A stretch of DNA of 64,000 nucleotides from an uncultured Mycoplasmatota bacterium. GTDB taxonomy: Bacteria > Bacillota_I > Bacilli_A > RF39 > UBA660. Both the position numbers and the translations under genes were made by a program. Position 1 is the first letter of the stretch. Every line of letters begins with the position of its first letter. The stretch is from the NCBI GenBank assembly GCA_900543825.1, contig UQSR01000003.1, positions 825 to 64,824 on the forward strand, given 5' to 3'. Positions 1 through 64,000 of the stretch are shown piece by piece. The notes under the pieces are model-generated. The model did not search any database and was not told where the DNA came from. It saw nothing but the letters and a program-made list of their open reading frames with translations.

Positions 1-416
1 AACTTATTGAATATATGACAGAAAAGGGTTACGAATGTGTTGATTATGGCACAGGCTATGATGAAAACGGAGAAATTATTAAGTGCGATTATCCAAACAA
101 GGGTCGTGAAGTTGGTGAAGCAGTTGTAAGAAAAGATGTAGATTACGGTGTACTTATGTGTGGAACCGGAATCGGTATTTCTGTTGCAGCAAACAAGGTT
201 CCAGGTGTAATTGCAGCAGTTTGCAGCGAACCTTATTCGGCAAAACTTACAAAGCAGCATAACAATGCTAATGTTATTGCTTTTGGCGCAAGAGTTGTTG
301 GAGTAGAACTTGCAAAAATGATTCTTGATGAATTTTTTGGAGCAGAGTTTGAAGGTGGAAGACATCAGGCAAGAGTTGACATGATTCATGGAATTGAAGC
401 AGATTATAGCAAATAA
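1..416 (+). CDS. rpiB: Ribose-5-phosphate isomerase B (RpiB/LacAB family), 5'-truncated by the window edge
   Basis: The reading frame is open to the left edge. RpiB/LacAB motifs MCGTGIGISVAANK and GGRHQARV are present. About 20 N-terminal residues of a typical ~150-aa RpiB are missing. Confidence 0.8.
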   Translation, partial: LIEYMTEKGYECVDYGTGYDENGEIIKCDYPNKGREVGEAVVRKDVDYGVLMCGTGIGISVAANKVPGVIAAVCSEPYSAKLTKQHNNANVIAFGARVVGVELAKMILDEFFGAEFEGGRHQARVDMIHGIEADYSK

Positions 417-465
417 GATTTACAAAATTAGAATAAACTATAGTAAATAAGGTTTGTAAAAATAG

Positions 466-492
466 AAAAGAGTTATTGACAGACTCTTTTTT
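466..492. terminator. Bidirectional rho-independent terminator between convergent rpiB and the SASP gene
   Basis: Stem aaaagagt (466-473) pairs with actctttt (483-490) around a 9-nt loop. The hairpin has an A-run on its left and a T-run on its right. Confidence 0.65.
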
Positions 493-508
493 ATTTTATA
501 TAAACAAC

Positions 509-718
509 TTATTTGTTTTGGTAATTAGAACCACTAAGTTGGTTTTGTCCTAATTGAACTAATCTCTTAGTAATTTCTCCACCAACTGAACCATTAGCTC
601 TAGAAGTTGAATCAGGTCCTAAGTTAACACCAAATTCGTTAGCTATTTCATATTTCATTCTATCGATAGCTTGTTTAGCTCCTGGAACTACCATTTTGTT
701 ATTATTACTATTACTCAT
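509..718 (-). CDS. Alpha/beta-type small acid-soluble spore protein (SASP)
   Basis: 69 aa. It carries the SASP signature [10 protein letters not shown]...[23 protein letters not shown] (rc of 727-733) lies upstream of the ATG. Confidence 0.9.
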
Positions 719-741
719 TATCGTTTCACCTCCTACACTAA

Positions 742-770
742 TAGGTTGTGAAATATTGTAAATTTCATAC
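742..770 (-). promoter_or_regulatory. Possible sigma-G-type forespore promoter of the SASP gene
   Basis: The minus strand reads GTATG (766-770), N17, CAACCTA (742-748), compared with the consensus GHATR-N17/18-CATXHTA. There is one mismatch in the -10 and the leader would be very short. Confidence 0.3.
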
Positions 771-793
771 TAACAAATTAATGGTAATTTTTA

Positions 794-1966
794 CTATATA
801 TCAAATTTATTATAATTATTAGTAATCTTTATTACTTCCATATTATTAATAGCTTCTTCAATTAACTTATCATAATCAAAACTATTCTCATATTCTATAG
901 ATAATTTCAAACTAGGATTAATAACTGGATGTTTAGGAACAAAAATAGTACAACAATCCTCATAAGGAAGTATTGAAGTTTCATAAGTATCAATCTTTCT
1001 AGCAATATCCATAATTTCTATCTTATCAAGACAAGCAACTGGTCTAATAACAACTTTATTAGTAACATTATTAATAACATTCATACTAGTCAAAGTTTGA
1101 CTAGCAACTTGTCCAACACTTTCACCATTTATAAGACATAAATAAGAATTATTTTCCATAATTTTAGTGGCTATTCTATACATCATTCTTCTCATAATGG
1201 TTATCATATATGTAGGGACGATATTTTTATATATTGCCTCTTGAATATCCGTAAATTTTATTACATATAAAGTAATATCCGGATTATATTTAGTAAGTTT
1301 TTCCACAAGACGCTTAACTTTATTTTTAGCCATCTCACTAGTATGTGGTGGTGACTCAAAATAAACACAATCAACCTTGATTCCCCTCTTCATAGCAAGA
1401 TATCCCGCTACTGGGGAATCAATTCCTCCTGATAACATAAGAAGACCGCGTCCTGCTACTCCGACTGGATAGCCACCTGACGCCTTAATTTCTTTATGAT
1501 ATATATATGTATAATCTTCTCTTATTTCAATTTTTAATAAATAATCAGGATTATGAACATCTACACTTATATTAGAAATATTCTTAAGTATCAAAGCACC
1601 AATTCTTCTAGAAAAATCCATACTTTGTATCGGAAATGATTTATCTGCTCTATCAGTTTCTACTTTAAATGTTCTAAAATCATTTTCCCTAGCTACCTCT
1701 AAAACATTATCTTCTATTTCACTAATATTAGTATTAACTCTAGTAGCAATAACTATACTATGAATACCAAATATATTCTTAAGAATATTAACAATTTCCA
1801 TAACATCATCATCAGTCTCAATAAACATACGTACTCTATTCTTAACAATATTAACATTATATTCTTCTAATGCTTTTTTAATATTATTATATAAAACATT
1901 AATAAAATACTTACGATTATCCCCTTTAGTAGTAAGTTCTCCATACTTAATTAATATAACCTTCAT
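794..1966 (-). CDS. thiI: tRNA 4-thiouridine synthase / tRNA sulfurtransferase ThiI
   Basis: 390 aa. It has the PP-loop motif LSGGIDSPVAGY, an N-terminal THUMP-type region, and the typical ThiI length and architecture. Confidence 0.9.
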   Translation of the reverse strand: MKVILIKYGELTTKGDNRKYFINVLYNNIKKALEEYNVNIVKNRVRMFIETDDDVMEIVNILKNIFGIHSIVIATRVNTNISEIEDNVLEVARENDFRTFKVETDRADKSFPIQSMDFSRRIGALILKNISNISVDVHNPDYLLKIEIREDYTYIYHKEIKASGGYPVGVAGRGLLMLSGGIDSPVAGYLAMKRGIKVDCVYFESPPHTSEMAKNKVKRLVEKLTKYNPDITLYVIKFTDIQEAIYKNIVPTYMITIMRRMMYRIATKIMENNSYLCLINGESVGQVASQTLTSMNVINNVTNKVVIRPVACLDKIEIMDIARKIDTYETSILPYEDCCTIFVPKHPVINPSLKLSIEYENSFDYDKLIEEAINNMEVIKITNNYNKFDI

Positions 1967-1977
1967 TTATAACCACC

Positions 1978-2346
1978 CTATCCTATATTTCTACAATATG
2001 ATGAATGTTCCTTAAACACAAAAGAATTTCCATCTCTAATAACATATCCACATATCGTACTTTTTTCATTTTGTGGATCTTTAGCATCATCCAAAGTTAA
2101 ATACCCTTCATCTATAAGAGTCGGCACACTAACCTGAGTAAATGTATTTTTATGCTTATCAGCATATAATTCACCAGCAGATATAATAATATTAATAACC
2201 TGTTCTCTTTGTTTAGCCTTACTTCTCTCTACTGAAGAAGTAATACTAGGTATAGCTATCGACATAATAACCACTAAAATAACTAATACCGCAAGAAGTT
2301 CTATCAAAGTAAATCCCTTATTATTCATTTTTTTCATTTGCATCAC
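1978..2346 (-). CDS. Type IV pilin / pseudopilin-like protein with prepilin N-terminal cleavage-methylation motif
   Basis: The motif NKGFTLIELLAVLVILVVIM (G|FTLIE) is followed by a hydrophobic helix. 122 aa with a C-terminal Cys pair. Confidence 0.75.
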   Translation of the reverse strand: MMQMKKMNNKGFTLIELLAVLVILVVIMSIAIPSITSSVERSKAKQREQVINIIISAGELYADKHKNTFTQVSVPTLIDEGYLTLDDAKDPQNEKSTICGYVIRDGNSFVFKEHSSYCRNIG

Positions 2347-2442
2347 CTAAATAAATTATAAAGTATTTTAATTTTATTATCAATACTTTTATATATAATT
2401 AGTACTAAAAATCATATAAAATCAATTATATATCTTTTATTA

Positions 2443-2486
2443 TAAATAGAAAATCCAAATAAAAATTATTAATTTCTATTTGGATT
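2443..2486 (-). terminator. Hairpin terminator downstream of the Rpn-like gene
   Basis: A 10-bp stem, aatccaaata (2452-2461) with tatttggatt (2477-2486), encloses a 15-nt loop. A U-rich tail follows on the minus strand. Confidence 0.45.
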
Positions 2487-2488
2487 AA

Positions 2489-2528
2489 TTTGAGGGGTAA
2501 AATATTTAAATTATTATTAAATATTTTT
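2489..2528. repeat. 40-nt repeat copy A (3' end of the Rpn-like gene plus 28 nt of flank); inverted partner at 60199-60238
   Basis: tttgaggggtaaaatatttaaattattattaaatattttt equals the reverse complement of 60199-60238 except for one base (39/40, compared by hand). Confidence 0.9.
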
Positions 2529-3407
2529 TTCTATTTCTTTTATTTCTTCTACACTCTTATTAGTTATCTCAGATATTGTATTATAATCAATGTTTTTCTT
2601 TAACATACTTCGAATAACATCTATTTTGTTTTCTTCGATACCTTGTTCTATACCTTCATCTTTGGCATAAGCAAGTTGTCCTTCAAGACGAAGACGATTA
2701 TTCTCTTCTACCATCCAATCTTGTATTATTCTATCACTGCTGTTGGCATCTTTAATTTTTACTATAAACTTTTCTTTTTCTTCCATAGTCAAAAGATCAT
2801 CTCCTAACAATTGGGATATTAATTCTATATCATTTATACTACAATATAGTATTGCTCCCCATCTTTCCATTTTTGTTGCATATTTAATCTTTTCAGTATT
2901 ATTATACAACTTTTTATAACATTTTTCAATATCTAAGTTCCATATTTTTATTACTCCATAATCAAGTTCTCTTCCTGTATCTAAATCAGCATAAGCACCT
3001 ATTTGTATTATCTTATTATTTAAATTTCTAAAAGTATTTAAATTTAATTGTCCTACCATCTTAAGACCTAACTCTTTATCAGTCATACCAGATTCTACTA
3101 CTTGATTAGTTATTCTAAATAGTTGAATCATATTTCTTGCGGTAACATTTCTTTCATGTTTATAATTAATTTCAACATTTAGATAATTATCCTTTCCTAT
3201 TCCTATTAACATATCACTTCTATTAACTTTACCTTTTACAGTATATGGCTCTAATTCATAACCAGTAATTATTTCATCTTTATTTATCTTTTCATTAATA
3301 CCAGTAATATCATAAATCATCGTAATTAGAGCATCTCTTTGTCTTAAGAATATACTTTTAAACATTACATCATTACATATTTTTATCTTATCTTTTACAT
3401 CTATCAT
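2517..3407 (-). CDS. Rpn/YhgA-like PD-(D/E)XK nuclease family protein (the 'transposase-like' recombination-promoting nuclease family)
   Basis: 296 aa. The N-terminal core is VNRSDMLIGIG...YLNVEINYK. The C-terminal tail DEGIEQGIEENK...ISEITNKSVEEIKEI is typical of this family. Confidence 0.7.
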   Translation of the reverse strand: MIDVKDKIKICNDVMFKSIFLRQRDALITMIYDITGINEKINKDEIITGYELEPYTVKGKVNRSDMLIGIGKDNYLNVEINYKHERNVTARNMIQLFRITNQVVESGMTDKELGLKMVGQLNLNTFRNLNNKIIQIGAYADLDTGRELDYGVIKIWNLDIEKCYKKLYNNTEKIKYATKMERWGAILYCSINDIELISQLLGDDLLTMEEKEKFIVKIKDANSSDRIIQDWMVEENNRLRLEGQLAYAKDEGIEQGIEENKIDVIRSMLKKNIDYNTISEITNKSVEEIKEIEKNI

Positions 3408-3494
3408 TATTACTCCCTTCTATATTTTACCTCCTCATATATATAAACACCAATTTTTTAATAAAATTGTAATATTTTCCAAAATTTCTAATAA

Positions 3495-3531
3495 AAAACA
3501 AAAAAAGAGTGAAAACTATTGTTTTCACTCT
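3495..3531 (-). terminator. Rho-independent terminator of mutS
   Basis: An 11-bp stem, agagtgaaaac (3506-3516) with gttttcactct (3521-3531), is followed by a T-run of at least 7 on the minus strand. Confidence 0.75.
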
Positions 3532-3547
3532 GTATCATTTTTACTAT

Positions 3548-6100
3548 TTATTTTATTTTTTCTTTTAACTTACTAAGAATATTAATAGCTTCCATAGGAG
3601 TAATATTAAGAACATCAATCTTTTTAATTTCTTCCTCTACTTCACTCTTTTTCTCTTCAAAGTCAAGAGGTAGGCTATATTGAAAAGAATCATCATTCTT
3701 TTTCTTCTTTTTACTAGTAGAGTTATTATTCTTACTTTCATATTCCTTTAATATAACATTAGCTCTATCAATAACCTCACTAGGAAGACCAGCTAACATA
3801 GCAACATTAATACCATAACTTTTATCTACCGAACCATCTTTAACCTTATGTAAGAAAGTAATATTACCACCATCTTCTATAGCGGATACATGTTTATTTT
3901 TCAAATTAGGAAGAGTCCTCTCCATATCAGTAAGTTCATGATAATGTGTAGAAAAAAGTGTCTTACATTTAATTCTTTTAGCAATATATTCTAATATAGC
4001 TTCCGCTAAACTCATACCATCATAAGTAGCAGTACCACGTCCAAGTTCATCAAATAAAATTAAACTATTTTTAGTAGCACCCTTAATAGCCCTTGATGCC
4101 TCCATCATTTCAACCATAAAAGTAGATTCCCCACTTACCAAATCATCACTTGCTCCAATTCTTGTAAATATCTTATCAAATACTGGTAAATTAGCCTCAT
4201 TAGCGGGAACAAAGCAACCAATTTGTGCCATAATAGCAATAATACCAAGTTGTCTCATATAAGTACTTTTACCAGCCATATTAGGACCAGTAATAAGAAT
4301 TATATCAGTATTATTATCCATAATAATATCATTAGGAACATACTCACTATCACGAAGAACCTTCTCTACTACAGGATGACGAGAAGAAATAATCCTAATC
4401 TCATTATTACTATTTAAAGTAGGTCTCGTATAATTATACTTCTCACTAACATAAGCAAAAGATTGTAAAACATCAATCTCACTAATAACCTTAGCATTCT
4501 TTTGCAAAATATTAATATACTTCTTACATTCATCCCTTATACCAATAAATAAATTATATTCCAAATTAATAATCTTATCTTCACTAGATAAAATCAAATC
4601 TTCTTTCTCTTTAAGTATTGGATTAATAAATCTCTCACAATTAGCAAGTGTCTGTTTTCTAGTATAACCCATATCATCAGTAATCATAGATAAGTAAGAA
4701 TTACTAACCTCAATATAATAACCAAATACCTTATTAAATCCAACTTTAAGACCTTTAATACCAGTTCTTTCTCTCTCTTCTCTCTCAAAATTACTAATAA
4801 AGTCCTTACCACCCTTACTTAAATTCTTAAGTTCATCAAGTTCTTTAGAATAACCACTTTTAATAAGAAATCCTTCCTTAAGACCAACAGGAGCATCCTC
4901 ATTAATAGAACTATCAAGTAAATTATAAAGTTCACTAAGCGGTTCAATATCATCATAAAAACCAATAGTATTAATCTTTTCCTTAATACTAGGAAGTACC
5001 TCTAAAGAAGTCTTAAGTTGTAGTAAATCTTTCCCATTAGCAGAACCAAAAGCAATTCTACCACAAAGTCTTTCCAAATCATATACAGAATATAAATCAT
5101 TTCTAAGTTCATCAGTTAAAATAAATTCATCAAGTAACTTAGAAACAATATCATATCTCCTATTTATCATATCCATATCTACTAAAGGATTCTCAATAAA
5201 ATATTTAAGTCTTCTACTTCCCATAGCAGTCTTAGTATTATCAAGAAGCCAAAGTAAAGAATACATTCTCTCTTTAGTTCTAAGACATTCAGTAAGTTCT
5301 AAATTTCTCTTAGTATGAATATCCATAATCAAAGTAGCATCTTCTTTTTTAATAATAACCTTTTGAAAATGAGACAATTCCCTTTTCTGTTCATAACTTA
5401 AATAATAAAGTAATAACTTAATAGATTTAATAATTCTCTCATCACTAATATCACTATAAATATCACTATACATATCATCTAAATAATTCTCTACTATTGT
5501 TACAGGTATCTTTTCATTTTTAATTTTAGCTAAAGTATTCCTATCAAATTCCTTATTAACAATAATCTCTTTAATTTCTAAAGATAACAATTTATATATA
5601 ATATCCAAAGAATTACCAAGAAGCATAGAGTAAACTTCTCCTGTAGTAATATCTGAATAAGTAAGTGCATATCCATATCCAAAATCATATAAACTACCAA
5701 TATAATTATTTTCTTTTTCATTTAAAGAATTAGCATTAATAATAGTACCAGATGATATAACCTCTACTATATCCCTCTTTACTATTCCTTTAGCACTTTT
5801 AGGATCCTCAAGCTGCTCACAAATAGCCACTTTAAATCCATTTTTAATAAGTTTATCAATATATATATCTGCTGCATGATGAGGTATACCACACATAGGA
5901 ACCTTCTCTTCAAGTCCTGCACTCTTACCAGTTAAAGTAAGCTCCAAAGCATGTGAAACAATCTCAGCATCCTCAAAAAACATCTCATAAAAGTCCCCTA
6001 ATCTATATAAAATAATAGTATCTTCATATTTATCTTTAAGTTCAACATAATGTCTCATCATAGGAGATAACTTTTCTCTATCAACTTCATTTCTCTTCAT
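3548..6100 (-). CDS. mutS: DNA mismatch repair protein MutS
   Basis: 850 aa. It has the N-terminal LSPMMRHY, Walker A GPNMAGKST, STHYHEL, and a full MutS domain order. Confidence 0.95.
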   Translation of the reverse strand: MKRNEVDREKLSPMMRHYVELKDKYEDTIILYRLGDFYEMFFEDAEIVSHALELTLTGKSAGLEEKVPMCGIPHHAADIYIDKLIKNGFKVAICEQLEDPKSAKGIVKRDIVEVISSGTIINANSLNEKENNYIGSLYDFGYGYALTYSDITTGEVYSMLLGNSLDIIYKLLSLEIKEIIVNKEFDRNTLAKIKNEKIPVTIVENYLDDMYSDIYSDISDERIIKSIKLLLYYLSYEQKRELSHFQKVIIKKEDATLIMDIHTKRNLELTECLRTKERMYSLLWLLDNTKTAMGSRRLKYFIENPLVDMDMINRRYDIVSKLLDEFILTDELRNDLYSVYDLERLCGRIAFGSANGKDLLQLKTSLEVLPSIKEKINTIGFYDDIEPLSELYNLLDSSINEDAPVGLKEGFLIKSGYSKELDELKNLSKGGKDFISNFEREERERTGIKGLKVGFNKVFGYYIEVSNSYLSMITDDMGYTRKQTLANCERFINPILKEKEDLILSSEDKIINLEYNLFIGIRDECKKYINILQKNAKVISEIDVLQSFAYVSEKYNYTRPTLNSNNEIRIISSRHPVVEKVLRDSEYVPNDIIMDNNTDIILITGPNMAGKSTYMRQLGIIAIMAQIGCFVPANEANLPVFDKIFTRIGASDDLVSGESTFMVEMMEASRAIKGATKNSLILFDELGRGTATYDGMSLAEAILEYIAKRIKCKTLFSTHYHELTDMERTLPNLKNKHVSAIEDGGNITFLHKVKDGSVDKSYGINVAMLAGLPSEVIDRANVILKEYESKNNNSTSKKKKKNDDSFQYSLPLDFEEKKSEVEEEIKKIDVLNITPMEAINILSKLKEKIK

Positions 6101-6167
6101 TTTTATACCTTCTTCGTCCCTTTATTATACCATATAAAATACCAACTTCACAATACAAAAAGACAAA

Positions 6168-6533
6168 TTATTCCATTTGTCTTTTTATCCATTCCATTAT
6201 TAACATAACAATATAATTAATCTCGTTATTAGATAATTCTCTATTCTTCGGAATACCATGCCACTTAAATAAACATCCCCTGCAGCAGCACCCTGTAGCA
6301 TGTTGTGCAATAAATACCGGATGTCCCCTCATAGGAGTCTGCTTTCCATCATTCTTAATATCAATTGGAGCAAGTCTCTTCAAAATAATATCATAAGCAT
6401 GATCCTTTATAATATTCATTCCTTTATCTTTAATATAATTTTTATCCTTATCTTTAAGATAAAAACTATTCCTAAAAGTACTCTTACTAAGACTATTAAG
6501 CTTATCGTTTATTATTTCATATCTCTTATCCAT
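6168..6533 (-). CDS. DUF4186-family protein
   Basis: 121 aa. I recognise the Cys cluster HPVFIAQHATGCCCRGCLFKWHGI as the DUF4186 signature. Confidence 0.55.
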   Translation of the reverse strand: MDKRYEIINDKLNSLSKSTFRNSFYLKDKDKNYIKDKGMNIIKDHAYDIILKRLAPIDIKNDGKQTPMRGHPVFIAQHATGCCCRGCLFKWHGIPKNRELSNNEINYIVMLIMEWIKRQME

Positions 6534-6544
6534 AAAGTATATGA

Positions 6545-7321
6545 TTATACTATAGATCCACCACCATCTATAGCAATAAATTGACCTTCAATATAACTAG
6601 AAGCATCACTAGATAAATATAAAATAGTACCATTAACTTCACCATGTCTACCAGGTCTACTAGAAGGATTTAAAGCATTATATCCACGTAAGAATTCTTC
6701 AGATTTAAATAAAGTATTCTCAGTCATACCAGTTTCAAATAAACCTGGTCCAATAGCATTAACAGTAATATTATACCTAGCATAACTACAAGCCATACCC
6801 TTAGTAAGACCAATAACAGCAGCTTTAGAAGCATTATAAGAATGCCTAATAAACATATCATTCTTATCAGCCACTATAGCATTAACTGAAGAAACATTAA
6901 CAATTTTACCATACATTCTTTCCTTCATACCAGGAATAACATATTTACACATAAAATAAATACCTTTAACATTAGTATTAAAAGATTTATCCCAATCTTC
7001 TTCTTCTAAAGTATCAACTCCACCACGTACAGCAACACCAGCATCATTAAGTAATATATCAATATGATCAAAAGCACTTAGTACCTCATCTACAGCTTTT
7101 TTAACACTATTCTCCTTAGTAACATCACACTCTATACAAATAGCACGTCTTCCTATTTTTTCTATTTCCTTTTTAACCTCTTCTAACTTATCTACTCTTC
7201 TAGCAAGAAGAGCTACATCTGCCCCCATTTCTGCATAAGCAATAGCGGCCTCTTTTCCTATACCACTACTAGCACCGGTTACAACAGCAACCTTACCAGT
7301 TAAATCAAATAAATTTTTCAT
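6545..7321 (-). CDS. SDR-family oxidoreductase (FabG / gluconate 5-dehydrogenase-like)
   Basis: It has the motifs TGASSGIG, NDAG and YNASKAA. I place the start at the ATG at 7321, which lies 7 nt after a GGAGG, rather than at the track start 7339. Confidence 0.85.
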   Translation of the reverse strand: MKNLFDLTGKVAVVTGASSGIGKEAAIAYAEMGADVALLARRVDKLEEVKKEIEKIGRRAICIECDVTKENSVKKAVDEVLSAFDHIDILLNDAGVAVRGGVDTLEEEDWDKSFNTNVKGIYFMCKYVIPGMKERMYGKIVNVSSVNAIVADKNDMFIRHSYNASKAAVIGLTKGMACSYARYNITVNAIGPGLFETGMTENTLFKSEEFLRGYNALNPSSRPGRHGEVNGTILYLSSDASSYIEGQFIAIDGGGSIV

Positions 7322-7395
7322 TTTATACCTCCATATCATAAAAAATTATATCATATTAACGATTAAAAATCTATAAATAAAATACAAATATACAA

Positions 7396-7418
7396 AGAAA
7401 AAAAGCACATATGTGCTT
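7396..7418 (-). terminator. Terminator after gerE
   Basis: The palindrome aagcacatatgtgctt (7403-7418) is followed by a T-run on the minus strand and overlaps the gerE stop codon. Confidence 0.5.
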
Positions 7419-7623
7419 ATAAAGTAATTTCTCCCAAACGTATCAATTCTACTACTGCCTGAGCTCTTCCTTTAACTGATAACTTTTGCATAGTATTAGA
7501 TATATGGTTTCTAACAGTCTTTTCACTTATCCCCAATATCTCTGCTATATCATGAGTAGTTTTATTTTCTACTAATAACGAAAAAACTTCTTTTTCTCTT
7601 TTGGTTAATATACCTTTACTCAT
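7417..7623 (-). CDS. gerE: LuxR/FixJ-type HTH regulator, GerE-like late-sporulation regulator
   Basis: LTKREKEVFSLLVENKTTHDIAEILGISEKTVRNHISNTMQKLSVKGRAQAVVELIRLGE is near-colinear with Bacillus GerE. The start is taken at MSKG (7623), which follows GGAAGTGAGG. Confidence 0.8.
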   Translation of the reverse strand: MSKGILTKREKEVFSLLVENKTTHDIAEILGISEKTVRNHISNTMQKLSVKGRAQAVVELIRLGEITL

Positions 7624-7706
7624 AAATACCTCACTTCCATAAGGGTGGTTATGTTTATTCATATTATTCTATTCAAAAACATAAATAAAGTGAGGTTTAT
7701 TAGTCC

Positions 7707-8198
7707 CTATTTATTAAATTTTACTGATATATACATCTTATCATCAAATTCCTTTTGTACTAATCTCATAATATTATTAGCGGTAGTAGCACTACTATCA
7801 TCAGAATCAAGTACCACTCTAACATTATCTCCATCTATTTTAACAAAATTTTCACAAGAACAACTATCTTTAATCTTAGATTCTAAAGTTTCTTCTTTTG
7901 AAGAATTTTTATTAATAAGCTTTAATTCTTCAAATACTTCATTTTTTTCTTTAGTACTAACTTCACTATTAGTTAGTTTTTCTTTTAAACCATTAATCTT
8001 TTCCTTAACTTCATTCTCATCTTCTACCTTCAAAGCAGAAATCACTGATGACTCTTCTACATTAACAGTACTCTTATCAACCTTTTCATTCTCTAATTTA
8101 CTATCAAAAATTTCACTAGGCATAGTAACATAATAAATTGATAGTACCAATACTAAACTAAATAACGTTAAAAACCACAAATTTTTCTTATTAATCAT
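7707..8198 (-). CDS. spoIIIAH: Stage III sporulation protein AH (SpoIIIAH-like)
   Basis: The N-terminus KKNLWFLTLFSLVLVLSIYYVTMPSE resembles B. subtilis KKQTVWLLTMLSLVVVLSVYYI. It also has an acidic linker and the C-terminal GDNVRVVL...ISVKF. Confidence 0.7.
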   Translation of the reverse strand: MINKKNLWFLTLFSLVLVLSIYYVTMPSEIFDSKLENEKVDKSTVNVEESSVISALKVEDENEVKEKINGLKEKLTNSEVSTKEKNEVFEELKLINKNSSKEETLESKIKDSCSCENFVKIDGDNVRVVLDSDDSSATTANNIMRLVQKEFDDKMYISVKFNK

Positions 8199-8340
8199 AT
8201 TATTCCTCTTTTCTATTAAATTATATTTAATAAATAAAATAATATGATTAAATTAACTCATTTCCTGATGAGCTATAATCTCATCAGGTGATAAAAAACC
8301 TATAGTCTTTTTATCAAACATTTATCTATCACTTTATATA

Positions 8341-8371
8341 ATATTAAAACTGTCGCAAAATTTGCGACAGT
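8341..8371 (-). terminator. Terminator after the TagO/WecA-type gene (end of the glycopolymer locus)
   Basis: An 11-bp stem, actgtcgcaaa (8349-8359) with tttgcgacagt (8361-8371), is followed by TTTAAT on the minus strand. Confidence 0.6.
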
Positions 8372-8395
8372 AACTTATTTTTAATTAAAATATCA

Positions 8396-9454
8396 TTATT
8401 TATCATTCTTTTTATCATGATTCCAAATAATATTAGTTTTAAGTACTAATAATATAGTCAAAACCAATAATATAATATATATAATAATACCATATATATT
8501 AGTACCAAGTACTCTATTACCAATAGCATATAATATAGAAGCAATAGCAAATAAAATATCAACTAAATATATAACTAAAACAGTTTTAGTTTGTGATAAT
8601 CTAAGTTTAAGTAACTGATGATGTAAATGATTTTTATCAGGTTCACCTAATGGTTTATGGTTTACTAATCTTCTTAGTATAGCAAATAGTGTATCCATAA
8701 TAGGAATAGCTAATAGTAGCATGGGAATAATAAATGAAGTAAGAGTAATATTCTTAAATCCTAATAATGCTATTACAGCAATAATATAACCTAAAAACAT
8801 ACTACCAGAATCACCCATAAAAATTTTAGCAGGATGAAAATTATGTACTAAAAATCCAAGAGTACTACCAAGCATAATAAATGTTAAAGTAGTATCCAAA
8901 CCACCAGCATTATTAAGAAGCATTGCTATTATTCCTACTGTTAAGAAATATATACTACTTATTCCTGATGCTAGTCCATCTAATCCATCTATTAAATTAA
9001 TACAATTAATAATAGCCACAATAAATAATATAGTTATAGGATAAGAAAGTACCCCAAAATTCAAATACAATCCAAAAGCAGATATATCCTTTAATAATAT
9101 TCCACCATATAAAGGTATAATAGCAGCTCCAGCAATTTGTCCTAATAACTTATATTTAGCAGGTACAGGTTTAATATCATCAAAAATACCAGTAACCAAA
9201 ATAATAAAACTACCAATAAGTACAGCATTCATTTGTATAGAATGTTGACCAAATAACATATAACCAATTAAAAATCCAGCATATATACCAAGGCCACCTA
9301 ATCTAGGTATAGGTACAGTATGAACCTTTCTAGCGTTAGGAATATCCATTGCCCCAATAAATTCAGCCATCTTTTTAACAACAGGTATAAATAAAGCAGT
9401 TATTATAAACGTTGTTAATACAATCAATATTACATCATTAATTTCCATTATCAC
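8396..9454 (-). CDS. tagO: Undecaprenyl-phosphate HexNAc-1-phosphate transferase (MraY/WecA/TagO family, GT4 polyprenyl-P transferase)
   Basis: 352 aa and polytopic. It has the motifs IFDDIKP, NCINLIDGLDGLASG and FMGDSGSMFLGY. Confidence 0.85.
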   Translation of the reverse strand: MIMEINDVILIVLTTFIITALFIPVVKKMAEFIGAMDIPNARKVHTVPIPRLGGLGIYAGFLIGYMLFGQHSIQMNAVLIGSFIILVTGIFDDIKPVPAKYKLLGQIAGAAIIPLYGGILLKDISAFGLYLNFGVLSYPITILFIVAIINCINLIDGLDGLASGISSIYFLTVGIIAMLLNNAGGLDTTLTFIMLGSTLGFLVHNFHPAKIFMGDSGSMFLGYIIAVIALLGFKNITLTSFIIPMLLLAIPIMDTLFAILRRLVNHKPLGEPDKNHLHHQLLKLRLSQTKTVLVIYLVDILFAIASILYAIGNRVLGTNIYGIIIYIILLVLTILLVLKTNIIWNHDKKNDK

Positions 9455-9548
9455 TACAACTCCTTAAATAAACATTACATTTATATTATATAACATATTT
9501 AATATTTTATCAATTATAATTAATTATTATCTAATAAGTATTTTTATA

Positions 9549-9588
9549 TCATAAAAAGATAACACTATTTTTTAACAGTGTTATCTTT
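9549..9588 (-). terminator. Terminator overlapping the stop codon of the LtaS-family gene
   Basis: A 12-bp stem, aaagataacact (9555-9566) with agtgttatcttt (9577-9588), is followed by a T-run on the minus strand. Confidence 0.55.
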
Positions 9589-11361
9589 ATAATAATCAGA
9601 AGATAAAATATCAGAACTATATTCTAATTTATCTTTGTATTCTTTAGTGACTGTTTTAACTTTTTTTCCATCAAAATAAGTATAATCCTTAAATATAACA
9701 TATTCTTCATTAGTATCCAAAGCATCATAACCAGAATATAAATAATTATTCTTAATACCAAACAAATTAATAACTGTGGGTAATATATTTATCGAACTAG
9801 TAATAGTATCAATTTGATTACTATTCATATCATGATCATATATATAAAATATTGTTTTATTAAGTTTTTCAGTTTCATCATCTCTAATAACCAATTTATT
9901 AGGATGATCAGTAAATGCCACTATTATAGTATCATCAAGTAAATTATCATTTTTAAGTTTTTCCAATAATAGTTTAAACATATTATCCGTTTCTCTAGCA
10001 GCACTATATGCACATAATAACTCTTCTTTATCTAATTCTGGATATATAGTTTTTATATCAGACAAATTAGTTTGACATTCAATTTTATTATAAGTATATG
10101 GAGAATGTGGTGAATAAGTTATTATAAAACTCATAAATTTATTATCAGAAATAATTTTATCATAACCATCCTTAATTATATAACTATCCAAATCCAAGTT
10201 ATCATCAGAAATCCCCATATCAACGTAATTATGATATTTCTCATATCCTAAACTTATGTGCATATTCTCCCTATTATATATTCCGCCACCAGATCTATGA
10301 AAAGAATTAACAGTATAACCTTCATTCTTAAATAAATTAGCGATTGAATATGGATAACTATTATTTACATATGCATAATTAGGAGATAACTTATTAATTA
10401 CTGGATACATACCAGTATTAGCAATAAATTCAGTATTAGCAGTATCACCAGTAACATATCCCGGAGAATAATGATTATTAAAATTAAAACCATGTTGCAT
10501 CATCATATACATAGTAGGAGTAACATCCTCATTAACTAACCAATCATCCATACTTTCCATCATAACAAATATAAGATTCTTATCTTTAAAAATACCAGTA
10601 TATTCATTATTATCTTCTTTATAATTCTCATCAATATAATTATTTACAAACAATCTAGCCTCAATACCATTATCTTTTTTGATAAAAGAATTATAGAAAT
10701 CTTTAATTAAATATTCATATATACCACATATTTTAACAAGTCTAGTAGGACTATTCCAATTCTGATAATAATTAGAATCATTACTAATTACATTATTAGA
10801 ATTCCATCCATCATTAACACTATTTAAATTATTATTTATATATATTCTCCTTACTCCAAACAAAACTATTATCATAATAACTAAAATCAAACTTTGTATA
10901 GATTTAAATTTATATGTTCTTTTAGTCCTAGTTTTATATACAAGTAATATCATATCAATAGAAGTAAGTGTAAACAAAATAATCTTTAAATTAATAAATT
11001 TAAAAACAGAATCTATAAATGAAAAACCCTCACCAGAAAGAACCAAATCCTTCCAAGAAAAAACAGAATAAAAATACGAGTACATAAAATAATTAGCAAG
11101 TGATATCAATAATAATAATATATTAAAAGTGCAAGTTATTACTTTTCTGACCTTAGGTTTTAATACATATAAAAATATAAAAAACAATAAAATCCAAACA
11201 ATATTAAATACCACCAAATTATTTATCAAATAATTACTAATATCAAAACTTCTAGTCAATAAATATTGATTAAATGCATCAATAAATAGTAAATATATCC
11301 CTTCATATACAAAAAACATCACAGTTTTAAAATATCTTGTATTTTTAATTTTAATAATCAT
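9565..11361 (-). CDS. LtaS-family membrane phosphotransferase (sulfatase / alkaline-phosphatase fold)
   Basis: 598 aa. About five N-terminal TM helices precede an extracellular domain with VMMESMDDW, GDTANTEF (Thr nucleophile context) and FTDHP. Confidence 0.75.
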   Translation of the reverse strand: MIIKIKNTRYFKTVMFFVYEGIYLLFIDAFNQYLLTRSFDISNYLINNLVVFNIVWILLFFIFLYVLKPKVRKVITCTFNILLLLISLANYFMYSYFYSVFSWKDLVLSGEGFSFIDSVFKFINLKIILFTLTSIDMILLVYKTRTKRTYKFKSIQSLILVIMIIVLFGVRRIYINNNLNSVNDGWNSNNVISNDSNYYQNWNSPTRLVKICGIYEYLIKDFYNSFIKKDNGIEARLFVNNYIDENYKEDNNEYTGIFKDKNLIFVMMESMDDWLVNEDVTPTMYMMMQHGFNFNNHYSPGYVTGDTANTEFIANTGMYPVINKLSPNYAYVNNSYPYSIANLFKNEGYTVNSFHRSGGGIYNRENMHISLGYEKYHNYVDMGISDDNLDLDSYIIKDGYDKIISDNKFMSFIITYSPHSPYTYNKIECQTNLSDIKTIYPELDKEELLCAYSAARETDNMFKLLLEKLKNDNLLDDTIIVAFTDHPNKLVIRDDETEKLNKTIFYIYDHDMNSNQIDTITSSINILPTVINLFGIKNNYLYSGYDALDTNEEYVIFKDYTYFDGKKVKTVTKEYKDKLEYSSDILSSDYYKDNTVKK

Positions 11362-11480
11362 AATTAACTAATCCCCCAAAATAATAATATTAATGATTGT
11401 ATATAGATATTAACCTATATAACACAAATTTACAATAACATATAACTACTTACATAGCAATTAACATTAAAATTTTATAT

Positions 11481-11960
11481 TTAATTATTATCTATAAAAT
11501 CACTAATTAACTTTACCATATGGCTTGTATTACTTTTAAACTTTTTAGGCTTGAATGATTTTATATCCTTTAAAACCTTTCCTAAATCATCATTTTCATA
11601 TAACGGTAAAATATATCCTGCTTTAGAAAAATTTTCAGTTATCTGTAATTGATGATCATTCATATGTTCATCATACTTAGCTAGTCTTGGAGCCACAATC
11701 ACTTTTTTATTATTTTGAAGACCAGTAATAATTGAACCAACACCACCATGAGTAATTAAAATATCACATTCTGATATTAAATCAGAAAACTTTTCTCTAT
11801 CAATCAAATCAAAAATTTCCATATCCTTGCTTTCAAACTTAGTATGTCCTGCCTGAACAATAACTTTATCTTTAATATTTCCTTTATCTATCTCATTCTG
11901 AACTACATCTAATAATCTAGTAAATTGTTTATCTTGAGTTCCCAAAGTAATTAATATCAT
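11481..11960 (-). CDS. PssE/Cps14G-type glycosyltransferase subunit (Alg13-like, GT28 C-terminal domain)
   Basis: It contains ILITLGTQ...ITHGGVGSI...DHQ. The ATG at 11960 overlaps the upstream stop codon (TAATG). The track start at 11972 is a GTG that abuts the GGAGG. Confidence 0.7.
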   Translation of the reverse strand: MILITLGTQDKQFTRLLDVVQNEIDKGNIKDKVIVQAGHTKFESKDMEIFDLIDREKFSDLISECDILITHGGVGSIITGLQNNKKVIVAPRLAKYDEHMNDHQLQITENFSKAGYILPLYENDDLGKVLKDIKSFKPKKFKSNTSHMVKLISDFIDNN

Positions 11961-12445
11961 TAGAAAATCCACCCTCCATATACTGCATTAGGATAAAGCT
12001 CTAGCATTTCTTTCCACTGTACTATAAATAAATCTGCAAACTTATAAACTATACTACCTGTTTTTGATTTTGTTTTCGAATTAGCAAATGTCTCAATAAA
12101 AATAATTTTGCTACCAAATATTTTCCCAATAAGACACATTGGTCCTGCTGTATGAGCACCAGTTGAAACTATATATTTAGGTCTCACTTTTATATAAATA
12201 AATAGTGATTTAAAACAATTAAGTAGCAACTTAAACGGATAAATAAATTTTTTACCCAAAGTAGTATAACTACCATATATTAAATAAGATACTCTATTAG
12301 GATATTTATTCTTTAAACTAAGATTAGACTTTGTTTTTTCAGTTACAATATAATAATCATATTTATCAAACATACTTTTTAATTGAGTTAATTCTTCTAG
12401 ATGCCCTCCAGTTGATGATATAAATAAAACTTTCTTTTTTTTCAT
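11960..12445 (-). CDS. PssD/Cps14F-type glycosyltransferase subunit (Alg14-like membrane-anchoring partner)
   Basis: It contains VLFISSTGGHLEEL...STGAHTAGP...ETFA. The start is taken at the ATG at 12445, which lies 8 nt after a GGAGG. Confidence 0.7.
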   Translation of the reverse strand: MKKKKVLFISSTGGHLEELTQLKSMFDKYDYYIVTEKTKSNLSLKNKYPNRVSYLIYGSYTTLGKKFIYPFKLLLNCFKSLFIYIKVRPKYIVSTGAHTAGPMCLIGKIFGSKIIFIETFANSKTKSKTGSIVYKFADLFIVQWKEMLELYPNAVYGGWIF

Positions 12446-12446
12446 T

Positions 12447-13703
12447 CTAACTACCTCCATTTATATAACTAATAAATTGCTTTTTAGTTGTATAATCAAC
12501 AATTACCAATCTTGGTAACCTAAATTTATCAATTCCAGGTATTACCTTTGTTTTTCCACCAGCCTTTTCTCCCGCAAAAGCCATAGTAAATCCAGCCTCT
12601 TTAAGTACCTTTATACTATATTCATTATACTCATAGAATGGATAACAAAAGACTGTACTCCCATCTAATTTTTCTCGGCTTGTTTTTAAATCAGCTAATA
12701 ATTTATCATGATCCATACACTTAATTTCTCCACCTTGCCCTCCAGGGCATAAGCCACCATTATGAATGTCATCGCCATGAGAATGTACCTCAAAATACTC
12801 AGATTCAAATTGTTCTTTATCAAACCAACTAGTAATTAAAAACAAAGTTGCATTTATTTTATACTCATCAACATATTTTTTTGCCACATCTGCTCGACCG
12901 CCATCATCAAATGTAATAACAACACTTTTCTGAGGTAATTGCAATTTTTTATCAATATACATTTCCAATTCTTTCATAGTTGGTGTAAAAAAGTCATTAT
13001 CTTTTATATAAGAAAAATGTTCTTTTAATTGACTAGCAGAATGACATATAGACTCTTTACAAGTAGAATCATCATCTTCATATGCAAAATGATAATTAAG
13101 TACTGCAATACCACTAGAATTATTCTTATCTGTGTTATGATTATCTACTACTTCTTTTATATCATCTTTATTAACATAGAGTAATCTATTATTATATTCA
13201 ACACCATACTTATCAGTATCTTTTATAATTATAGGAAGAGAAAACTCTTTCTTTAAAGAATATATTAAGTTACCACTTTCATCATAGAAATTAGTAATAT
13301 CATTAGTAACAATATTTTGATTAAAAGGTATATATTCTTTATATCTTTGATCAATATCAGTTAACTTATCTATTTTATCAACATCTATATATTTTATATA
13401 ATATCCATCTATATCTTTAATACTAAAATATTTTGTATCATTATCAATATTTATATTATTTAAAGTAAGTTCTACATCTTTACCTATTTTACCAATTTCT
13501 TCTTCTTTCTCATTATATAATATACTTTCTTTATTTGTTTTAACAAATTCATTATAGTGTTTTTCTATTTCCTTTGTATTATCTAAAATAGGCATAACAC
13601 TATCTTTGCTATAATAGATAAATATTATTACTCCAACTAATATAATTAATAATAAACTAATAATTATTATTATTTTATTATTTTTTCTTTTTTTATTTTT
13701 CAT
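12447..13703 (-). CDS. Membrane-anchored polysaccharide deacetylase (NodB homology domain)
   Basis: An N-terminal TM segment is followed by the NodB motifs VITFDDGG and HSHGDDIH in the C-terminal half. Confidence 0.75.
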   Translation of the reverse strand: MKNKKRKNNKIIIIISLLLIILVGVIIFIYYSKDSVMPILDNTKEIEKHYNEFVKTNKESILYNEKEEEIGKIGKDVELTLNNINIDNDTKYFSIKDIDGYYIKYIDVDKIDKLTDIDQRYKEYIPFNQNIVTNDITNFYDESGNLIYSLKKEFSLPIIIKDTDKYGVEYNNRLLYVNKDDIKEVVDNHNTDKNNSSGIAVLNYHFAYEDDDSTCKESICHSASQLKEHFSYIKDNDFFTPTMKELEMYIDKKLQLPQKSVVITFDDGGRADVAKKYVDEYKINATLFLITSWFDKEQFESEYFEVHSHGDDIHNGGLCPGGQGGEIKCMDHDKLLADLKTSREKLDGSTVFCYPFYEYNEYSIKVLKEAGFTMAFAGEKAGGKTKVIPGIDKFRLPRLVIVDYTTKKQFISYINGGS

Positions 13704-13723
13704 AAGATAATCATAACTCCTTT

Positions 13724-16234
13724 TTATTTATTTAATATTTTTAACCATTTTTCTGTTATTTTTTCCTTTGAAAAATCATAAGCTGTACTCTTTGCCTCTT
13801 TTCCTAACTTAATTCTAAGTTTATCATCTTTAATAACTTTTTCTATTTTATTTATATATTCTTTTTCATTACGATTATTTATTATATAACCATTTTTATT
13901 ATCTTTTATTATATCATCTGTACCACTATCAGTATGATAAGCTATACAAGGTATACCATAACTCATAGCCTCTAATAATACCATTGGTAATCCTTCAGAT
14001 ACAGAAGCCATTAAGAATAAACTTGATTCTAACATATATTTTTCTATTTCTTCTTTATTCTTATAACCAGTCAATATTACTCTATCTTTTAATTCTAACT
14101 CATCTATTAAACTATTAAGATTATTATATTCTTTACCATCACCTATTACATATAATTTCCAATCTTTTTCTTTTAATTTAGAAAAAGCTCTAATAATATC
14201 ATCAATCTTTTTTCCTTCATCTAATCTACTAACAGTAATAATATTTTTATCTTTTAATTTACTTTCTTTGTTTGGTATTTCATATAACATATTAGGCATT
14301 AACGCTACTTTAGTATGATCATTATTTCCTTTCAAGAAATCTTTATAATCTTTTTCTAACGTCTTAGTTAAAGCAAACAAATAATCAATATTATTATATT
14401 TATATTTCAATACATTTATATATTTATTATTATTATTATGATAATGATGTTCCTGTGCTATTTTCACACTATAATTATTTCCATATCTACTAAGTAATAT
14501 GCTAAATTCCCATCTAGTAGATATAACATATTTAGCATCACAATTAATTATATACTTAATAACTTTAATTTTCTTTTTAATTAATATATCTGAAGCTTTT
14601 ATACCTTCTTTTAATGCTTTAATAAATTTATGTTTATGCATAGCATTTAAGAATTCTTCTTTATTAGGTCCACCATCATATAAATATTTAATTTTAATTT
14701 TATCATTAAGTTTATTAGCTTGATTTTTATCTAATTTATAAAACGACATAATTTCAATATCATATTTATCACATAAACTATTAGCAGTATTAATAGTTGA
14801 ACTTTCTATTCCACCATATCCTAAATGAAGAAGTAAGAAAGATATTTTATTGTTATTTATATTAATTTTAAAATTATCATTATTATCACTATATATTAAA
14901 TATACATAATATAAAGCAAAAACTATACTAAGATAAATATTTGCATTAGTTTTTCTTAAAAGTGCTCCAGAGTATTCTCCTCCAAATAATGACAATAATA
15001 TTGTAAATGTTAGCACAATAAATCGTGGTGAGAATAATTTAATAGGTTTTTTAATCAATACCTTTATTCCTAAAATAGCAAATGATAATATAAATATAAT
15101 ATATAAAGCAAACCCTATATATCCGTAATAATAGAATATGGCAGTTATATCATTTTCCAAATCTCTTCCGTAATCTGATATTACTTTATGATTTATTCCA
15201 ACAAGTTTTGTTAAAGTATCACTGTTTTTGAAAACTACTTTACCATAAATTCTCTTAATCAACCTATTATCTCCTAAATTATAAAGGGTAACTTTATCCT
15301 TCATTTCATTATATACAGCATCTTCACCCAAATCATCCATTGCCTCTTCAAAAAGATAACTAGTCCTTAAAATATTTATTGTTTCTTGTTTACTTAAATT
15401 CCCTTTTTCCAACAATTTTATTATAGCTTCATCATTTGACTTTATTGTATTATCAACCTCTTGATGTCTATCAGATGTAAACGAAACGTTATAGATACAA
15501 AGACATCCTACTAAAAAAGCAAGCGTAATTATCACTTTTGTTGGTTTATTTTCCTTTTTAAATATCAAAACATATAACATTACTATTAAACTAAAAATCA
15601 ATGTATAATAGCAAGCTTTAGTACCATTAAAATATAATAAAATAAAGAACATAGCCATTGCAATAAAATATTTATAACTTTCCTTCTTCGAACAAAAATA
15701 TATAAATAATGGTGATATTACTGTTAAAATCATACTCTGAGTATTAGCGGAACTAAACCATCCAGTTATTCCATAGGTAGTATAAGTTTTATTATACGTT
15801 CCTGTTATAATCGATAGAATAACACTAACAAAAATTATTGTATATGAAACTATAATACCCTTTTCAACATTTTTAATTTGATTTGTATTATCTTTTAAAT
15901 AATCAATTAAGCATATTGTTATAATTGGAAATTGCATAACGCTTATCAAATATCTAATATCATCAAAAATTTCCAATCCATTCAATCTATAGGAATTTAA
16001 AACATGCAACATAGAAAATATAACAAATGGAAGCATGTATAGTATATATTTTTTTCTATCTTTTGATTTTAAAAATGTATAAATTATTATAAATAGTAAA
16101 TAAAAGCTCCTAACTGCAAATGATATAATAGTAATTTTTTCATTAAATGTAAAATATGCTATTATATCCAAAACAGGCTGAGTTATTATTATAAAAAATA
16201 GCCAATATTTTTTTATGTATTCTTTAAACTGCAT
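13724..16234 (-). CDS. Fusion protein: O-antigen ligase/polymerase-like polytopic domain plus GT4 (GT-B) glycosyltransferase
   Basis: 836 aa. Residues 1-~455 form at least 10 TM helices in a Wzy_C/O-antigen-ligase-like layout. The C-terminal ~375 aa carry EGLPMVLLEAMSYGIPCIA (the E-x7-E motif). Confidence 0.65.
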   Translation of the reverse strand: MQFKEYIKKYWLFFIIITQPVLDIIAYFTFNEKITIISFAVRSFYLLFIIIYTFLKSKDRKKYILYMLPFVIFSMLHVLNSYRLNGLEIFDDIRYLISVMQFPIITICLIDYLKDNTNQIKNVEKGIIVSYTIIFVSVILSIITGTYNKTYTTYGITGWFSSANTQSMILTVISPLFIYFCSKKESYKYFIAMAMFFILLYFNGTKACYYTLIFSLIVMLYVLIFKKENKPTKVIITLAFLVGCLCIYNVSFTSDRHQEVDNTIKSNDEAIIKLLEKGNLSKQETINILRTSYLFEEAMDDLGEDAVYNEMKDKVTLYNLGDNRLIKRIYGKVVFKNSDTLTKLVGINHKVISDYGRDLENDITAIFYYYGYIGFALYIIFILSFAILGIKVLIKKPIKLFSPRFIVLTFTILLSLFGGEYSGALLRKTNANIYLSIVFALYYVYLIYSDNNDNFKININNNKISFLLLHLGYGGIESSTINTANSLCDKYDIEIMSFYKLDKNQANKLNDKIKIKYLYDGGPNKEEFLNAMHKHKFIKALKEGIKASDILIKKKIKVIKYIINCDAKYVISTRWEFSILLSRYGNNYSVKIAQEHHYHNNNNKYINVLKYKYNNIDYLFALTKTLEKDYKDFLKGNNDHTKVALMPNMLYEIPNKESKLKDKNIITVSRLDEGKKIDDIIRAFSKLKEKDWKLYVIGDGKEYNNLNSLIDELELKDRVILTGYKNKEEIEKYMLESSLFLMASVSEGLPMVLLEAMSYGIPCIAYHTDSGTDDIIKDNKNGYIINNRNEKEYINKIEKVIKDDKLRIKLGKEAKSTAYDFSKEKITEKWLKILNK

Positions 16235-16236
16235 TT

Positions 16237-17202
16237 TTATCTTCCTTTCACTGCAAACAATAATTTTATTAAATTATATCTCTTTCTATTTATTAAATTG
16301 TATATTATTTTTCTGTTTCTAGATAAAGTTTCTATATATTTATTATTTCTAAAATCAGGAAAATTATTATTCATATAATCTATTAATTTGTCTATTACTT
16401 CTATTTTTATATTTTTATCAACTTTAGCATTAATAACTCTTACTATCGTTGATATATATATATGATCAATTGCCAAAAATTCTATTATGTCATAATATTT
16501 CTTATATTTTTTATCTTTCACTATTTCATTAAAAGCATCCAATATTTCTAAATTTCTTATAACATTAGAATTATTCATAGTAGATCCTTCTCTTAATAAA
16601 TAATCATATAGTGGTTCATTAACATATCCTATTTTTTTTGCACCACATATTGCTTTTATAGAAAAATCAAAATCTTCATACCAAACTTTACTTCTAAATT
16701 CTAATTTTTCCACTATACTCTTTTTATATATCTTATTCCATACAGCTTTTTTTCCAAAAAGAGCATTAATTTTATTATCTTGAAATTTTATAAACTCTAA
16801 ATCTACTTTTTTATTTTTATAATCTTCACTAACATTATAATTACCACATATAGCAATATCTAAATTATCACTTATTGCCTTATTATATAATTTTTCATAC
16901 ATTTCTAATTCAACATAGTCATCAGAATCAACATATCCAATATAATCACCATTAGCTTGTTTCAAACCATAGTTTCTAGCAGATCCCTGTCCACCATTTT
17001 CTTTAATAAAAGATTTAACTTTATCAGGATATTTTTTTACATATTTATCTATTATCTTTTGACTATTATCTTTTGTACCATCATTTACAACAATTATTTC
17101 TATATCATTTAATGTTTGGTTTACTAAACTCTCCAAACATTTTGAAATATACTTTTCTACCCCATATACTGGTACTATTATACTAACTTTAAATTTATTC
17201 AT
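16237..17202 (-). CDS. Family 2 glycosyltransferase (paralogue 2)
   Basis: It has the GT-A motifs SIIVPVYGVEKYI, VVNDGTKD, YVDSDD and WYEDFDF. Confidence 0.85.
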   Translation of the reverse strand: MNKFKVSIIVPVYGVEKYISKCLESLVNQTLNDIEIIVVNDGTKDNSQKIIDKYVKKYPDKVKSFIKENGGQGSARNYGLKQANGDYIGYVDSDDYVELEMYEKLYNKAISDNLDIAICGNYNVSEDYKNKKVDLEFIKFQDNKINALFGKKAVWNKIYKKSIVEKLEFRSKVWYEDFDFSIKAICGAKKIGYVNEPLYDYLLREGSTMNNSNVIRNLEILDAFNEIVKDKKYKKYYDIIEFLAIDHIYISTIVRVINAKVDKNIKIEVIDKLIDYMNNNFPDFRNNKYIETLSRNRKIIYNLINRKRYNLIKLLFAVKGR

Positions 17203-17206
17203 TATA

Positions 17207-18157
17207 TCACCCTTTAACTTTACCTTTAATATTCAAAATAATTTTAGATAAATTATACATATTATGATAATTTAACCAAGCTATAATCTTTCTATTTATA
17301 CTTATATTTTTATAAAAGGCTTGTTTTCTATAATCACTTATATTGTCTTTAGAATATTTAATTAATTGTTTAATAACATCTTTTTTATCGGTACTTTTTT
17401 GAACAGCAACTCTATTAATAGTAGTTATAAGTATATGATTAAAAATTAAGTAAGAAACAATATTTTTATCATACTTATTATTTTTCTTCAAATAATCAAT
17501 TATATCATCAATAACAATTATCATATCCAAGTTCTTTTTAGAATTATTATTATTCATTGTAGATTCATGGCCACAATTACAATGATAAAGGCCTTCGCTT
17601 ATATTAGATATCTTATTAGTGTTAAAAAGTATTTTTGTAGTAAAGTCAAAATCCTCATACCATAATTTTGATAAAAACCTAAAATCTTTTATCAATTCTT
17701 TTCTAAATATTTTATTGCAAGCCGATGGAGTCACTTCAAATACACTATTATACTTAGTACAATTATGATATATAGTATAATAGCTATAATGATCAACCAT
17801 ATCACATATTACTATATCACTTTTATCTTTTTTTGCAAGAAAATACATTTTTTCTAAAGTATCCAAATCAAGCCAATCATCACTATCAACAAAAGAAATA
17901 TATTCACCAACAGCCTTTTCTATCCCCATATTTCTAGCGGATCCTTGCCCACCATTTTCCTTAATAAAAGATTTAATTTTATCAGGATATTTTTTTACAT
18001 ATTCATCTATTATTTTTTGACTATTATCTGGACTGCCATCATTAACAACAATAATTTCAATTTCCTTTAAAGTTTGGTTAACTAACGAATTTAAACATTT
18101 ATCTATAAACTTTTCAACATTATATACAGGAACAATGACACTAACCTTTATTTTCAT
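17207..18157 (-). CDS. Family 2 glycosyltransferase (paralogue 1)
   Basis: It has the GT-A motifs SVIVPVYNVEKFI, VVNDGSPD, FVDSDD and WYEDFDF. Confidence 0.85.
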   Translation of the reverse strand: MKIKVSVIVPVYNVEKFIDKCLNSLVNQTLKEIEIIVVNDGSPDNSQKIIDEYVKKYPDKIKSFIKENGGQGSARNMGIEKAVGEYISFVDSDDWLDLDTLEKMYFLAKKDKSDIVICDMVDHYSYYTIYHNCTKYNSVFEVTPSACNKIFRKELIKDFRFLSKLWYEDFDFTTKILFNTNKISNISEGLYHCNCGHESTMNNNNSKKNLDMIIVIDDIIDYLKKNNKYDKNIVSYLIFNHILITTINRVAVQKSTDKKDVIKQLIKYSKDNISDYRKQAFYKNISINRKIIAWLNYHNMYNLSKIILNIKGKVKG

Positions 18158-18159
18158 TT

Positions 18160-19926
18160 TTACACCTCATATTCACAAATAATTTCATCATATCTTTTCT
18201 TTAATATTTTAAGTTCTTTTTGAATCTTTTCTTTAATATTTTTATTATTAACTAGATTATTATGTTCAAAAGGATCTTTTTTAATATCATATACTTCTTT
18301 TATTATATTATCATCAAATTTCTTATCAATATAAATATCCATGATAATATCATAATTATCAGTTCTAACGCCTAATATAATAGGCCTTCTTTTAACATCT
18401 GGACATCCACCACCCATATATTCAAGTAAGGCATAATTATCACCATTATATTTAAGTAAACTTTTTCCCTTAAAATCTTTTGGAATAGGAATATTAGCCA
18501 AATCTAATAATGTTGCCGGAATATCCTTGGTAGAACAATAGTTTTTAATCATTTTATGCTTAATGCTTTTATCATAAACAATAAATGGCACATTATAATT
18601 CTCTCTATAACTAGATATTACATATTTTTCTCTCACAGGGGAAAAATAATATGAAAAGCCATGATCTGCAGTTATTACCACACTGGTATTATTCAATAAC
18701 TTCTCGCTTTCTAAAAAATCAAATATATTTTTAATAATATTATCACAGTACATTAAAGATAAATCATATGCTATACTTCCCTTATAATCTTTTGGTATAT
18801 TATTCAAATAATTATCTATTCTTTTGAAATCACTGTCTATAACATTTATATCATTAGTATCATAAGTAAAGAAATTTTCTGTATAGTGAGCATCATCAAT
18901 ATGGACATAACTCATCCAATTCTCATTTTCATTATTTTTTATCCATTTAAATAATTCTTGTGACACAGTATAAAATGATCTTTGAGCTTTAAACTGATCG
19001 TAATTTGCGCCTATTCTTTCATATAAATCTTTATCAAATAATGAATTCTTATATCCTGCTAATACACCTTTAGTAGTAGAAAAATTTCTTTTTAAAACAG
19101 AGTTACACACTTTCTTTAAAGGTAAACTATTATTTAATAAATTATATTTAAAATCTAAACTTGCTATTTTTTTAAAGGTATTTTCATATTTATTCATAAC
19201 TATATTTCTTACATCAGCACTATGTACCTTATCAGTCATCTTATATGTCTTAATTTTAAATAAAGGATGTTCTTCCTTTAATCTTAAAAGATTTTCTAAA
19301 TACTTATATTTATCTTTCTTAAAAATATCATATTCGTTATTTAATAATTCAATATCATTTTGAATATTAGTAATATCTATGCAATCATTTAACATAACTG
19401 TTTCTTCATTATTAGTACTAATTTTTTTGAAATAAATCATCCATGCTTTAAAATTATCTTCTAACATACAAGCAAGCATTTTTTCTTCTTCTTCAGTTAA
19501 TTTATCATTTGCAAATATTTCTGAAAAATATTTAAGTCTATATTCCCAAAGTTGTACAAATTGAAACCCTTCTATATATTTTTTCTCATCATATCCTTTT
19601 ACCATACAAGATGGATATATGCTAGGATAATAAGTATTAAAGAAAACCCTATATCCATGTTTTTGAAAGAATTCTAAAACACATTTGCTAGTTTTTAATC
19701 TTTCCATATATCCACCATTATCCATAGTGTCAACAGATGCTAAAAGACTCATTAAAGCAGCTTCGGTATAAGGTGCTTCAGAATACATTTTATCACCCGA
19801 TATTGACTCATTCCTAAGTTTACTTAAAAATGGTGCTATCTTTTTTGAATTACTTTTATTAAACAAAACATCATTGGTAACAGAATCTATAACAATAAAC
19901 AATATATTTTTTTTCATATTACTCAC
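18160..19926 (-). CDS. Soluble alkaline-phosphatase-superfamily (sulfatase/LtaS-like) phosphotransferase or hydrolase
   Basis: 588 aa with no N-terminal TM segment. It has the metal/nucleophile motifs ILFIVIDSV, EAPYTEAALMSL and ITADHGF. Confidence 0.6.
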   Translation of the reverse strand: MSNMKKNILFIVIDSVTNDVLFNKSNSKKIAPFLSKLRNESISGDKMYSEAPYTEAALMSLLASVDTMDNGGYMERLKTSKCVLEFFQKHGYRVFFNTYYPSIYPSCMVKGYDEKKYIEGFQFVQLWEYRLKYFSEIFANDKLTEEEEKMLACMLEDNFKAWMIYFKKISTNNEETVMLNDCIDITNIQNDIELLNNEYDIFKKDKYKYLENLLRLKEEHPLFKIKTYKMTDKVHSADVRNIVMNKYENTFKKIASLDFKYNLLNNSLPLKKVCNSVLKRNFSTTKGVLAGYKNSLFDKDLYERIGANYDQFKAQRSFYTVSQELFKWIKNNENENWMSYVHIDDAHYTENFFTYDTNDINVIDSDFKRIDNYLNNIPKDYKGSIAYDLSLMYCDNIIKNIFDFLESEKLLNNTSVVITADHGFSYYFSPVREKYVISSYRENYNVPFIVYDKSIKHKMIKNYCSTKDIPATLLDLANIPIPKDFKGKSLLKYNGDNYALLEYMGGGCPDVKRRPIILGVRTDNYDIIMDIYIDKKFDDNIIKEVYDIKKDPFEHNNLVNNKNIKEKIQKELKILKKRYDEIICEYEV

Positions 19927-20765
19927 CTATCTTTTTTGATATACTGATTATATGGCAAATTAAAATCAAGAAAATAAGGTGTATGTTCTCTAGCCTTTAT
20001 TTGTTCTTTAGAAGGTATTTCCATATAGTTTCCATAAATATTTCTTAAATATTCATCGGTTTTTTCCGGAACAGGCAACTTAGTATCCTCAAAATCAATA
20101 TATATAGGTTTTCCATATACACTTTTTTCTAATTTATTTTGTTCAAAACCATCCCCATCAGCAATTGAAACCCAATACTTACTACTATTACAATCATATT
20201 TAAAACATCTTTTAGTCGTATATTTAAGTATTCTCTTTCTTCCAAAAATTTTCAAAATAACATTAAATATACCCCTAAGTACTTTATTATTAATAATATT
20301 TTTATTAGCAGATAACATAAAAGCCCTATTTATTTTTAAAATCCCTTCCTTAAATTTATTTTCTGGACAACCAACTATAGGAAAAACATCAACATATATG
20401 GAACGAACTATATCAATATCCTTATTACCTTCCTCAATCAAAGTAGTAGTTATATCTCTTATTTTAGAAAAAGATAAATAATAATCTTTTTCTTTATCAG
20501 GTGTTTGTACATAATATTTATTTTTATCAAGTTGCTGTTCACAAACTTCTAAAAACTTAACATAGTTATCATACGTCATTCCTATATCAAAATCATCATC
20601 CCAAGGAATAAAGCCTTTATGTCTTATAGCTCCAAGTGCTGAGCCATATAAAATATAATATTCTATATTATTCTTTTTACACACATCATCTATATCTTTA
20701 ACAATATCTAATATTTTTAATTGTAACTTTCTTTTATAATCTTTTTCTAGTTTCATCTTTTGCAC
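19923..20765 (-). CDS. licD: LicD-family phosphotransferase (transfers phosphocholine or a related phospho-head-group from a CDP/CMP donor)
   Basis: It has the LicD signature YILYGSALGAIRHKGFIPWDDDFDI. 280 aa. Confidence 0.85.
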   Translation of the reverse strand: MQKMKLEKDYKRKLQLKILDIVKDIDDVCKKNNIEYYILYGSALGAIRHKGFIPWDDDFDIGMTYDNYVKFLEVCEQQLDKNKYYVQTPDKEKDYYLSFSKIRDITTTLIEEGNKDIDIVRSIYVDVFPIVGCPENKFKEGILKINRAFMLSANKNIINNKVLRGIFNVILKIFGRKRILKYTTKRCFKYDCNSSKYWVSIADGDGFEQNKLEKSVYGKPIYIDFEDTKLPVPEKTDEYLRNIYGNYMEIPSKEQIKAREHTPYFLDFNLPYNQYIKKDR

Positions 20766-21821
20766 CTACTCAAATTCTACAGTTTCTTTAACATCATTAT
20801 TTATTTCATAAGGAAAATTATATAAATACTTTTCCAATTCTCTTTCAATTATCTTACTTTCTTCTTGATATTCTTTTTTTCTAAATAATTGTGTATTTTT
20901 TATTGATATATCAGGATCAAATCTTGATTTCTTGTTTATATGATCTTTACTAGTAAATCCTAAAAATTTTGTTATTCTCTTTACTTCATCATCATAATTA
21001 TATATTAAATCTTCAAATCTAATTCTTAATACTTTATTAGAATTACATTCTTTTTCACTTTCTCTCATTTTCTTATAAAAAGAACAAAACTCATTTACAT
21101 CAAGTGGAAAAGGTACACAAATTTGTTTCTTTTGCCAAATATATTTATTAATTATAAATACATCTCTAGGATCCCTTTCTACTGCTATAGCTTTTAATCT
21201 ATCATCAAAATAATTATCTACTCTAAATAAATTAAATGGTAATAAAAATTGATCTAATATTATATTCTCTTTTCCTTTTGACACTACATCTATTATATCA
21301 TAAATATATTTATGAGACTCTTCATAAAATTTTTCTGAAGTTATATATGATATTCTCATACCATCAGAATACTTTAAAACTTTATTAAATTTGACTTTAT
21401 TACCAGTTAGTATTTTAATCGGTTTTCTTATCAATAATTTTAAAAACATCTTAGTATTTACTTCTTCATGTGTATACCAATATCCAGGAAAATTAAACTG
21501 TTGAATACGTCCTATATATTCTTCTGTCATTTTCATAAAATTTGGACTAATTATTTTTTGATAATTTCCTACCCACCAAAATTTCTTATTATATAATTTA
21601 TTCATCTGAGTTTCAAAGCTACGAATCGCCTCGTCACTTCTAATAGCATTATTACCAATTAATAATTTATCTTCCAAATCAAATAAACCATTTGGACAAT
21701 GTAAAAGTACATATTCATAGCTCTTATATTCATTCTGGCAATCTTTAAATTCGGAAATTAAATCCGTAATAGCGGATGATCCACTACCCATATACCCCAT
21801 TGGCACTATAATTCTTTTCAT
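20766..21821 (-). CDS. Sulfotransferase-like protein (putative)
   Basis: An N-terminal P-loop-like GYMGSGSSAITDL, an internal AVERDPRDVFI and RFEDLIYNYDDEVKRITKFLGF resemble the PAPS-binding 5'-PSB and 3'-PB regions. Confidence 0.45.
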   Translation of the reverse strand: MKRIIVPMGYMGSGSSAITDLISEFKDCQNEYKSYEYVLLHCPNGLFDLEDKLLIGNNAIRSDEAIRSFETQMNKLYNKKFWWVGNYQKIISPNFMKMTEEYIGRIQQFNFPGYWYTHEEVNTKMFLKLLIRKPIKILTGNKVKFNKVLKYSDGMRISYITSEKFYEESHKYIYDIIDVVSKGKENIILDQFLLPFNLFRVDNYFDDRLKAIAVERDPRDVFIINKYIWQKKQICVPFPLDVNEFCSFYKKMRESEKECNSNKVLRIRFEDLIYNYDDEVKRITKFLGFTSKDHINKKSRFDPDISIKNTQLFRKKEYQEESKIIERELEKYLYNFPYEINNDVKETVEFE

Positions 21822-21822
21822 C

Positions 21823-23286
21823 TTACTTTCTACCTACTTTCAATTTACCTTTAAATTTATCTAAAATAAATAACAAATTATTATCCTTCTTTATATATAA
21901 AACAATAAAATACATTAAAGAACATATAATAACAATAACAATAATATTTATATAAAAGTTAAGCTTTAAACTTCTAATTATAAGAGAAATCGGAATAAAT
22001 AACAAACTAAGTAATATATAAGTCATATTTTTCTTACTAAATACTTTAACATCAATATTCATCTTTTTTCTAGCGTATGTATAATGAATAATAAATATCG
22101 TTAGCTCTACTAATCCCGTAGTAGCAAGAGCTGTTAATGGACTAAATATTTTAAACAATACCAACAAATAATTAATTATTAAATTACTTATTCCACATGT
22201 AAGTGATACTTTTAGTATTCTATCTTCCCTATTATTAGGATACATTACCAAATTATTCATAACAGATTCCAAAGATATAAATATTCTAGTTATGCAAGCA
22301 ATCATAAGCGGAACTATAGCCATCAAATATTTTTTCCCAGCATAAAGTATTATAGCCTCTTTTGATAAAACAAATACTCCCAAACACATTGGCACAATTA
22401 TAAAAATTAATGATGATATAGAATTATTTAGCTTTTCTTCATATATTTCTTTACCTTCATTCTTTAGTAAATAAGACAATCTAGGAATCGATACATTTAT
22501 AATAGAATAAGGAATAGCGGATAATGTACTAATCAAATAATAAGCCGTATAATATACAGTTACAGAAACACCGCTTACATATCTTCCAAGCATTACTCTA
22601 TCCAATTGACTATATAAAAGATCAGCATTGGTTATAACAAGGACAGCAATTAAAGGTTTTATATACTTCTTTATTTGTATTTTAGAAAAATCAAAAGATA
22701 TTCTATGTTTAGCATAAATAAAGCTAATAATATTATTTAAAAAATTAGTTAATGATACTATTACAGCATATATCACAATATCATGGGGATTACGAACCGC
22801 TAATAATATAGCCAAAAAATAAATGATTTTAACTATAATTGATTTTATAGTTATAAATTTATAATTTTCAAGAGCCTCATTTACAAATTCAACATAAAAA
22901 ACATTCGCAATTATTTGTATAGACATCACTAAATATAATACTTTAGCTAATCCCGTAGAAGTAATCAAACTAAATATTAAATAAATAATTAAAACAAGCA
23001 TATTAGATAAAAATGATATAACAAATAAATTAGTAAATAATTTTGACACCTTTTCTTTGTCATTTCTTATTTTACTTATTTCCCTAACGCCTAATGTATA
23101 AACGCCAAAACTTGCAAACGCTAAAAACATTTGAAAGTCGGCAAAAACTCTATTATATAATCCATACAAATCAACATCCAAAAGTCTCATAATATATGGT
23201 CCAATTACCAGTGGTACCACTATATTAACCATACTTAACATTGACTTATATATTGTATTTTTAAATAATGTATTTTTCTTTTCCAT
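21823..23286 (-). CDS. Wzx-type oligosaccharide flippase (MOP superfamily)
   Basis: 487 aa with about 12-14 TM helices. Its position is typical for a Wzx/Wzy-type locus. Confidence 0.75.
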   Translation of the reverse strand: MEKKNTLFKNTIYKSMLSMVNIVVPLVIGPYIMRLLDVDLYGLYNRVFADFQMFLAFASFGVYTLGVREISKIRNDKEKVSKLFTNLFVISFLSNMLVLIIYLIFSLITSTGLAKVLYLVMSIQIIANVFYVEFVNEALENYKFITIKSIIVKIIYFLAILLAVRNPHDIVIYAVIVSLTNFLNNIISFIYAKHRISFDFSKIQIKKYIKPLIAVLVITNADLLYSQLDRVMLGRYVSGVSVTVYYTAYYLISTLSAIPYSIINVSIPRLSYLLKNEGKEIYEEKLNNSISSLIFIIVPMCLGVFVLSKEAIILYAGKKYLMAIVPLMIACITRIFISLESVMNNLVMYPNNREDRILKVSLTCGISNLIINYLLVLFKIFSPLTALATTGLVELTIFIIHYTYARKKMNIDVKVFSKKNMTYILLSLLFIPISLIIRSLKLNFYINIIVIVIICSLMYFIVLYIKKDNNLLFILDKFKGKLKVGRK

Positions 23287-23345
23287 TTTATCACTCCATG
23301 TGCTAATAATATTTTACCATATTTTTCTTATTTTATAAAGAAGTA

Positions 23346-24371
23346 TCATATTCTTATCTTTTTTATTATATACTTATTTATTATTTTATATATAGCAGTT
23401 ATAATCATTGATAAACTTATTGATAGAATAAAAACCAATGGTACTATCTTAAAATATCCTACAACACTAAAGAAATTTAAATTTTCAAAATAATTATAAT
23501 ATAAGAAATTATCAACAATCCAAGATACTAAATACATACCAAATGATAATTCAGATATTTTCACTATTATTTTTTTAATATTTATATTTAACTTTGTTAA
23601 ATCAAGATTTATTATAAATAAGAATATCAAACTAGATGTAAGAACATTAAAAATACTTCCCCAATCATTAAGTATACATCTAATAAAAGTAGTTCCTTTA
23701 GAAATATAAATATTTATAAATGACGATATAACTAAACAGATTAAAAATAATAATATATTTTTTAATGATTTAATATTTACTTTATATTCTTTTAAATAAC
23801 AACCTATAAAATAATAAGTAAGTGGATAAATACCAGTCCACCAATCTGGAATTAAAGAATATTTTATATTAAATATACCTTGAAACGAAGTTAAAATAAG
23901 CATCGTCATTATCAAAATTTGCTTTTGCTTTCTTGATTTCAAATTATTATATATAAGATTAATAAATGGTATAAGTAAAAATAATCCAATATACATTTCA
24001 ACATACCAACTATAACCTATTTCAAAATTTAATATATTATAAACAATATGTTTTATATCCATTTGCTGATTCAAATATAAAATGTTATAGTTCAAATACA
24101 ATACCGCATCTAATAAATAAATTATAAGTACTCTACTTATCCCCAAATAATATTTTTTACTTAATGTCTTATTCTTCATCAAATAACCAGTAGTTATCAT
24201 AAAAAGTGGTACGCATATCATAAATAAAGTTCTAAAAAATACTGCTATATACATATCATTTCCCGATATAGTTTTGTCATAAAATCCCGTATTAGCAAAA
24301 AAATGTACAGATATTACTGAAAATACTGCAATACATTTTATTAAATCAATATTTATATTTCTTTTTCTCAT
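23346..24371 (-). CDS. Acyltransferase family 3 membrane protein (putative glycan O-acetyltransferase)
   Basis: 341 aa with about 10 TM helices. The N-terminal NIDLIKCIAVFSVISVHF is typical of acyltransferase_3 proteins. Confidence 0.7.
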   Translation of the reverse strand: MRKRNINIDLIKCIAVFSVISVHFFANTGFYDKTISGNDMYIAVFFRTLFMICVPLFMITTGYLMKNKTLSKKYYLGISRVLIIYLLDAVLYLNYNILYLNQQMDIKHIVYNILNFEIGYSWYVEMYIGLFLLIPFINLIYNNLKSRKQKQILIMTMLILTSFQGIFNIKYSLIPDWWTGIYPLTYYFIGCYLKEYKVNIKSLKNILLFLICLVISSFINIYISKGTTFIRCILNDWGSIFNVLTSSLIFLFIINLDLTKLNINIKKIIVKISELSFGMYLVSWIVDNFLYYNYFENLNFFSVVGYFKIVPLVFILSISLSMIITAIYKIINKYIIKKIRI

Positions 24372-24445
24372 AACTACTCACCCTCTGCTATCATAAATAA
24401 TTATACAATATTTTCTTAGCATTATCAAGGTATATAAAAAGAATA

Positions 24446-26263
24446 TTACTTTTTATCGTAATATTCTTTAATACTTTGAATAAAATAGTCATTTTCTTCT
24501 TTCGTTTTAACAGCTATTCTTATATATTCCTTATCATCAAATCCATTCTTACCATTTAATACTTTAATAAGAATCTTATTATTATCTAATAAATATTCAG
24601 CAATTTCATTAGCGGTACTCTTATTTAACTTAATCATAAAATAATTAGCTTCTGAATCATAAACATCTAATTCACTAATTTTAATTAACTCATTATAAAA
24701 TCTATTTCTTTCCTCTTTTATTTTACTACATCCATATGCATAATCTTTTTTATATATCAAAAATATTTGTAAGAAATACTCTGCAAAAGAATTAATATTC
24801 CATACTGGCATATTTCTATTAATAATATCAAGATATTCATGATTACCACTAGCAAGCACGCCAAGTCTTAATCCAGGTACACCATATGATTTGCTTATAC
24901 TCTTAATAACAATTAAATTAGGATATTTATTTAATATATCATCATTTATTAAAGTATAACTATCATTAGCAAAATCAATAAATGATTCATCAAATATTAC
25001 TTGCTTATCCATTTCTTTAGCCATATCTAATAATTCTATAACCTCACCATATTTCAAATGAGAGCCACTAGGATTATCAGGAGAAATAACAATTAATGTA
25101 TCAACTTTATTTAATGTTTCTTTTAATTTATTTAATGATAAACGATAATTATCATCTTTACTATTTATATAAGTAATCTCACTATTTGGAAAACATCTAA
25201 CATATTCATTAAATGACGGTATAGTAAGAGCAATTTTCTTACCTACTATATATTTCAAATTATTAATAAGTTCAGCAGCACCATTTCCTATTAAAATATT
25301 ATCATCACTTACATTATCAAACATTCTACAAGCACAAATTCTTTCAATACTTTGTCCAGAAGGATAATTAAATAATAACTTATCATAAAAATATTTCATT
25401 TTATTAATCATAGCTTCTGTAGGAAAATATGGATTAACTAAATAGCAATAATCTTTTATACCATTAAATCTCCAGTATCCACCAAATCTCTTATGAAATA
25501 ACTCTAGTTTTTCATGCGTACTAGGGGCAAACATAGCTTTAACAATATCATAATCTTGACAATCATCTATTTCATACCAAAGTTCATTAGTAAGTGGAAG
25601 ACCATATAAATTAGTATCCTTAAGTTCACTAATTACCTTAAGTACTAGCTCATAATAATCATTATTTCCATATGCCTTAATATATGACTCTAAAAACGGA
25701 AGATAAAATCTTTCAGAAAAATCTTTACTAAATTTATAGATATTAACTGTTTTATAATAACTATCAACATCATCATAATTAAAATCTTTTCTTTCTACAA
25801 AGGAATTAATAGTATTATCATCATTTAATTTTACTACTGTTCCATCCATCCATTCCTCATATTTAGCTATTAAAGCAGCACTCTCATATTTAGAATTAAC
25901 TAACTTCTTAATTATAGACTTATCATATATTAAATCAGACTCCAATAATATAGTATCATCTTGTATAAGATAATCTTTAGCCAAATAAAGCGAATAAATA
26001 TTATTAGTAGTATCATACACATCATTATCAACATAAGTAATATTAATCTTCTTATCTAACTCTTTTTCTTTAATAAATTTTTTTACATTATCTTTTTTAT
26101 ATCCAAGTACCAAGATAAAATCTTTAATACCAGCTTCTAACAAAGCATCTATTGCTCTTTCTAGCAATGTTTCTCCATGTACATCAAGCATACATTTAGT
26201 ATTGTTCTTAGTATATTTTCCTAATCTAGATCCTTTACCAGCTGCTAACATTATTGCTTGCAT
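24446..26263 (-). CDS. Bifunctional LicC-type nucleotidyltransferase (N-terminal) fused to a class I/II PLP-dependent HisC/CobD-like enzyme (C-terminal)
   Basis: The N-terminal part has LAAGKGSRLG, NNIYSLYLAKDYL and WYEIDDCQDY (LicC-like). The C-terminal part has ISPDNPSG, FDESFIDF and SISKSYGVPGLRLG (the PLP-Lys motif). Confidence 0.75.
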   Translation of the reverse strand: MQAIMLAAGKGSRLGKYTKNNTKCMLDVHGETLLERAIDALLEAGIKDFILVLGYKKDNVKKFIKEKELDKKINITYVDNDVYDTTNNIYSLYLAKDYLIQDDTILLESDLIYDKSIIKKLVNSKYESAALIAKYEEWMDGTVVKLNDDNTINSFVERKDFNYDDVDSYYKTVNIYKFSKDFSERFYLPFLESYIKAYGNNDYYELVLKVISELKDTNLYGLPLTNELWYEIDDCQDYDIVKAMFAPSTHEKLELFHKRFGGYWRFNGIKDYCYLVNPYFPTEAMINKMKYFYDKLLFNYPSGQSIERICACRMFDNVSDDNILIGNGAAELINNLKYIVGKKIALTIPSFNEYVRCFPNSEITYINSKDDNYRLSLNKLKETLNKVDTLIVISPDNPSGSHLKYGEVIELLDMAKEMDKQVIFDESFIDFANDSYTLINDDILNKYPNLIVIKSISKSYGVPGLRLGVLASGNHEYLDIINRNMPVWNINSFAEYFLQIFLIYKKDYAYGCSKIKEERNRFYNELIKISELDVYDSEANYFMIKLNKSTANEIAEYLLDNNKILIKVLNGKNGFDDKEYIRIAVKTKEENDYFIQSIKEYYDKK

Positions 26264-26267
26264 AAAA

Positions 26268-27179
26268 TCACTTCCTTACCTTTTTATAGCAATCATAACT
26301 TTTATCTATTTGTTTTAGTTCATTAAATGTATCTATTTCAATAATATCTCCATCATGACATTCTCTTACATGTATTTTATAATTATTCTTACATACATCT
26401 AAAATCACTTGTTCCCAATATTTTTCTTTTCCACCAGGCATATTAAATACTTTATCAATATCACTTTCTATCTTCTTACCATCATCTTCATTATAATATG
26501 ATATTCCATACATTTGATAGCAGTTATATCCTCCTAATTTTTCTTTAGTAATAATACCATTTTTACTTTCAAAGCACCAATCATCAGTTACGTCTACTTT
26601 CTTACCCAAAAAATTAGAATAATATTCATATTTTCTTATAATATCAGGATTATATAATACTAAATCAGATTCCAATACATAACTATTTTTAAACTTATCC
26701 TTTACCATATATGCAGAAGAAATATTATTCATTTCATTATATTTATCATTATATACAAATTTTATATTTGGATATTTTTTTAATAACACTTCAAATTGTT
26801 CTCCCAAATATCCTGTTACAATTATTATTTCTTCTATTTCAGCTCTTACCACAGCATCAAGCAAAGTTTCTATTATTCTCTTTCCATTTACTAATACCAT
26901 TGGTTTAGGTGTATTTAAAGTTATAGGTACCATCCTAGAACCAAAACCAGCCGCTAAAAAGATAGCCCTTTTTACCCTATACGGCTCTAATGAATGCAAT
27001 CCATCTTCACTTATCAAATTATTTTCATCAATTAATCCCCTATTTTGAAGATCCATTACTACTTTATTTACAGTACCTAAAGATAAATCTGTTAATTTTG
27101 ATAATTCTCTTTGCGATAATTTCTTTTTTTCTTTTTCAACACATGTTAATATTTCAAACTCATTATATGTTATATCCAT
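26268..27179 (-). CDS. Winged-helix HTH domain fused to a LicC-type cytidylyltransferase
   Basis: Residues ~1-65 (KLSQRELSKLTDLSLGTVNKVVMDLQNRGLI) form a MarR-like wHTH. The rest (FLAAGFGSRMVPIT...VTGYLGEQF...NNISSAYMV) is colinear with pneumococcal LicC. Confidence 0.75.
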   Translation of the reverse strand: MDITYNEFEILTCVEKEKKKLSQRELSKLTDLSLGTVNKVVMDLQNRGLIDENNLISEDGLHSLEPYRVKRAIFLAAGFGSRMVPITLNTPKPMVLVNGKRIIETLLDAVVRAEIEEIIIVTGYLGEQFEVLLKKYPNIKFVYNDKYNEMNNISSAYMVKDKFKNSYVLESDLVLYNPDIIRKYEYYSNFLGKKVDVTDDWCFESKNGIITKEKLGGYNCYQMYGISYYNEDDGKKIESDIDKVFNMPGGKEKYWEQVILDVCKNNYKIHVRECHDGDIIEIDTFNELKQIDKSYDCYKKVRK

Positions 27180-28746
27180 TTATACTTCTCCTACTTTCTT
27201 TTCTATTTATTATATATATTATACCTTTTGCTATTACATTAAAAAATAATATAATTAATGATATAATAGCAGCCTCTCCAAGCATCATATTTCCTTCATA
27301 ATTATTTATAAGTAACGATAATGGCATCGTTTTAGTATTAAATAAAAACGTAATAGCAGATATAGTTACCATAGAATTAACAAAGAAATAAGTAAGCATT
27401 TCTCTTATTGTCTTCTTTGTACATGGTATTATTACATCAATTATTATCCTAAGTACACTAATATTACATGTTTTAGCAACAACCTCATAATTAGGATTAA
27501 CCTTCTCTAGAGCATTATATGCCATTAAATATGGTGAAGCAATAAAATGAATAATATTTACTATAACCATAATTATAAATGTATTATATATAAAACTATT
27601 CCTAAAACCTATTGAATACGATAACCCTAATACGATTCCTGGTATTGCTAAAGATATTATTGTCAATACATGTATTACTTTTGCTGATTTTCCCTTTATT
27701 CTAGCAGTAGTATAAGCAGCAAAATATGCTATAAATGTTCCAAATATGGATACTAAAATAGATATAAATAAAGAATTAAATATATATTTACCAATATTAT
27801 TATCTATAATATATTCAAAATGTTTAAATGACAAAGTGTTATCAATTACAGGATTATTTACAAAGGCATAATAAATAAACGAACCTAATATTAAAAATAT
27901 AAAAGCAATTATCAAATAAACAAATATAGTTAATATTACATCCCTCTTTTTATTAGAACTAATTTTATATTCCTTACCTTCAAACTCACCACTACTATAA
28001 TCCTTAGAAAAATTATCAAACAAAAATGATATAATAGCAGGAATAAGTAAAAATAATCCTATCATTGTTCCTTTAGAATAATCAAGTAATCCTATTACCT
28101 CTTTATATAAAAATACAGGTAATGTAATAAACTTTCCCCCTACCGCTAAAGGCACACCATAATCAGTAAATATCATTGTAAATACCGCAAATATAGCAGA
28201 TAATAATGGCTTTTTCAAATAACATAAAGTTACCTTCTTAAATGTTTGCCATTTATTCATTCCAAGTACTTTAGCAGTACTATACATATTATTATCAATA
28301 TAATTAAAACCATCATCTAACATTAAAAAAGCTACTGGGAAAGAATACATAATAGAACCAAGTATAATTCCATAACTTCCAATGATATTAAAGCCTAATG
28401 ACTTTGATATTATACCATTAGCACCAAATAAATTTATTAATCCAAGTCCATGAGATATAGATGGTATAAGCATGGGTACTGTAAGCAATAATTTTAATAT
28501 AGCTTTATGTTTTATATTAGTTCTATTTAATGTAAAAGCCAAGAAAAAAGCTATCAATATTGATACTATAGTAGATATACTAGTTACTATTAATGAATTA
28601 GATAATGCTTCTTTAAAAGCAAAAGACGAAACCAACGATCCAAAATCAGACCATTCTACCCTAATTAACATTTCTAGTAGTGGATAAAAAACTGTTACTA
28701 ATAAAAATATAAAAATCAATATACTTATTTTACTTTTCTTTTTCAT
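27163..28746 (-). CDS. ABC importer permease with two fused transmembrane domains (FbpB/ThiP/PhnU-type)
   Basis: 527 aa with about 12 TM helices in two tandem binding-protein-dependent permease modules. It overlaps both neighbouring genes. Confidence 0.8.
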   Translation of the reverse strand: MKKKSKISILIFIFLLVTVFYPLLEMLIRVEWSDFGSLVSSFAFKEALSNSLIVTSISTIVSILIAFFLAFTLNRTNIKHKAILKLLLTVPMLIPSISHGLGLINLFGANGIISKSLGFNIIGSYGIILGSIMYSFPVAFLMLDDGFNYIDNNMYSTAKVLGMNKWQTFKKVTLCYLKKPLLSAIFAVFTMIFTDYGVPLAVGGKFITLPVFLYKEVIGLLDYSKGTMIGLFLLIPAIISFLFDNFSKDYSSGEFEGKEYKISSNKKRDVILTIFVYLIIAFIFLILGSFIYYAFVNNPVIDNTLSFKHFEYIIDNNIGKYIFNSLFISILVSIFGTFIAYFAAYTTARIKGKSAKVIHVLTIISLAIPGIVLGLSYSIGFRNSFIYNTFIIMVIVNIIHFIASPYLMAYNALEKVNPNYEVVAKTCNISVLRIIIDVIIPCTKKTIREMLTYFFVNSMVTISAITFLFNTKTMPLSLLINNYEGNMMLGEAAIISLIILFFNVIAKGIIYIINRKESRRSINGYNI

Positions 28747-29507
28747 TACAAATCAATTCCTGTACATTTTTCTATTGATGATACTTTCTCTTTTAGATGA
28801 TTAGTAACAAAGTTTCTAACATAATCATTTTTAGGATGATTAAATATCTTATTAGGAACATCTATTTGTTCAATATTTCCATCATGCATAACCATTACTC
28901 TATCTGATAGAGAAAAAGCTTCTTCCTGATCATGAGTTATATATATCATAGTAGTCTTAAATTCCTTCTGAAGAGCCTTCAATTCTTTTCTTAATATTAA
29001 TCTATTATCAGCATCTAAAGCACTCATTGGTTCATCAAATAAAATTATATCTGGTTTTAAAGAAAGCGTTCTTGCTATTGCAACCCTTTGTTGCTGTCCA
29101 CCTGATAATTCATGTGGATATTTATTTATATGTTCATCCATATTTACTACGTTTAATACTTTCATAGCTTCCTTCTTAGCCTTATCCTTGTTTTTTAACT
29201 TTAAATTTAAAGCATACATAACATTATCTAAAACATTCATATTAGGGAATAGAGCATAGTTCTGAAAAACTATACCCATTCCTCTTTTAGAAGGATCTAA
29301 ATTTGTAATATCCTTCTCATTCTTAATAATTTCACCACTCGTAGGACTTTCTATACCAATCAAAATCTTTAGTAATGTTGTTTTACCACATCCGGAAGGT
29401 CCTAATATCGATAAAAACTCACCATCATTAACTTCAAAACTAATATTATTTAATACAGTTTTATCATTATATACTTTAGTAAGGTTATTTATCTTAAGAT
29501 TAACCAT
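28746..29507 (-). CDS. ABC transporter ATP-binding protein
   Basis: It has Walker A GPSGCGKTT, the signature LSGGQQQR and Walker B ILFDEP. At 253 aa it lacks a C-terminal regulatory domain. Confidence 0.9.
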   Translation of the reverse strand: MVNLKINNLTKVYNDKTVLNNISFEVNDGEFLSILGPSGCGKTTLLKILIGIESPTSGEIIKNEKDITNLDPSKRGMGIVFQNYALFPNMNVLDNVMYALNLKLKNKDKAKKEAMKVLNVVNMDEHINKYPHELSGGQQQRVAIARTLSLKPDIILFDEPMSALDADNRLILRKELKALQKEFKTTMIYITHDQEEAFSLSDRVMVMHDGNIEQIDVPNKIFNHPKNDYVRNFVTNHLKEKVSSIEKCTGIDL

Positions 29508-30477
29508 TTACTTCTCCCCACTTCTCTGTTAACTTATCTTTTGTCTCTATACTATCTATTCCAGTCATATCAGCATCAACCAAATCAGTAGGATAATTTT
29601 CTACCTTATTGTCTTGATCCTTTAATATTATATCTGGAAGATAATGCTCTTTATCATATTTACCAAAATCATTAATCAACCATTGAAATACTTTTCTTAC
29701 ATTTTCGTTTGTCTCTTTACCCTTAATAATACCAAATGATGTAGTATTATATGGAGACCCAGTATCTAACGAAACAATCTTAAAATCATATCCTTCATTA
29801 ATTGCATGTACACCTTGTGATGTCATTCCCATAGCAATAGCTATTTCTCCTTGTTTTAATAAATTAGTAGGTCCTGATCCAGAAGTTGTATATTCTCTCA
29901 TATTCTCTTTTAATTTTTTAAAATATTCTATTGCTTTATCCTCCCCCATAATATTTACAACATTCAAATAAAAACCATATCCAGTACCTGAAGTTTTTGG
30001 ATCAGGCATTGCTATTAATCCTTTATATTCTGGCTTTAATAAGTCATCATATGTTTTAGGAATATTTAACTTATGTTCTTTAAAATATTTATTATCAATG
30101 ATTAAATTCATAGTATATTTAGTCCAAGTCAAATAATTACTATCATTATTTACACCATCTAAATAAATACTAGTATCAAAATCAGATAAATCTGCAAAAT
30201 TATCTTTGACATCTTTCATATGAGCTGTCTCCAAATCCAATACTATATCTGCCTCTACTTTTGTGCCTTCATTTTTAATTTTAGCAGCACAATTTCCTGT
30301 AGCCATATATTGCACTACAACATCCATATCAGGAAATTCTTCTTTTACCATTTTCTTTAAATCCTGATTTCTTTCTTCTTCCATAGAGCTATATATTACT
30401 ACTCTATCTTTATTTGAACCACACCCCGTTAACAATAACATTAAGGTTAATCCTAAAAATATTATTTTTTTCTTCAT
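29500..30477 (-). CDS. ABC importer substrate-binding lipoprotein (Fe3+/thiamine/2-aminoethylphosphonate-type class)
   Basis: It has the lipobox LLLTGCGS, and its size and pattern fit a periplasmic binding protein. The start is taken at the ATG at 30477, because 30480 is a TTG. Confidence 0.75.
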   Translation of the reverse strand: MKKKIIFLGLTLMLLLTGCGSNKDRVVIYSSMEEERNQDLKKMVKEEFPDMDVVVQYMATGNCAAKIKNEGTKVEADIVLDLETAHMKDVKDNFADLSDFDTSIYLDGVNNDSNYLTWTKYTMNLIIDNKYFKEHKLNIPKTYDDLLKPEYKGLIAMPDPKTSGTGYGFYLNVVNIMGEDKAIEYFKKLKENMREYTTSGSGPTNLLKQGEIAIAMGMTSQGVHAINEGYDFKIVSLDTGSPYNTTSFGIIKGKETNENVRKVFQWLINDFGKYDKEHYLPDIILKDQDNKVENYPTDLVDADMTGIDSIETKDKLTEKWGEVNG

Positions 30478-30517
30478 CAATCTTCTCTCCTTCTTGAACT
30501 ATTTTGTTCATAATTAG

Positions 30518-30546
30518 ATTATAACATAATATTTTGAACATTACAA
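30518..30546 (-). promoter_or_regulatory. Sigma-A-type promoter of the ABC importer / glycopolymer operon
   Basis: The minus strand reads TTGTAA (30541-30546), N17, TGtTATAAT (-10 at 30518-23). It lies about 40 nt upstream of the SBP start. Confidence 0.55.
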
Positions 30547-30550
30547 TACC

Positions 30551-30583
30551 AACAAAAGAAAAAGAAACAATAAATGTTTCTTT
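30551..30583 (-). terminator. Terminator after the phosphodiester glycosidase gene
   Basis: A 9-bp stem, aaagaaaca (30561-69) with tgtttcttt (30575-83), is followed by TTCTTTTGTT on the minus strand. Confidence 0.65.
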
Positions 30584-30594
30584 CATTATTTATT

Positions 30595-31629
30595 TTATTC
30601 AGTCACAATAAATCCATCAGGTATCGGTCTTGTCTTTTCCATGTTATCCCAATTTATAGGATGATTTATTAATTCATTATTTATAACTAAAGCACTAGAA
30701 TTACCACCATCTAGATTAGCAGCATTATAAGCATGATATCTAAGTAAGATATCTACTAAGTCGTTCATATCAGCACCTTTACTTTTTAAACTTCTACCAT
30801 CAATTACTAAAAATAACACTATACCATCTTGCCTTTGAGCAATAGCACTTCTAGGATGAGTACCATATCCACCATTACCATTAATAAAAGCACTCTTCCC
30901 ATTAACTATTAAAAATGGTCCAAATTCTACAGCATCTCTTATTCCCATATTAATAGCTTCATTAGCACTTATCTTACCAAGATATAACTTATTATCATTA
31001 GTAAATCCAACTATACCACCACCATATTGACTAGTACCATAATTACTAATTATCTTACCTCCAGATATAATAGCTCCCATAGGTTGTCCACCACTACCCA
31101 ATCCTTCAGCATCCAAAAATCCACCACCATTTATAGCAACAACAGCATTTTCTCTCTTAGCCATATCAACTAAATATTCACCATCATTACCCAAATATCT
31201 ACTATAAGTAACTTTAATTTTAGAAGGATCATATATTGCTACAAGATATCCCCTATAACCATTTTCTTCTATTTCTATTAATTTATAAATATCATTTTTA
31301 TTTCTATCTAATATTTCCTTATCATATTTATCTTTATAATTATTATCTTCTTCAAGAATTAAACTAGTATCAGTATTTCCATCAGGTTCTATCATACTAT
31401 GTCTTTCTAAAATCTTATTAATAGTCTCATCATTATAAAATGTTTGTGCTAAATAATGATGCCTCATTGTACTCATAGCGGTAGTAACAAGCCAGTCTCT
31501 AAAGTTATTATAAGGACCATATAAAAGAAAAAGTACTATAACTGCAATAACATCACATATACTAAGAATAATAGTAAAAATATTATCCCTTTTCTTTTCT
31601 TTATCAATTCCATCCCTTTTTCTTCTCAT
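30595..31629 (-). CDS. Membrane-anchored phosphodiester glycosidase family protein (DUF2233 / uncovering-enzyme-like)
   Basis: A basic N-terminus plus one TM segment is followed by a C-terminal domain with AINGGGF, PRSAIAQ..DG.....VIDGR and AANLDGGNSS. Confidence 0.6.
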   Translation of the reverse strand: MRRKRDGIDKEKKRDNIFTIILSICDVIAVIVLFLLYGPYNNFRDWLVTTAMSTMRHHYLAQTFYNDETINKILERHSMIEPDGNTDTSLILEEDNNYKDKYDKEILDRNKNDIYKLIEIEENGYRGYLVAIYDPSKIKVTYSRYLGNDGEYLVDMAKRENAVVAINGGGFLDAEGLGSGGQPMGAIISGGKIISNYGTSQYGGGIVGFTNDNKLYLGKISANEAINMGIRDAVEFGPFLIVNGKSAFINGNGGYGTHPRSAIAQRQDGIVLFLVIDGRSLKSKGADMNDLVDILLRYHAYNAANLDGGNSSALVINNELINHPINWDNMEKTRPIPDGFIVTE

Positions 31630-31655
31630 AAGTACTACTCCTTTTTGTATACAAA

Positions 31656-32669
31656 TTATTTATTGTTTAAATATTTAACAACTCTCTCTATCTCATCATC
31701 CCCTATTAAAGGAATAATAACTCTAGATAAATTCTTATCACTATCCAAATACATTCCATCATTATTAAGTGATTCATTAACAATATTAGATAAAAATATA
31801 TTATATTCTCCTCTAGTAGTCATATAAAAACTAATCTTACAAGTATTATTATTAGTAAATATTCTAACCATATCATCATTAGATAAAGTATCAGTAGACA
31901 CAATCAAATGAATATTACATTTATCTCCAAGTGATAATAAATAATTAATATCCTCATCAATACTATTATCCATTTCTAATATTTCATATATCTCATCTAT
32001 AAATACTAGTATTCTCTCCCTATTACCATTCTTTACTCTTTCTTCAAATTCTCTTCTTAATAACTTAATCTTCTTAATAACATCATCTTTCCCATTAACA
32101 ACCTCACATACATTAGCAAAATCATTATAATTAATACTTTGTGTATCAAGTATAATAATCTTAGTATCAGTATAATTAATAAGAACATTCATAATAATAT
32201 TCCTAAATAAATTAGTCTTACCGCTGCCACTAGTACCAGTAACCAAAAGATTCTTATCCTTATCAAAATCAAAAATAATAACTCTATCTTCTTCATCTAA
32301 ACCTAAAGCTACCTTAAATTTATCATCCTTCTTATACATAGATAATAATTCCTTTAAAGTAAGAATATCCCTTTTCATATTAAGAACTTTAATCTCTATT
32401 TCATTATCACTAATTCTATCTATCTTTAATTCTTCTTTAGGTACTCCTAAAGCTAAAGCAATCTCCTTATTATATTCTATAATATCATTATAATCCTTAT
32501 CATCATTCCAACTAATACGATATATAGTTACTAAACGATAAACATTATACGTAACTTTAGGATTAAAACCAAAAGCCTTAAGAGTATTATGTAAATTACT
32601 AACAAACAAATCAGCATTAAGAACATTTCTATCATTATCAAAAGTTGGATTATTTAACAAATTAATCAT
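31656..32669 (-). CDS. FtsK/SpoIIIE-family ATPase, motor domain only (no TM region, no gamma domain)
   Basis: 337 aa. It has Walker A LLVTGTSGSGKTN and the Walker B-like ILVFIDEIYEI. The N-terminal part aligns with the FtsK alpha domain (LKAFGFNPKVTYNVYRLVTIYRI). Confidence 0.65.
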   Translation of the reverse strand: MINLLNNPTFDNDRNVLNADLFVSNLHNTLKAFGFNPKVTYNVYRLVTIYRISWNDDKDYNDIIEYNKEIALALGVPKEELKIDRISDNEIEIKVLNMKRDILTLKELLSMYKKDDKFKVALGLDEEDRVIIFDFDKDKNLLVTGTSGSGKTNLFRNIIMNVLINYTDTKIIILDTQSINYNDFANVCEVVNGKDDVIKKIKLLRREFEERVKNGNRERILVFIDEIYEILEMDNSIDEDINYLLSLGDKCNIHLIVSTDTLSNDDMVRIFTNNNTCKISFYMTTRGEYNIFLSNIVNESLNNDGMYLDSDKNLSRVIIPLIGDDEIERVVKYLNNK

Positions 32670-32684
32670 TTCTTACTCCTCCAA

Positions 32685-34196
32685 TTATTTCTTCTTCCTA
32701 TTTTTTATTAGTATATTACCAGTCATCTCACTAGGAATATCAAGTCCCATCAAATATAATATAGTTGGAGCAACATCACCAAGCTTACCATCTAATAATT
32801 TAACCTTCTTATCAAGAACAATAAAAGGTACCAAATTAGTCGTATGACTAGTATTAATACTACCATCTTTATTTCTCATAACCTCACAATTACCATGATC
32901 CGCTATTATTATCATAGTATATTCATCAAGAGAAATATTTTTTAATATCTTACCAATACATTCATCAACAGTCTCTACAGCCTTAATAGCAGCATCATAA
33001 TCACCAGTATGACCAACCATATCACCATTAGCAAAATTAAGTACAACAAAATCCTCCCTATTACTAGTAATTTCTCTTACCAAAGAAGCAGTAATCATAT
33101 TAGCACTCATTTCTGGTTCCCTATCATAAGTAGCTACTTTAGGACTAGGTATTAATATTCTTTTTTCATTATCATACACTTTATCAATACCACCATCAAA
33201 AAAATAAGTAACATGAGCATATTTCTCAGTTTCAGCAATTCGTAATTGAGTAAATCCCTTTTTTGATATATATTCTCCTAAAGTATTTTTAATTTTAGGA
33301 AGTTCAAAAGCATAAGGACAAAGCACCGTATCAGTAACATGCATCATACTAACAACCTTAAGATTATTAATCTTACATCTATCAAAACATTCATATTTAT
33401 CATTAGTAAACGCACTAGCTAATTCCCTTAATCTATCAGGTCTAAAATTAAAAAATATAATACCATCATTATCTTCTATAAGCCCATTTTCTATAGTAGC
33501 AGTAGGTACAATAAATTCATCTGTTATCTTATTTTTTTGACTACTTTTCCATACTTTTTTAACATCTACTACTAAAGAAGGTTTAGTCATAACATCATAG
33601 CTCTTTTTAACCCTATCAAATCTATTATCCCTATCCATACCATAATATCTACCACTAATAGAAGCAATCTTACCAAGTTTTAAACTCTTCATCTTTTTCT
33701 CTAACGCTTCAATATATTTAATACCACTAGTAGGACTAACATCCCTGCCATCAGTAAATATATGAACATATACATTTTTAACATTTTCTTTTTTACATAA
33801 ATCAAGTAAAGCAAATAAATGATTAATATGAGAATGCACCCCACCATCAGATAATAAACCAATTAAATGTAACTTAGAATTATTATCTTTAACATGTCTA
33901 ATAACTTTTAAAAATTCATCATTACTATAAAAAGACCCATCTTTTATTTTGCTATTTATTAGTTCTAACGATTGATATACTAGTCTACCAGCTCCAATAT
34001 TAGTATGACCAACTTCACTATTACCCATTTGACCACTAGGAAGTCCAACACTCTCACCAGAGGCAATCAAAGTAGCACTAGGATAATGATCCCATAAATA
34101 ATCAAGTACTGGTGTTTTAGCATTATACACAGCATTATATTTCTTTTCTTTAGATAACCCTATACCATCCATAATGCATAATAATATTTTCTTCAT
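32685..34196 (-). CDS. gpmI: 2,3-bisphosphoglycerate-independent phosphoglycerate mutase
   Basis: 503 aa. It has ILDGIG-type CIMDGIGL, GQMGNSEVGHTNIGAGR and ADHGN. Confidence 0.92.
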   Translation of the reverse strand: MKKILLCIMDGIGLSKEKKYNAVYNAKTPVLDYLWDHYPSATLIASGESVGLPSGQMGNSEVGHTNIGAGRLVYQSLELINSKIKDGSFYSNDEFLKVIRHVKDNNSKLHLIGLLSDGGVHSHINHLFALLDLCKKENVKNVYVHIFTDGRDVSPTSGIKYIEALEKKMKSLKLGKIASISGRYYGMDRDNRFDRVKKSYDVMTKPSLVVDVKKVWKSSQKNKITDEFIVPTATIENGLIEDNDGIIFFNFRPDRLRELASAFTNDKYECFDRCKINNLKVVSMMHVTDTVLCPYAFELPKIKNTLGEYISKKGFTQLRIAETEKYAHVTYFFDGGIDKVYDNEKRILIPSPKVATYDREPEMSANMITASLVREITSNREDFVVLNFANGDMVGHTGDYDAAIKAVETVDECIGKILKNISLDEYTMIIIADHGNCEVMRNKDGSINTSHTTNLVPFIVLDKKVKLLDGKLGDVAPTILYLMGLDIPSEMTGNILIKNRKKK

Positions 34197-34417
34197 TATA
34201 TCACCTATTTCCTATATAATTATATATGATATTTATTTATTTGTAAATAAAATAATTAAAGTTAAAAAAATATATTTTTGCAATATCCTTGTACCTTTTT
34301 TGCCATTTTTAGTATCAAAAAATGTACATTTTTAGATATTTCTCTATATTTTTACATTAAATGTATTAAAATATTATATTTTTTTAATATATTTATGATA
34401 AAATAAAGAAAAGGAGA

Positions 34418-35161
34418 ATGATAAATATGAATTTAAAATATTTCAGAAAAGCAATAATATTAATACATGGATTTGCCGGAGGCAATTATGATTATGGTAG
34501 TCTTAATAATGATTTAGAACTATATAGTAACTTTGATGTATTTACCTTTACACTACCAGGTCATGAAAAAATAGTTATTAATAAAGTAACAAGAAATGAT
34601 TGGATAAATAAAGCAGAAGAAGAAATAGAAAAAATAATTAATAATGGTTACCATGAAATATATATTATAGGCCATAGTATGGGAGGAGTTATAGCGGCAC
34701 ATTTAGCAAGTAAATATAAAGAAGTTACAAAATTAGTTTTAGCAGCTCCAGCCTTTCATTACTTAGCCTTTAATGGTGATAAAGTAGACGTAGCAAAAAG
34801 CATAAAAAAATTACCCAAATTATTTAAAAACTATAAACCAGAAGAAGTATTATCCAGATTCTTCAAAATACCAATACCAACCATTAGAGAATTCATGCTT
34901 TTAGTAGAAGAACACACAGGTGATGTAAAAAATATAACCTGCCCAACACTAATAATACATGGAGATAAAGATGATATCGTACCAAAAGATTCAGTATTAT
35001 ATGTATATAATACTATAGCAGCAAAAAGTGTCACTCTAGTAGAAATCAAAACACTTACTCATGATTTATTTATTAATAATAGATATGAAGAAGTAAAAGA
35101 ATTAATAACAAACTTTCTTAGAAAAAAACCAAAATTTGGAAAATATACCAAAAAAATATGA
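34418..35161 (+). CDS. Alpha/beta hydrolase (carboxylesterase / lysophospholipase-like)
   Basis: It has the oxyanion HGFAGG and the nucleophile elbow GHSMGG, with a conserved late D and H (HGDKDD...THD). Confidence 0.75.
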   Translation: MINMNLKYFRKAIILIHGFAGGNYDYGSLNNDLELYSNFDVFTFTLPGHEKIVINKVTRNDWINKAEEEIEKIINNGYHEIYIIGHSMGGVIAAHLASKYKEVTKLVLAAPAFHYLAFNGDKVDVAKSIKKLPKLFKNYKPEEVLSRFFKIPIPTIREFMLLVEEHTGDVKNITCPTLIIHGDKDDIVPKDSVLYVYNTIAAKSVTLVEIKTLTHDLFINNRYEEVKELITNFLRKKPKFGKYTKKI

Positions 35162-35184
35162 TTATATCAAAATAATCATATTTT

Positions 35185-35901
35185 TTATACCCTTTTTCCT
35201 ATTATTAATAAATACTTCTTATCATACTTTGCATAATCCTTATGTGTACTACAAGTCTGAAGTAATAAAATCTCATCATCAGCACTAACATCTACATTAG
35301 TATCATACATCGACTTACTCTTAAGTTTATTCAAATGTTCCAAATAATCACTATCATTAGCAAAGTTAATATTCATATAAGTAAAATCACTATACTCCAC
35401 AAATACCGAAAATATCTCATATTTTTTCTTAACATTATTTGTAGTAACATAAATATATTTATGATCATCATAATAATTCTTATCATAATAATTCTCTAAT
35501 ATCTTAAAAGGCATATCTACTCGAGAAGAATTATGACCAAATATCAAAAGCTTTTTACTATTATCAATATCAACCCTATAATCCAAATAAATAGATCCCA
35601 TATAATTATCTTCTTTATCAGGTGTATGATTCAAATAATACTCATTATCTTCTCCCTGCATAATAGGAGCACTATAATCCGTATTATCAAAAGATAAAAT
35701 ACCTACCACATCATCATTATTATACTTTTCCTTTAACTCATTTATTTCTTTACTATAATCAGTAGGATTAGTAACATTATTATTTCTCTCAACATCAAAA
35801 TCAATTTTCTTATCATTCTTATTATAAAACAAATATACCATTACCATAATAACAAATAAAACAAATAAACTAATAACTAATATTATCTTTCTTTTTTTCA
35901 T
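35185..35901 (-). CDS. srtB: Class B sortase
   Basis: It has an N-terminal TM anchor, FGHN (His), LLQTCS (catalytic Cys) and a C-terminal Arg. The length of 238 aa is typical of SrtB. Confidence 0.75.
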   Translation of the reverse strand: MKKRKIILVISLFVLFVIMVMVYLFYNKNDKKIDFDVERNNNVTNPTDYSKEINELKEKYNNDDVVGILSFDNTDYSAPIMQGEDNEYYLNHTPDKEDNYMGSIYLDYRVDIDNSKKLLIFGHNSSRVDMPFKILENYYDKNYYDDHKYIYVTTNNVKKKYEIFSVFVEYSDFTYMNINFANDSDYLEHLNKLKSKSMYDTNVDVSADDEILLLQTCSTHKDYAKYDKKYLLIIGKRV

Positions 35902-35975
35902 AAAAATCTCCTTGGCTAAGTATTATAGCATTATTTAACATATTGTCAAGCATTAACATTATGTAATAATCATAA

Positions 35976-37097
35976 CTATTTTAAACTAAGTTTATCATAT
36001 ACTTTATCAAATATCTCATTAAATTTACGTGCCTCATCTTCAGTATTCTTACAAGATAAACTAATTCTAATACTAGAAGAAGCAATATCATTATCATGAT
36101 ATATAGAATTAATAGCATTAGATAAAGAAGAAGTAGAACAAGCACTTTTAGTAGATAAATAAATACCTTCTTCTTCCATAGCATGAATAAAAGTTTCAGG
36201 CTTAATTCCATTCAAACTAAAATTAATTATATAAGGAATACTATTTATAGTACTATTAATATGTATATCATCATATTTATTTAAATTATCTTTAATAATA
36301 TTATTAATTTTACTAACATATTCATAATTACTATCAACATTAGGAATAACAAGTTCCAAAGCCTTCATTAAACTACATATCAAAGGTAAAGCCGGTGTAC
36401 CACTACGAAAATCAGTAGTACTCTTTCCACCATGTATTAAATTATCAATAACAATATTATCCCTTTTTATAAGCAATCCAATACCCTTCATACCAAATAT
36501 CTTATGAGCAGACATACTCATAAAATCCATATCATTAAAATCAATATTAACCTTACCAATAGCCTGTGTAGCATCAACATGAAAATAACATTTAGGATAT
36601 TCTCTTACTATTCTGCTTATCCCTTTAATATCTTGCTTAATACCAAGTTCACTATCGACCATAGCAATAGATACCAAAATAGTATTATCATTAATAAGTC
36701 TCTTCAAATCATCCATATCTATCATACCATCAGACTTAACCTTAACATAATCAATAACAAAGCCTTTCTTTTCTAAATATTTACATGTCTCAATAATAGA
36801 AGAATGCTCTAAATAACTAGTAATAATATGATTACCCCTATTTTTATATTTAGAAGCAACCCCTTTAAAAACAGTATTATTAGATTCACTAGCACCAGAA
36901 GTATAGATTATTTCACTAGGCTTTACTTTTAAAAGTTTACTTATCCTATCAGTAGCATAATTTTCAAGTTCTTTAGATTTAATACCTAAAGAATGTAGAG
37001 AATTAGAATTACCAGGATAATCCTTACAAACCTTATTAAAAGTATCAAGTACCCTATCATCTACAAAAGTAGTAGCACTATTATCAAAATATATCAT
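35976..37097 (-). CDS. Cysteine desulfurase (class V aminotransferase, NifS/IscS-like)
   Basis: It has HVDATQA, the PLP-Lys motif SAHKIFGMKGIG and the catalytic-loop motif STKSACS. Confidence 0.85.
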   Translation of the reverse strand: MIYFDNSATTFVDDRVLDTFNKVCKDYPGNSNSLHSLGIKSKELENYATDRISKLLKVKPSEIIYTSGASESNNTVFKGVASKYKNRGNHIITSYLEHSSIIETCKYLEKKGFVIDYVKVKSDGMIDMDDLKRLINDNTILVSIAMVDSELGIKQDIKGISRIVREYPKCYFHVDATQAIGKVNIDFNDMDFMSMSAHKIFGMKGIGLLIKRDNIVIDNLIHGGKSTTDFRSGTPALPLICSLMKALELVIPNVDSNYEYVSKINNIIKDNLNKYDDIHINSTINSIPYIINFSLNGIKPETFIHAMEEEGIYLSTKSACSTSSLSNAINSIYHDNDIASSSIRISLSCKNTEDEARKFNEIFDKVYDKLSLK

Positions 37098-37206
37098 AGT
37101 ATCCCTTCTTTCTTTAAATATTCTATCACATCATTCATAAATATACAATAATAAACCTATTGCTTTATTCTAAGTAATATATTATTATATTTATGGTGAT
37201 TCATTT

Positions 37207-37983
37207 ATGAACGAAGATAACTTAATCAAATACTATAATAAATTTAATGAAGACAAAAGACTAACTAGAAGGCATGGTATCGTTGAATATACCACTTCTA
37301 TGAAATATATTCACAAATATTTAAAAAAAATAGATAACCCTAAAATAATTGATATTGGAGCAGGTACAGGTAAATACTCATGTACTTTATACGATGAAGG
37401 ATATGATATTACCGCAGTAGAATTAATAAAACACAATCTAATGACTCTTAAAAAAAAGAATAATAATATAAAAGCCTATCAAGGTAATGCCACTGATCTA
37501 TCAATATTCAAAGACAATACTTTTGATGTTGCCATATTATTTGGACCTATGTATCACCTAATTAGTGAAGAAGAAAAAATAAAAGCCCTAAGTGAAGCTA
37601 AAAGAATAGTAAAAACAGGAGGTATTATCTTCATTAGTTATTATATGAATGAATACGCTATTATCACACACGGCTTTAGAGATAATAATATAATCTCATC
37701 TATAGAAAATAATCTTGTTGACAACAATTATCATATTACTCCTAAAAATAATGATTTATATAGCATGGTAAGATTAGAAGACATAAATAGATATAAAAAT
37801 AAACTCAATCTTAAAAGAATTAAAATACTAGCTCAAGATGGTCCTAGTGATTATCTTAGAAGTATTATAAATAAAATGGACGATAAAACTTTCTCTATTT
37901 ACCTCGATTATCATCTAAAAACTTGTGAAAGAAAAGAATTACTTGGAGCTTCTTCTCATGTTATGGATATTCTAAAAAAATAA
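37207..37983 (+). CDS. Class I SAM-dependent methyltransferase
   Basis: It has motif I IIDIGAGTGKYS and the post-I acidic residue in TAVEL. 258 aa. Confidence 0.8.
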   Translation: MNEDNLIKYYNKFNEDKRLTRRHGIVEYTTSMKYIHKYLKKIDNPKIIDIGAGTGKYSCTLYDEGYDITAVELIKHNLMTLKKKNNNIKAYQGNATDLSIFKDNTFDVAILFGPMYHLISEEEKIKALSEAKRIVKTGGIIFISYYMNEYAIITHGFRDNNIISSIENNLVDNNYHITPKNNDLYSMVRLEDINRYKNKLNLKRIKILAQDGPSDYLRSIINKMDDKTFSIYLDYHLKTCERKELLGASSHVMDILKK

Positions 37984-37984
37984 A

Positions 37985-38122
37985 TTAATTACTTTTATTT
38001 TCATCAATATATTGACTATTATTGTTTGTTATAACCTTATCTCCAAGTTTATTTTCAAGATCATCTTTTGCTATTTTGGCAGTATTACCACCCATTATAG
38101 CAATTTTTTTATTTTCTTCCAT
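37985..38122 (-). CDS. Unannotated 45-aa ORF (MEENKKIAIMGGNTAKIAKDDLENKLGDKVITNNNSQYIDENKSN)
   Basis: I translated this by hand; it is below the ORF-track length cutoff. An AAGGAGGT RBS (rc of 38128-38135) lies 5 nt before the ATG. Its stop codon is 1 nt from the convergent methyltransferase stop codon. Confidence 0.4.
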   Translation of the reverse strand: MEENKKIAIMGGNTAKIAKDDLENKLGDKVITNNNSQYIDENKSN

Positions 38123-38281
38123 ATAAGACCTCCTTTTTTTATCATACAAAAACAATAATTATATATAACCTTGCCACCCTTGCATAAAATGTTATATTTT
38201 GTTTTTACAGCGTCAACACATTTTAGCACATATGTTCGCTATAAAAGCTATTTTTTTATAAAAAGAAAAAAGCAAGTATTT

Positions 38282-39436
38282 CTACTTACTTACTGGTAAT
38301 ACTGATATACTTCTAGCAATATCTAACAATTCACTCTTAGATAACTTATCACTTACAACATAATACTCAATATTATTATCAATCCAATTAACCGAATTAT
38401 CATTTACAATTGCCACCGTAGAAGCCATAACCTCAAGTTCACCATAAGTTGGTACTATCAAATGCTCTTTTTCATAAGTAACAGTCTCCTCTATTAACAT
38501 AAAAGGATTATCCCCATCAAATGTTAATATAAGTCTCTCACCATCATCCTTGCTTACCTTTTCTTTATTAGATAAATATGTATTAGCAGGTATATACATT
38601 GGATAAATTACATCCTCAATAGAACTAGTTTGCTTAGTTTCATTACTTTTCTTATCCTCATTCTTATTCTCATTAGTATTCTTATTCTCATTTACATTAG
38701 TATTATTATTTTCAGTAGTACTATTATCTTCTACTTTATTATCAGTAGTATTCTTATTCTCATCACTATTGTTCTCTCTATTTGTAGTATTATCTGTATT
38801 ATCTTCTTTAATATCAATTATTTGTTTTAAATCAAAATAATTATCATTAAACTTACTATTTAAATCTATTTTATTAAATTTCATCGTAATTTGCGCAGTA
38901 CCATTATTATCAAAAACAGTTACCTTTTTAATATTATTACTCTTATCTAATAATATCTCTTGTTTTACCAATTTAGAATTATTTGGATAATTAGCGGCCA
39001 CAATAATCTTAGAACCATCATCAACCTTTTCAAATGTCCTATTTGCATCATTAGTAATATCATCTAATAAAGGTCCTAATAAATACACTTGTGAATTATT
39101 ATATGGCCAATCGCTTTGAAATTTAAAACTCTTATTAATTCTAGGAGTAACAACATATACACCATCAGAGTTACGCAAAATTATTTGTTCATGATTATTA
39201 ACTGTATTTACCAAACTAACCTTATAATTATCTTTTTCTTTATATGATACATTAACATTATAAGTATATACATCTTCATTATTAACAATTTCCAATGTTC
39301 CATCAACATAATAAGCTTTAGAATCATTAATTTTTTTAGTTAAATCCTTAATAACATCACTCTCACTATTTTTACCACAACCACTAATAGCAAATACACC
39401 AATTATCATTATCAAAAACAATAACTTTTTTTTCAT
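38282..39436 (-). CDS. Lipoprotein with a LolA-like/DUF4367-like fold prediction and an Asn/Thr/Glu-rich low-complexity linker
   Basis: It has the lipobox AISGCGK. An N-terminal beta-rich domain is followed by a ~60-aa N/T/E/K-rich linker and a C-terminal domain. Confidence 0.5.
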   Translation of the reverse strand: MKKKLLFLIMIIGVFAISGCGKNSESDVIKDLTKKINDSKAYYVDGTLEIVNNEDVYTYNVNVSYKEKDNYKVSLVNTVNNHEQIILRNSDGVYVVTPRINKSFKFQSDWPYNNSQVYLLGPLLDDITNDANRTFEKVDDGSKIIVAANYPNNSKLVKQEILLDKSNNIKKVTVFDNNGTAQITMKFNKIDLNSKFNDNYFDLKQIIDIKEDNTDNTTNRENNSDENKNTTDNKVEDNSTTENNNTNVNENKNTNENKNEDKKSNETKQTSSIEDVIYPMYIPANTYLSNKEKVSKDDGERLILTFDGDNPFMLIEETVTYEKEHLIVPTYGELEVMASTVAIVNDNSVNWIDNNIEYYVVSDKLSKSELLDIARSISVLPVSK

Positions 39437-39544
39437 TCTTCACCTTCCTTATTCTTTCTCTAAATTATATTAAATAAAATTTCTTATATGATGAATAATT
39501 TATAATTTTCTGCAGAAAATATTATAAAAAGGAGGATATTATTA

Positions 39545-39739
39545 ATGAACACATTATATAAAATAGCTCTAGTTATCAGTATAATAGGATGTATAAACTG
39601 GGGTTTAGTAGGTATTTTCAATTTCAATCTAGTAGAATACCTTTTCGGAGACGAAAGTATGTTAACAAGAATAGTATATATTCTAGTACTACTTTCAGGT
39701 CTAGTTAATATAGGTATACTTACTAAAGATTTAGATTAA
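39545..39739 (+). CDS. DUF378-family small membrane protein
   Basis: 64 aa with two TM helices. I recognise IGCINWGLVGIFNFNLVEYLFG as the DUF378 motif. An AAGGAGG RBS is present. Confidence 0.7.
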   Translation: MNTLYKIALVISIIGCINWGLVGIFNFNLVEYLFGDESMLTRIVYILVLLSGLVNIGILTKDLD

Positions 39740-39770
39740 TAGATCATTTACAGTGATCTATTTTTATTTT
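39738..39770 (+). terminator. Rho-independent terminator of the DUF378 gene
   Basis: The stem atagatca (39738-45) with tgatctat (39753-60) is followed by TTTTATTTTT. Confidence 0.7.
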
Positions 39771-39857
39771 TCACAGCAAATGTCAATTTTCCAATCTTTT
39801 ATCAATTATGTAGATTTTTTTACTTATTTATAGTATAATTTATATGGGAGGTATCCC

Positions 39858-40403
39858 ATGAGTTATAAAATTAACTTTAATAGTACTTACGCTAATAGAG
39901 GTATGGGACTTGAGAATGATATCAATGAAACAAATAAATACTATCTAACTTATGATATTGCTCTTATTTATAAAAAGCCAACCCCTATTAGAATAACAAA
40001 AACCAATTATAAGGATATGCGAATTACTGATGGATTTTTTGAAACTCAATCAACATTAGATTATAATGGCGTATATAAAGGTTATTATATCGAATTCGAT
40101 GCCAAAGAAACTAATAGTAGTACTAGTTTCCCAATCAGTAATATTCATGAGCATCAGCTAGCATATATTAGAAAAGTAATAAAGCATCAAGGAATTGTCT
40201 TTTTAATTGTCAGATTTAACAATTTACATAAAGATTTTATTATTCCAGGTAATAATTTAATAAATTATGTAGATAACACAGAAAGAAAATCTATTCCACT
40301 TGACTACTTTGAAAATAACTGCTACAAACTAGATATCAAATATGCTCCTAGACTTGACTATATAAAAATAGTTGATAAACTAATCAATGAGATAGAAAAA
40401 TGA
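39858..40403 (+). CDS. recU: Holliday junction resolvase RecU
   Basis: 181 aa. It has ANRGMGLENDIN and YIEFDAKET...HQ. It sits in the classic recU-ponA arrangement. Confidence 0.85.
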   Translation: MSYKINFNSTYANRGMGLENDINETNKYYLTYDIALIYKKPTPIRITKTNYKDMRITDGFFETQSTLDYNGVYKGYYIEFDAKETNSSTSFPISNIHEHQLAYIRKVIKHQGIVFLIVRFNNLHKDFIIPGNNLINYVDNTERKSIPLDYFENNCYKLDIKYAPRLDYIKIVDKLINEIEK

Positions 40404-43400
40404 TACTAATAATTATTATTATGTATATAACTATAACAGTATTAAGTATCATTACATTTGGTATAAAAGGTTCATTAGTACTATTAATTATCTCACCATT
40501 ACTAATTGTATATCTCAATTCAAATAGTATAAATATAAAAAAGAAGAATATTGAAAAAAGAAATTTTAGAGAAAGAAAGGAAGTTGAATTTGTGAGTTCT
40601 AGAGATAGAAAAAAAGCTATTTCTGATGGTACAAAGAAAAAAGTACCTAAGAAAAAAACTACTACAAAAAGCACTAATAGTAGTAGAAAGAAAGAAAATA
40701 ATAAAACCGAAAGGAAAAATAATATAATAGGAAAAGAAAAATTTAAAGATAAAAGTATAAGAGGAAAAATCTTAATTATCATTTTAGGATTTGCTATATT
40801 CTGTATTTTTGCAGCAGCCCTATTTATGCTATACATTGTTATAAGTAGTGGTTCTTTTGATCCAGAAGCACTAAAAAATCAAGATCAAACAGTAATATAT
40901 GATAAAGATAATAATGTTATAGCTACCTTAGGAGCTCAAAAAAGAGAATCTATTACTTTTGATGATTTACCTCAAGTACTAGTAGATGCTCTTGTGGCTA
41001 CTGAAGATTCAAGATTTTACCAGCACAATGGTGTTGATATGGCAAGATTTATAAAAGCAACACTTCTTAATCTTGTAGGTCGTGATGATGCCGGTGGAGC
41101 CTCTACTCTTACAATGCAAACAGTAAAAAATAATCTAACAAAAAAAGATACTGTTGAAACAAATAAAATAAAGAAAATAGTAAGAAAATTTCAAGATGTA
41201 TATTTATCAGTATTCTTTTTAGAGAAAAAATATACTAAAGATGAGATATTAGAAATGTATGTTAATGACAGTTGTTTAGGAGGAACAGTTTATGGTGTTG
41301 AAGAAGCCAGTAAATATTACTTTGGTAAAAATGTTTCCGAACTAAGTTTACCAGAGGCAGCACTATTAGCAGGTATGTATCAAGCTCCTAATAGGTATAA
41401 TCCATACAAAAATCCTGAAGCAGCAACAAAAAGAAGAGATACCGTACTAACATTAATGGTTAGACACGGATACATAACTGAAGAAGAAAAGAAAATGGCT
41501 GAAGATGTTAGCGTTGAAAGCATGTTAGCTGGCGGTGGTACTCAAAGTGATTATCAAGGTTACATTGATACCGTAATTGAAGAAGTAGAAAATAAAACAG
41601 GTAATAACCCAGCACAAGTATCAATGAAAATATATACAGCTATGGATAGAACAGTTCAAGATGGTATTAATAAAGTACTTAGTGGTGAAGATCACACTTG
41701 GGCTGATGATACAGTACAAGCAGGTGTTGCTGTTACTAATGTTAATGATGGTACAATCGTAGCAATCGGTGCAGGTCGTAATCGTAATGCCGGAGATTGG
41801 AATTACGCAACACAATCACGTAGACAACCAGGAAGTACCGCTAAACCAATATTTGATTATGGTCCAGGTATGGAATATAACGATTTCTCTACATATACCC
41901 TATTCAATGATGAACCATGGACTTATACAAATGGACCAGAAATAGGAAACTGGGATGGTAGTTATCAAGGATTAATTACACTAAGACAAGCACTTAGTGT
42001 ATCAAGAAACATACCAGCTCTTAAAGCTTTCCAACAAGTAGATAAAAAGAATATTGTTACCTTTGTTAATAATCTAGGATTAGATGTTGCATATAGTACA
42101 AAATCAGAAAACTATAAAAAAGATGAAAAAACAGGAGCAGATAACGTTATCAATGAAGCCTACTCCATCGGTGGTATGGCATATGGTGTTACACCACTAG
42201 ACATGGCCGAAGCATATGCATCATTTGCTAATGGAGGATATCATATTGAAACCCATGCTGTAACAAAAATAGAATATAGAAGTACTGGAGAAACAGTAGA
42301 TTTCTCTGAAGAAAAGAAAAAAGTTATGTCAGATTCAACAGCATATCTTATGAACAACGTATTAAAATACGCTGTTGATTATGGATTCAATGGTGGAGCA
42401 AAAGTAGCTGGATCTACAGTAGCAGCCAAAACAGGAACATCAAACTTATCGGAAGCCACAACAAAAGCCCTAGGAATTCCTAGTAGTGCCGTTAACGACT
42501 TATGGACTGTTGCCTACACACCAGAATACTCAGTAGCATTATGGTATGGATATGAAAAAGTCGATAGTAGTCACTATCTAAGTGGTGCTAGTGCTCCAAA
42601 AGATGCCGTTATGCGTTCAGTAATGAAATATATACCAAAAACAACAAAAGAATGGGAAATACCTTCATCAGTAGTGGCAACTACAGTTGAAAAAGAAACA
42701 TGGCCAGCACAACTACCAAGTGAATATACACCAAGTGATATGGTTATAACCGAATACTTTAAAAAAGGAACACAACCTACTGAAGTATCGCAAAGATATG
42801 CAAAACTAGATGAAGTAACTAACCTATCAAGTACTAAAACATCAGAAGGATATAAACTAACATGGAGCTGGAAAGAGCCAGATGTACTTAACTCAACTTA
42901 CCTAACAAAATATTTTAGCAACTCCGTATTTGGAAAAAGTTCTGCTAATTACTTACAAGCAAGACTTAACTATAATAGCAGTACTCTAGGAGGAAACGGA
43001 TTTGGTATCTATGTAAAATCACCTTCTGGAAACTTAGATAGAATTGCATTTACAGAAAAAACAGAATACATATACCACCCTACTACTAGTGGAAATATTG
43101 AAATAGTAGTAAAAGCCGAATATGGTAATTTCAAAGCAAATGCTAGTAATGGTGTTTCAACAACAATTAATAGTACAGGTGGTAGCGGTTCAAATAGTGA
43201 TAAATTAGAATTAACATTAAATGATAATACAACAAATTACAATAAAGGTTCTTACAATGATTCAGGAATAAAAGTAACATTTGAAGGTGAAGATGTAACA
43301 AATAGTTCACTAATTACATACAAATTAAATGGTACTACTAAACTTACAGTAAATGACTTAGAAGATGCTATCAATAATCTAGAATCTGGAGAAGAAGCCA

Positions 43401-43471
43401 CTATTACTTATAGTGTTGTATATAAACTAAAATATAAAAATAGTATTACAAAAACAATAAAAATAAATTAA
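40400..43471 (+). CDS. ponA: Class A penicillin-binding protein (PBP1A/1B; glycosyltransferase GT51 plus transpeptidase)
   Basis: The GT51 motifs are EDSRFYQHNGVD and GGASTLTMQ. The transpeptidase motifs are STAKP, SRN and KTGT. An alternative GTG start at 40592 is possible. Confidence 0.9.
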   Translation: MILIIIIMYITITVLSIITFGIKGSLVLLIISPLLIVYLNSNSINIKKKNIEKRNFRERKEVEFVSSRDRKKAISDGTKKKVPKKKTTTKSTNSSRKKENNKTERKNNIIGKEKFKDKSIRGKILIIILGFAIFCIFAAALFMLYIVISSGSFDPEALKNQDQTVIYDKDNNVIATLGAQKRESITFDDLPQVLVDALVATEDSRFYQHNGVDMARFIKATLLNLVGRDDAGGASTLTMQTVKNNLTKKDTVETNKIKKIVRKFQDVYLSVFFLEKKYTKDEILEMYVNDSCLGGTVYGVEEASKYYFGKNVSELSLPEAALLAGMYQAPNRYNPYKNPEAATKRRDTVLTLMVRHGYITEEEKKMAEDVSVESMLAGGGTQSDYQGYIDTVIEEVENKTGNNPAQVSMKIYTAMDRTVQDGINKVLSGEDHTWADDTVQAGVAVTNVNDGTIVAIGAGRNRNAGDWNYATQSRRQPGSTAKPIFDYGPGMEYNDFSTYTLFNDEPWTYTNGPEIGNWDGSYQGLITLRQALSVSRNIPALKAFQQVDKKNIVTFVNNLGLDVAYSTKSENYKKDEKTGADNVINEAYSIGGMAYGVTPLDMAEAYASFANGGYHIETHAVTKIEYRSTGETVDFSEEKKKVMSDSTAYLMNNVLKYAVDYGFNGGAKVAGSTVAAKTGTSNLSEATTKALGIPSSAVNDLWTVAYTPEYSVALWYGYEKVDSSHYLSGASAPKDAVMRSVMKYIPKTTKEWEIPSSVVATTVEKETWPAQLPSEYTPSDMVITEYFKKGTQPTEVSQRYAKLDEVTNLSSTKTSEGYKLTWSWKEPDVLNSTYLTKYFSNSVFGKSSANYLQARLNYNSSTLGGNGFGIYVKSPSGNLDRIAFTEKTEYIYHPTTSGNIEIVVKAEYGNFKANASNGVSTTINSTGGSGSNSDKLELTLNDNTTNYNKGSYNDSGIKVTFEGEDVTNSSLITYKLNGTTKLTVNDLEDAINNLESGEEATITYSVVYKLKYKNSITKTIKIN

Positions 43472-43475
43472 CAAA

Positions 43476-43499
43476 ATAGACTTGCAAATGCAAGTCTAT
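43476..43499. terminator. Bidirectional terminator between convergent ponA and the LtaS-family gene
   Basis: The 11-bp stem atagacttgca (43476-86) with tgcaagtctat (43489-99) is flanked by A-rich and T-rich runs. Confidence 0.6.
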
Positions 43500-45019
43500 T
43501 TCTTTTCTTTATCTTCATTTTTTCTAATATATTGATAATAATATGCTGAATTCTTTTTAAGCTCAGTATTAAGCTTATCAATACCCATTTCTTCAGCTAA
43601 AGTCTTAGAATCAGAAAACAAATTAGTACCAATACCAAGCCTATTACCCTCAATATTTACTCCCATAGCTCCAAGCGTAGTAGGAAACATATCCATCGTA
43701 GTAAATATCCTGTTCTTATTTCTTACATTATTATCATTATATACATTAATAAAAGTATTAAATACAGTTCTCTTATACCCATTATCCAACTTATAAAAAT
43801 TATTCTGCATAGTAGGATGATCACCAGTAATAATAATAGTCGTATTATCATAAAAATCTTGTTCCTTAACCCATGATATAAAATCACTAACCATTTTATC
43901 AGAACAATAGAAAGAATTAGCATAATGATTATCAAATACCTCTTCACAATCATCCTCCAAATAACCATCAGCAAAATGAGTATCAGCAGTTAATAAAGTC
44001 AAATTAAACGGTTCATCATCTTTAGATATCTCCATTAACTTCTCTTTAGCATAAGTAAATAACTTCTTATCTTCATAACCCCACCATTTATAATAATCAC
44101 TACTTATTTTACCTTCTTTAATAGCGGTATAATAATCACTTATCTCATAACCATGAGTACTAAAATAAGCCTTTCTACCACCAAACTCCGAATCAGAACC
44201 AATCATCAAATAATTATTATAACCATTATCTTTTAAAATATCACCTAAAGTAACAATATTACTAAATTTAGTACTATTACTATCATAGTCATCAACTTTC
44301 AACTTTAAAGGAACACCCGAAGTTTGTGCAATCATCGCCGCCACTGTCCAACTAGTACCATATGACTCCTCAGCACCACCAAGTAAATTAGTATTAGAAA
44401 AATTCAAATTATTCAAAGCCATATTTTCTAAATTAGGCATTATCGAAACATCAAATGTACCACCATTTGCTTTACTAACATTAGAAGTTTCAGTAGATTC
44501 CATAAAAATATATATCAAATTCCTCTTCTTATTAGGAAAATCTATCTTAACATCATCACCAGATACATAATAATCCTTAAATAAATCACTATTAACTAAA
44601 CCATTAAAAGCAAAACCAAAAAAACCAACACTTATTCCTAAACAAATTATAGATATTGCAAGAACTATTCTATTATATCTCTTAGTATTTTTTATCGGTA
44701 ATATTTGTTTTTCCTTCTTTTTACTATTTCTTATATATAACTTCTTATCAAAATCAATCGTAGGTAATAAAAATATCCCATATATTATTACAAAAACAAA
44801 GAAAGAAATAATATAACTAACAAACTTAACTGGTTGTCCACCTGCTCCAGAAATCTTAAGAACACTATACATATACTGATCAAAAGAAGAATTATATATA
44901 TTAACCTTCAAATATATAGATAATAATAATATAAGTGAAGCAATTATTAATAATATATTATCTTTAAATTTCCATTTTTTCATCTCACACCTCTTCTTAA
45001 CCATTATACTATATATCAA
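43496..45019 (-). CDS. LtaS/MdoB-family membrane phosphoglycerol-type transferase (sulfatase fold)
   Basis: 507 aa. N-terminal TM helices precede an extracellular domain with IFMESTE, GTSWTVAA and ITGDHP. Confidence 0.75.
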   Translation of the reverse strand: MIYSIMVKKRCEMKKWKFKDNILLIIASLILLLSIYLKVNIYNSSFDQYMYSVLKISGAGGQPVKFVSYIISFFVFVIIYGIFLLPTIDFDKKLYIRNSKKKEKQILPIKNTKRYNRIVLAISIICLGISVGFFGFAFNGLVNSDLFKDYYVSGDDVKIDFPNKKRNLIYIFMESTETSNVSKANGGTFDVSIMPNLENMALNNLNFSNTNLLGGAEESYGTSWTVAAMIAQTSGVPLKLKVDDYDSNSTKFSNIVTLGDILKDNGYNNYLMIGSDSEFGGRKAYFSTHGYEISDYYTAIKEGKISSDYYKWWGYEDKKLFTYAKEKLMEISKDDEPFNLTLLTADTHFADGYLEDDCEEVFDNHYANSFYCSDKMVSDFISWVKEQDFYDNTTIIITGDHPTMQNNFYKLDNGYKRTVFNTFINVYNDNNVRNKNRIFTTMDMFPTTLGAMGVNIEGNRLGIGTNLFSDSKTLAEEMGIDKLNTELKKNSAYYYQYIRKNEDKEKK

Positions 45020-45046
45020 ACAAAAATAAAAGATAGAAAATAAATT

Positions 45047-46855
45047 CTATCTTAATACGAAATACTCATCATACCATTTCAAGAAACTATAAACAGCCCA
45101 AATACGCCTATAATTATCCTTTACCCTATTCTTATGTTCATCCAATATTCTTAATAAATAATCATTATTAAATAACTCTTTAGCAATATCCGTATTAAAA
45201 GTATTCTTAATCTCATTATAAAAATCATCTTCTCTAATCCATTCCCTTATAGGTACAGGAAAACCAAGTTTTTTCTTCTTATAAGCATCATTAGGAATAA
45301 CCCTTTTAGCGGCACTTCTTAAAGCAACTTTAGTAGTACCATCAGATACCTTATATTTTCTAGGTAACATTGACGAAATCTTAAACACTTCCATATCCGT
45401 AAAAGGTACTCTAGATTCAATAGAATGAGCCATTGTCATCTTATCTACTATAGTCAAAATATTATTACTAAGCCAATATCTAATATCAACAGCAAGCATC
45501 TTATCAAGCTTATTATAATCCTTATACTCTTCATATATATCTTTAGTTATATCCCTATTCTTAATATAATTATCACTATTCAATACATCTTTAAGTTCAT
45601 CATCATAATACGTTCTATTAATACTAACATAAGAATCCTCTAAAGACTTACCTCTTCTTATAATATATCTTGTAAACTTATTCTTAGGCAATACCTTACA
45701 TACACCAGCAAAAGATTTCCTTAACCATAGAGGTAACTTGGTATAAAAATTATCATCATAACTATTATACCCTCCAAAAAACTCATCAGCACCTTCTCCA
45801 GATAAAACAACCTTAACATCACGACTAGCTAATCTAGATAAAAAATAAACAGCAATAGCACAACCATCCGCAGTAGGTTCGTCCATATGATAATATACAT
45901 CTGGAATAGCTTTCATATATTCCTCTTTAGATATCTTTTCACTAATATTCTTTATCTTTAACTTATCAGTCAAATCCTTAGCATAATCAATCTCACTATA
46001 TTTAGCCAAATCAAAACCAATAGTATAAGTTTTATCAGGTCTAGCTAAACTAACCAAATAAGAAGAATCAACACCACTAGAAAGAAATGAACCAACCTCA
46101 ACATCACTAATCAAATGATGTTTAGTAGAATCTTCCATAACATTAGATATCTTATCTACCATCTCATCAAAACTATCTTTAGAAGAAGAAAAAGAAACCT
46201 TAAAATACCTATTAATCTTAATATCACCATTCTTAACATTAATAGTCATATAATTACCCCCGGGTAATCTATAAACATTCCTAAAAAACGTCTCATCCGT
46301 AGGAGTAAAACTAAAAGTCAAATAAGGTCCCAATAATTCCTTATTAAGTTCCTTTATAAATTTAGGATGAGCTAAAAAACTCTTAATCTCAGATCCAAAT
46401 AAAATAACATCATTATTCTTATAATAATATAAAGGCTTAATACCAAATTGATCTCTAGCTATAAAAACCTCATCTTTATTCTTATCATAAATAGCAAAAG
46501 CAAACATTCCTCTAAGCTTATTAAGTAACTCATGACCCCATTTTTCATAACCATGAAGTATTACCTCAGTATCAGTATTAGTGGTAAATTTATATTCCTT
46601 CAACTCTTCTTTTAATTCCTTATAATTATATACTTCACCATTATATACAATCAAAACACTCTTATCTTCATTATATATAGGTTGATCTCCACCCTTTATA
46701 TCAATTATAGATAATCTTCTTTGTCCCAAAGCCACATAATCATCTACATAAATACCTTCAGCATCCGGACCACGATGTATAATTCTATTATTCATTTCTT
46801 TAATTAATTTATCTTTATTTTTTTCTTTACTTATAATTCCATTAATTCCACACAT
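45047..46855 (-). CDS. asnB: Asparagine synthase (glutamine-hydrolysing), AsnB family
   Basis: The true start is MCGINGII (ATG at 46855, following AGAGAGGT), giving the N-terminal nucleophile Cys2. The synthetase-domain PP-motif is SGVDSS. Confidence 0.9.
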   Translation of the reverse strand: MCGINGIISKEKNKDKLIKEMNNRIIHRGPDAEGIYVDDYVALGQRRLSIIDIKGGDQPIYNEDKSVLIVYNGEVYNYKELKEELKEYKFTTNTDTEVILHGYEKWGHELLNKLRGMFAFAIYDKNKDEVFIARDQFGIKPLYYYKNNDVILFGSEIKSFLAHPKFIKELNKELLGPYLTFSFTPTDETFFRNVYRLPGGNYMTINVKNGDIKINRYFKVSFSSSKDSFDEMVDKISNVMEDSTKHHLISDVEVGSFLSSGVDSSYLVSLARPDKTYTIGFDLAKYSEIDYAKDLTDKLKIKNISEKISKEEYMKAIPDVYYHMDEPTADGCAIAVYFLSRLASRDVKVVLSGEGADEFFGGYNSYDDNFYTKLPLWLRKSFAGVCKVLPKNKFTRYIIRRGKSLEDSYVSINRTYYDDELKDVLNSDNYIKNRDITKDIYEEYKDYNKLDKMLAVDIRYWLSNNILTIVDKMTMAHSIESRVPFTDMEVFKISSMLPRKYKVSDGTTKVALRSAAKRVIPNDAYKKKKLGFPVPIREWIREDDFYNEIKNTFNTDIAKELFNNDYLLRILDEHKNRVKDNYRRIWAVYSFLKWYDEYFVLR

Positions 46856-46929
46856 ATTAATACCTCTCTTACATATTAGTATACCACAAAAGAAAAAAAG
46901 TAAAAACTCTTTTACCATTTCTTTACTTA

Positions 46930-47739
46930 TTATTTACAAAATCTATCTTTATATGAACAATGTTTACATATATCTAAATAGACCTTATTACTATTAAAAC
47001 CTTTAATAGTATTTAAATATTTATCACTACCAAGAATATCTTCCATGTTATCAGTAAAAATATTACCAAGATTACTCTCACCTTCAGCATCCAAACAACA
47101 AACACAAACAGTCCCTGAAACAAGAATAGCAATCTGTTTTTTACCACCAAGACAAGTACCATTTTCATTATAATACTCATTATAAGTGCTAGGCCAATCA
47201 AACTTACTATCCAAACTCAAATATACATTATCCTCAAGTTTCATCTTATCATATAATTCAAGAACATTATATTTATTTCTAATCATATCTAAATATTTAT
47301 TATTTAAAGTATCCATACTTTTATCCAATGTCCAAAATCTATAACTAACATAACAAGATAACCTATCAACACTATAAAAAATATCATCTATATAATTACT
47401 CTTATTATTCTCACTATGAAGAGATATATTAATCTGATAAATATTATCATACTTATTAAGTACATCTAGTTTATCTCTAATAAACACCCCATTAGTAGTA
47501 ATACATACTCTTTTCTTATATTTATTACAAATACCAAGAATATCATCCAAATAATGATGTGTAAGAGGTTCTCCCTTAACATGAAGATATACATAATCAG
47601 TATAATCACATATCTTTTTCATAACAACCTCAAATTCATCAGGAGTCATTTCTCTTTTTTCATTTTTTGTAAGACTACAAAAAGAACAACTCAAATTACA
47701 AACATTAGTTATTTCTACATATATTCTTTTAAACTTCAT
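46930..47739 (-). CDS. Radical SAM protein with a C-terminal SPASM/twitch-like Cys cluster
   Basis: It has ITNVCNLSCSFC (CxxxCxxC) at the N-terminus and, at the C-terminus, CLGG...VCVCCLD...CKHCSYKDRFC. Confidence 0.75.
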   Translation of the reverse strand: MKFKRIYVEITNVCNLSCSFCSLTKNEKREMTPDEFEVVMKKICDYTDYVYLHVKGEPLTHHYLDDILGICNKYKKRVCITTNGVFIRDKLDVLNKYDNIYQINISLHSENNKSNYIDDIFYSVDRLSCYVSYRFWTLDKSMDTLNNKYLDMIRNKYNVLELYDKMKLEDNVYLSLDSKFDWPSTYNEYYNENGTCLGGKKQIAILVSGTVCVCCLDAEGESNLGNIFTDNMEDILGSDKYLNTIKGFNSNKVYLDICKHCSYKDRFCK

Positions 47740-47787
47740 ATCATATCATCCTTTAATTCAACACCCAAAATATTTATTTTAAGACTA

Positions 47788-47822
47788 TCACAATAGACTT
47801 AAAATAACACTCTAAGACCTAG
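47788..47822 (-). terminator. Terminator overlapping the end of nth
   Basis: The 9-bp stem cactctaag (47798-806) with cttagagtg (47814-22) is followed by TTATTTTAA on the minus strand. Confidence 0.5.
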
Positions 47823-48450
47823 GCTTAGAGTGCATAGAATAATATTTACACATATCCTTCAATTTACAATCATCACATATCGGATTAATAGCCTTACACT
47901 TATATCTACCAAAAAACACCAACTGATGATGCACCCTATTCCATTTATCCTCAGGAATTCTCTTCATAAGCTTCTTTTCCACAACAATTACATCATCACT
48001 TTCATTAGCTAGTCCAAGTCTTTTACTAACCCTATTAACATGCGTATCCACCGCTATGGTAGGTTCATTATATATAACAGATAAAAAAACATTCACCGTC
48101 TTTCTACCCACACCAGGAAGAGTTTCTAAATACCCCCTATTATTAGGAATAGGCATCATATTATCATTTATCAATCTATTAGCAATTTCCTTAATAAATA
48201 CACTTTTCTTTTTATAAGTACCAATAGGCTTAATTATCCTCTCAATATCCTTAATATCAGCATTAGCAATATCATAAATAGACTTGTATCTATTAAATAA
48301 TACCCTATTTACCTCATTTACCCTCTTATCAGTAGTTTGAGCACTCATTACTATTGCCATCAATAATTCATAATCTTTTGTATATTCAAGTTCACATCTA
48401 GGATTAGGAAACAATTCATCTAAATAATCAATAATCATATTAATCATCAT
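47812..48450 (-). CDS. nth: Endonuclease III
   Basis: It has the HhH-GPD motif LPGVGRKTVNV and the 4Fe-4S cluster motif CKAINPICDDCKLKDMC. Confidence 0.9.
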   Translation of the reverse strand: MMINMIIDYLDELFPNPRCELEYTKDYELLMAIVMSAQTTDKRVNEVNRVLFNRYKSIYDIANADIKDIERIIKPIGTYKKKSVFIKEIANRLINDNMMPIPNNRGYLETLPGVGRKTVNVFLSVIYNEPTIAVDTHVNRVSKRLGLANESDDVIVVEKKLMKRIPEDKWNRVHHQLVFFGRYKCKAINPICDDCKLKDMCKYYSMHSKPRS

Positions 48451-49093
48451 TTAACCAGTCATAGAAGAAAACATCCTTAGTTTCCTCTTTTCTACTTTCC
48501 CTAGCCTTATTTTTAGCTTCCATAACATCATTTTTACTCTTATAACCCTTCTTACGCCAATTATATAAAATAGTTTCAATATAGCGAAGACTAGTAACCC
48601 CATTATAAATAGCTTCCTTCAAAGCTTCCATAATTAACTCATGAGAAAAATTATCATCAATCCATCCCTTAATAATCTGACATTCCATCGAAGATATAGG
48701 TCTACCAAACTCATTTTCAAAAGTACTAAAAATATCACTATTATCTAATGTCTTTTCCTTTTTATTATCAATAATCAAACCAACAATCTTCTTATACAAC
48801 AAATCAAGTGATATATACTCTTCACTCTTTCCATCACTATTCTTCTCTAAAGTAATAGATATTATCTTCTTTTCATCCAAACTACTAAGAATTTCCATAA
48901 CCTTAAACTTATCCATTCCCAAATTAATAGCTATTTCTTCCGGATTATATACAATCCTATCCCCTTTATCAATAATAAATATAAGTACTATTAATTCCTC
49001 AGCAGTAATACCCAATCTCAAATAATAATTAAACAAATATCTAGGTACAATTATCGGTCTATCTTTTAATAATTTCTCAATATTATCCATCAT
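48440..49093 (-). CDS. dnaD: DnaD-domain replication initiation / primosome protein
   Basis: It has an N-terminal wHTH-like region and the C-terminal DnaD/DnaB_2 motif FENEFGRPIS...YIETILYNWRKKG. dnaD-nth synteny matches Bacillus. Confidence 0.75.
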   Translation of the reverse strand: MMDNIEKLLKDRPIIVPRYLFNYYLRLGITAEELIVLIFIIDKGDRIVYNPEEIAINLGMDKFKVMEILSSLDEKKIISITLEKNSDGKSEEYISLDLLYKKIVGLIIDNKKEKTLDNSDIFSTFENEFGRPISSMECQIIKGWIDDNFSHELIMEALKEAIYNGVTSLRYIETILYNWRKKGYKSKNDVMEAKNKARESRKEETKDVFFYDWLNDD

Positions 49094-49484
49094 TACCTCC
49101 TAATAACACTTGATAAGCTAATTCATTATTATCTATATTATAAAAATTATAAGTCAAATTATCACCATCTCTTATTTTTTCTTCATAATATAAATTATTT
49201 CTTCTATACACCAAATCCAAATCATTATCCTTTAACTTACTCTTATCTATACTATATACCTCTTCATAATTCAAATCAAGTACAATTACCTTATCACGAT
49301 CTTTAACAACATAATAATTATTATCTTTATTCAAATATTCAATATCCTTAATATCAGTATTCTTATATATATCACTAATCAATCTCTTCTGATAATTATC
49401 ATTCTTAATAGAAGGATAAATATATATACCAAGTATTAATACAATAAATACCATAAGTAATATAAATACACTTTTCTTAGACAT
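49083..49484 (-). CDS. Hypothetical membrane-anchored protein
   Basis: 133 aa with one N-terminal TM segment. It overlaps the dnaD start by 11 nt. I recognise no family. Confidence 0.4.
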   Translation of the reverse strand: MSKKSVFILLMVFIVLILGIYIYPSIKNDNYQKRLISDIYKNTDIKDIEYLNKDNNYYVVKDRDKVIVLDLNYEEVYSIDKSKLKDNDLDLVYRRNNLYYEEKIRDGDNLTYNFYNIDNNELAYQVLLGGNDG

Positions 49485-49513
49485 ATATTTATCACATCCT
49501 TTAGCCTATTATA

Positions 49514-50110
49514 CTATGATTTTCCCTTTTTGTGAATAGTTTTTCCTCTTATTTTATCCGTTGTTATAATAAAATTATTATCCCTTATAGTCATAGTCAA
49601 ATAAGAAGATTTATCTATCGTATAAGAATCAACCCATATTAAAGATAAATGATACATAAACCTATAATTAAACCTAGTATAACTATCATAAAAAAGTATA
49701 TACATATCATTACTTAAAGTAATATAAAAATCATCATCAATATTATATAAATATAAAAAATCACAATTACCATAATTATCCCTATCAAGTTCTTTAATAT
49801 ATATACAAAAATTATAATTATCAATATTTATTTCTATCTTATCATTCCTCTTAATAACCAAGTCATTTATAACAATACCACTATCAATATCATTCAAATC
49901 AATATAATAATCACTATATATATCACTATCAAAATAATCAAAATATAATAAATAATATATATCATTCCTATTAATAAGAAAACAAGTAGTATCATCTCTA
50001 ATAAATCTAATAGAATTATCTGGTAAATAATTATAATCCTCTTCTTTCCTATAATAACTACTACAACCAGTCAGTAACAATATCATAAATACCAAATATA
50101 TTTTTTTCAT
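49514..50110 (-). CDS. Hypothetical lipoprotein (Tyr/Asp/Asn-rich)
   Basis: It has the lipobox LLLTGCSS. 198 aa. I recognise no family. Confidence 0.45.
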   Translation of the reverse strand: MKKIYLVFMILLLTGCSSYYRKEEDYNYLPDNSIRFIRDDTTCFLINRNDIYYLLYFDYFDSDIYSDYYIDLNDIDSGIVINDLVIKRNDKIEINIDNYNFCIYIKELDRDNYGNCDFLYLYNIDDDFYITLSNDMYILFYDSYTRFNYRFMYHLSLIWVDSYTIDKSSYLTMTIRDNNFIITTDKIRGKTIHKKGKS

Positions 50111-50150
50111 AGTAATTATTATGTATAAATTAAAAAAAAATACTAGATAA

Positions 50151-51242
50151 TTACTTATAATTATCTAGTATATACTTCTTAATATCATCATAATTATTAT
50201 CTAATTCATTATCCAATATTTTTCTTTCAACATCAGTAAGTATCTCTTTAATATATTTACCAGGTTCCCTATTCAATATATCAGATATATCATTTCCCCT
50301 AATTAAAATATCCTTAGAAGTATGAATAGGTAATTCCTGATATATAGTATTAATCTTTCTTTTAGATATACCACGTATTTCTCCATATACCGTACAAAGA
50401 TAAGGACCATATTTATATAACAAATAATTATCAAGCTTATCATACTTTAACAATTCCCTTAATTCCTTCATCTGATTCTTTTCCAATTTAGTAAATGGAT
50501 AAATATCATCTACCTCTAATTGACACCAAATACCAATCAAATCATTACATATCTTAATATTAGGTAATTTATTAATATCCAAAGCATTAGTTAAACTTAA
50601 ATCAATCAATAACTTAATACCCTTTTCCTTATTCTGTGATAAAAATATACAATCAAGTTCCTCTTTTTTCCTATTCATCGATAAACTTTTCAAAAGATAA
50701 CTATATTTAGATAAAAAATGTTTAGTCTTAGGTTCAATATCAAAATCAAGTATTGTAGCAAATCTTATACATCTAAGTATTCTAAGAGAATCCTCTTTAA
50801 TACGATATCTAGGATTTCCAACTGTCCTAAGTATATGATTATTCAAATCATTCTTAACATTTAAAATATCAAGTATCTTACCATCACTATTCATACATAA
50901 AGTATTTACCGTAAAATCCCTTCTCAATAAATCCTTCTTTATATTCTTAATATATTTAATATTAACTGGAATCCTATTATTTTCATACTTAATTTCTTTT
51001 CTAAAAGTAGTTATATCATATTTATATCCCTTATATGATACCACTACACTACCATATTCAATATCAGATATACTTACATTTTCAAATAAATTTAATATAT
51101 CCTTAGGAGTAGCAGATGTACATATATCAATATCATTAGTCTTTCTATTTAAAAGAGTATCACGTACATAACCACCAACTATATAAGCATCATATCCATT
51201 ATCCTCAAATTTCTTTAATATTTCAAGTGCCTTCTCTTTCAT
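50151..51242 (-). CDS. cca: CCA-adding tRNA nucleotidyltransferase (poly(A) polymerase head-domain family)
   Basis: It has GGYVRDTLLNRKTNDIDI and RRDFTVN. 363 aa. Confidence 0.8.
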   Translation of the reverse strand: MKEKALEILKKFEDNGYDAYIVGGYVRDTLLNRKTNDIDICTSATPKDILNLFENVSISDIEYGSVVVSYKGYKYDITTFRKEIKYENNRIPVNIKYIKNIKKDLLRRDFTVNTLCMNSDGKILDILNVKNDLNNHILRTVGNPRYRIKEDSLRILRCIRFATILDFDIEPKTKHFLSKYSYLLKSLSMNRKKEELDCIFLSQNKEKGIKLLIDLSLTNALDINKLPNIKICNDLIGIWCQLEVDDIYPFTKLEKNQMKELRELLKYDKLDNYLLYKYGPYLCTVYGEIRGISKRKINTIYQELPIHTSKDILIRGNDISDILNREPGKYIKEILTDVERKILDNELDNNYDDIKKYILDNYK

Positions 51243-51273
51243 AGTACCTCCATTAATATTATAGCAAATGAGT

Positions 51274-51306
51274 AAAAAAAATGCAAAGTATCTCCTAATA
51301 CTTTAC
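51274..51306 (-). terminator. Rho-independent terminator of thrS
   Basis: The stem aaagtat (51285-91) with atacttt (51298-304) is followed by GCATTTTTTTT on the minus strand. Confidence 0.6.
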
Positions 51307-51319
51307 ATTTAATTTAATT

Positions 51320-53065
51320 CTATTTCTTATCCTCTATTTGTTTTTCTAACATAGATTTAAACTCTTCTAATGTTACAGTAGTACTATCATCACTACCAAA
51401 TTTACGATAAGTAATAGTATTATTATCCCTTTCATTATTACCAAGTACTAAAGTATAAGGTATCTTCTTAGTTTGTGATTCTCTTATCTTATATCCCATC
51501 TTTTCATCTCTAGAATCCAATTCAACCCTAAATTCATCACTTCTAAGTTCATCAAGAACATTATTAGCATACTCTAAATGATATTCATTATTAACAGGAA
51601 TAATATTTATTTGTACTGGACTAAGCCATAATGGAAAAGCACCTGCATAATGTTCAATTAAAATACCGATAAATCTTTCTATTGATCCATAAATAACCCT
51701 ATGAAGCATAACAGGTCTCTTTTTAGAACCATCTTTATCAATATAAACCAAATCAAATCTTTCAGGTAAATTCATATCAAGCTGAATAGTACCACATTGC
51801 CATACTCTTCCCAAAGAATCTTTAATATGAAAGTCTAGCTTAGGTCCATAGAAAGCCCCATCACCAGGATTAATCTTACATTCATGACCTGCCTTATTAC
51901 AAGCATCCTGCAATGCTTTTTCTGATTTATTCCAAATTTCCAAATCACCAATATATTTTTCTTCAGGTCTTGTTGATAATTCAATATCATAAGTTAATCC
52001 AAATATTTTATACATTCTGTCAATAAAATTAATTAATCTTATAACCTCTTCTTCTATTTGATCAGGTCTCATAAAAATATGAGCATCATCTTGAGTAAAT
52101 GTTCTTACTCTAAATAAACCATTTAAAGCACCAGAAGCTTCATGTCTATGTACTTGTCCTAATTCTCCTATTCTAAGAGGTAAATCCTTATATGAGTGCA
52201 AAGAATTTTTATATACTAACATTCCGCCAGGACAATTCATAGGTTTAATAGCAAACACCTTATCATCTATCTCACTAGTATACATATTTTCTCTATAATT
52301 ATACCAATGACCTGATAACTCCCATAATTCTTTATTTAACATAATAGGAGTCTTAACAAATTGATATCCTTCTTTAGTATGTTCTCTATACCAAAAATTT
52401 TCAAGTTCATTTCTTAGTATCATTCCTTTAGGCAAGAAGAAAGGAAATCCAGGTCCATATTCACTTATCATAAATAATTCCAATTCTTTACCCAATTTCT
52501 TATGATCTCTTTTTTTCGCTTCCTCAAGAAAATCTAAATGTTCTTTTAGTTCTTCTTCACTTCTAAAACATACTCCATATATTCTCTGAAGCATCTTATT
52601 ATTAGAATCACCCTTCCAATAAGCACCACTTACCTTAAGTAACTTAAAATATTTTAGTTCCTTTACAGTATCAACATGAGGTCCTCTACAAAGATCAGTA
52701 AAATCACCTTGTGTATAACAAGATATTACCGTTTCATTCTCATCCATTCTACTAATTAAGTCTATTTTATATGGATCATCACGGAACATTTCTAAAGCCT
52801 CATCTTTAGATATTTCATGTCTTACAATCCTTTTACCATCCTTAGCAATCTTCTTCATTTCCTTTTCAATTTTAGGCAAATCATCTTCTTTAATAACATC
52901 TTCTCCTAAGTCAATATCATAATAGAAGCCATCCTCTATTACAGGACCTACCCAAAACTTAGCATTAGGATATAAATGCTTTACAGCTTGTGCAAGTAAA
53001 TGTGCACAAGAATGATTTAATTTACTTAAATCTTCATTTTCTTTAATATTTACCATATTTACCAT
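51320..53065 (-). CDS. thrS: Threonine--tRNA ligase lacking the N-terminal TGS domain
   Basis: It has the editing motif HSCAHLLAQAV, the class II core FRVRTFTQDDAHIF and a C-terminal anticodon-binding domain. The start is either of two ATGs in ATGGTAAATATGGTAAAT; 53056 has better RBS spacing. Confidence 0.92.
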   Translation of the reverse strand: MVNMVNIKENEDLSKLNHSCAHLLAQAVKHLYPNAKFWVGPVIEDGFYYDIDLGEDVIKEDDLPKIEKEMKKIAKDGKRIVRHEISKDEALEMFRDDPYKIDLISRMDENETVISCYTQGDFTDLCRGPHVDTVKELKYFKLLKVSGAYWKGDSNNKMLQRIYGVCFRSEEELKEHLDFLEEAKKRDHKKLGKELELFMISEYGPGFPFFLPKGMILRNELENFWYREHTKEGYQFVKTPIMLNKELWELSGHWYNYRENMYTSEIDDKVFAIKPMNCPGGMLVYKNSLHSYKDLPLRIGELGQVHRHEASGALNGLFRVRTFTQDDAHIFMRPDQIEEEVIRLINFIDRMYKIFGLTYDIELSTRPEEKYIGDLEIWNKSEKALQDACNKAGHECKINPGDGAFYGPKLDFHIKDSLGRVWQCGTIQLDMNLPERFDLVYIDKDGSKKRPVMLHRVIYGSIERFIGILIEHYAGAFPLWLSPVQINIIPVNNEYHLEYANNVLDELRSDEFRVELDSRDEKMGYKIRESQTKKIPYTLVLGNNERDNNTITYRKFGSDDSTTVTLEEFKSMLEKQIEDKK

Positions 53066-53360
53066 TCCTTTCCTTTGATTTCCTTTTCTTATTCATCTTT
53101 CTAATCTTAGTTTCTTTCTTAATTTCTCTTCTATATCCAAAACCATCATTATCATAATAATGATCATTATTAACATAAATATTATACTTCATTCTAATAT
53201 ATCCATCTAATATTCTAATAGAATCAGAATTAGCACCGAACCATCTTAATTCCTCTCTTAATTCTAATAATTCACTCAAATTCAAATTTAAAACACTTAA
53301 ATACCATAAATAATCTCTATTACCCTGTACCTCTACTGGTACATATCCTTTAATATTCAT
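53043..53360 (-). CDS. Hypothetical 105-aa protein, first cistron of the T-box-controlled thrS transcript
   Basis: The AGGAGG RBS lies 6 nt before the ATG, immediately after the T-box terminator. The C-terminal tail is Lys/Arg-rich. The ORF overlaps the thrS start by 23 nt. I recognise no family. Confidence 0.5.
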   Translation of the reverse strand: MNIKGYVPVEVQGNRDYLWYLSVLNLNLSELLELREELRWFGANSDSIRILDGYIRMKYNIYVNNDHYYDNDGFGYRREIKKETKIRKMNKKRKSKERNGKYGKY

Positions 53361-53377
53361 ACTAACCTCCTATAAAT

Positions 53378-53577
53378 AAAAAAAGACCACTTAAAGGAGA
53401 GAATACATCTCGGTACCATCCTTATTTGGTCTTAATTATGATAACGGTTTTACCCGGTAATCTCTTTCGAGTACACTCAAAGGTAGTAATTATATATCTC
53501 TATTATTAGTTTACACCAACCACTAACTCTCTATAAATAAAATATATATAATCTTGTCCTTCTCATTGCTTTGAATA
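53378..53577 (-). promoter_or_regulatory. T-box riboswitch leader, threonine specifier (ACU/ACC)
   Basis: The minus strand carries AGAGAG (AG bulge), a GGUUGGUGUAA distal loop and AUUACUACCU (specifier). The T-box motif AAUAAGGAUGGUACCGAG is the rc of 53409-53426. The terminator is AAGACCA...TGGTCTTTTTTT. Confidence 0.8.
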
Positions 53578-53584
53578 TGAATAT

Positions 53585-53613
53585 ATTATATGACTATTTC
53601 TTTTTTTTGTCAA
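53585..53613 (-). promoter_or_regulatory. Consensus sigma-A promoter of the T-box/thrS unit
   Basis: The minus strand reads TTGACA (53608-13), exactly 17 nt, then TATAAT (53585-90). The T-box Stem I begins about 10 nt downstream. Confidence 0.7.
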
Positions 53614-53721
53614 TAACTATCTGTTAATAATATCAATATTTTATGATTAATTTATGATAATATCTCAAACATAATATATATTACTTGAAGTAACTTATAA
53701 GAAAGATTGAATTAAGAACAA

Positions 53722-53750
53722 AAGAAAAAAAGAACAAAGTATATTGTTCT
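53722..53750 (-). terminator. Rho-independent terminator of glyQS
   Basis: The stem agaacaa (53731-37) with ttgttct (53744-50) is followed by a run of 7 T on the minus strand, immediately after the stop codon. Confidence 0.7.
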
Positions 53751-55130
53751 TTAAAACTTAATCCTATCCTCAATATATTTAGTAAGTTCCTCTACTTTAA
53801 CAGTAGTCTGCTCCATAGTATCCCTATCCCTTATAGTAACTGTACCATTATTAATAGTATCTTCATCAATAGTAATACAATAAGGAGTACCAATAGCATC
53901 TTCTCTTCTATATCTCTTACCAATACTACCAGATTCATCATAAGTAACCATAAAAGATTTAGCAAGCATATTATATATTTCCATAGCCTTTTCACTATGA
54001 TATTTCTTTACTAACGGAAGAATACATGCTTTATATGGTGCCAAATAAGGATGTATTTTTAAAACATCACGAGTAGTTCCATCATCAAGTACATCTTCAT
54101 TATATGCATCACAAAGTACTGCAAGCAATAATCTATCTACACCTACTGAAGGTTCAATAACATAAGGTAAATATTTTTCGTTAGTCTCTGGATCTAAATA
54201 TCTCATATCCGTTTTAGAATGTTCTTGATGTACAGTCAAGTCATAGTCAGTACGATCCGCTATTCCCCATAATTCTCCCCATCCCATAGGATATTTATAT
54301 TCAATATCAGTAGTAGCCTTACTATAGAAGACTAATTCTTCTTTAGCATGATCACGATATCTCAAATTCTCTTCTCTAATACCAATTTCTTTTAAAAAAT
54401 CTAAGCAATGACTTTTCCAATAAGAAAACCATTCTAAATCACTACCAGGTTTGCAGAAAAATTCATATTCCATTTGTTCAAACTCACGAGTTCTAAAAAT
54501 AAAATTACCAGGAGTTATCTCATTTCTAAAAGCTTTACCAATCTGTCCAATACCAAAAGGTACTTTAGCTCTCATACTTCTTAAAACATTATTAAAGTTA
54601 ACAAATATACCTTGAGCAGTCTCTCCTCTTAAATAAACCAAACTAGAAGAATCAGAAGTAACACCCATATGTGTTTCAAATAACAAATTAAATTTACGTA
54701 TCTTAGTAAAATCACTCTTTCCACACTTAGGGCAAGGAATATTATTATCACTAATATATCTTTCTAACTTCTCATTATCCCAACCATCACCAGTCTCTTC
54801 TCCATGAGTAAACTCTTCTATAAGTTTATCAGCTCTATGTCTAGTTTTACACTTCTTACAATCTATCAAAGGATCAGAAAAACTAGCAACATGACCAGAA
54901 GCAACCCATACATTAGGATTCATAAGTATAGCAGCATCAAGGCCATAACTATTAACATGCTCCTCAATAAATTTCTTATGCCATGCCTTCTTAATATTTT
55001 CCTTAACCTCTCTACCTAAAGGACCATAATCCCAAGTATTAGCAAGACCACCATATATCTCACTACCTTGAAATATAAAACCATATTGTTTACAAAAATT
55101 AACCATTTTATCCATTGTCATATTTTCCAT
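53751..55130 (-). CDS. glyQS: Glycine--tRNA ligase (single-chain alpha2 type)
   Basis: 459 aa. It has GSEIYGGLANTWDYGPLG plus class II motifs and a C-terminal anticodon-binding domain. Confidence 0.92.
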   Translation of the reverse strand: MENMTMDKMVNFCKQYGFIFQGSEIYGGLANTWDYGPLGREVKENIKKAWHKKFIEEHVNSYGLDAAILMNPNVWVASGHVASFSDPLIDCKKCKTRHRADKLIEEFTHGEETGDGWDNEKLERYISDNNIPCPKCGKSDFTKIRKFNLLFETHMGVTSDSSSLVYLRGETAQGIFVNFNNVLRSMRAKVPFGIGQIGKAFRNEITPGNFIFRTREFEQMEYEFFCKPGSDLEWFSYWKSHCLDFLKEIGIREENLRYRDHAKEELVFYSKATTDIEYKYPMGWGELWGIADRTDYDLTVHQEHSKTDMRYLDPETNEKYLPYVIEPSVGVDRLLLAVLCDAYNEDVLDDGTTRDVLKIHPYLAPYKACILPLVKKYHSEKAMEIYNMLAKSFMVTYDESGSIGKRYRREDAIGTPYCITIDEDTINNGTVTIRDRDTMEQTTVKVEELTKYIEDRIKF

Positions 55131-55209
55131 TTTATACCTTCTTTCATGTCATATATAATACTATATTTTAAATATTTTGTAAATACTACTATTTAATAAT
55201 TTCATAAAA

Positions 55210-56481
55210 CTATTTAATAATTTCATAAATAAGACTACTATTATCATTATTTATATTATCACTAATCTTAAATAACTTATTCTTATCAAATAAAGGAACA
55301 TCCTTATTTGTATATAAAGTTAAAATAGTATCATTAATATTAACATAATCATTAATATTTTTATTAATAATAATACCAGCAGAATAATCAATCTTATCAT
55401 CCTTATTTTGACGGCCTGCCCCTAAATGCATAGATAACTTAGCAATCTCTAAAGAAGAAATATCCGTTAAATAACCAGAAGTATCACTCTTAACCTCATA
55501 TATCTTATTACTTTTAGGAAGCTTAGTAATATCACCATGTTGATAAAGTACAAACTCTAAAAACTTATTATAAGCCTTCTTGCTTCTAATAACATCCAAT
55601 ACCATATTATTAGCTTCTTCATAAGAAATATTCCTTCCCAAAGATACCATATAACTAGCAAGACTAATACATAACTTTTGTAAATTACTCTCTTTATTAT
55701 AATATAAAGTATTAATAGCCTCAAGTACCTCTAAAGAATTACCAACATTATTACCAAGAGGAATATTCATATTAGTAAGAAGACATATAACTTCCATACC
55801 ATTCTCTTTACCTATCTTAATCATAAGATTACCAAGTCTCCTAGCGGACTCTATATCTTTAACCAAAGCACCCTCACCAACTTTAAGATCAATAACAAGT
55901 TTTTTAGATCCCGAAGCAATCTTTTTACTCATAATCGAAGAAGCAATAAGTGGAATAGATTCCGTCGTACCAGTAACATCTCTAAGAGCATATATCTTTT
56001 TATCAGCTAAAGCAACATCATCAGTTTGACTAGTTATAGCCATACCAATATCTTCAATTTCATGAATAAATTCACCTTTACTAAGATTAGTTCTAAATCC
56101 AGGTATAGATTCTAACTTATCAATAGTACCACCAGTATATCCAAGCCCCTTACCACTCATCTTAGCTACCTTACAAGAGCATGCCGCAACAATAGGAGCA
56201 ATAATCAAAGTAGTCTTATCACCTACACCACCAGTAGAATGCTTATCAACAACATTATCCAAAAAACTCAAATCAATAGTATTACCAGATAACATCATAT
56301 ACTTAGTTAAATAAATAACTTCATTGTCAGTCATATCATTAATAGTAATAGCCATAAGTAAAGAAGACATCTGATAGTCACAAATAGAACCATTAGTAAA
56401 TCCTTCTACTACATATTTAATTTCTTCTTCCGTAAGTTCCTCTTTATTCTTCTTTTTAAGAATAATATCAATTATATTCAT
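55210..56481 (-). CDS. pdp: Pyrimidine-nucleoside (thymidine) phosphorylase
   Basis: 423 aa. It has DKHSTGGVGDKTTL and SGKGLGYTGGTIDKLES. Confidence 0.9.
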   Translation of the reverse strand: MNIIDIILKKKNKEELTEEEIKYVVEGFTNGSICDYQMSSLLMAITINDMTDNEVIYLTKYMMLSGNTIDLSFLDNVVDKHSTGGVGDKTTLIIAPIVAACSCKVAKMSGKGLGYTGGTIDKLESIPGFRTNLSKGEFIHEIEDIGMAITSQTDDVALADKKIYALRDVTGTTESIPLIASSIMSKKIASGSKKLVIDLKVGEGALVKDIESARRLGNLMIKIGKENGMEVICLLTNMNIPLGNNVGNSLEVLEAINTLYYNKESNLQKLCISLASYMVSLGRNISYEEANNMVLDVIRSKKAYNKFLEFVLYQHGDITKLPKSNKIYEVKSDTSGYLTDISSLEIAKLSMHLGAGRQNKDDKIDYSAGIIINKNINDYVNINDTILTLYTNKDVPLFDKNKLFKISDNINNDNSSLIYEIIK

Positions 56482-56541
56482 AATACCACTATCCTTCTAT
56501 ATAATTTTAACATAACATAACCATAAAAACAATTATAAACT

Positions 56542-56567
56542 AAAAAAAGTGAGCCATAATGCTCACT
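56542..56567 (-). terminator. Rho-independent terminator upstream of pdp (ends the GGDEF-yihY unit)
   Basis: The stem agtgagc (56548-54) with gctcact (56561-67) is followed by a run of 7 T on the minus strand. Confidence 0.7.
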
Positions 56568-56684
56568 TAAGCCATATAAGACTTCAAACTAAGGAGAAAA
56601 TAGTATTACTACATATAAACACCATAGTCTGTGAAAAGGATACTAAGTAATACTATTAATGTATCCATACATATTATATCTCTT

Positions 56685-57515
56685 TTACTTCTTATTATAC
56701 TCCGTGGAATTAATAACAATACCAAGTATCAAAATAAAGCTCAAAATATAAAACCAAATAAGAAGCATAATAATACTAGATAAACCACCATATATTAAAT
56801 CATATTTAGCAAAATATTTAATATAATAACTAAATATAGCGGTAGCAATAACCCAGCCAACAGTAGTAATAAAAGCTCCTAAAGTAGTACTACTCTTATC
56901 AATTCTATATGAAGGAGCAATAGAATATATAAGTCTAATATTAAAGAAAATAAATAAGAATGTAATAGGCCATTTAACAGCCTTATATATAAGCAGTATA
57001 TTTTCCACTATCTTATTCAAAGATTCATATCTTCCTAAAAGTAATATAATCTTATCACCAAGCATAGGTACCAAGATAAGGAAAAGAATTGCACTAATAA
57101 TAATAAGTAGTATTATAAAAGCCCTAAATCTATCTTTAATTTGTGAAGAATTTTCAATTTTATACAAATCATTAGAAGCACTAACAATAGCATACATACC
57201 ATTAGCAGCGGCAATAAAAGTAAAAATATTTAAAACACCAACTGAAATATCAAAATCCTTACCCGAAATAACTCCCACTACAATATCACTAGCATAACTA
57301 GGTAAAAATTCATTAATAAGATTAATAATACTATCAATAGATATCGAAAAATAACCAGCCACTATAACAATAATAGTGGCAATAGGAATAACAGCCAAAA
57401 CAAAACTATATGATAAGTAGGCAGGTAAAATTCTAAGTTCTTTTAAACTTAGAATTTTAATAAGCTTACTAAAATATCTTTTAATGCTTTTTAAAGAGAA
57501 CATAATATCACTCAC
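56685..57515 (-). CDS. YihY/BrkB-family membrane protein
   Basis: 276 aa with about 6 TM helices. The N-terminal LRILPAYLSYSFVLAVIP pattern is typical of YihY proteins. Confidence 0.75.
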   Translation of the reverse strand: MSDIMFSLKSIKRYFSKLIKILSLKELRILPAYLSYSFVLAVIPIATIIVIVAGYFSISIDSIINLINEFLPSYASDIVVGVISGKDFDISVGVLNIFTFIAAANGMYAIVSASNDLYKIENSSQIKDRFRAFIILLIIISAILFLILVPMLGDKIILLLGRYESLNKIVENILLIYKAVKWPITFLFIFFNIRLIYSIAPSYRIDKSSTTLGAFITTVGWVIATAIFSYYIKYFAKYDLIYGGLSSIIMLLIWFYILSFILILGIVINSTEYNKK

Positions 57516-59533
57516 TTACTATTTTTCTTATTATTCTTCATATCTAAAATAGCCTCATTAATAGCATCATCAACTGTCTTAACATCATCCATTATCATAC
57601 TATAACCAACTGAAGCCCCAAAACCATAAGGAAGCTCTTTTAATTCCTTGTATATTCTTCTAGTATAATTAACAACATCTTTCTCACTATAACCAACCAT
57701 ATATATTAAAAATTCATTACCATCAGTTCTAATAACATCAGTATTAGGCTCTTGATTAACAATCAAAATACTAGCGGCCTTTTTAATAATAATATCTCCC
57801 TCTTCATGACCATGACTATCATTAATATCCTTAAGATTATTAAGATCAATCACTACAAATGCCTGAGGATAAATAACATTATCATCCCATTCCTTAATCT
57901 TACAATTCAAATAAAGTCTATTTTTTAAAGAAGTCATAGCATCAACGTATTTAAGTTTTTCATTATTCTTAAGTACTTTTTCATTATTCTTTTTCTTTTT
58001 AATAATTATAATCAAAGCAAAAATACCAAGAACTAAAACTACACTTATCAAGAAAATCAAAAGAAGATTAAAATCATGTACATTAGATTTAATATTATAA
58101 TCATAACGAATAGTATTATAACTTACAGTGGATACATAATAACTAAACATATCCGCAAAAACCTTATTCTTATTAACATCTCTAATAACAAAAGTATAAT
58201 CAGCATTTAAAGTACCAGTATATATTTCATAAAAATCACTAAACTTAGTATTTCTATAATATTCATACATATCCTTATCAATAACAACAATATTATTACC
58301 AATATGCTTTATAAGTTCAGAAGAATTATCATAAAGAGTATATTTAATACCATTACTAGTAAGTAAATCATTAATAAAAGTACCATTTATCGTAGTAACA
58401 TCTTTACCTTTTAAACTCTTAATAGAATCAGCGGTAAACTTATCTTTAGATAAAATAACATATTCCTCTTCAAACAAAGAAGGTGTATTAATAATATCAA
58501 TATTCATATTTTTAGTATTAAAATTAGCAAAAGCCAAATCAACCTCCCCATGAGATAAAGCAGTCTTAAGCTCATTAACACTATTATACCTATACAATTT
58601 AAAATCAACATCATAAATATCTTCAAAACTACTTAAATAATTAGACAAAGTACCAACAAATTCCGAAGATTCACCCCCAGAATAAGGCATATAATCAATA
58701 TAACCAACAATATATTGCGAAGAATTATATCCAATCTTATCAACATCACTAATCTTTTTATCAAGAAAATACTCCGCTAAAAAATGTTTCTTATAAGAAT
58801 CAACCTGACTATCTTTACCATATAAATTATAAAATTTCTTCATTATATTTAAGAAAGTCTTATCATTAATAGTTAAAACATACTTCTTATAAATATCATT
58901 AAAATGAAAAAGTATATTAAAGTTATTTTCTAATATATAATCAACATACATATTATAAGGAATAACAGCAAAACACTTATCATCCTTTTTCATATCAGTA
59001 ACAATATCATCAATCTTTTCCTTACTAGTAAAAGCAACATTCTTAGCATCAGATAAATAATTAGATACAATACCAATATCCGAAGATAATACCAAAACAT
59101 TCATATTAGTAATATCTTCTATTTTATCTACTGAATCATTTTTATTAGAAATAAGCACATATTTATCTTCATATAGTAAAATATCATTTTTACTAATACT
59201 AGCATTACTATCAACAACATGAAAAGCACTATCTTTAAAACTAGTAGAATCATTAACTAAATAAGATACCTTATTAAAATTAATACCATATTTCTCTGAA
59301 AAACTATCAAGTAAATCAAAAGAAACACCACTACCATTCTTACCATATATTGGAATATCATTATAAATACTTACATCAATTACACTACTAGCATTATCAT
59401 TAATCCATTTCTTTTCTAATATTGAAAAACTAGAATCATCTTTACTATAATTAAGTATAAATATCACTAATAAAGATACAAAAATAACTCCTGCTAATGC
59501 TAAAACAATTACTTTATTATTTCTTTTTTTCAC
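57512..59533 (-). CDS. Membrane sensor protein with tandem extracytoplasmic SBP-like domains and a degenerate GGDEF domain (DGNEF)
   Basis: The layout is TM1, about 460 extracellular aa, TM2, then DAMTSLKNRLY...INDSHGHEEGD...RTDGNEFLI...SVGYS, which is the GGDEF fold. Confidence 0.7.
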   Translation of the reverse strand: MKKRNNKVIVLALAGVIFVSLLVIFILNYSKDDSSFSILEKKWINDNASSVIDVSIYNDIPIYGKNGSGVSFDLLDSFSEKYGINFNKVSYLVNDSTSFKDSAFHVVDSNASISKNDILLYEDKYVLISNKNDSVDKIEDITNMNVLVLSSDIGIVSNYLSDAKNVAFTSKEKIDDIVTDMKKDDKCFAVIPYNMYVDYILENNFNILFHFNDIYKKYVLTINDKTFLNIMKKFYNLYGKDSQVDSYKKHFLAEYFLDKKISDVDKIGYNSSQYIVGYIDYMPYSGGESSEFVGTLSNYLSSFEDIYDVDFKLYRYNSVNELKTALSHGEVDLAFANFNTKNMNIDIINTPSLFEEEYVILSKDKFTADSIKSLKGKDVTTINGTFINDLLTSNGIKYTLYDNSSELIKHIGNNIVVIDKDMYEYYRNTKFSDFYEIYTGTLNADYTFVIRDVNKNKVFADMFSYYVSTVSYNTIRYDYNIKSNVHDFNLLLIFLISVVLVLGIFALIIIIKKKKNNEKVLKNNEKLKYVDAMTSLKNRLYLNCKIKEWDDNVIYPQAFVVIDLNNLKDINDSHGHEEGDIIIKKAASILIVNQEPNTDVIRTDGNEFLIYMVGYSEKDVVNYTRRIYKELKELPYGFGASVGYSMIMDDVKTVDDAINEAILDMKNNKKNSK

Positions 59534-59543
59534 ATTAGTTCAC

Positions 59544-60005
59544 CTAACTCTTTACCCATGTTATAGCTTCAAGATTATGATGCTTATTACCAGTAATTAC
59601 AGTATCTTTTTCTTCACCCTTCCACTCCAAAAAGAACGAAAAATCATAAAAAGATAACTCTTCTTTACTATAATTATCTAAAGTATTAGAAGCAATCTCT
59701 TTAGCCTTATCAACACTAGTATCATCCTTTAAAACAATAGTTGTATAAATAATCTTTCCTTGTAATCTAATACTAACATCAGTAACTAAATCAGTATTCT
59801 TAACCTCTTCTTTTACTTCATTATAAGTCTTATCTTCAATCTTAACCTTATCAATACCATCTAATCTATCACCATATTTATTAGAAGAACCACCTAATAA
59901 CAATTCTAGTGTTATAATCAAAAGTATTATAAATAATATAATAGCAAGTCCTACTATCGTAGCTAAACCTTTATTTTTCTTAGCCCAATCTTTAATCTTA
60001 TCCAT
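59544..60005 (-). CDS. Hypothetical membrane-anchored protein
   Basis: 153 aa with one TM segment after a short basic N-terminus. I recognise no family. Confidence 0.4.
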   Translation of the reverse strand: MDKIKDWAKKNKGLATIVGLAIILFIILLIITLELLLGGSSNKYGDRLDGIDKVKIEDKTYNEVKEEVKNTDLVTDVSIRLQGKIIYTTIVLKDDTSVDKAKEIASNTLDNYSKEELSFYDFSFFLEWKGEEKDTVITGNKHHNLEAITWVKS

Positions 60006-60198
60006 CTCAACTCTCCTTCTTATTAATATAAATATATTATACTATAAAGATAAATATTTATCAAGATAATTAAAACTATTTTATTATCGCCTCACACTTC
60101 ATTGTTCGTCGTTTTCTAATACCAAGGTCATTAGAAAAAAATTAGTGTTTATATATATGAGAAGATAAAATATAGAAGAGAGTATTAATAATAGATGT

Positions 60199-60238
60199 AA
60201 AAATATTTAATAATAATTTAAATATTTTACCTCTCAAA
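60199..60238. repeat. 40-nt repeat copy B (inverted partner of 2489-2528)
   Basis: aaaaatatttaataataatttaaatattttacctctcaaa. Its reverse complement matches 2489-2528 at 39/40 positions. Confidence 0.9.
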
Positions 60239-60273
60239 AGTAGACCATGTCTACTTTTTATTAAATATAAATA

Positions 60274-60609
60274 TTAATCCTCTACCAATTTACTAGCCAC
60301 TTTAAACATACCTTCTATACCCTTTTTTAAAAAAGAATTAACTTTAAAAGAAACCTTATTAGTACCAGTAGTAAGTCTAGAAGTATAATCCTTAGTAGTA
60401 TTTACAACATAATCCTCCATAAGTACATCCTTTCCATCTTTCAAATCCTTTTCAAACCTTTCCATAGATTCTTTAGTCATAACAGTTTTATTACGAAGAT
60501 TATATTCATAGTAGCCACTTTCTTCTATAACATAACTAATAATAAAGGCAATAAATATAAGTCCAAATATAAATTTAAATATTTTTTTCTTATTCATTCT
60601 TATCACCAT
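60274..60609 (-). CDS. Small membrane-anchored protein downstream of spoIIP (YqxA-like by position and size)
   Basis: About 107-111 aa with one TM segment. It overlaps the end of spoIIP. B. subtilis has the ~112-aa yqxA in the same position. The call rests on position only. Confidence 0.35.
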   Translation of the reverse strand: MVIRMNKKKIFKFIFGLIFIAFIISYVIEESGYYEYNLRNKTVMTKESMERFEKDLKDGKDVLMEDYVVNTTKDYTSRLTTGTNKVSFKVNSFLKKGIEGMFKVASKLVED

Positions 60610-61615
60610 TTATAAGATAATTAAAAATATTAGACAGTGCTTCAGTAGTATTAAGTACTTCATCAATATTATTATAAACACCACCAACTTCAATAAGAAC
60701 CGAATTAGAACTTATATCTTGATTATAAATACCATCTACCCCTTCTCCCTCTTTCTTTAAAATACCTTTAGATAATCCAGAATAATATTTATTACTAATA
60801 TTATTTATTCTTTCCGCTATTTCCAAGTTACTTTTATAGTTATCATGCTCTAATCCAACTACAAATAATATCTTTGCATAATCCTTACCATTAATATTAG
60901 TAGTAGTACTCTCCTTACTAACAGAATCTCTATGAATATCTACAAAATACTTAATAGAAGGATATTTATTTTTTTTATCCAAAATAAATATTCTTGAAGC
61001 CTTATAACTACTAGCATGATTCCATCCATTCATATTTAAAAATTCCGTTAAATTAGCATCTTCTACTATTGTAGATAATCCCCTACTATTAAGTTTTTCC
61101 TTAAGTAAATATGAAGCCATAAGAACATTAGGAGTAATACCATATACATCTAAATTAGTATTATCATAATTCTCAAGTTGATGAGAATTGTAAATGTAAA
61201 TAATAGGATTATCAATATCAACAGGATTAGGATCTTCCATATAAGAACTAACTTTTTTAAGATCCTCAAGATTACTATAATCATCATTATGCATAAGAGA
61301 AATAGTCTTATCATTATCACCATACATAAAAATACCACTATCAAGTATACTCTTAGGATTACTAATATCAATATTAAATAAAAAATTAGTACTAGAATTA
61401 ACAATATTAATCATCTTATAGTCCGTCATCATATGACTATTTCCACCACCAAGTAAAAACTTAATAAACTTAATATTATTAATCTTCTTACTATTATTTA
61501 AAGAATAATAAAAAGTAATAGAAAAAATAACATAAATAATTACCATATATAAAATATTTTTTCTAATAAATCTTCCATATTTTTTCTTAGAAGGTTTAAG
61601 TTTCATCTTACCCAT
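60590..61615 (-). CDS. spoIIP: Stage II sporulation protein P (SpoIIP, engulfment amidase/endopeptidase)
   Basis: It has an N-terminal TM segment and the SpoIIP motifs IYIYNSHQLENY, VDIHRDS and VLIEVGG. Confidence 0.8.
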   Translation of the reverse strand: MGKMKLKPSKKKYGRFIRKNILYMVIIYVIFSITFYYSLNNSKKINNIKFIKFLLGGGNSHMMTDYKMINIVNSSTNFLFNIDISNPKSILDSGIFMYGDNDKTISLMHNDDYSNLEDLKKVSSYMEDPNPVDIDNPIIYIYNSHQLENYDNTNLDVYGITPNVLMASYLLKEKLNSRGLSTIVEDANLTEFLNMNGWNHASSYKASRIFILDKKNKYPSIKYFVDIHRDSVSKESTTTNINGKDYAKILFVVGLEHDNYKSNLEIAERINNISNKYYSGLSKGILKKEGEGVDGIYNQDISSNSVLIEVGGVYNNIDEVLNTTEALSNIFNYLINGDKNE

Positions 61616-61654
61616 TAACCATCACCACTATTAGTATATATTAATAGTAGTTAA

Positions 61655-61682
61655 ATATATGTCGAAAAAAATAGACATATCA
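61655..61682 (-). terminator. Terminator after the 277-aa hypothetical gene
   Basis: The stem atagacat (61661-68) with atgtctat (61675-82) is followed by TTTTTTTCG on the minus strand. Confidence 0.7.
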
Positions 61683-61688
61683 CTATGT

Positions 61689-62522
61689 CTATTGTAAATC
61701 CAATCTAAAATTTTTAAGTTCATCAATAAATTCATCAGTTTCTTCATCTTCAGTAATATTATATATCTTATCCTTCACTTTAAGAAGCTCATCATAACTA
61801 ATAATAGCCTCTTCTTCCTGCTTTTTTTCATATTCTGTAAGTTCTATATTAGAGGGCTTAACATCCTTTTCCATTCTAGAAACAACATCACTAGCAAAAC
61901 GCATACTATCATTAACATCGTATACATCTTCCATACTTTCAAGTGGTGATAAACCATCTTCACCTAAATCTATACCATTAGTATCTAAACTATCATTATA
62001 ATCATTAAAAGTAGTATCAGAAACTTCTTCTTTCTTAACTATATTAATAGGAGAAGTTTGTCCTCTAGTATTCATCTCTCTAAGTACATTCTTCTTATAT
62101 GGTCCATTCACATCTTGAATATTATCCTTTATTACTTTTGTTTCATTAACTATCGGCTTAATCTCATTAACCATTTGAACATCATTCTTAGGTTCATCTT
62201 TTATTACTTCTTTTACATCAGTTAAAGAAGTAGTATCATTTTCTAATATCTTATCTTCTACTGTAAAAGTAGCATTACTAATAGGTACTTCTTTGTTTTC
62301 TATTGGAGCCTCTTCACTTATAGTATTAATAGTAGTATCCCTATTATCTTTAAGTAATTTAATAAGCTTTTTATTTTTAAAATATAAAACAATAAGTAAA
62401 AATATTAAAAACACAAACAAAAATACAATTATCCAAAAGAAAAATAAACCATTCGAAGATAAATTATCATAAAAATCATTAAATGAATTAAGTAAATTCA
62501 TATTATTCACCTCTACTACCAT
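61689..62522 (-). CDS. Hypothetical membrane-anchored acidic protein
   Basis: 277 aa. One TM segment lies near residue 25-48, followed by an acidic low-complexity region and a C-terminal YDELLKVKD segment. I recognise no family. Confidence 0.45.
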   Translation of the reverse strand: MVVEVNNMNLLNSFNDFYDNLSSNGLFFFWIIVFLFVFLIFLLIVLYFKNKKLIKLLKDNRDTTINTISEEAPIENKEVPISNATFTVEDKILENDTTSLTDVKEVIKDEPKNDVQMVNEIKPIVNETKVIKDNIQDVNGPYKKNVLREMNTRGQTSPINIVKKEEVSDTTFNDYNDSLDTNGIDLGEDGLSPLESMEDVYDVNDSMRFASDVVSRMEKDVKPSNIELTEYEKKQEEEAIISYDELLKVKDKIYNITEDEETDEFIDELKNFRLDLQ

Positions 62523-63219
62523 AATAGTTTAATATAGAAGCTACATATATACATGCAGTCTCTACTCTAAAGATCAAATTACCAAAAGAAACCGGACTAT
62601 AACCATTATCAAACAAATAGTCCTCTTCCCTATCACTAATACCACCTTCAGGTCCTATTACCACTACAATTTTAGCACAATTATCTATATTTTGTAAATA
62701 GCAATTTAATAATTTATCCTTTTCTTTTGTTGAAGCAACAAGCCTAACATCACCATCTATTTTAGATAAATCCTTTAAATTAATAACATCATGAATAATA
62801 GGAATACTAGTTCTTTTAGACTGCTCACTTGCCTCTTTACATATAGTATTCCATCTTATCATTTTTTTACTAATTTTATTATCATCAAGTTTAACAATAC
62901 TTCTTTCCATATTAACAGGAATAATTTCATTAACACCAAGTTCAGTAAGTTTTTGCAAAATAAGATCCATCTTCTGTTCTTTAACAAGCCCTAAAGCAAC
63001 AATAACATCCAAATTAATTTTATTTTCTTCATTTATAATATCAATAATTGATAAAATTAAAGGTTCCATAGAATCTATATTACATATATATAACTTCTTA
63101 TCAAATACAACCTCTATTCTATCATCAATCTTCATCCTCATAACATTTTTAATATGATGAATATCACTATCTCTAAGTATAATTTTATCATTATATTCTT
63201 TAGCAAAATATCTTTGCAT
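62503..63219 (-). CDS. rsmE: 16S rRNA (uracil1498-N3)-methyltransferase RsmE
   Basis: 238 aa. It has the N-terminal MQRYF and the SPOUT motifs LGLVKEQKMDLILQK and VIGPEGGISDRE. Confidence 0.85.
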   Translation of the reverse strand: MQRYFAKEYNDKIILRDSDIHHIKNVMRMKIDDRIEVVFDKKLYICNIDSMEPLILSIIDIINEENKINLDVIVALGLVKEQKMDLILQKLTELGVNEIIPVNMERSIVKLDDNKISKKMIRWNTICKEASEQSKRTSIPIIHDVINLKDLSKIDGDVRLVASTKEKDKLLNCYLQNIDNCAKIVVVIGPEGGISDREEDYLFDNGYSPVSFGNLIFRVETACIYVASILNYYGSRGE

Positions 63220-63309
63220 AATATCACTCCATACACAATAATTCGTAAATTAATTATAGCATATAAAAAAGAAAACTTCTATAAATTAATAAGAAGTTTT
63301 CATACATAT

Positions 63310-64000
63310 TTATTTAATTCTTTTATTATACTTAGTAAATTCACTATCATTATCTAAATCAGTAAGAGCAAGTTCTTTAAATAATTCTTTTTGACCCCTA
63401 GTAAGTTTAGAAGGAATAACTACATTAGTAATAACATACATATCACCCTTCTTACCATTAACATCAGAATCAATACCCTTACCTCTTAATCTTAATTTAC
63501 TATTATTTTTAGTACCATCAGGAATAGAAAGTTCTACATTACCATAAATAGTAGGAATAGTCTTCTTACATCCAAGTACAGCCTCAGTAATAGTTAGTGG
63601 AACAGTAATATATATATCATTACCATCTCTCTTAAAGAAGTCATCATCTTTAACAGTAAATTCAATATATAAATCTCCAGCAGCACCACCATTACTACCA
63701 GCTTCTCCTTTGCCAGATAGTCTAACTCTATTACCAGTATCTACTCCCTTAGGAACAGTAACAGTAAGAGTTTTAGGTTTAGTAACTCTACCCTTACCAT
63801 GACAATCAGTACAAATTCTATCAAAAGAAGTACCAGTACCACCACAATGACTACAAGTAGTTCTAGATAAAAATGAACCAAACATTGTACTTTGCTGTTT
63901 AGTAACAGTTCCAGTACCTTTACATTCAGGACAAGTATGGCTACCAAATCCACCTTGACCCTTACAATTATCACATTCATCTTCTACTTCAACTTTAATA
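63310..64000 (-). CDS. dnaJ: Molecular chaperone DnaJ, 5'-truncated by the window edge
   Basis: It has the zinc-finger repeats CDNCKGQG, CPECKGTG, CSHCGGTG and CTDCHGKG. The frame stays open to position 64000, so the J-domain lies outside the window. Confidence 0.9.
   Translation of the reverse strand, partial: IKVEVEDECDNCKGQGGFGSHTCPECKGTGTVTKQQSTMFGSFLSRTTCSHCGGTGTSFDRICTDCHGKGRVTKPKTLTVTVPKGVDTGNRVRLSGKGEAGSNGGAAGDLYIEFTVKDDDFFKRDGNDIYITVPLTITEAVLGCKKTIPTIYGNVELSIPDGTKNNSKLRLRGKGIDSDVNGKKGDMYVITNVVIPSKLTRGQKELFKELALTDLDNDSEFTKYNKRIK

Follow-up and report, generated by a model that had tools for sequence, protein, structure and literature searches.

The window, by which we mean the whole 64,000-nucleotide stretch of DNA analysed here, carries on its minus strand a gene that joins two enzymes in one polypeptide, with a glycan-assembly block downstream of it and a second nucleotidyltransferase and an ABC importer upstream. 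The features are:

24446..26263, minus strand: fusion gene, 605 amino acids
25529..26263, minus strand: nucleotidyltransferase domain of LicC/PntC type, residues 1–245; a predicted CTP:phospho-amino-alcohol cytidylyltransferase from Pfam, PDB matches and motifs
24446..25528, minus strand: fold-type-I PLP domain, residues 246–605 plus stop; CobD/SMUL_1544-like, a predicted phosphoserine (or phosphothreonine) decarboxylase
23346..24371, minus strand: membrane acyltransferase of the Acyl_transf_3 family, the next gene downstream of the fusion (Pfam E 5.6e-33)
21823..23286, minus strand: Wzx-type flippase (Pfam Polysacc_synt)
20766..21821, minus strand: sulfotransferase-like protein, between Wzx and LicD (weak Pfam matches to Sulfotransfer_1/3, 9e-7 and 3e-5)
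19923..20765, minus strand: LicD-family phosphotransferase (Pfam LicD, E 5.9e-44), predicted to transfer a head group to a glycan
13724..19926, minus strand: remainder of the glycan-assembly block (Pfam; synteny in related loci), made up of the next three lines
18160–19926, minus strand: sulfatase-family membrane protein (Pfam)
17207–18157 and 16237–17202, minus strand: two GT2 genes (Pfam)
13724–16234, minus strand: fusion of an O-antigen-ligase-like protein and a GT4 (Pfam)
26268..27179, minus strand: second LicC/PntC-like nucleotidyltransferase, with an N-terminal winged helix (Pfam HTH_24/MarR and NTP_transferase)
27163..30480, minus strand: ABC importer of three genes (NCBIfam PhnS2/T2/U2 matches below cut-off)
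29500–30480, minus strand: importer substrate-binding protein (PhnS2, 161 bits against a cut-off of 393)
28746–29507, minus strand: importer ATPase (PhnT2, 325 bits against 458)
27163–28746, minus strand: importer fused double permease (PhnU2, 360 bits against 593)

The fusion gene is a single unbroken ORF with an ATG start, and translation of the plus strand over the same interval is full of stops; the minus-strand assignment corrects an earlier note on this DNA. The 605-residue product consists of a LicC/PntC-type nucleotidyltransferase followed by a class I/II PLP enzyme, and Pfam recognised both (NTP_transf_3 / NTP_transferase at residues 3–181, E 4e-12 and 1e-11; Aminotran_1_2 at residues 319–598, E 5e-33). 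All of the motifs quoted in the earlier note could be placed in the translation, namely LAAGKGSRLG (residues 6–15), NNIYSLYLAKDYL (87–99) and WYEIDDCQDY (229–238) in the nucleotidyltransferase half, and ISPDNPSG (393–400), FDESFIDF (424–431) and the PLP-lysine motif SISKSYGVPGLRLG (455–468) in the PLP half. When supplied with an 87-sequence alignment, AlphaFold returned a compact two-domain model (pLDDT 96.3, pTM 0.90); the alignment was needed for a usable model, the single sequence giving a pLDDT of 40. Profile searching and structure prediction, two of the checks that the note had proposed, both recovered the two domains.

An assembly or frameshift artefact, which the same note had raised as a concern, was ruled out by full-length relatives of ~605 amino acids, 81–99% identical, on hundreds of independent contigs. 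The family has 599 representatives at E<=1e-30, and when clustered at 50% identity its full-length fusions make up at least 150 groups, with identities down to 28%. By these comparisons the fusion is real and under selection, and also ancient, conserved and widespread in bacteria. Public annotation of the family says just 'aminotransferase class I/II-fold PLP-dependent enzyme', and in the open-access literature we found no account of this fusion, nor of a phosphoserine decarboxylase coupled to a cytidylyltransferase.

For the N-terminal half, the best PDB sequence matches were LicC (1JYK, 5e-14) and then the PntC domain of Tde1415 (6PD1, 1.4e-10). The LAAGxGxRL signature (residues 6–15) and its accompanying Lys23 are present, G9, G11, R13 and K23 each being kept by 90% or more of the 87 aligned family members, and the acidic metal-binding motif WYEIDD (YEIDS in LicC), which aligned to LicC IYEID, has W229, E231 and D233 in at least 90% of the same alignment. 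By direct alignment Glu108 (in LLESD) corresponds to Glu104 of Tde-PntC, and Glu205 (in YYE) was placed by alignment to the Asp of LicC YWD. As aligned, the amine-contacting pair Glu108/Glu205 appears to be in the PntC-like state (Glu104 and Glu196 in Tde-PntC), unlike the Asp/Asp of LicC. Asp/Asp makes the amine contacts in phosphocholine-specific LicC and Glu/Glu does so in AEP-specific PntC, where Rice et al. take the Glu pair to mean a smaller pocket, suited to a primary amine (PMC6697681). The presence of a Glu/Glu rather than an Asp/Asp pocket therefore disfavours phosphocholine as the substrate of this domain, a predicted cytidylyltransferase for phospho-amino-alcohols.

The C-terminal half matched SMUL_1544 best among PDB sequences (6OUX, E 1.7e-42, 149 bits, 30% identity), followed by 3FTB, 3FKD and CobD (1LC5, 90 bits, 24% identity), while HisC enzymes scored lower in phmmer (72 bits for T. 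maritima, 50 for E. coli). For this half Foldseek gave SMUL_1544 (TM 0.78–0.85), then S. enterica CobD (TM 0.85–0.86, rmsd 2.1–2.2), 3FTB and 3FKD, with every HisC behind. The structure of SMUL_1544 was deposited as 'a decarboxylase from Sulfurospirillum multivorans'; the enzyme reportedly turns L-serine phosphate into ethanolamine phosphate, and we take it to be a phosphoserine decarboxylase with a preference for serine phosphate. Motifs point the same way. The fusion and the CobD types have DE[AS]F (here DESF) and PxWNIN (here PVWNINS) where HisC has DEAY, whose tyrosine is to our knowledge conserved across HisC enzymes and is here replaced by Phe428, and PYPLST; CYLxNPY (here CYLVNPY) is shared specifically with SMUL_1544 and differs from the Asn32 region of CobD (SANINP).

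The fold-type-I PLP site can be traced through Lys458, Asp425, Asn397 and Arg466, which align with CobD and HisC residues serving as Schiff-base lysine, aspartate to the pyridine nitrogen, asparagine to O3' and arginine to the PLP phosphate. Together with Arg582 these residues occur in at least 90% of the 87-sequence alignment, and from their conservation the PLP half is predicted to be catalytically intact. In CobD, Arg323 and Arg337 are presumably ligands of the substrate phosphate. Arg582 matches Arg337, and the position of Arg323 is Lys567 across the family (ILIKD), so the substrate pocket would differ from that of known decarboxylases. The half also scored below both equivalog cut-offs, reaching 156.4 bits with the CobD model (TIGR01140, cut-off 290.55) and slightly more, 165.3 bits, with the hisC model (TIGR01141, cut-off 276.55). 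It is a distinct subfamily, and not a CobD equivalog, that groups with CobD-type phospho-amino-acid decarboxylases, SMUL_1544 being the closest, rather than with true HisC. The CobD affinity that had been proposed from the style of the lysine motif was thus upheld by phmmer, Foldseek and motifs, with the HisC side of the original HisC/CobD pairing the weaker one, and the clustering with HisC that would have counted against a head-group role was not what we saw, since decarboxylases rank ahead in sequence, structure and motifs. Two enzymes of the HisC/CobD-type subfamily from C. jejuni are said to differ in chemistry, Cj1436 being a Ser-P decarboxylase and Cj1437 a DHAP transaminase; because both are members, the reaction type is poorly readable from sequence within this subfamily.

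We then compared nearly all window ORFs of at least 100 amino acids with Pfam and/or NCBIfam; several matched nothing. Both the LicD and the second LicC-like gene that the earlier note had named are present by Pfam (19923–20765 and 26268–27179), and, as it had also claimed, the window ORFs scanned include no LicA-type choline kinase/APH and no LicB-type permease; nor did they include a PEP mutase, cob genes or his genes. The best NCBIfam match of LicD was the Mf1 cholinephosphotransferase of M. fermentans (92 bits against a cut-off of 225). LicD enzymes take several CDP-alcohols, so the head group is not revealed by the presence of LicD. LicD is syntenic with the fusion in four related loci, one of which, L008, is a nanopore-type MAG riddled with frameshifts that we took for gene order alone. 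Wzx is kept beside the fusion in five related loci, and the Acyl_transf_3 gene was also found in L008 and one other. The sulfotransferase-like protein had no NCBIfam match and is 80–99% identical among relatives. Neither serA nor serC was found in the window; a class V aminotransferase at 35976–37097, considered as a SerC and thus a source of phosphoserine, was rejected because it is a NifS/IscS-type cysteine desulfurase. A scan of this 26% GC DNA for promoters and terminators gave no signal (171 promoter-like sites against 175 expected).

Only 4 nucleotides upstream of the fusion lies the second nucleotidyltransferase, with intact catalytic motifs (LAAGFGSRM, LESD, YWE and EID). Along its full length it is homologous to the HTH-nucleotidyltransferase part of an HTH-LicC-choline kinase fusion from a related locus, L098 (27% identity, E 6e-36). 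The LicC-like gene described previously as a paralogue thus carries a winged-helix domain and adjoins an importer. The ABC importer, just upstream of it, was absent from the earlier note. Its three genes matched the 'putative 2-aminoethylphosphonate' models, and the module recurs with the HTH-nucleotidyltransferase gene in two related loci (L008 and L010). From these similarities it is possible that the importer takes up aminoethylphosphonate or a related phospho-amine, and the pairing suggests that winged-helix nucleotidyltransferase and importer form a parallel salvage branch.

A wider view of the family came from 75 diverse loci with 541 neighbouring ORFs, found with the narrower of two alignments, the broad one lacking enough conserved stretches. 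A LicD or TagF-like transferase lay within 6 kb in 40 of the 75 loci (32 of the 47 that were at least 9 kb long), LicD itself in 29 of the 75, and close relatives preserve the synteny of Wzx and LicD with the fusion. The neighbourhoods consist of surface-glycan assembly genes and include one flagellin-glycosylation island. Some relatives fuse the same core to LicD, TagF-like, methyltransferase or GNAT domains, a SAM methyltransferase being found in five of the eight longer representatives scanned. One such domain best matched plant phosphoethanolamine N-methyltransferases (5WP5, 4e-11; 5WP4, 2e-9); that of a second tri-domain relative had no specific likeness to them. The methyltransferase-fused relatives keep both amine-contact Glu residues, which makes them a poor fit to the bulky substrate phosphocholine. 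An adjacent true opine dehydrogenase homologue was present in 13 loci and an OCD-type imine reductase in 13 others, and by Rosetta-stone reasoning such amine-modifying partners point to a product with a free amine. The PEP-mutase (Ppm) motif EDKxxxxxNS occurred in none of the 541 ORFs across the 75 loci, and no kinase family recurred among their annotated recurrent neighbour clusters, an APH-like ORF being seen in one locus. In L098 a tri-domain relative shares the locus with the HTH-LicC-choline kinase fusion and a BCCT transporter, the same combination of de novo synthesis and salvage that we propose for the window.

The domain architecture, its conservation, the subfamily nearest to each domain and the gene neighbourhoods are matters of observation, and they lead us to the following proposal. 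The CobD-like PLP domain would decarboxylate O-phospho-L-serine, a central metabolite, to phosphoethanolamine; the LicC/PntC-type domain would join phosphoethanolamine and CTP to give CDP-ethanolamine; LicD, encoded four genes downstream, would transfer phosphoethanolamine onto a lipid-linked repeat unit; and the Wzx, GT2, GT4 and ligase-like machinery would then flip and assemble the glycan. In a parallel and probable salvage branch, the importer and the winged-helix enzyme would supply and activate a phosphorus-bearing import, for example 2-aminoethylphosphonate, for the same LicD. Because the phosphate would come with the substrate, neither a LicA-type kinase nor a choline or ethanolamine permease would be needed. 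We infer the substrates, products and acceptor of this pathway, and put the chance that the fusion is such a bifunctional head-group synthase, leading from phosphoserine through phosphoethanolamine and CDP-ethanolamine to a LicD-decorated glycan, at about even. The general model put forward earlier, in which the PLP domain makes a precursor, the fused domain activates it and LicD installs it in a kinase-free route, was supported by all computational tests run; the chemistry, left open there, is narrowed towards decarboxylation of the CobD type, and de novo phosphonate synthesis is disfavoured.

In the best-surviving alternative the PLP domain would act as an aminotransferase and, with the chemistry of Cj1437, convert DHAP and glutamate to (S)-serinol phosphate, from which CDP-serinol would be made and serinol phosphate installed by LicD. 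The domain is a member of the same broad HisC/CobD subfamily, and the hisC model gives it a slightly better score than the CobD model does (165 against 156 bits); DHAP is at hand wherever there is glycolysis, reduced-genome Bacilli included, with no serine pathway needed; and the N-modifying partner enzymes would suit any primary amine. GGPL-III of Mycoplasma fermentans carries a serinol-phosphate head group, and it is the Mf1 model from that species that the window LicD matches best. Against this, decarboxylases come first among both sequence and structure neighbours, Phe stands where E. coli HisC has the DEAY tyrosine, PxWNIN and CYLxNPY are shared with CobD and SMUL_1544, and one fused methyltransferase resembles phosphoethanolamine N-methyltransferases; we consider serinol phosphate unlikely.

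Quite improbable, in our judgement, is a true CobD-type L-threonine-O-3-phosphate decarboxylase making (R)-1-aminopropan-2-ol phosphate for activation and transfer. The fold and motifs are CobD-like, and the leading structural matches include S. enterica CobD, but threonine phosphate needs a dedicated PduX-type kinase, and no kinase family recurs in the 75 loci; the closest relative, SMUL_1544, presumably prefers serine phosphate; CYLVNP replaces the Asn32 motif SANINP, as it does in SMUL_1544; and there is no cobamide context.

A phosphonate route like that of PntC-AEPT, from phosphonoacetaldehyde through 2-aminoethylphosphonate to CMP-AEP, would account for a domain order that is the same as in Tde1415, the top whole-chain Foldseek match, for the PntC-like Glu pair and for the adjoining transporter akin to AEP importers. 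However, the Tde1415 transaminase belongs to class V (AGAT/PhnW-like), another PLP family, and only the N-terminal half of the fusion matches Tde1415 in sequence; the Ppm motif is missing from all 541 ORFs of the 75 loci and PEP mutase from the window ORFs scanned; and an importer suggests uptake of AEP, for which no transaminase would be needed. De novo phosphonate synthesis is unlikely, and this route as an account of the fusion very improbable. That the fusion plays no part in glycan decoration, its PLP half being an ordinary HisC or cobamide CobD joined by chance, or the fusion itself an artefact, is hardly credible: the noncommittal public annotation would allow it, but the half falls below both equivalog cut-offs, has no his or cob context, and belongs to a fusion conserved over a very wide range in glycan-assembly neighbourhoods, and an ordinary HisC is rejected by the hisC score, by the changes of DEAY tyrosine to Phe428 and PYPLST to PVWNINS, and by the lack of his genes among the window ORFs scanned.

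Returning to the phosphoserine pathway, the phosphocholine and phosphoethanolamine groups of bacterial glycans are bound by host C-reactive protein, by serum amyloid P and by natural antibodies, and they shape colonisation; the textbook LicA–LicD route depends on a kinase and on choline taken up from outside. Should the fusion yield CDP-ethanolamine, or something chemically close to it, directly from a central metabolite, many LicD genomes without LicA/LicB would be explained, a large family annotated only by its PLP fold class would gain a function, it would become predictable which uncultured gut bacteria bear zwitterionic surface epitopes, and there would be a second independent fusion of a PLP amine-former with a LicC-like activator, after PntC-AEPT. 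The hypothesis is easily tested with one recombinant protein. A broader reading, to which we give somewhat less than an even chance, is that the family represents a widespread, unrecognised de novo route in which one fused enzyme leads from phosphoserine through phosphoethanolamine to CDP-ethanolamine and relatives extend it to N-methyl and N-carboxyalkyl forms. Tri-domain relatives whose extra domain resembles phosphoethanolamine methyltransferases would then add N-methyl groups, reaching CDP-choline at the furthest, and N-(carboxyalkyl) forms would arise in other relatives, through an opine dehydrogenase or an imine reductase. Abundant gut commensals would display epitopes of phosphoethanolamine or phosphocholine type independently of host choline; the carriers would be uncultured reduced-genome Bacilli and Lachnospiraceae-like and Bacteroides-like bacteria, and the epitopes would sit on capsules, on wall polymers and even on the glycans of flagellin. 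The window itself would pair the de novo route with kinase-free salvage of aminoethylphosphonate or similar.

Several known systems share parts of this logic. Cj1436 and Cj1437, in a comparison made by description only, are likewise HisC/CobD-subfamily enzymes recruited to supply a surface polysaccharide, with ethanolamine phosphate and serinol phosphate as their products; in capsule biosynthesis their products are reportedly used, after dephosphorylation, to form glucuronate amides. Unlike what we propose for the fusion, those products are not known to be cytidylylated, nor are the two enzymes known to be fused to a transferase. The pneumococcal module gtp1-gtp2-gtp3 is said to make CDP-2-glycerol, and the cassettes of LicD, opine dehydrogenase or OCD and fusion in our relatives resemble it, a small phospho-alcohol being installed there too. 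With wchX, that capsule-locus module reportedly combines a dehydrogenase, a LicC-like transferase, a precursor enzyme and a phosphotransferase (PMC1391919), but the precursor enzyme, Gtp3, has been annotated as phosphotransferase rather than as a PLP enzyme, and we keep the module as an analogy only. In the Lic1 systems of S. pneumoniae and H. influenzae, as we propose for the window, a zwitterionic phospho-alcohol is activated by a LicC-type enzyme and placed on a glycan by LicD; the window differs in having no LicA or LicB among its scanned ORFs, in a precursor that we propose is made de novo by a PLP enzyme, and in its Glu/Glu pocket. SMUL_1544 and CobD share DE[AS]F, PxW(N/S)(I/V)N and a substrate-phosphate Arg with the PLP half, whereas they are stand-alone enzymes of cobamide nucleotide-loop synthesis, and the fusion is joined to a cytidylyltransferase, lies in a glycan locus and has Lys in place of the second phosphate-binding Arg.

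Like the fusion, Tde1415, the Treponema denticola PntC-AEPT (6PD1/6PD2; PMC6697681), has a LicC-like cytidylyltransferase N-terminal to a fold-type-I PLP amine maker and Glu at both amine-contact positions, and it too has a role in cell-surface decoration. However, its PLP half is a class V AEP transaminase (Aminotran_5; the class is given by the PDB molecule name and PMC13215547), whereas here it is class I/II and CobD-like (Aminotran_1_2). The sequence match to 6PD1 is confined to residues 2–160 of the fusion, and in the whole-chain Foldseek match the relative placement of the domains differs (rmsd ~21 Å, TM 0.36). Tde1415 also sits with ppm and ppd, unlike the fusion family, near which no Ppm was found in the 541 ORFs. 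The likeness to PntC-AEPT thus appears to be one of analogy and not of homology, having arisen by independent fusion, and the enzyme in the window to be a variant, so far uncharacterised, of a known logic.

The interval 24446-26263, where the earlier note had placed the fusion, indeed held a single ORF of 605 codons without interruption, but the gene proved to lie on the minus strand, the plus-strand reading being full of stops. All six motifs quoted in that note were recovered from the protein (residues 6-15, 87-99, 229-238, 393-400, 424-431 and 455-468), and Pfam placed NTP_transf_3/NTP_transferase at residues 3-181 and Aminotran_1_2 over residues 319-598. The window has a G+C content of 26%, a composition at which chance long ORFs are rare, and relatives of ~605 amino acids with 81-99% identity were present on hundreds of independent contigs. 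Searching all 50%-identity cluster representatives with HMMER returned 599 matches at E<=1e-30 and at least 150 full-length two-domain relatives, with identity down to 28%. Because homologues occurred across independent contigs and distant clusters, an assembly or frameshift artefact was ruled out. With an alignment of 87 sequences of the fusion family (A1) as input, AlphaFold produced a confident two-domain model (pLDDT 96.3, pTM 0.90).

The fusion gene sits within a long run of minus-strand genes, listed here in the direction of transcription:

32685-34196, minus strand, iPGM
31656-32669, minus strand, FtsK-like ATPase
30595-31629, minus strand, NAGPA phosphodiester glycosidase
27163-30480, minus strand, ABC importer (best models PhnS2/T2/U2, 'putative 2-aminoethylphosphonate', all three below equivalog cut-offs)
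26268-27179, minus strand, winged-helix plus LicC-like nucleotidyltransferase
24446-26263, minus strand, the fusion
23346-24371, minus strand, Acyl_transf_3 protein
21823-23286, minus strand, Wzx
20766-21821, minus strand, sulfotransferase-like protein
19923-20765, minus strand, LicD
18160-19926, minus strand, sulfatase-family membrane protein
16237-18157, minus strand, two GT2 glycosyltransferases
13724-16234, minus strand, O-antigen-ligase-like plus GT4 fusion
12447-13703, minus strand, deacetylase
11481-12460, minus strand, split Alg13/Alg14-like pair
9565-11361, minus strand, LtaS-like protein
8396-9454, minus strand, WecA-like transferase

The LicD and second LicC paralogue that had been noticed at the locus were thus both located, and, again as first described, choline kinase and LicB were missing: none of the scanned window ORFs of at least 100 amino acids was identified as a choline kinase/APH, a LicB-type permease or a PEP mutase. 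Close relatives keep the order fusion, Wzx, sulfotransferase-like protein, LicD, GT2, with the ABC importer and winged-helix transferase variably present. In one of them, a MAG chromosome (L008; CP091726.1), almost all syntenic genes were split across several frames, most likely through long-read indel error rather than biology.

The 351-amino-acid sulfotransferase-like protein, 80-99% identical across relatives and always positioned between Wzx and LicD, showed only weak sulfotransferase similarity, with a P-loop-like GSGSS and an RDPRD motif, and had no match in an NCBIfam search; possible readings are a sulfated glycan or some other nucleotide-dependent function of this protein. The window encodes three sulfatase-superfamily proteins with membrane anchors (LtaS, YejM or arylsulfatase-like; 9565-11361, 18160-19926 and 43496-45019, all minus strand), one of them immediately downstream of LicD. 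The 836-amino-acid product of 13724-16234 is a fusion of an O-antigen-ligase/polymerase-like membrane domain with a GT4 glycosyltransferase at the C terminus, an arrangement kept in relatives at 50-62% identity, and the Alg13/Alg14-like pair (Glyco_tran_28_C and Alg14, overlapping by 13 nucleotides) is a eukaryote-like GT28 arrangement in two pieces within a glycan locus.

The nearest genomes were uncultured gut MAGs labelled Bacilli, Mollicutes, Tenericutes or 'Clostridium sp. CAG:302/CAG:609', and one metagenome contig (L015) was 99% identical. Despite the Tenericutes/Mollicutes labels, the organism evidently has a wall, because the window encodes a class A PBP and a sortase (40400-43471 and 35185-35901) as well as SpoIIIAH-like, GerS-like and SpoIIP sporulation/germination proteins (7707-8198, 38282-39436 and 60590-61615); it is possibly spore-forming.

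The PLP half, whose lysine motif was initially described as closest in style to CobD and HisC, has CobD-type enzymes as its closest relatives, with bona fide HisC ranking behind them by both sequence and structure. Its scores against the hisC and CobD models (165 and 156 bits) were below the curated cut-offs (277 and 291 bits, respectively), and it is therefore an equivalog of neither. Ranked by sequence against solved structures, it was closest to SMUL_1544 of Sulfurospirillum multivorans (6OUX, 149 bits), followed by a Clostridium acetobutylicum protein deposited as HisC (3FTB, 111 bits), CobD of P. gingivalis (3FKD, 96 bits) and of S. enterica (1LC5, 90 bits), and HisC of T. maritima (1H1C, 72 bits) and of E. 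coli (1FG3, 50 bits). Foldseek, using the AlphaFold model, likewise placed SMUL_1544 first, then S. enterica CobD (TM 0.85-0.86, rmsd 2.1-2.2 Å), 3FTB and 3FKD, with every bona fide HisC ranking lower. SMUL_1544 reportedly makes ethanolamine phosphate from L-serine O-phosphate by decarboxylation, for norcobamide synthesis. Its structure title is 'a decarboxylase from Sulfurospirillum multivorans', and it is annotated as a 'threonine phosphate decarboxylase-like enzyme' (PMC7755780). As an aside, 3FKD, deposited as an 'L-threonine-O-3-phosphate decarboxylase', has His at the position of the PLP Schiff-base Lys (SFSHAYG versus SISKSYG), and is perhaps not a conventional PLP enzyme.

We aligned the family with reference enzymes, the CobD and LicC sequences being confirmed over residues 56-354 and 2-219, respectively. 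The PLP machinery was complete (Lys458, Asp425, Asn397 and Arg466), and Arg582 of the fusion corresponded to CobD Arg337 and HisC Arg335, while family-wide Lys567 took the place of CobD Arg323/HisC Arg322 and differed from all references. Arg323 and Arg337 of CobD are presumably phosphate ligands. The family motif DESF resembled DEAF of CobD and DESF of SMUL_1544 (DEAY in HisC), PVWNINS resembled PWSVNA and LWNING, respectively (PYPLST in HisC), and DYCYLVNPY matched DACYLSNPY of SMUL_1544 (LNANEYP in HisC, and in CobD what we take to be FSANINP, within the N-terminal 55 residues of the S. enterica enzyme).

The best sequence matches of the nucleotidyltransferase half were LicC (1JYK, 5e-14) and then the PntC domain of Tde1415 (6PD1, 1.4e-10), the PntC-AEPT fusion of Treponema denticola. 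In Tde-PntC, Glu104 and Glu196 touch the primary amine of CMP-AEP, whereas LicC has Asp105 and Asp192 in their place, smaller residues that can accommodate a trimethylammonium group (Rice et al., PMC6697681). Because LLESDLIYD of the fusion aligned position by position with LLESDLIYD of Tde1415, Glu108 corresponds to Glu104, and YYE (Glu205) stood opposite YWD of LicC; in the 87-sequence alignment, at least 90% of the family members retained each Glu. With Glu at both amine-site positions the pocket is PntC-like, and it is predicted to fit small primary amines, phosphoethanolamine and AEP among them. The paralogue with the winged helix had the same LESD, plus YWE.

A metagenome scan provided 80 loci, of which the 75 sharing no more than 60% identity with the window were analyzed. 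LicD lay within 6 kb of the fusion in 29 of the 75 and a TagF-like transferase, mostly with a large YidC-like membrane protein, in 11; one or the other was found in 40 overall and in 32 of the 47 that spanned 9 kb or more. Within the same distance were SAM methyltransferases (8/75) and, mostly as immediate neighbors, homologues of opine dehydrogenase (13/75) or of the OCD/mu-crystallin imine reductases (13/75). The latter two were mutually exclusive across loci (opine dehydrogenase type: L020, L046, L062, L065, L068, L075, L077, L083, L087-L089, L093 and L094; OCD type: L025, L047, L049, L051, L054, L056, L057, L060, L066, L071, L073, L084, L092 and L099-L101), often with LicD present too, and neither gene occurs in the window. 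The opine dehydrogenase neighbor aligned along its entire length with octopine dehydrogenase 3C7A (1e-17) and matched N-(1-carboxyethyl)-norvaline dehydrogenase 1BG6 as well, and the OCD neighbor was similar to Pyr2C reductase, archaeal AlaDH and SbnB. The placement of these genes beside the fusion suggests that head groups in relatives may bear an N-carboxyalkyl substituent (for example N-(1-carboxyethyl)ethanolamine phosphate), or that another reductive step takes place. Wzx, GT2, GT4, WecA-like and UpxY-like genes identify these as loci for capsules or wall polymers, some of them of the Bacteroides type. P0420, a two-domain representative from a Lachnospiraceae-like species that gut metagenomes commonly contain (242 indexed blocks), lies alongside GT4, LicD, GT2 and OCD genes. 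Among the 541 ORFs around the fusion in the 75 loci, none had the PEP-mutase hallmark EDKxxxxxNS and no kinase family recurred, an APH-like ORF appearing in one locus only.

Longer relatives carry accessory domains on the same chain. Of the eight longer representatives scanned, five had a C-terminal SAM methyltransferase (P0177, P0191, P0260, P0265 and P0308), one had LicD, one had GNAT, and in one the PLP domain was joined to a TagF-like domain. In P0191 the methyltransferase was closest to plant phospho(methyl)ethanolamine N-methyltransferases (5WP5, 4e-11; 5WP4, 2e-9; also 4KRG), and that of P0177 was non-specific. This tri-domain family comprises ~30 clusters. One member is encoded within a flagellin-glycosylation island beside TagF-like and Asp/Glu-racemase-family genes (L096/L097), and another (L098) adjoins TagF-like and MBOAT genes, with an HTH-nucleotidyltransferase-choline kinase fusion, a second transferase and a BCCT transporter 8 kb away. 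The winged-helix transferase of the window resembled the HTH-transferase part of that L098 protein over its full length (27% identity, E 6e-36), with LESD where the choline-kinase-fused enzyme has IPCD. The ABC importer genes immediately upstream accompany it in some relatives only (L008 and L010), and together importer and PntC-like enzyme look like a possible kinase-free salvage branch for a phosphorus-carrying compound, AEP being the obvious candidate.

The architecture, conservation and context of the fusion support the head-group model of the earlier note. The PLP domain would form a phospho-amine, the fused nucleotidyltransferase would cytidylylate it, and LicD or a TagF-like enzyme would move the activated head group onto a glycan; a kinase would be unnecessary because the phosphate arrives with the substrate. 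N-modifying enzymes (methyltransferase, GNAT, opine dehydrogenase and imine reductase) have been recruited repeatedly, which argues for a free primary amine as the product of the PLP domain. Our leading candidate for the PLP chemistry, to which we would give an even chance, is decarboxylation of phosphoserine to phosphoethanolamine, based on the decarboxylase-like motifs and neighbors (SMUL_1544 closest), the phosphoethanolamine-methyltransferase-like fusion partner, the small-amine pocket, and a substrate that, in contrast to phosphothreonine, does not call for a dedicated kinase. Although unlikely, transamination of DHAP to serinol phosphate is the foremost rival, because this PLP subfamily switches between decarboxylation and transamination, as in Cj1436 and Cj1437, respectively. 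Decarboxylation of phosphothreonine, with its demand for a dedicated kinase, is improbable, and an AEP transaminase is marginally less probable still. An ordinary function as HisC or CobD is highly improbable.

Both domains of the fusion belong to known families, and its logic is precedented by PntC-AEPT; neither the fusion itself nor its wide distribution and accessory variants appear to have been described, as we found no description in the open-access literature and public proteins are named only 'aminotransferase class I/II-fold PLP-dependent enzyme'. Tde1415 was the top whole-chain Foldseek match (rmsd ~21 Å, TM 0.36), and it ranked there only because it has two domains like the fusion. 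Its transaminase is of class V, whereas the PLP half of the fusion is Aminotran_1_2, and homology at the subfamily level is therefore limited to the N-terminal halves. The two proteins are independent fusions that follow the same logic.
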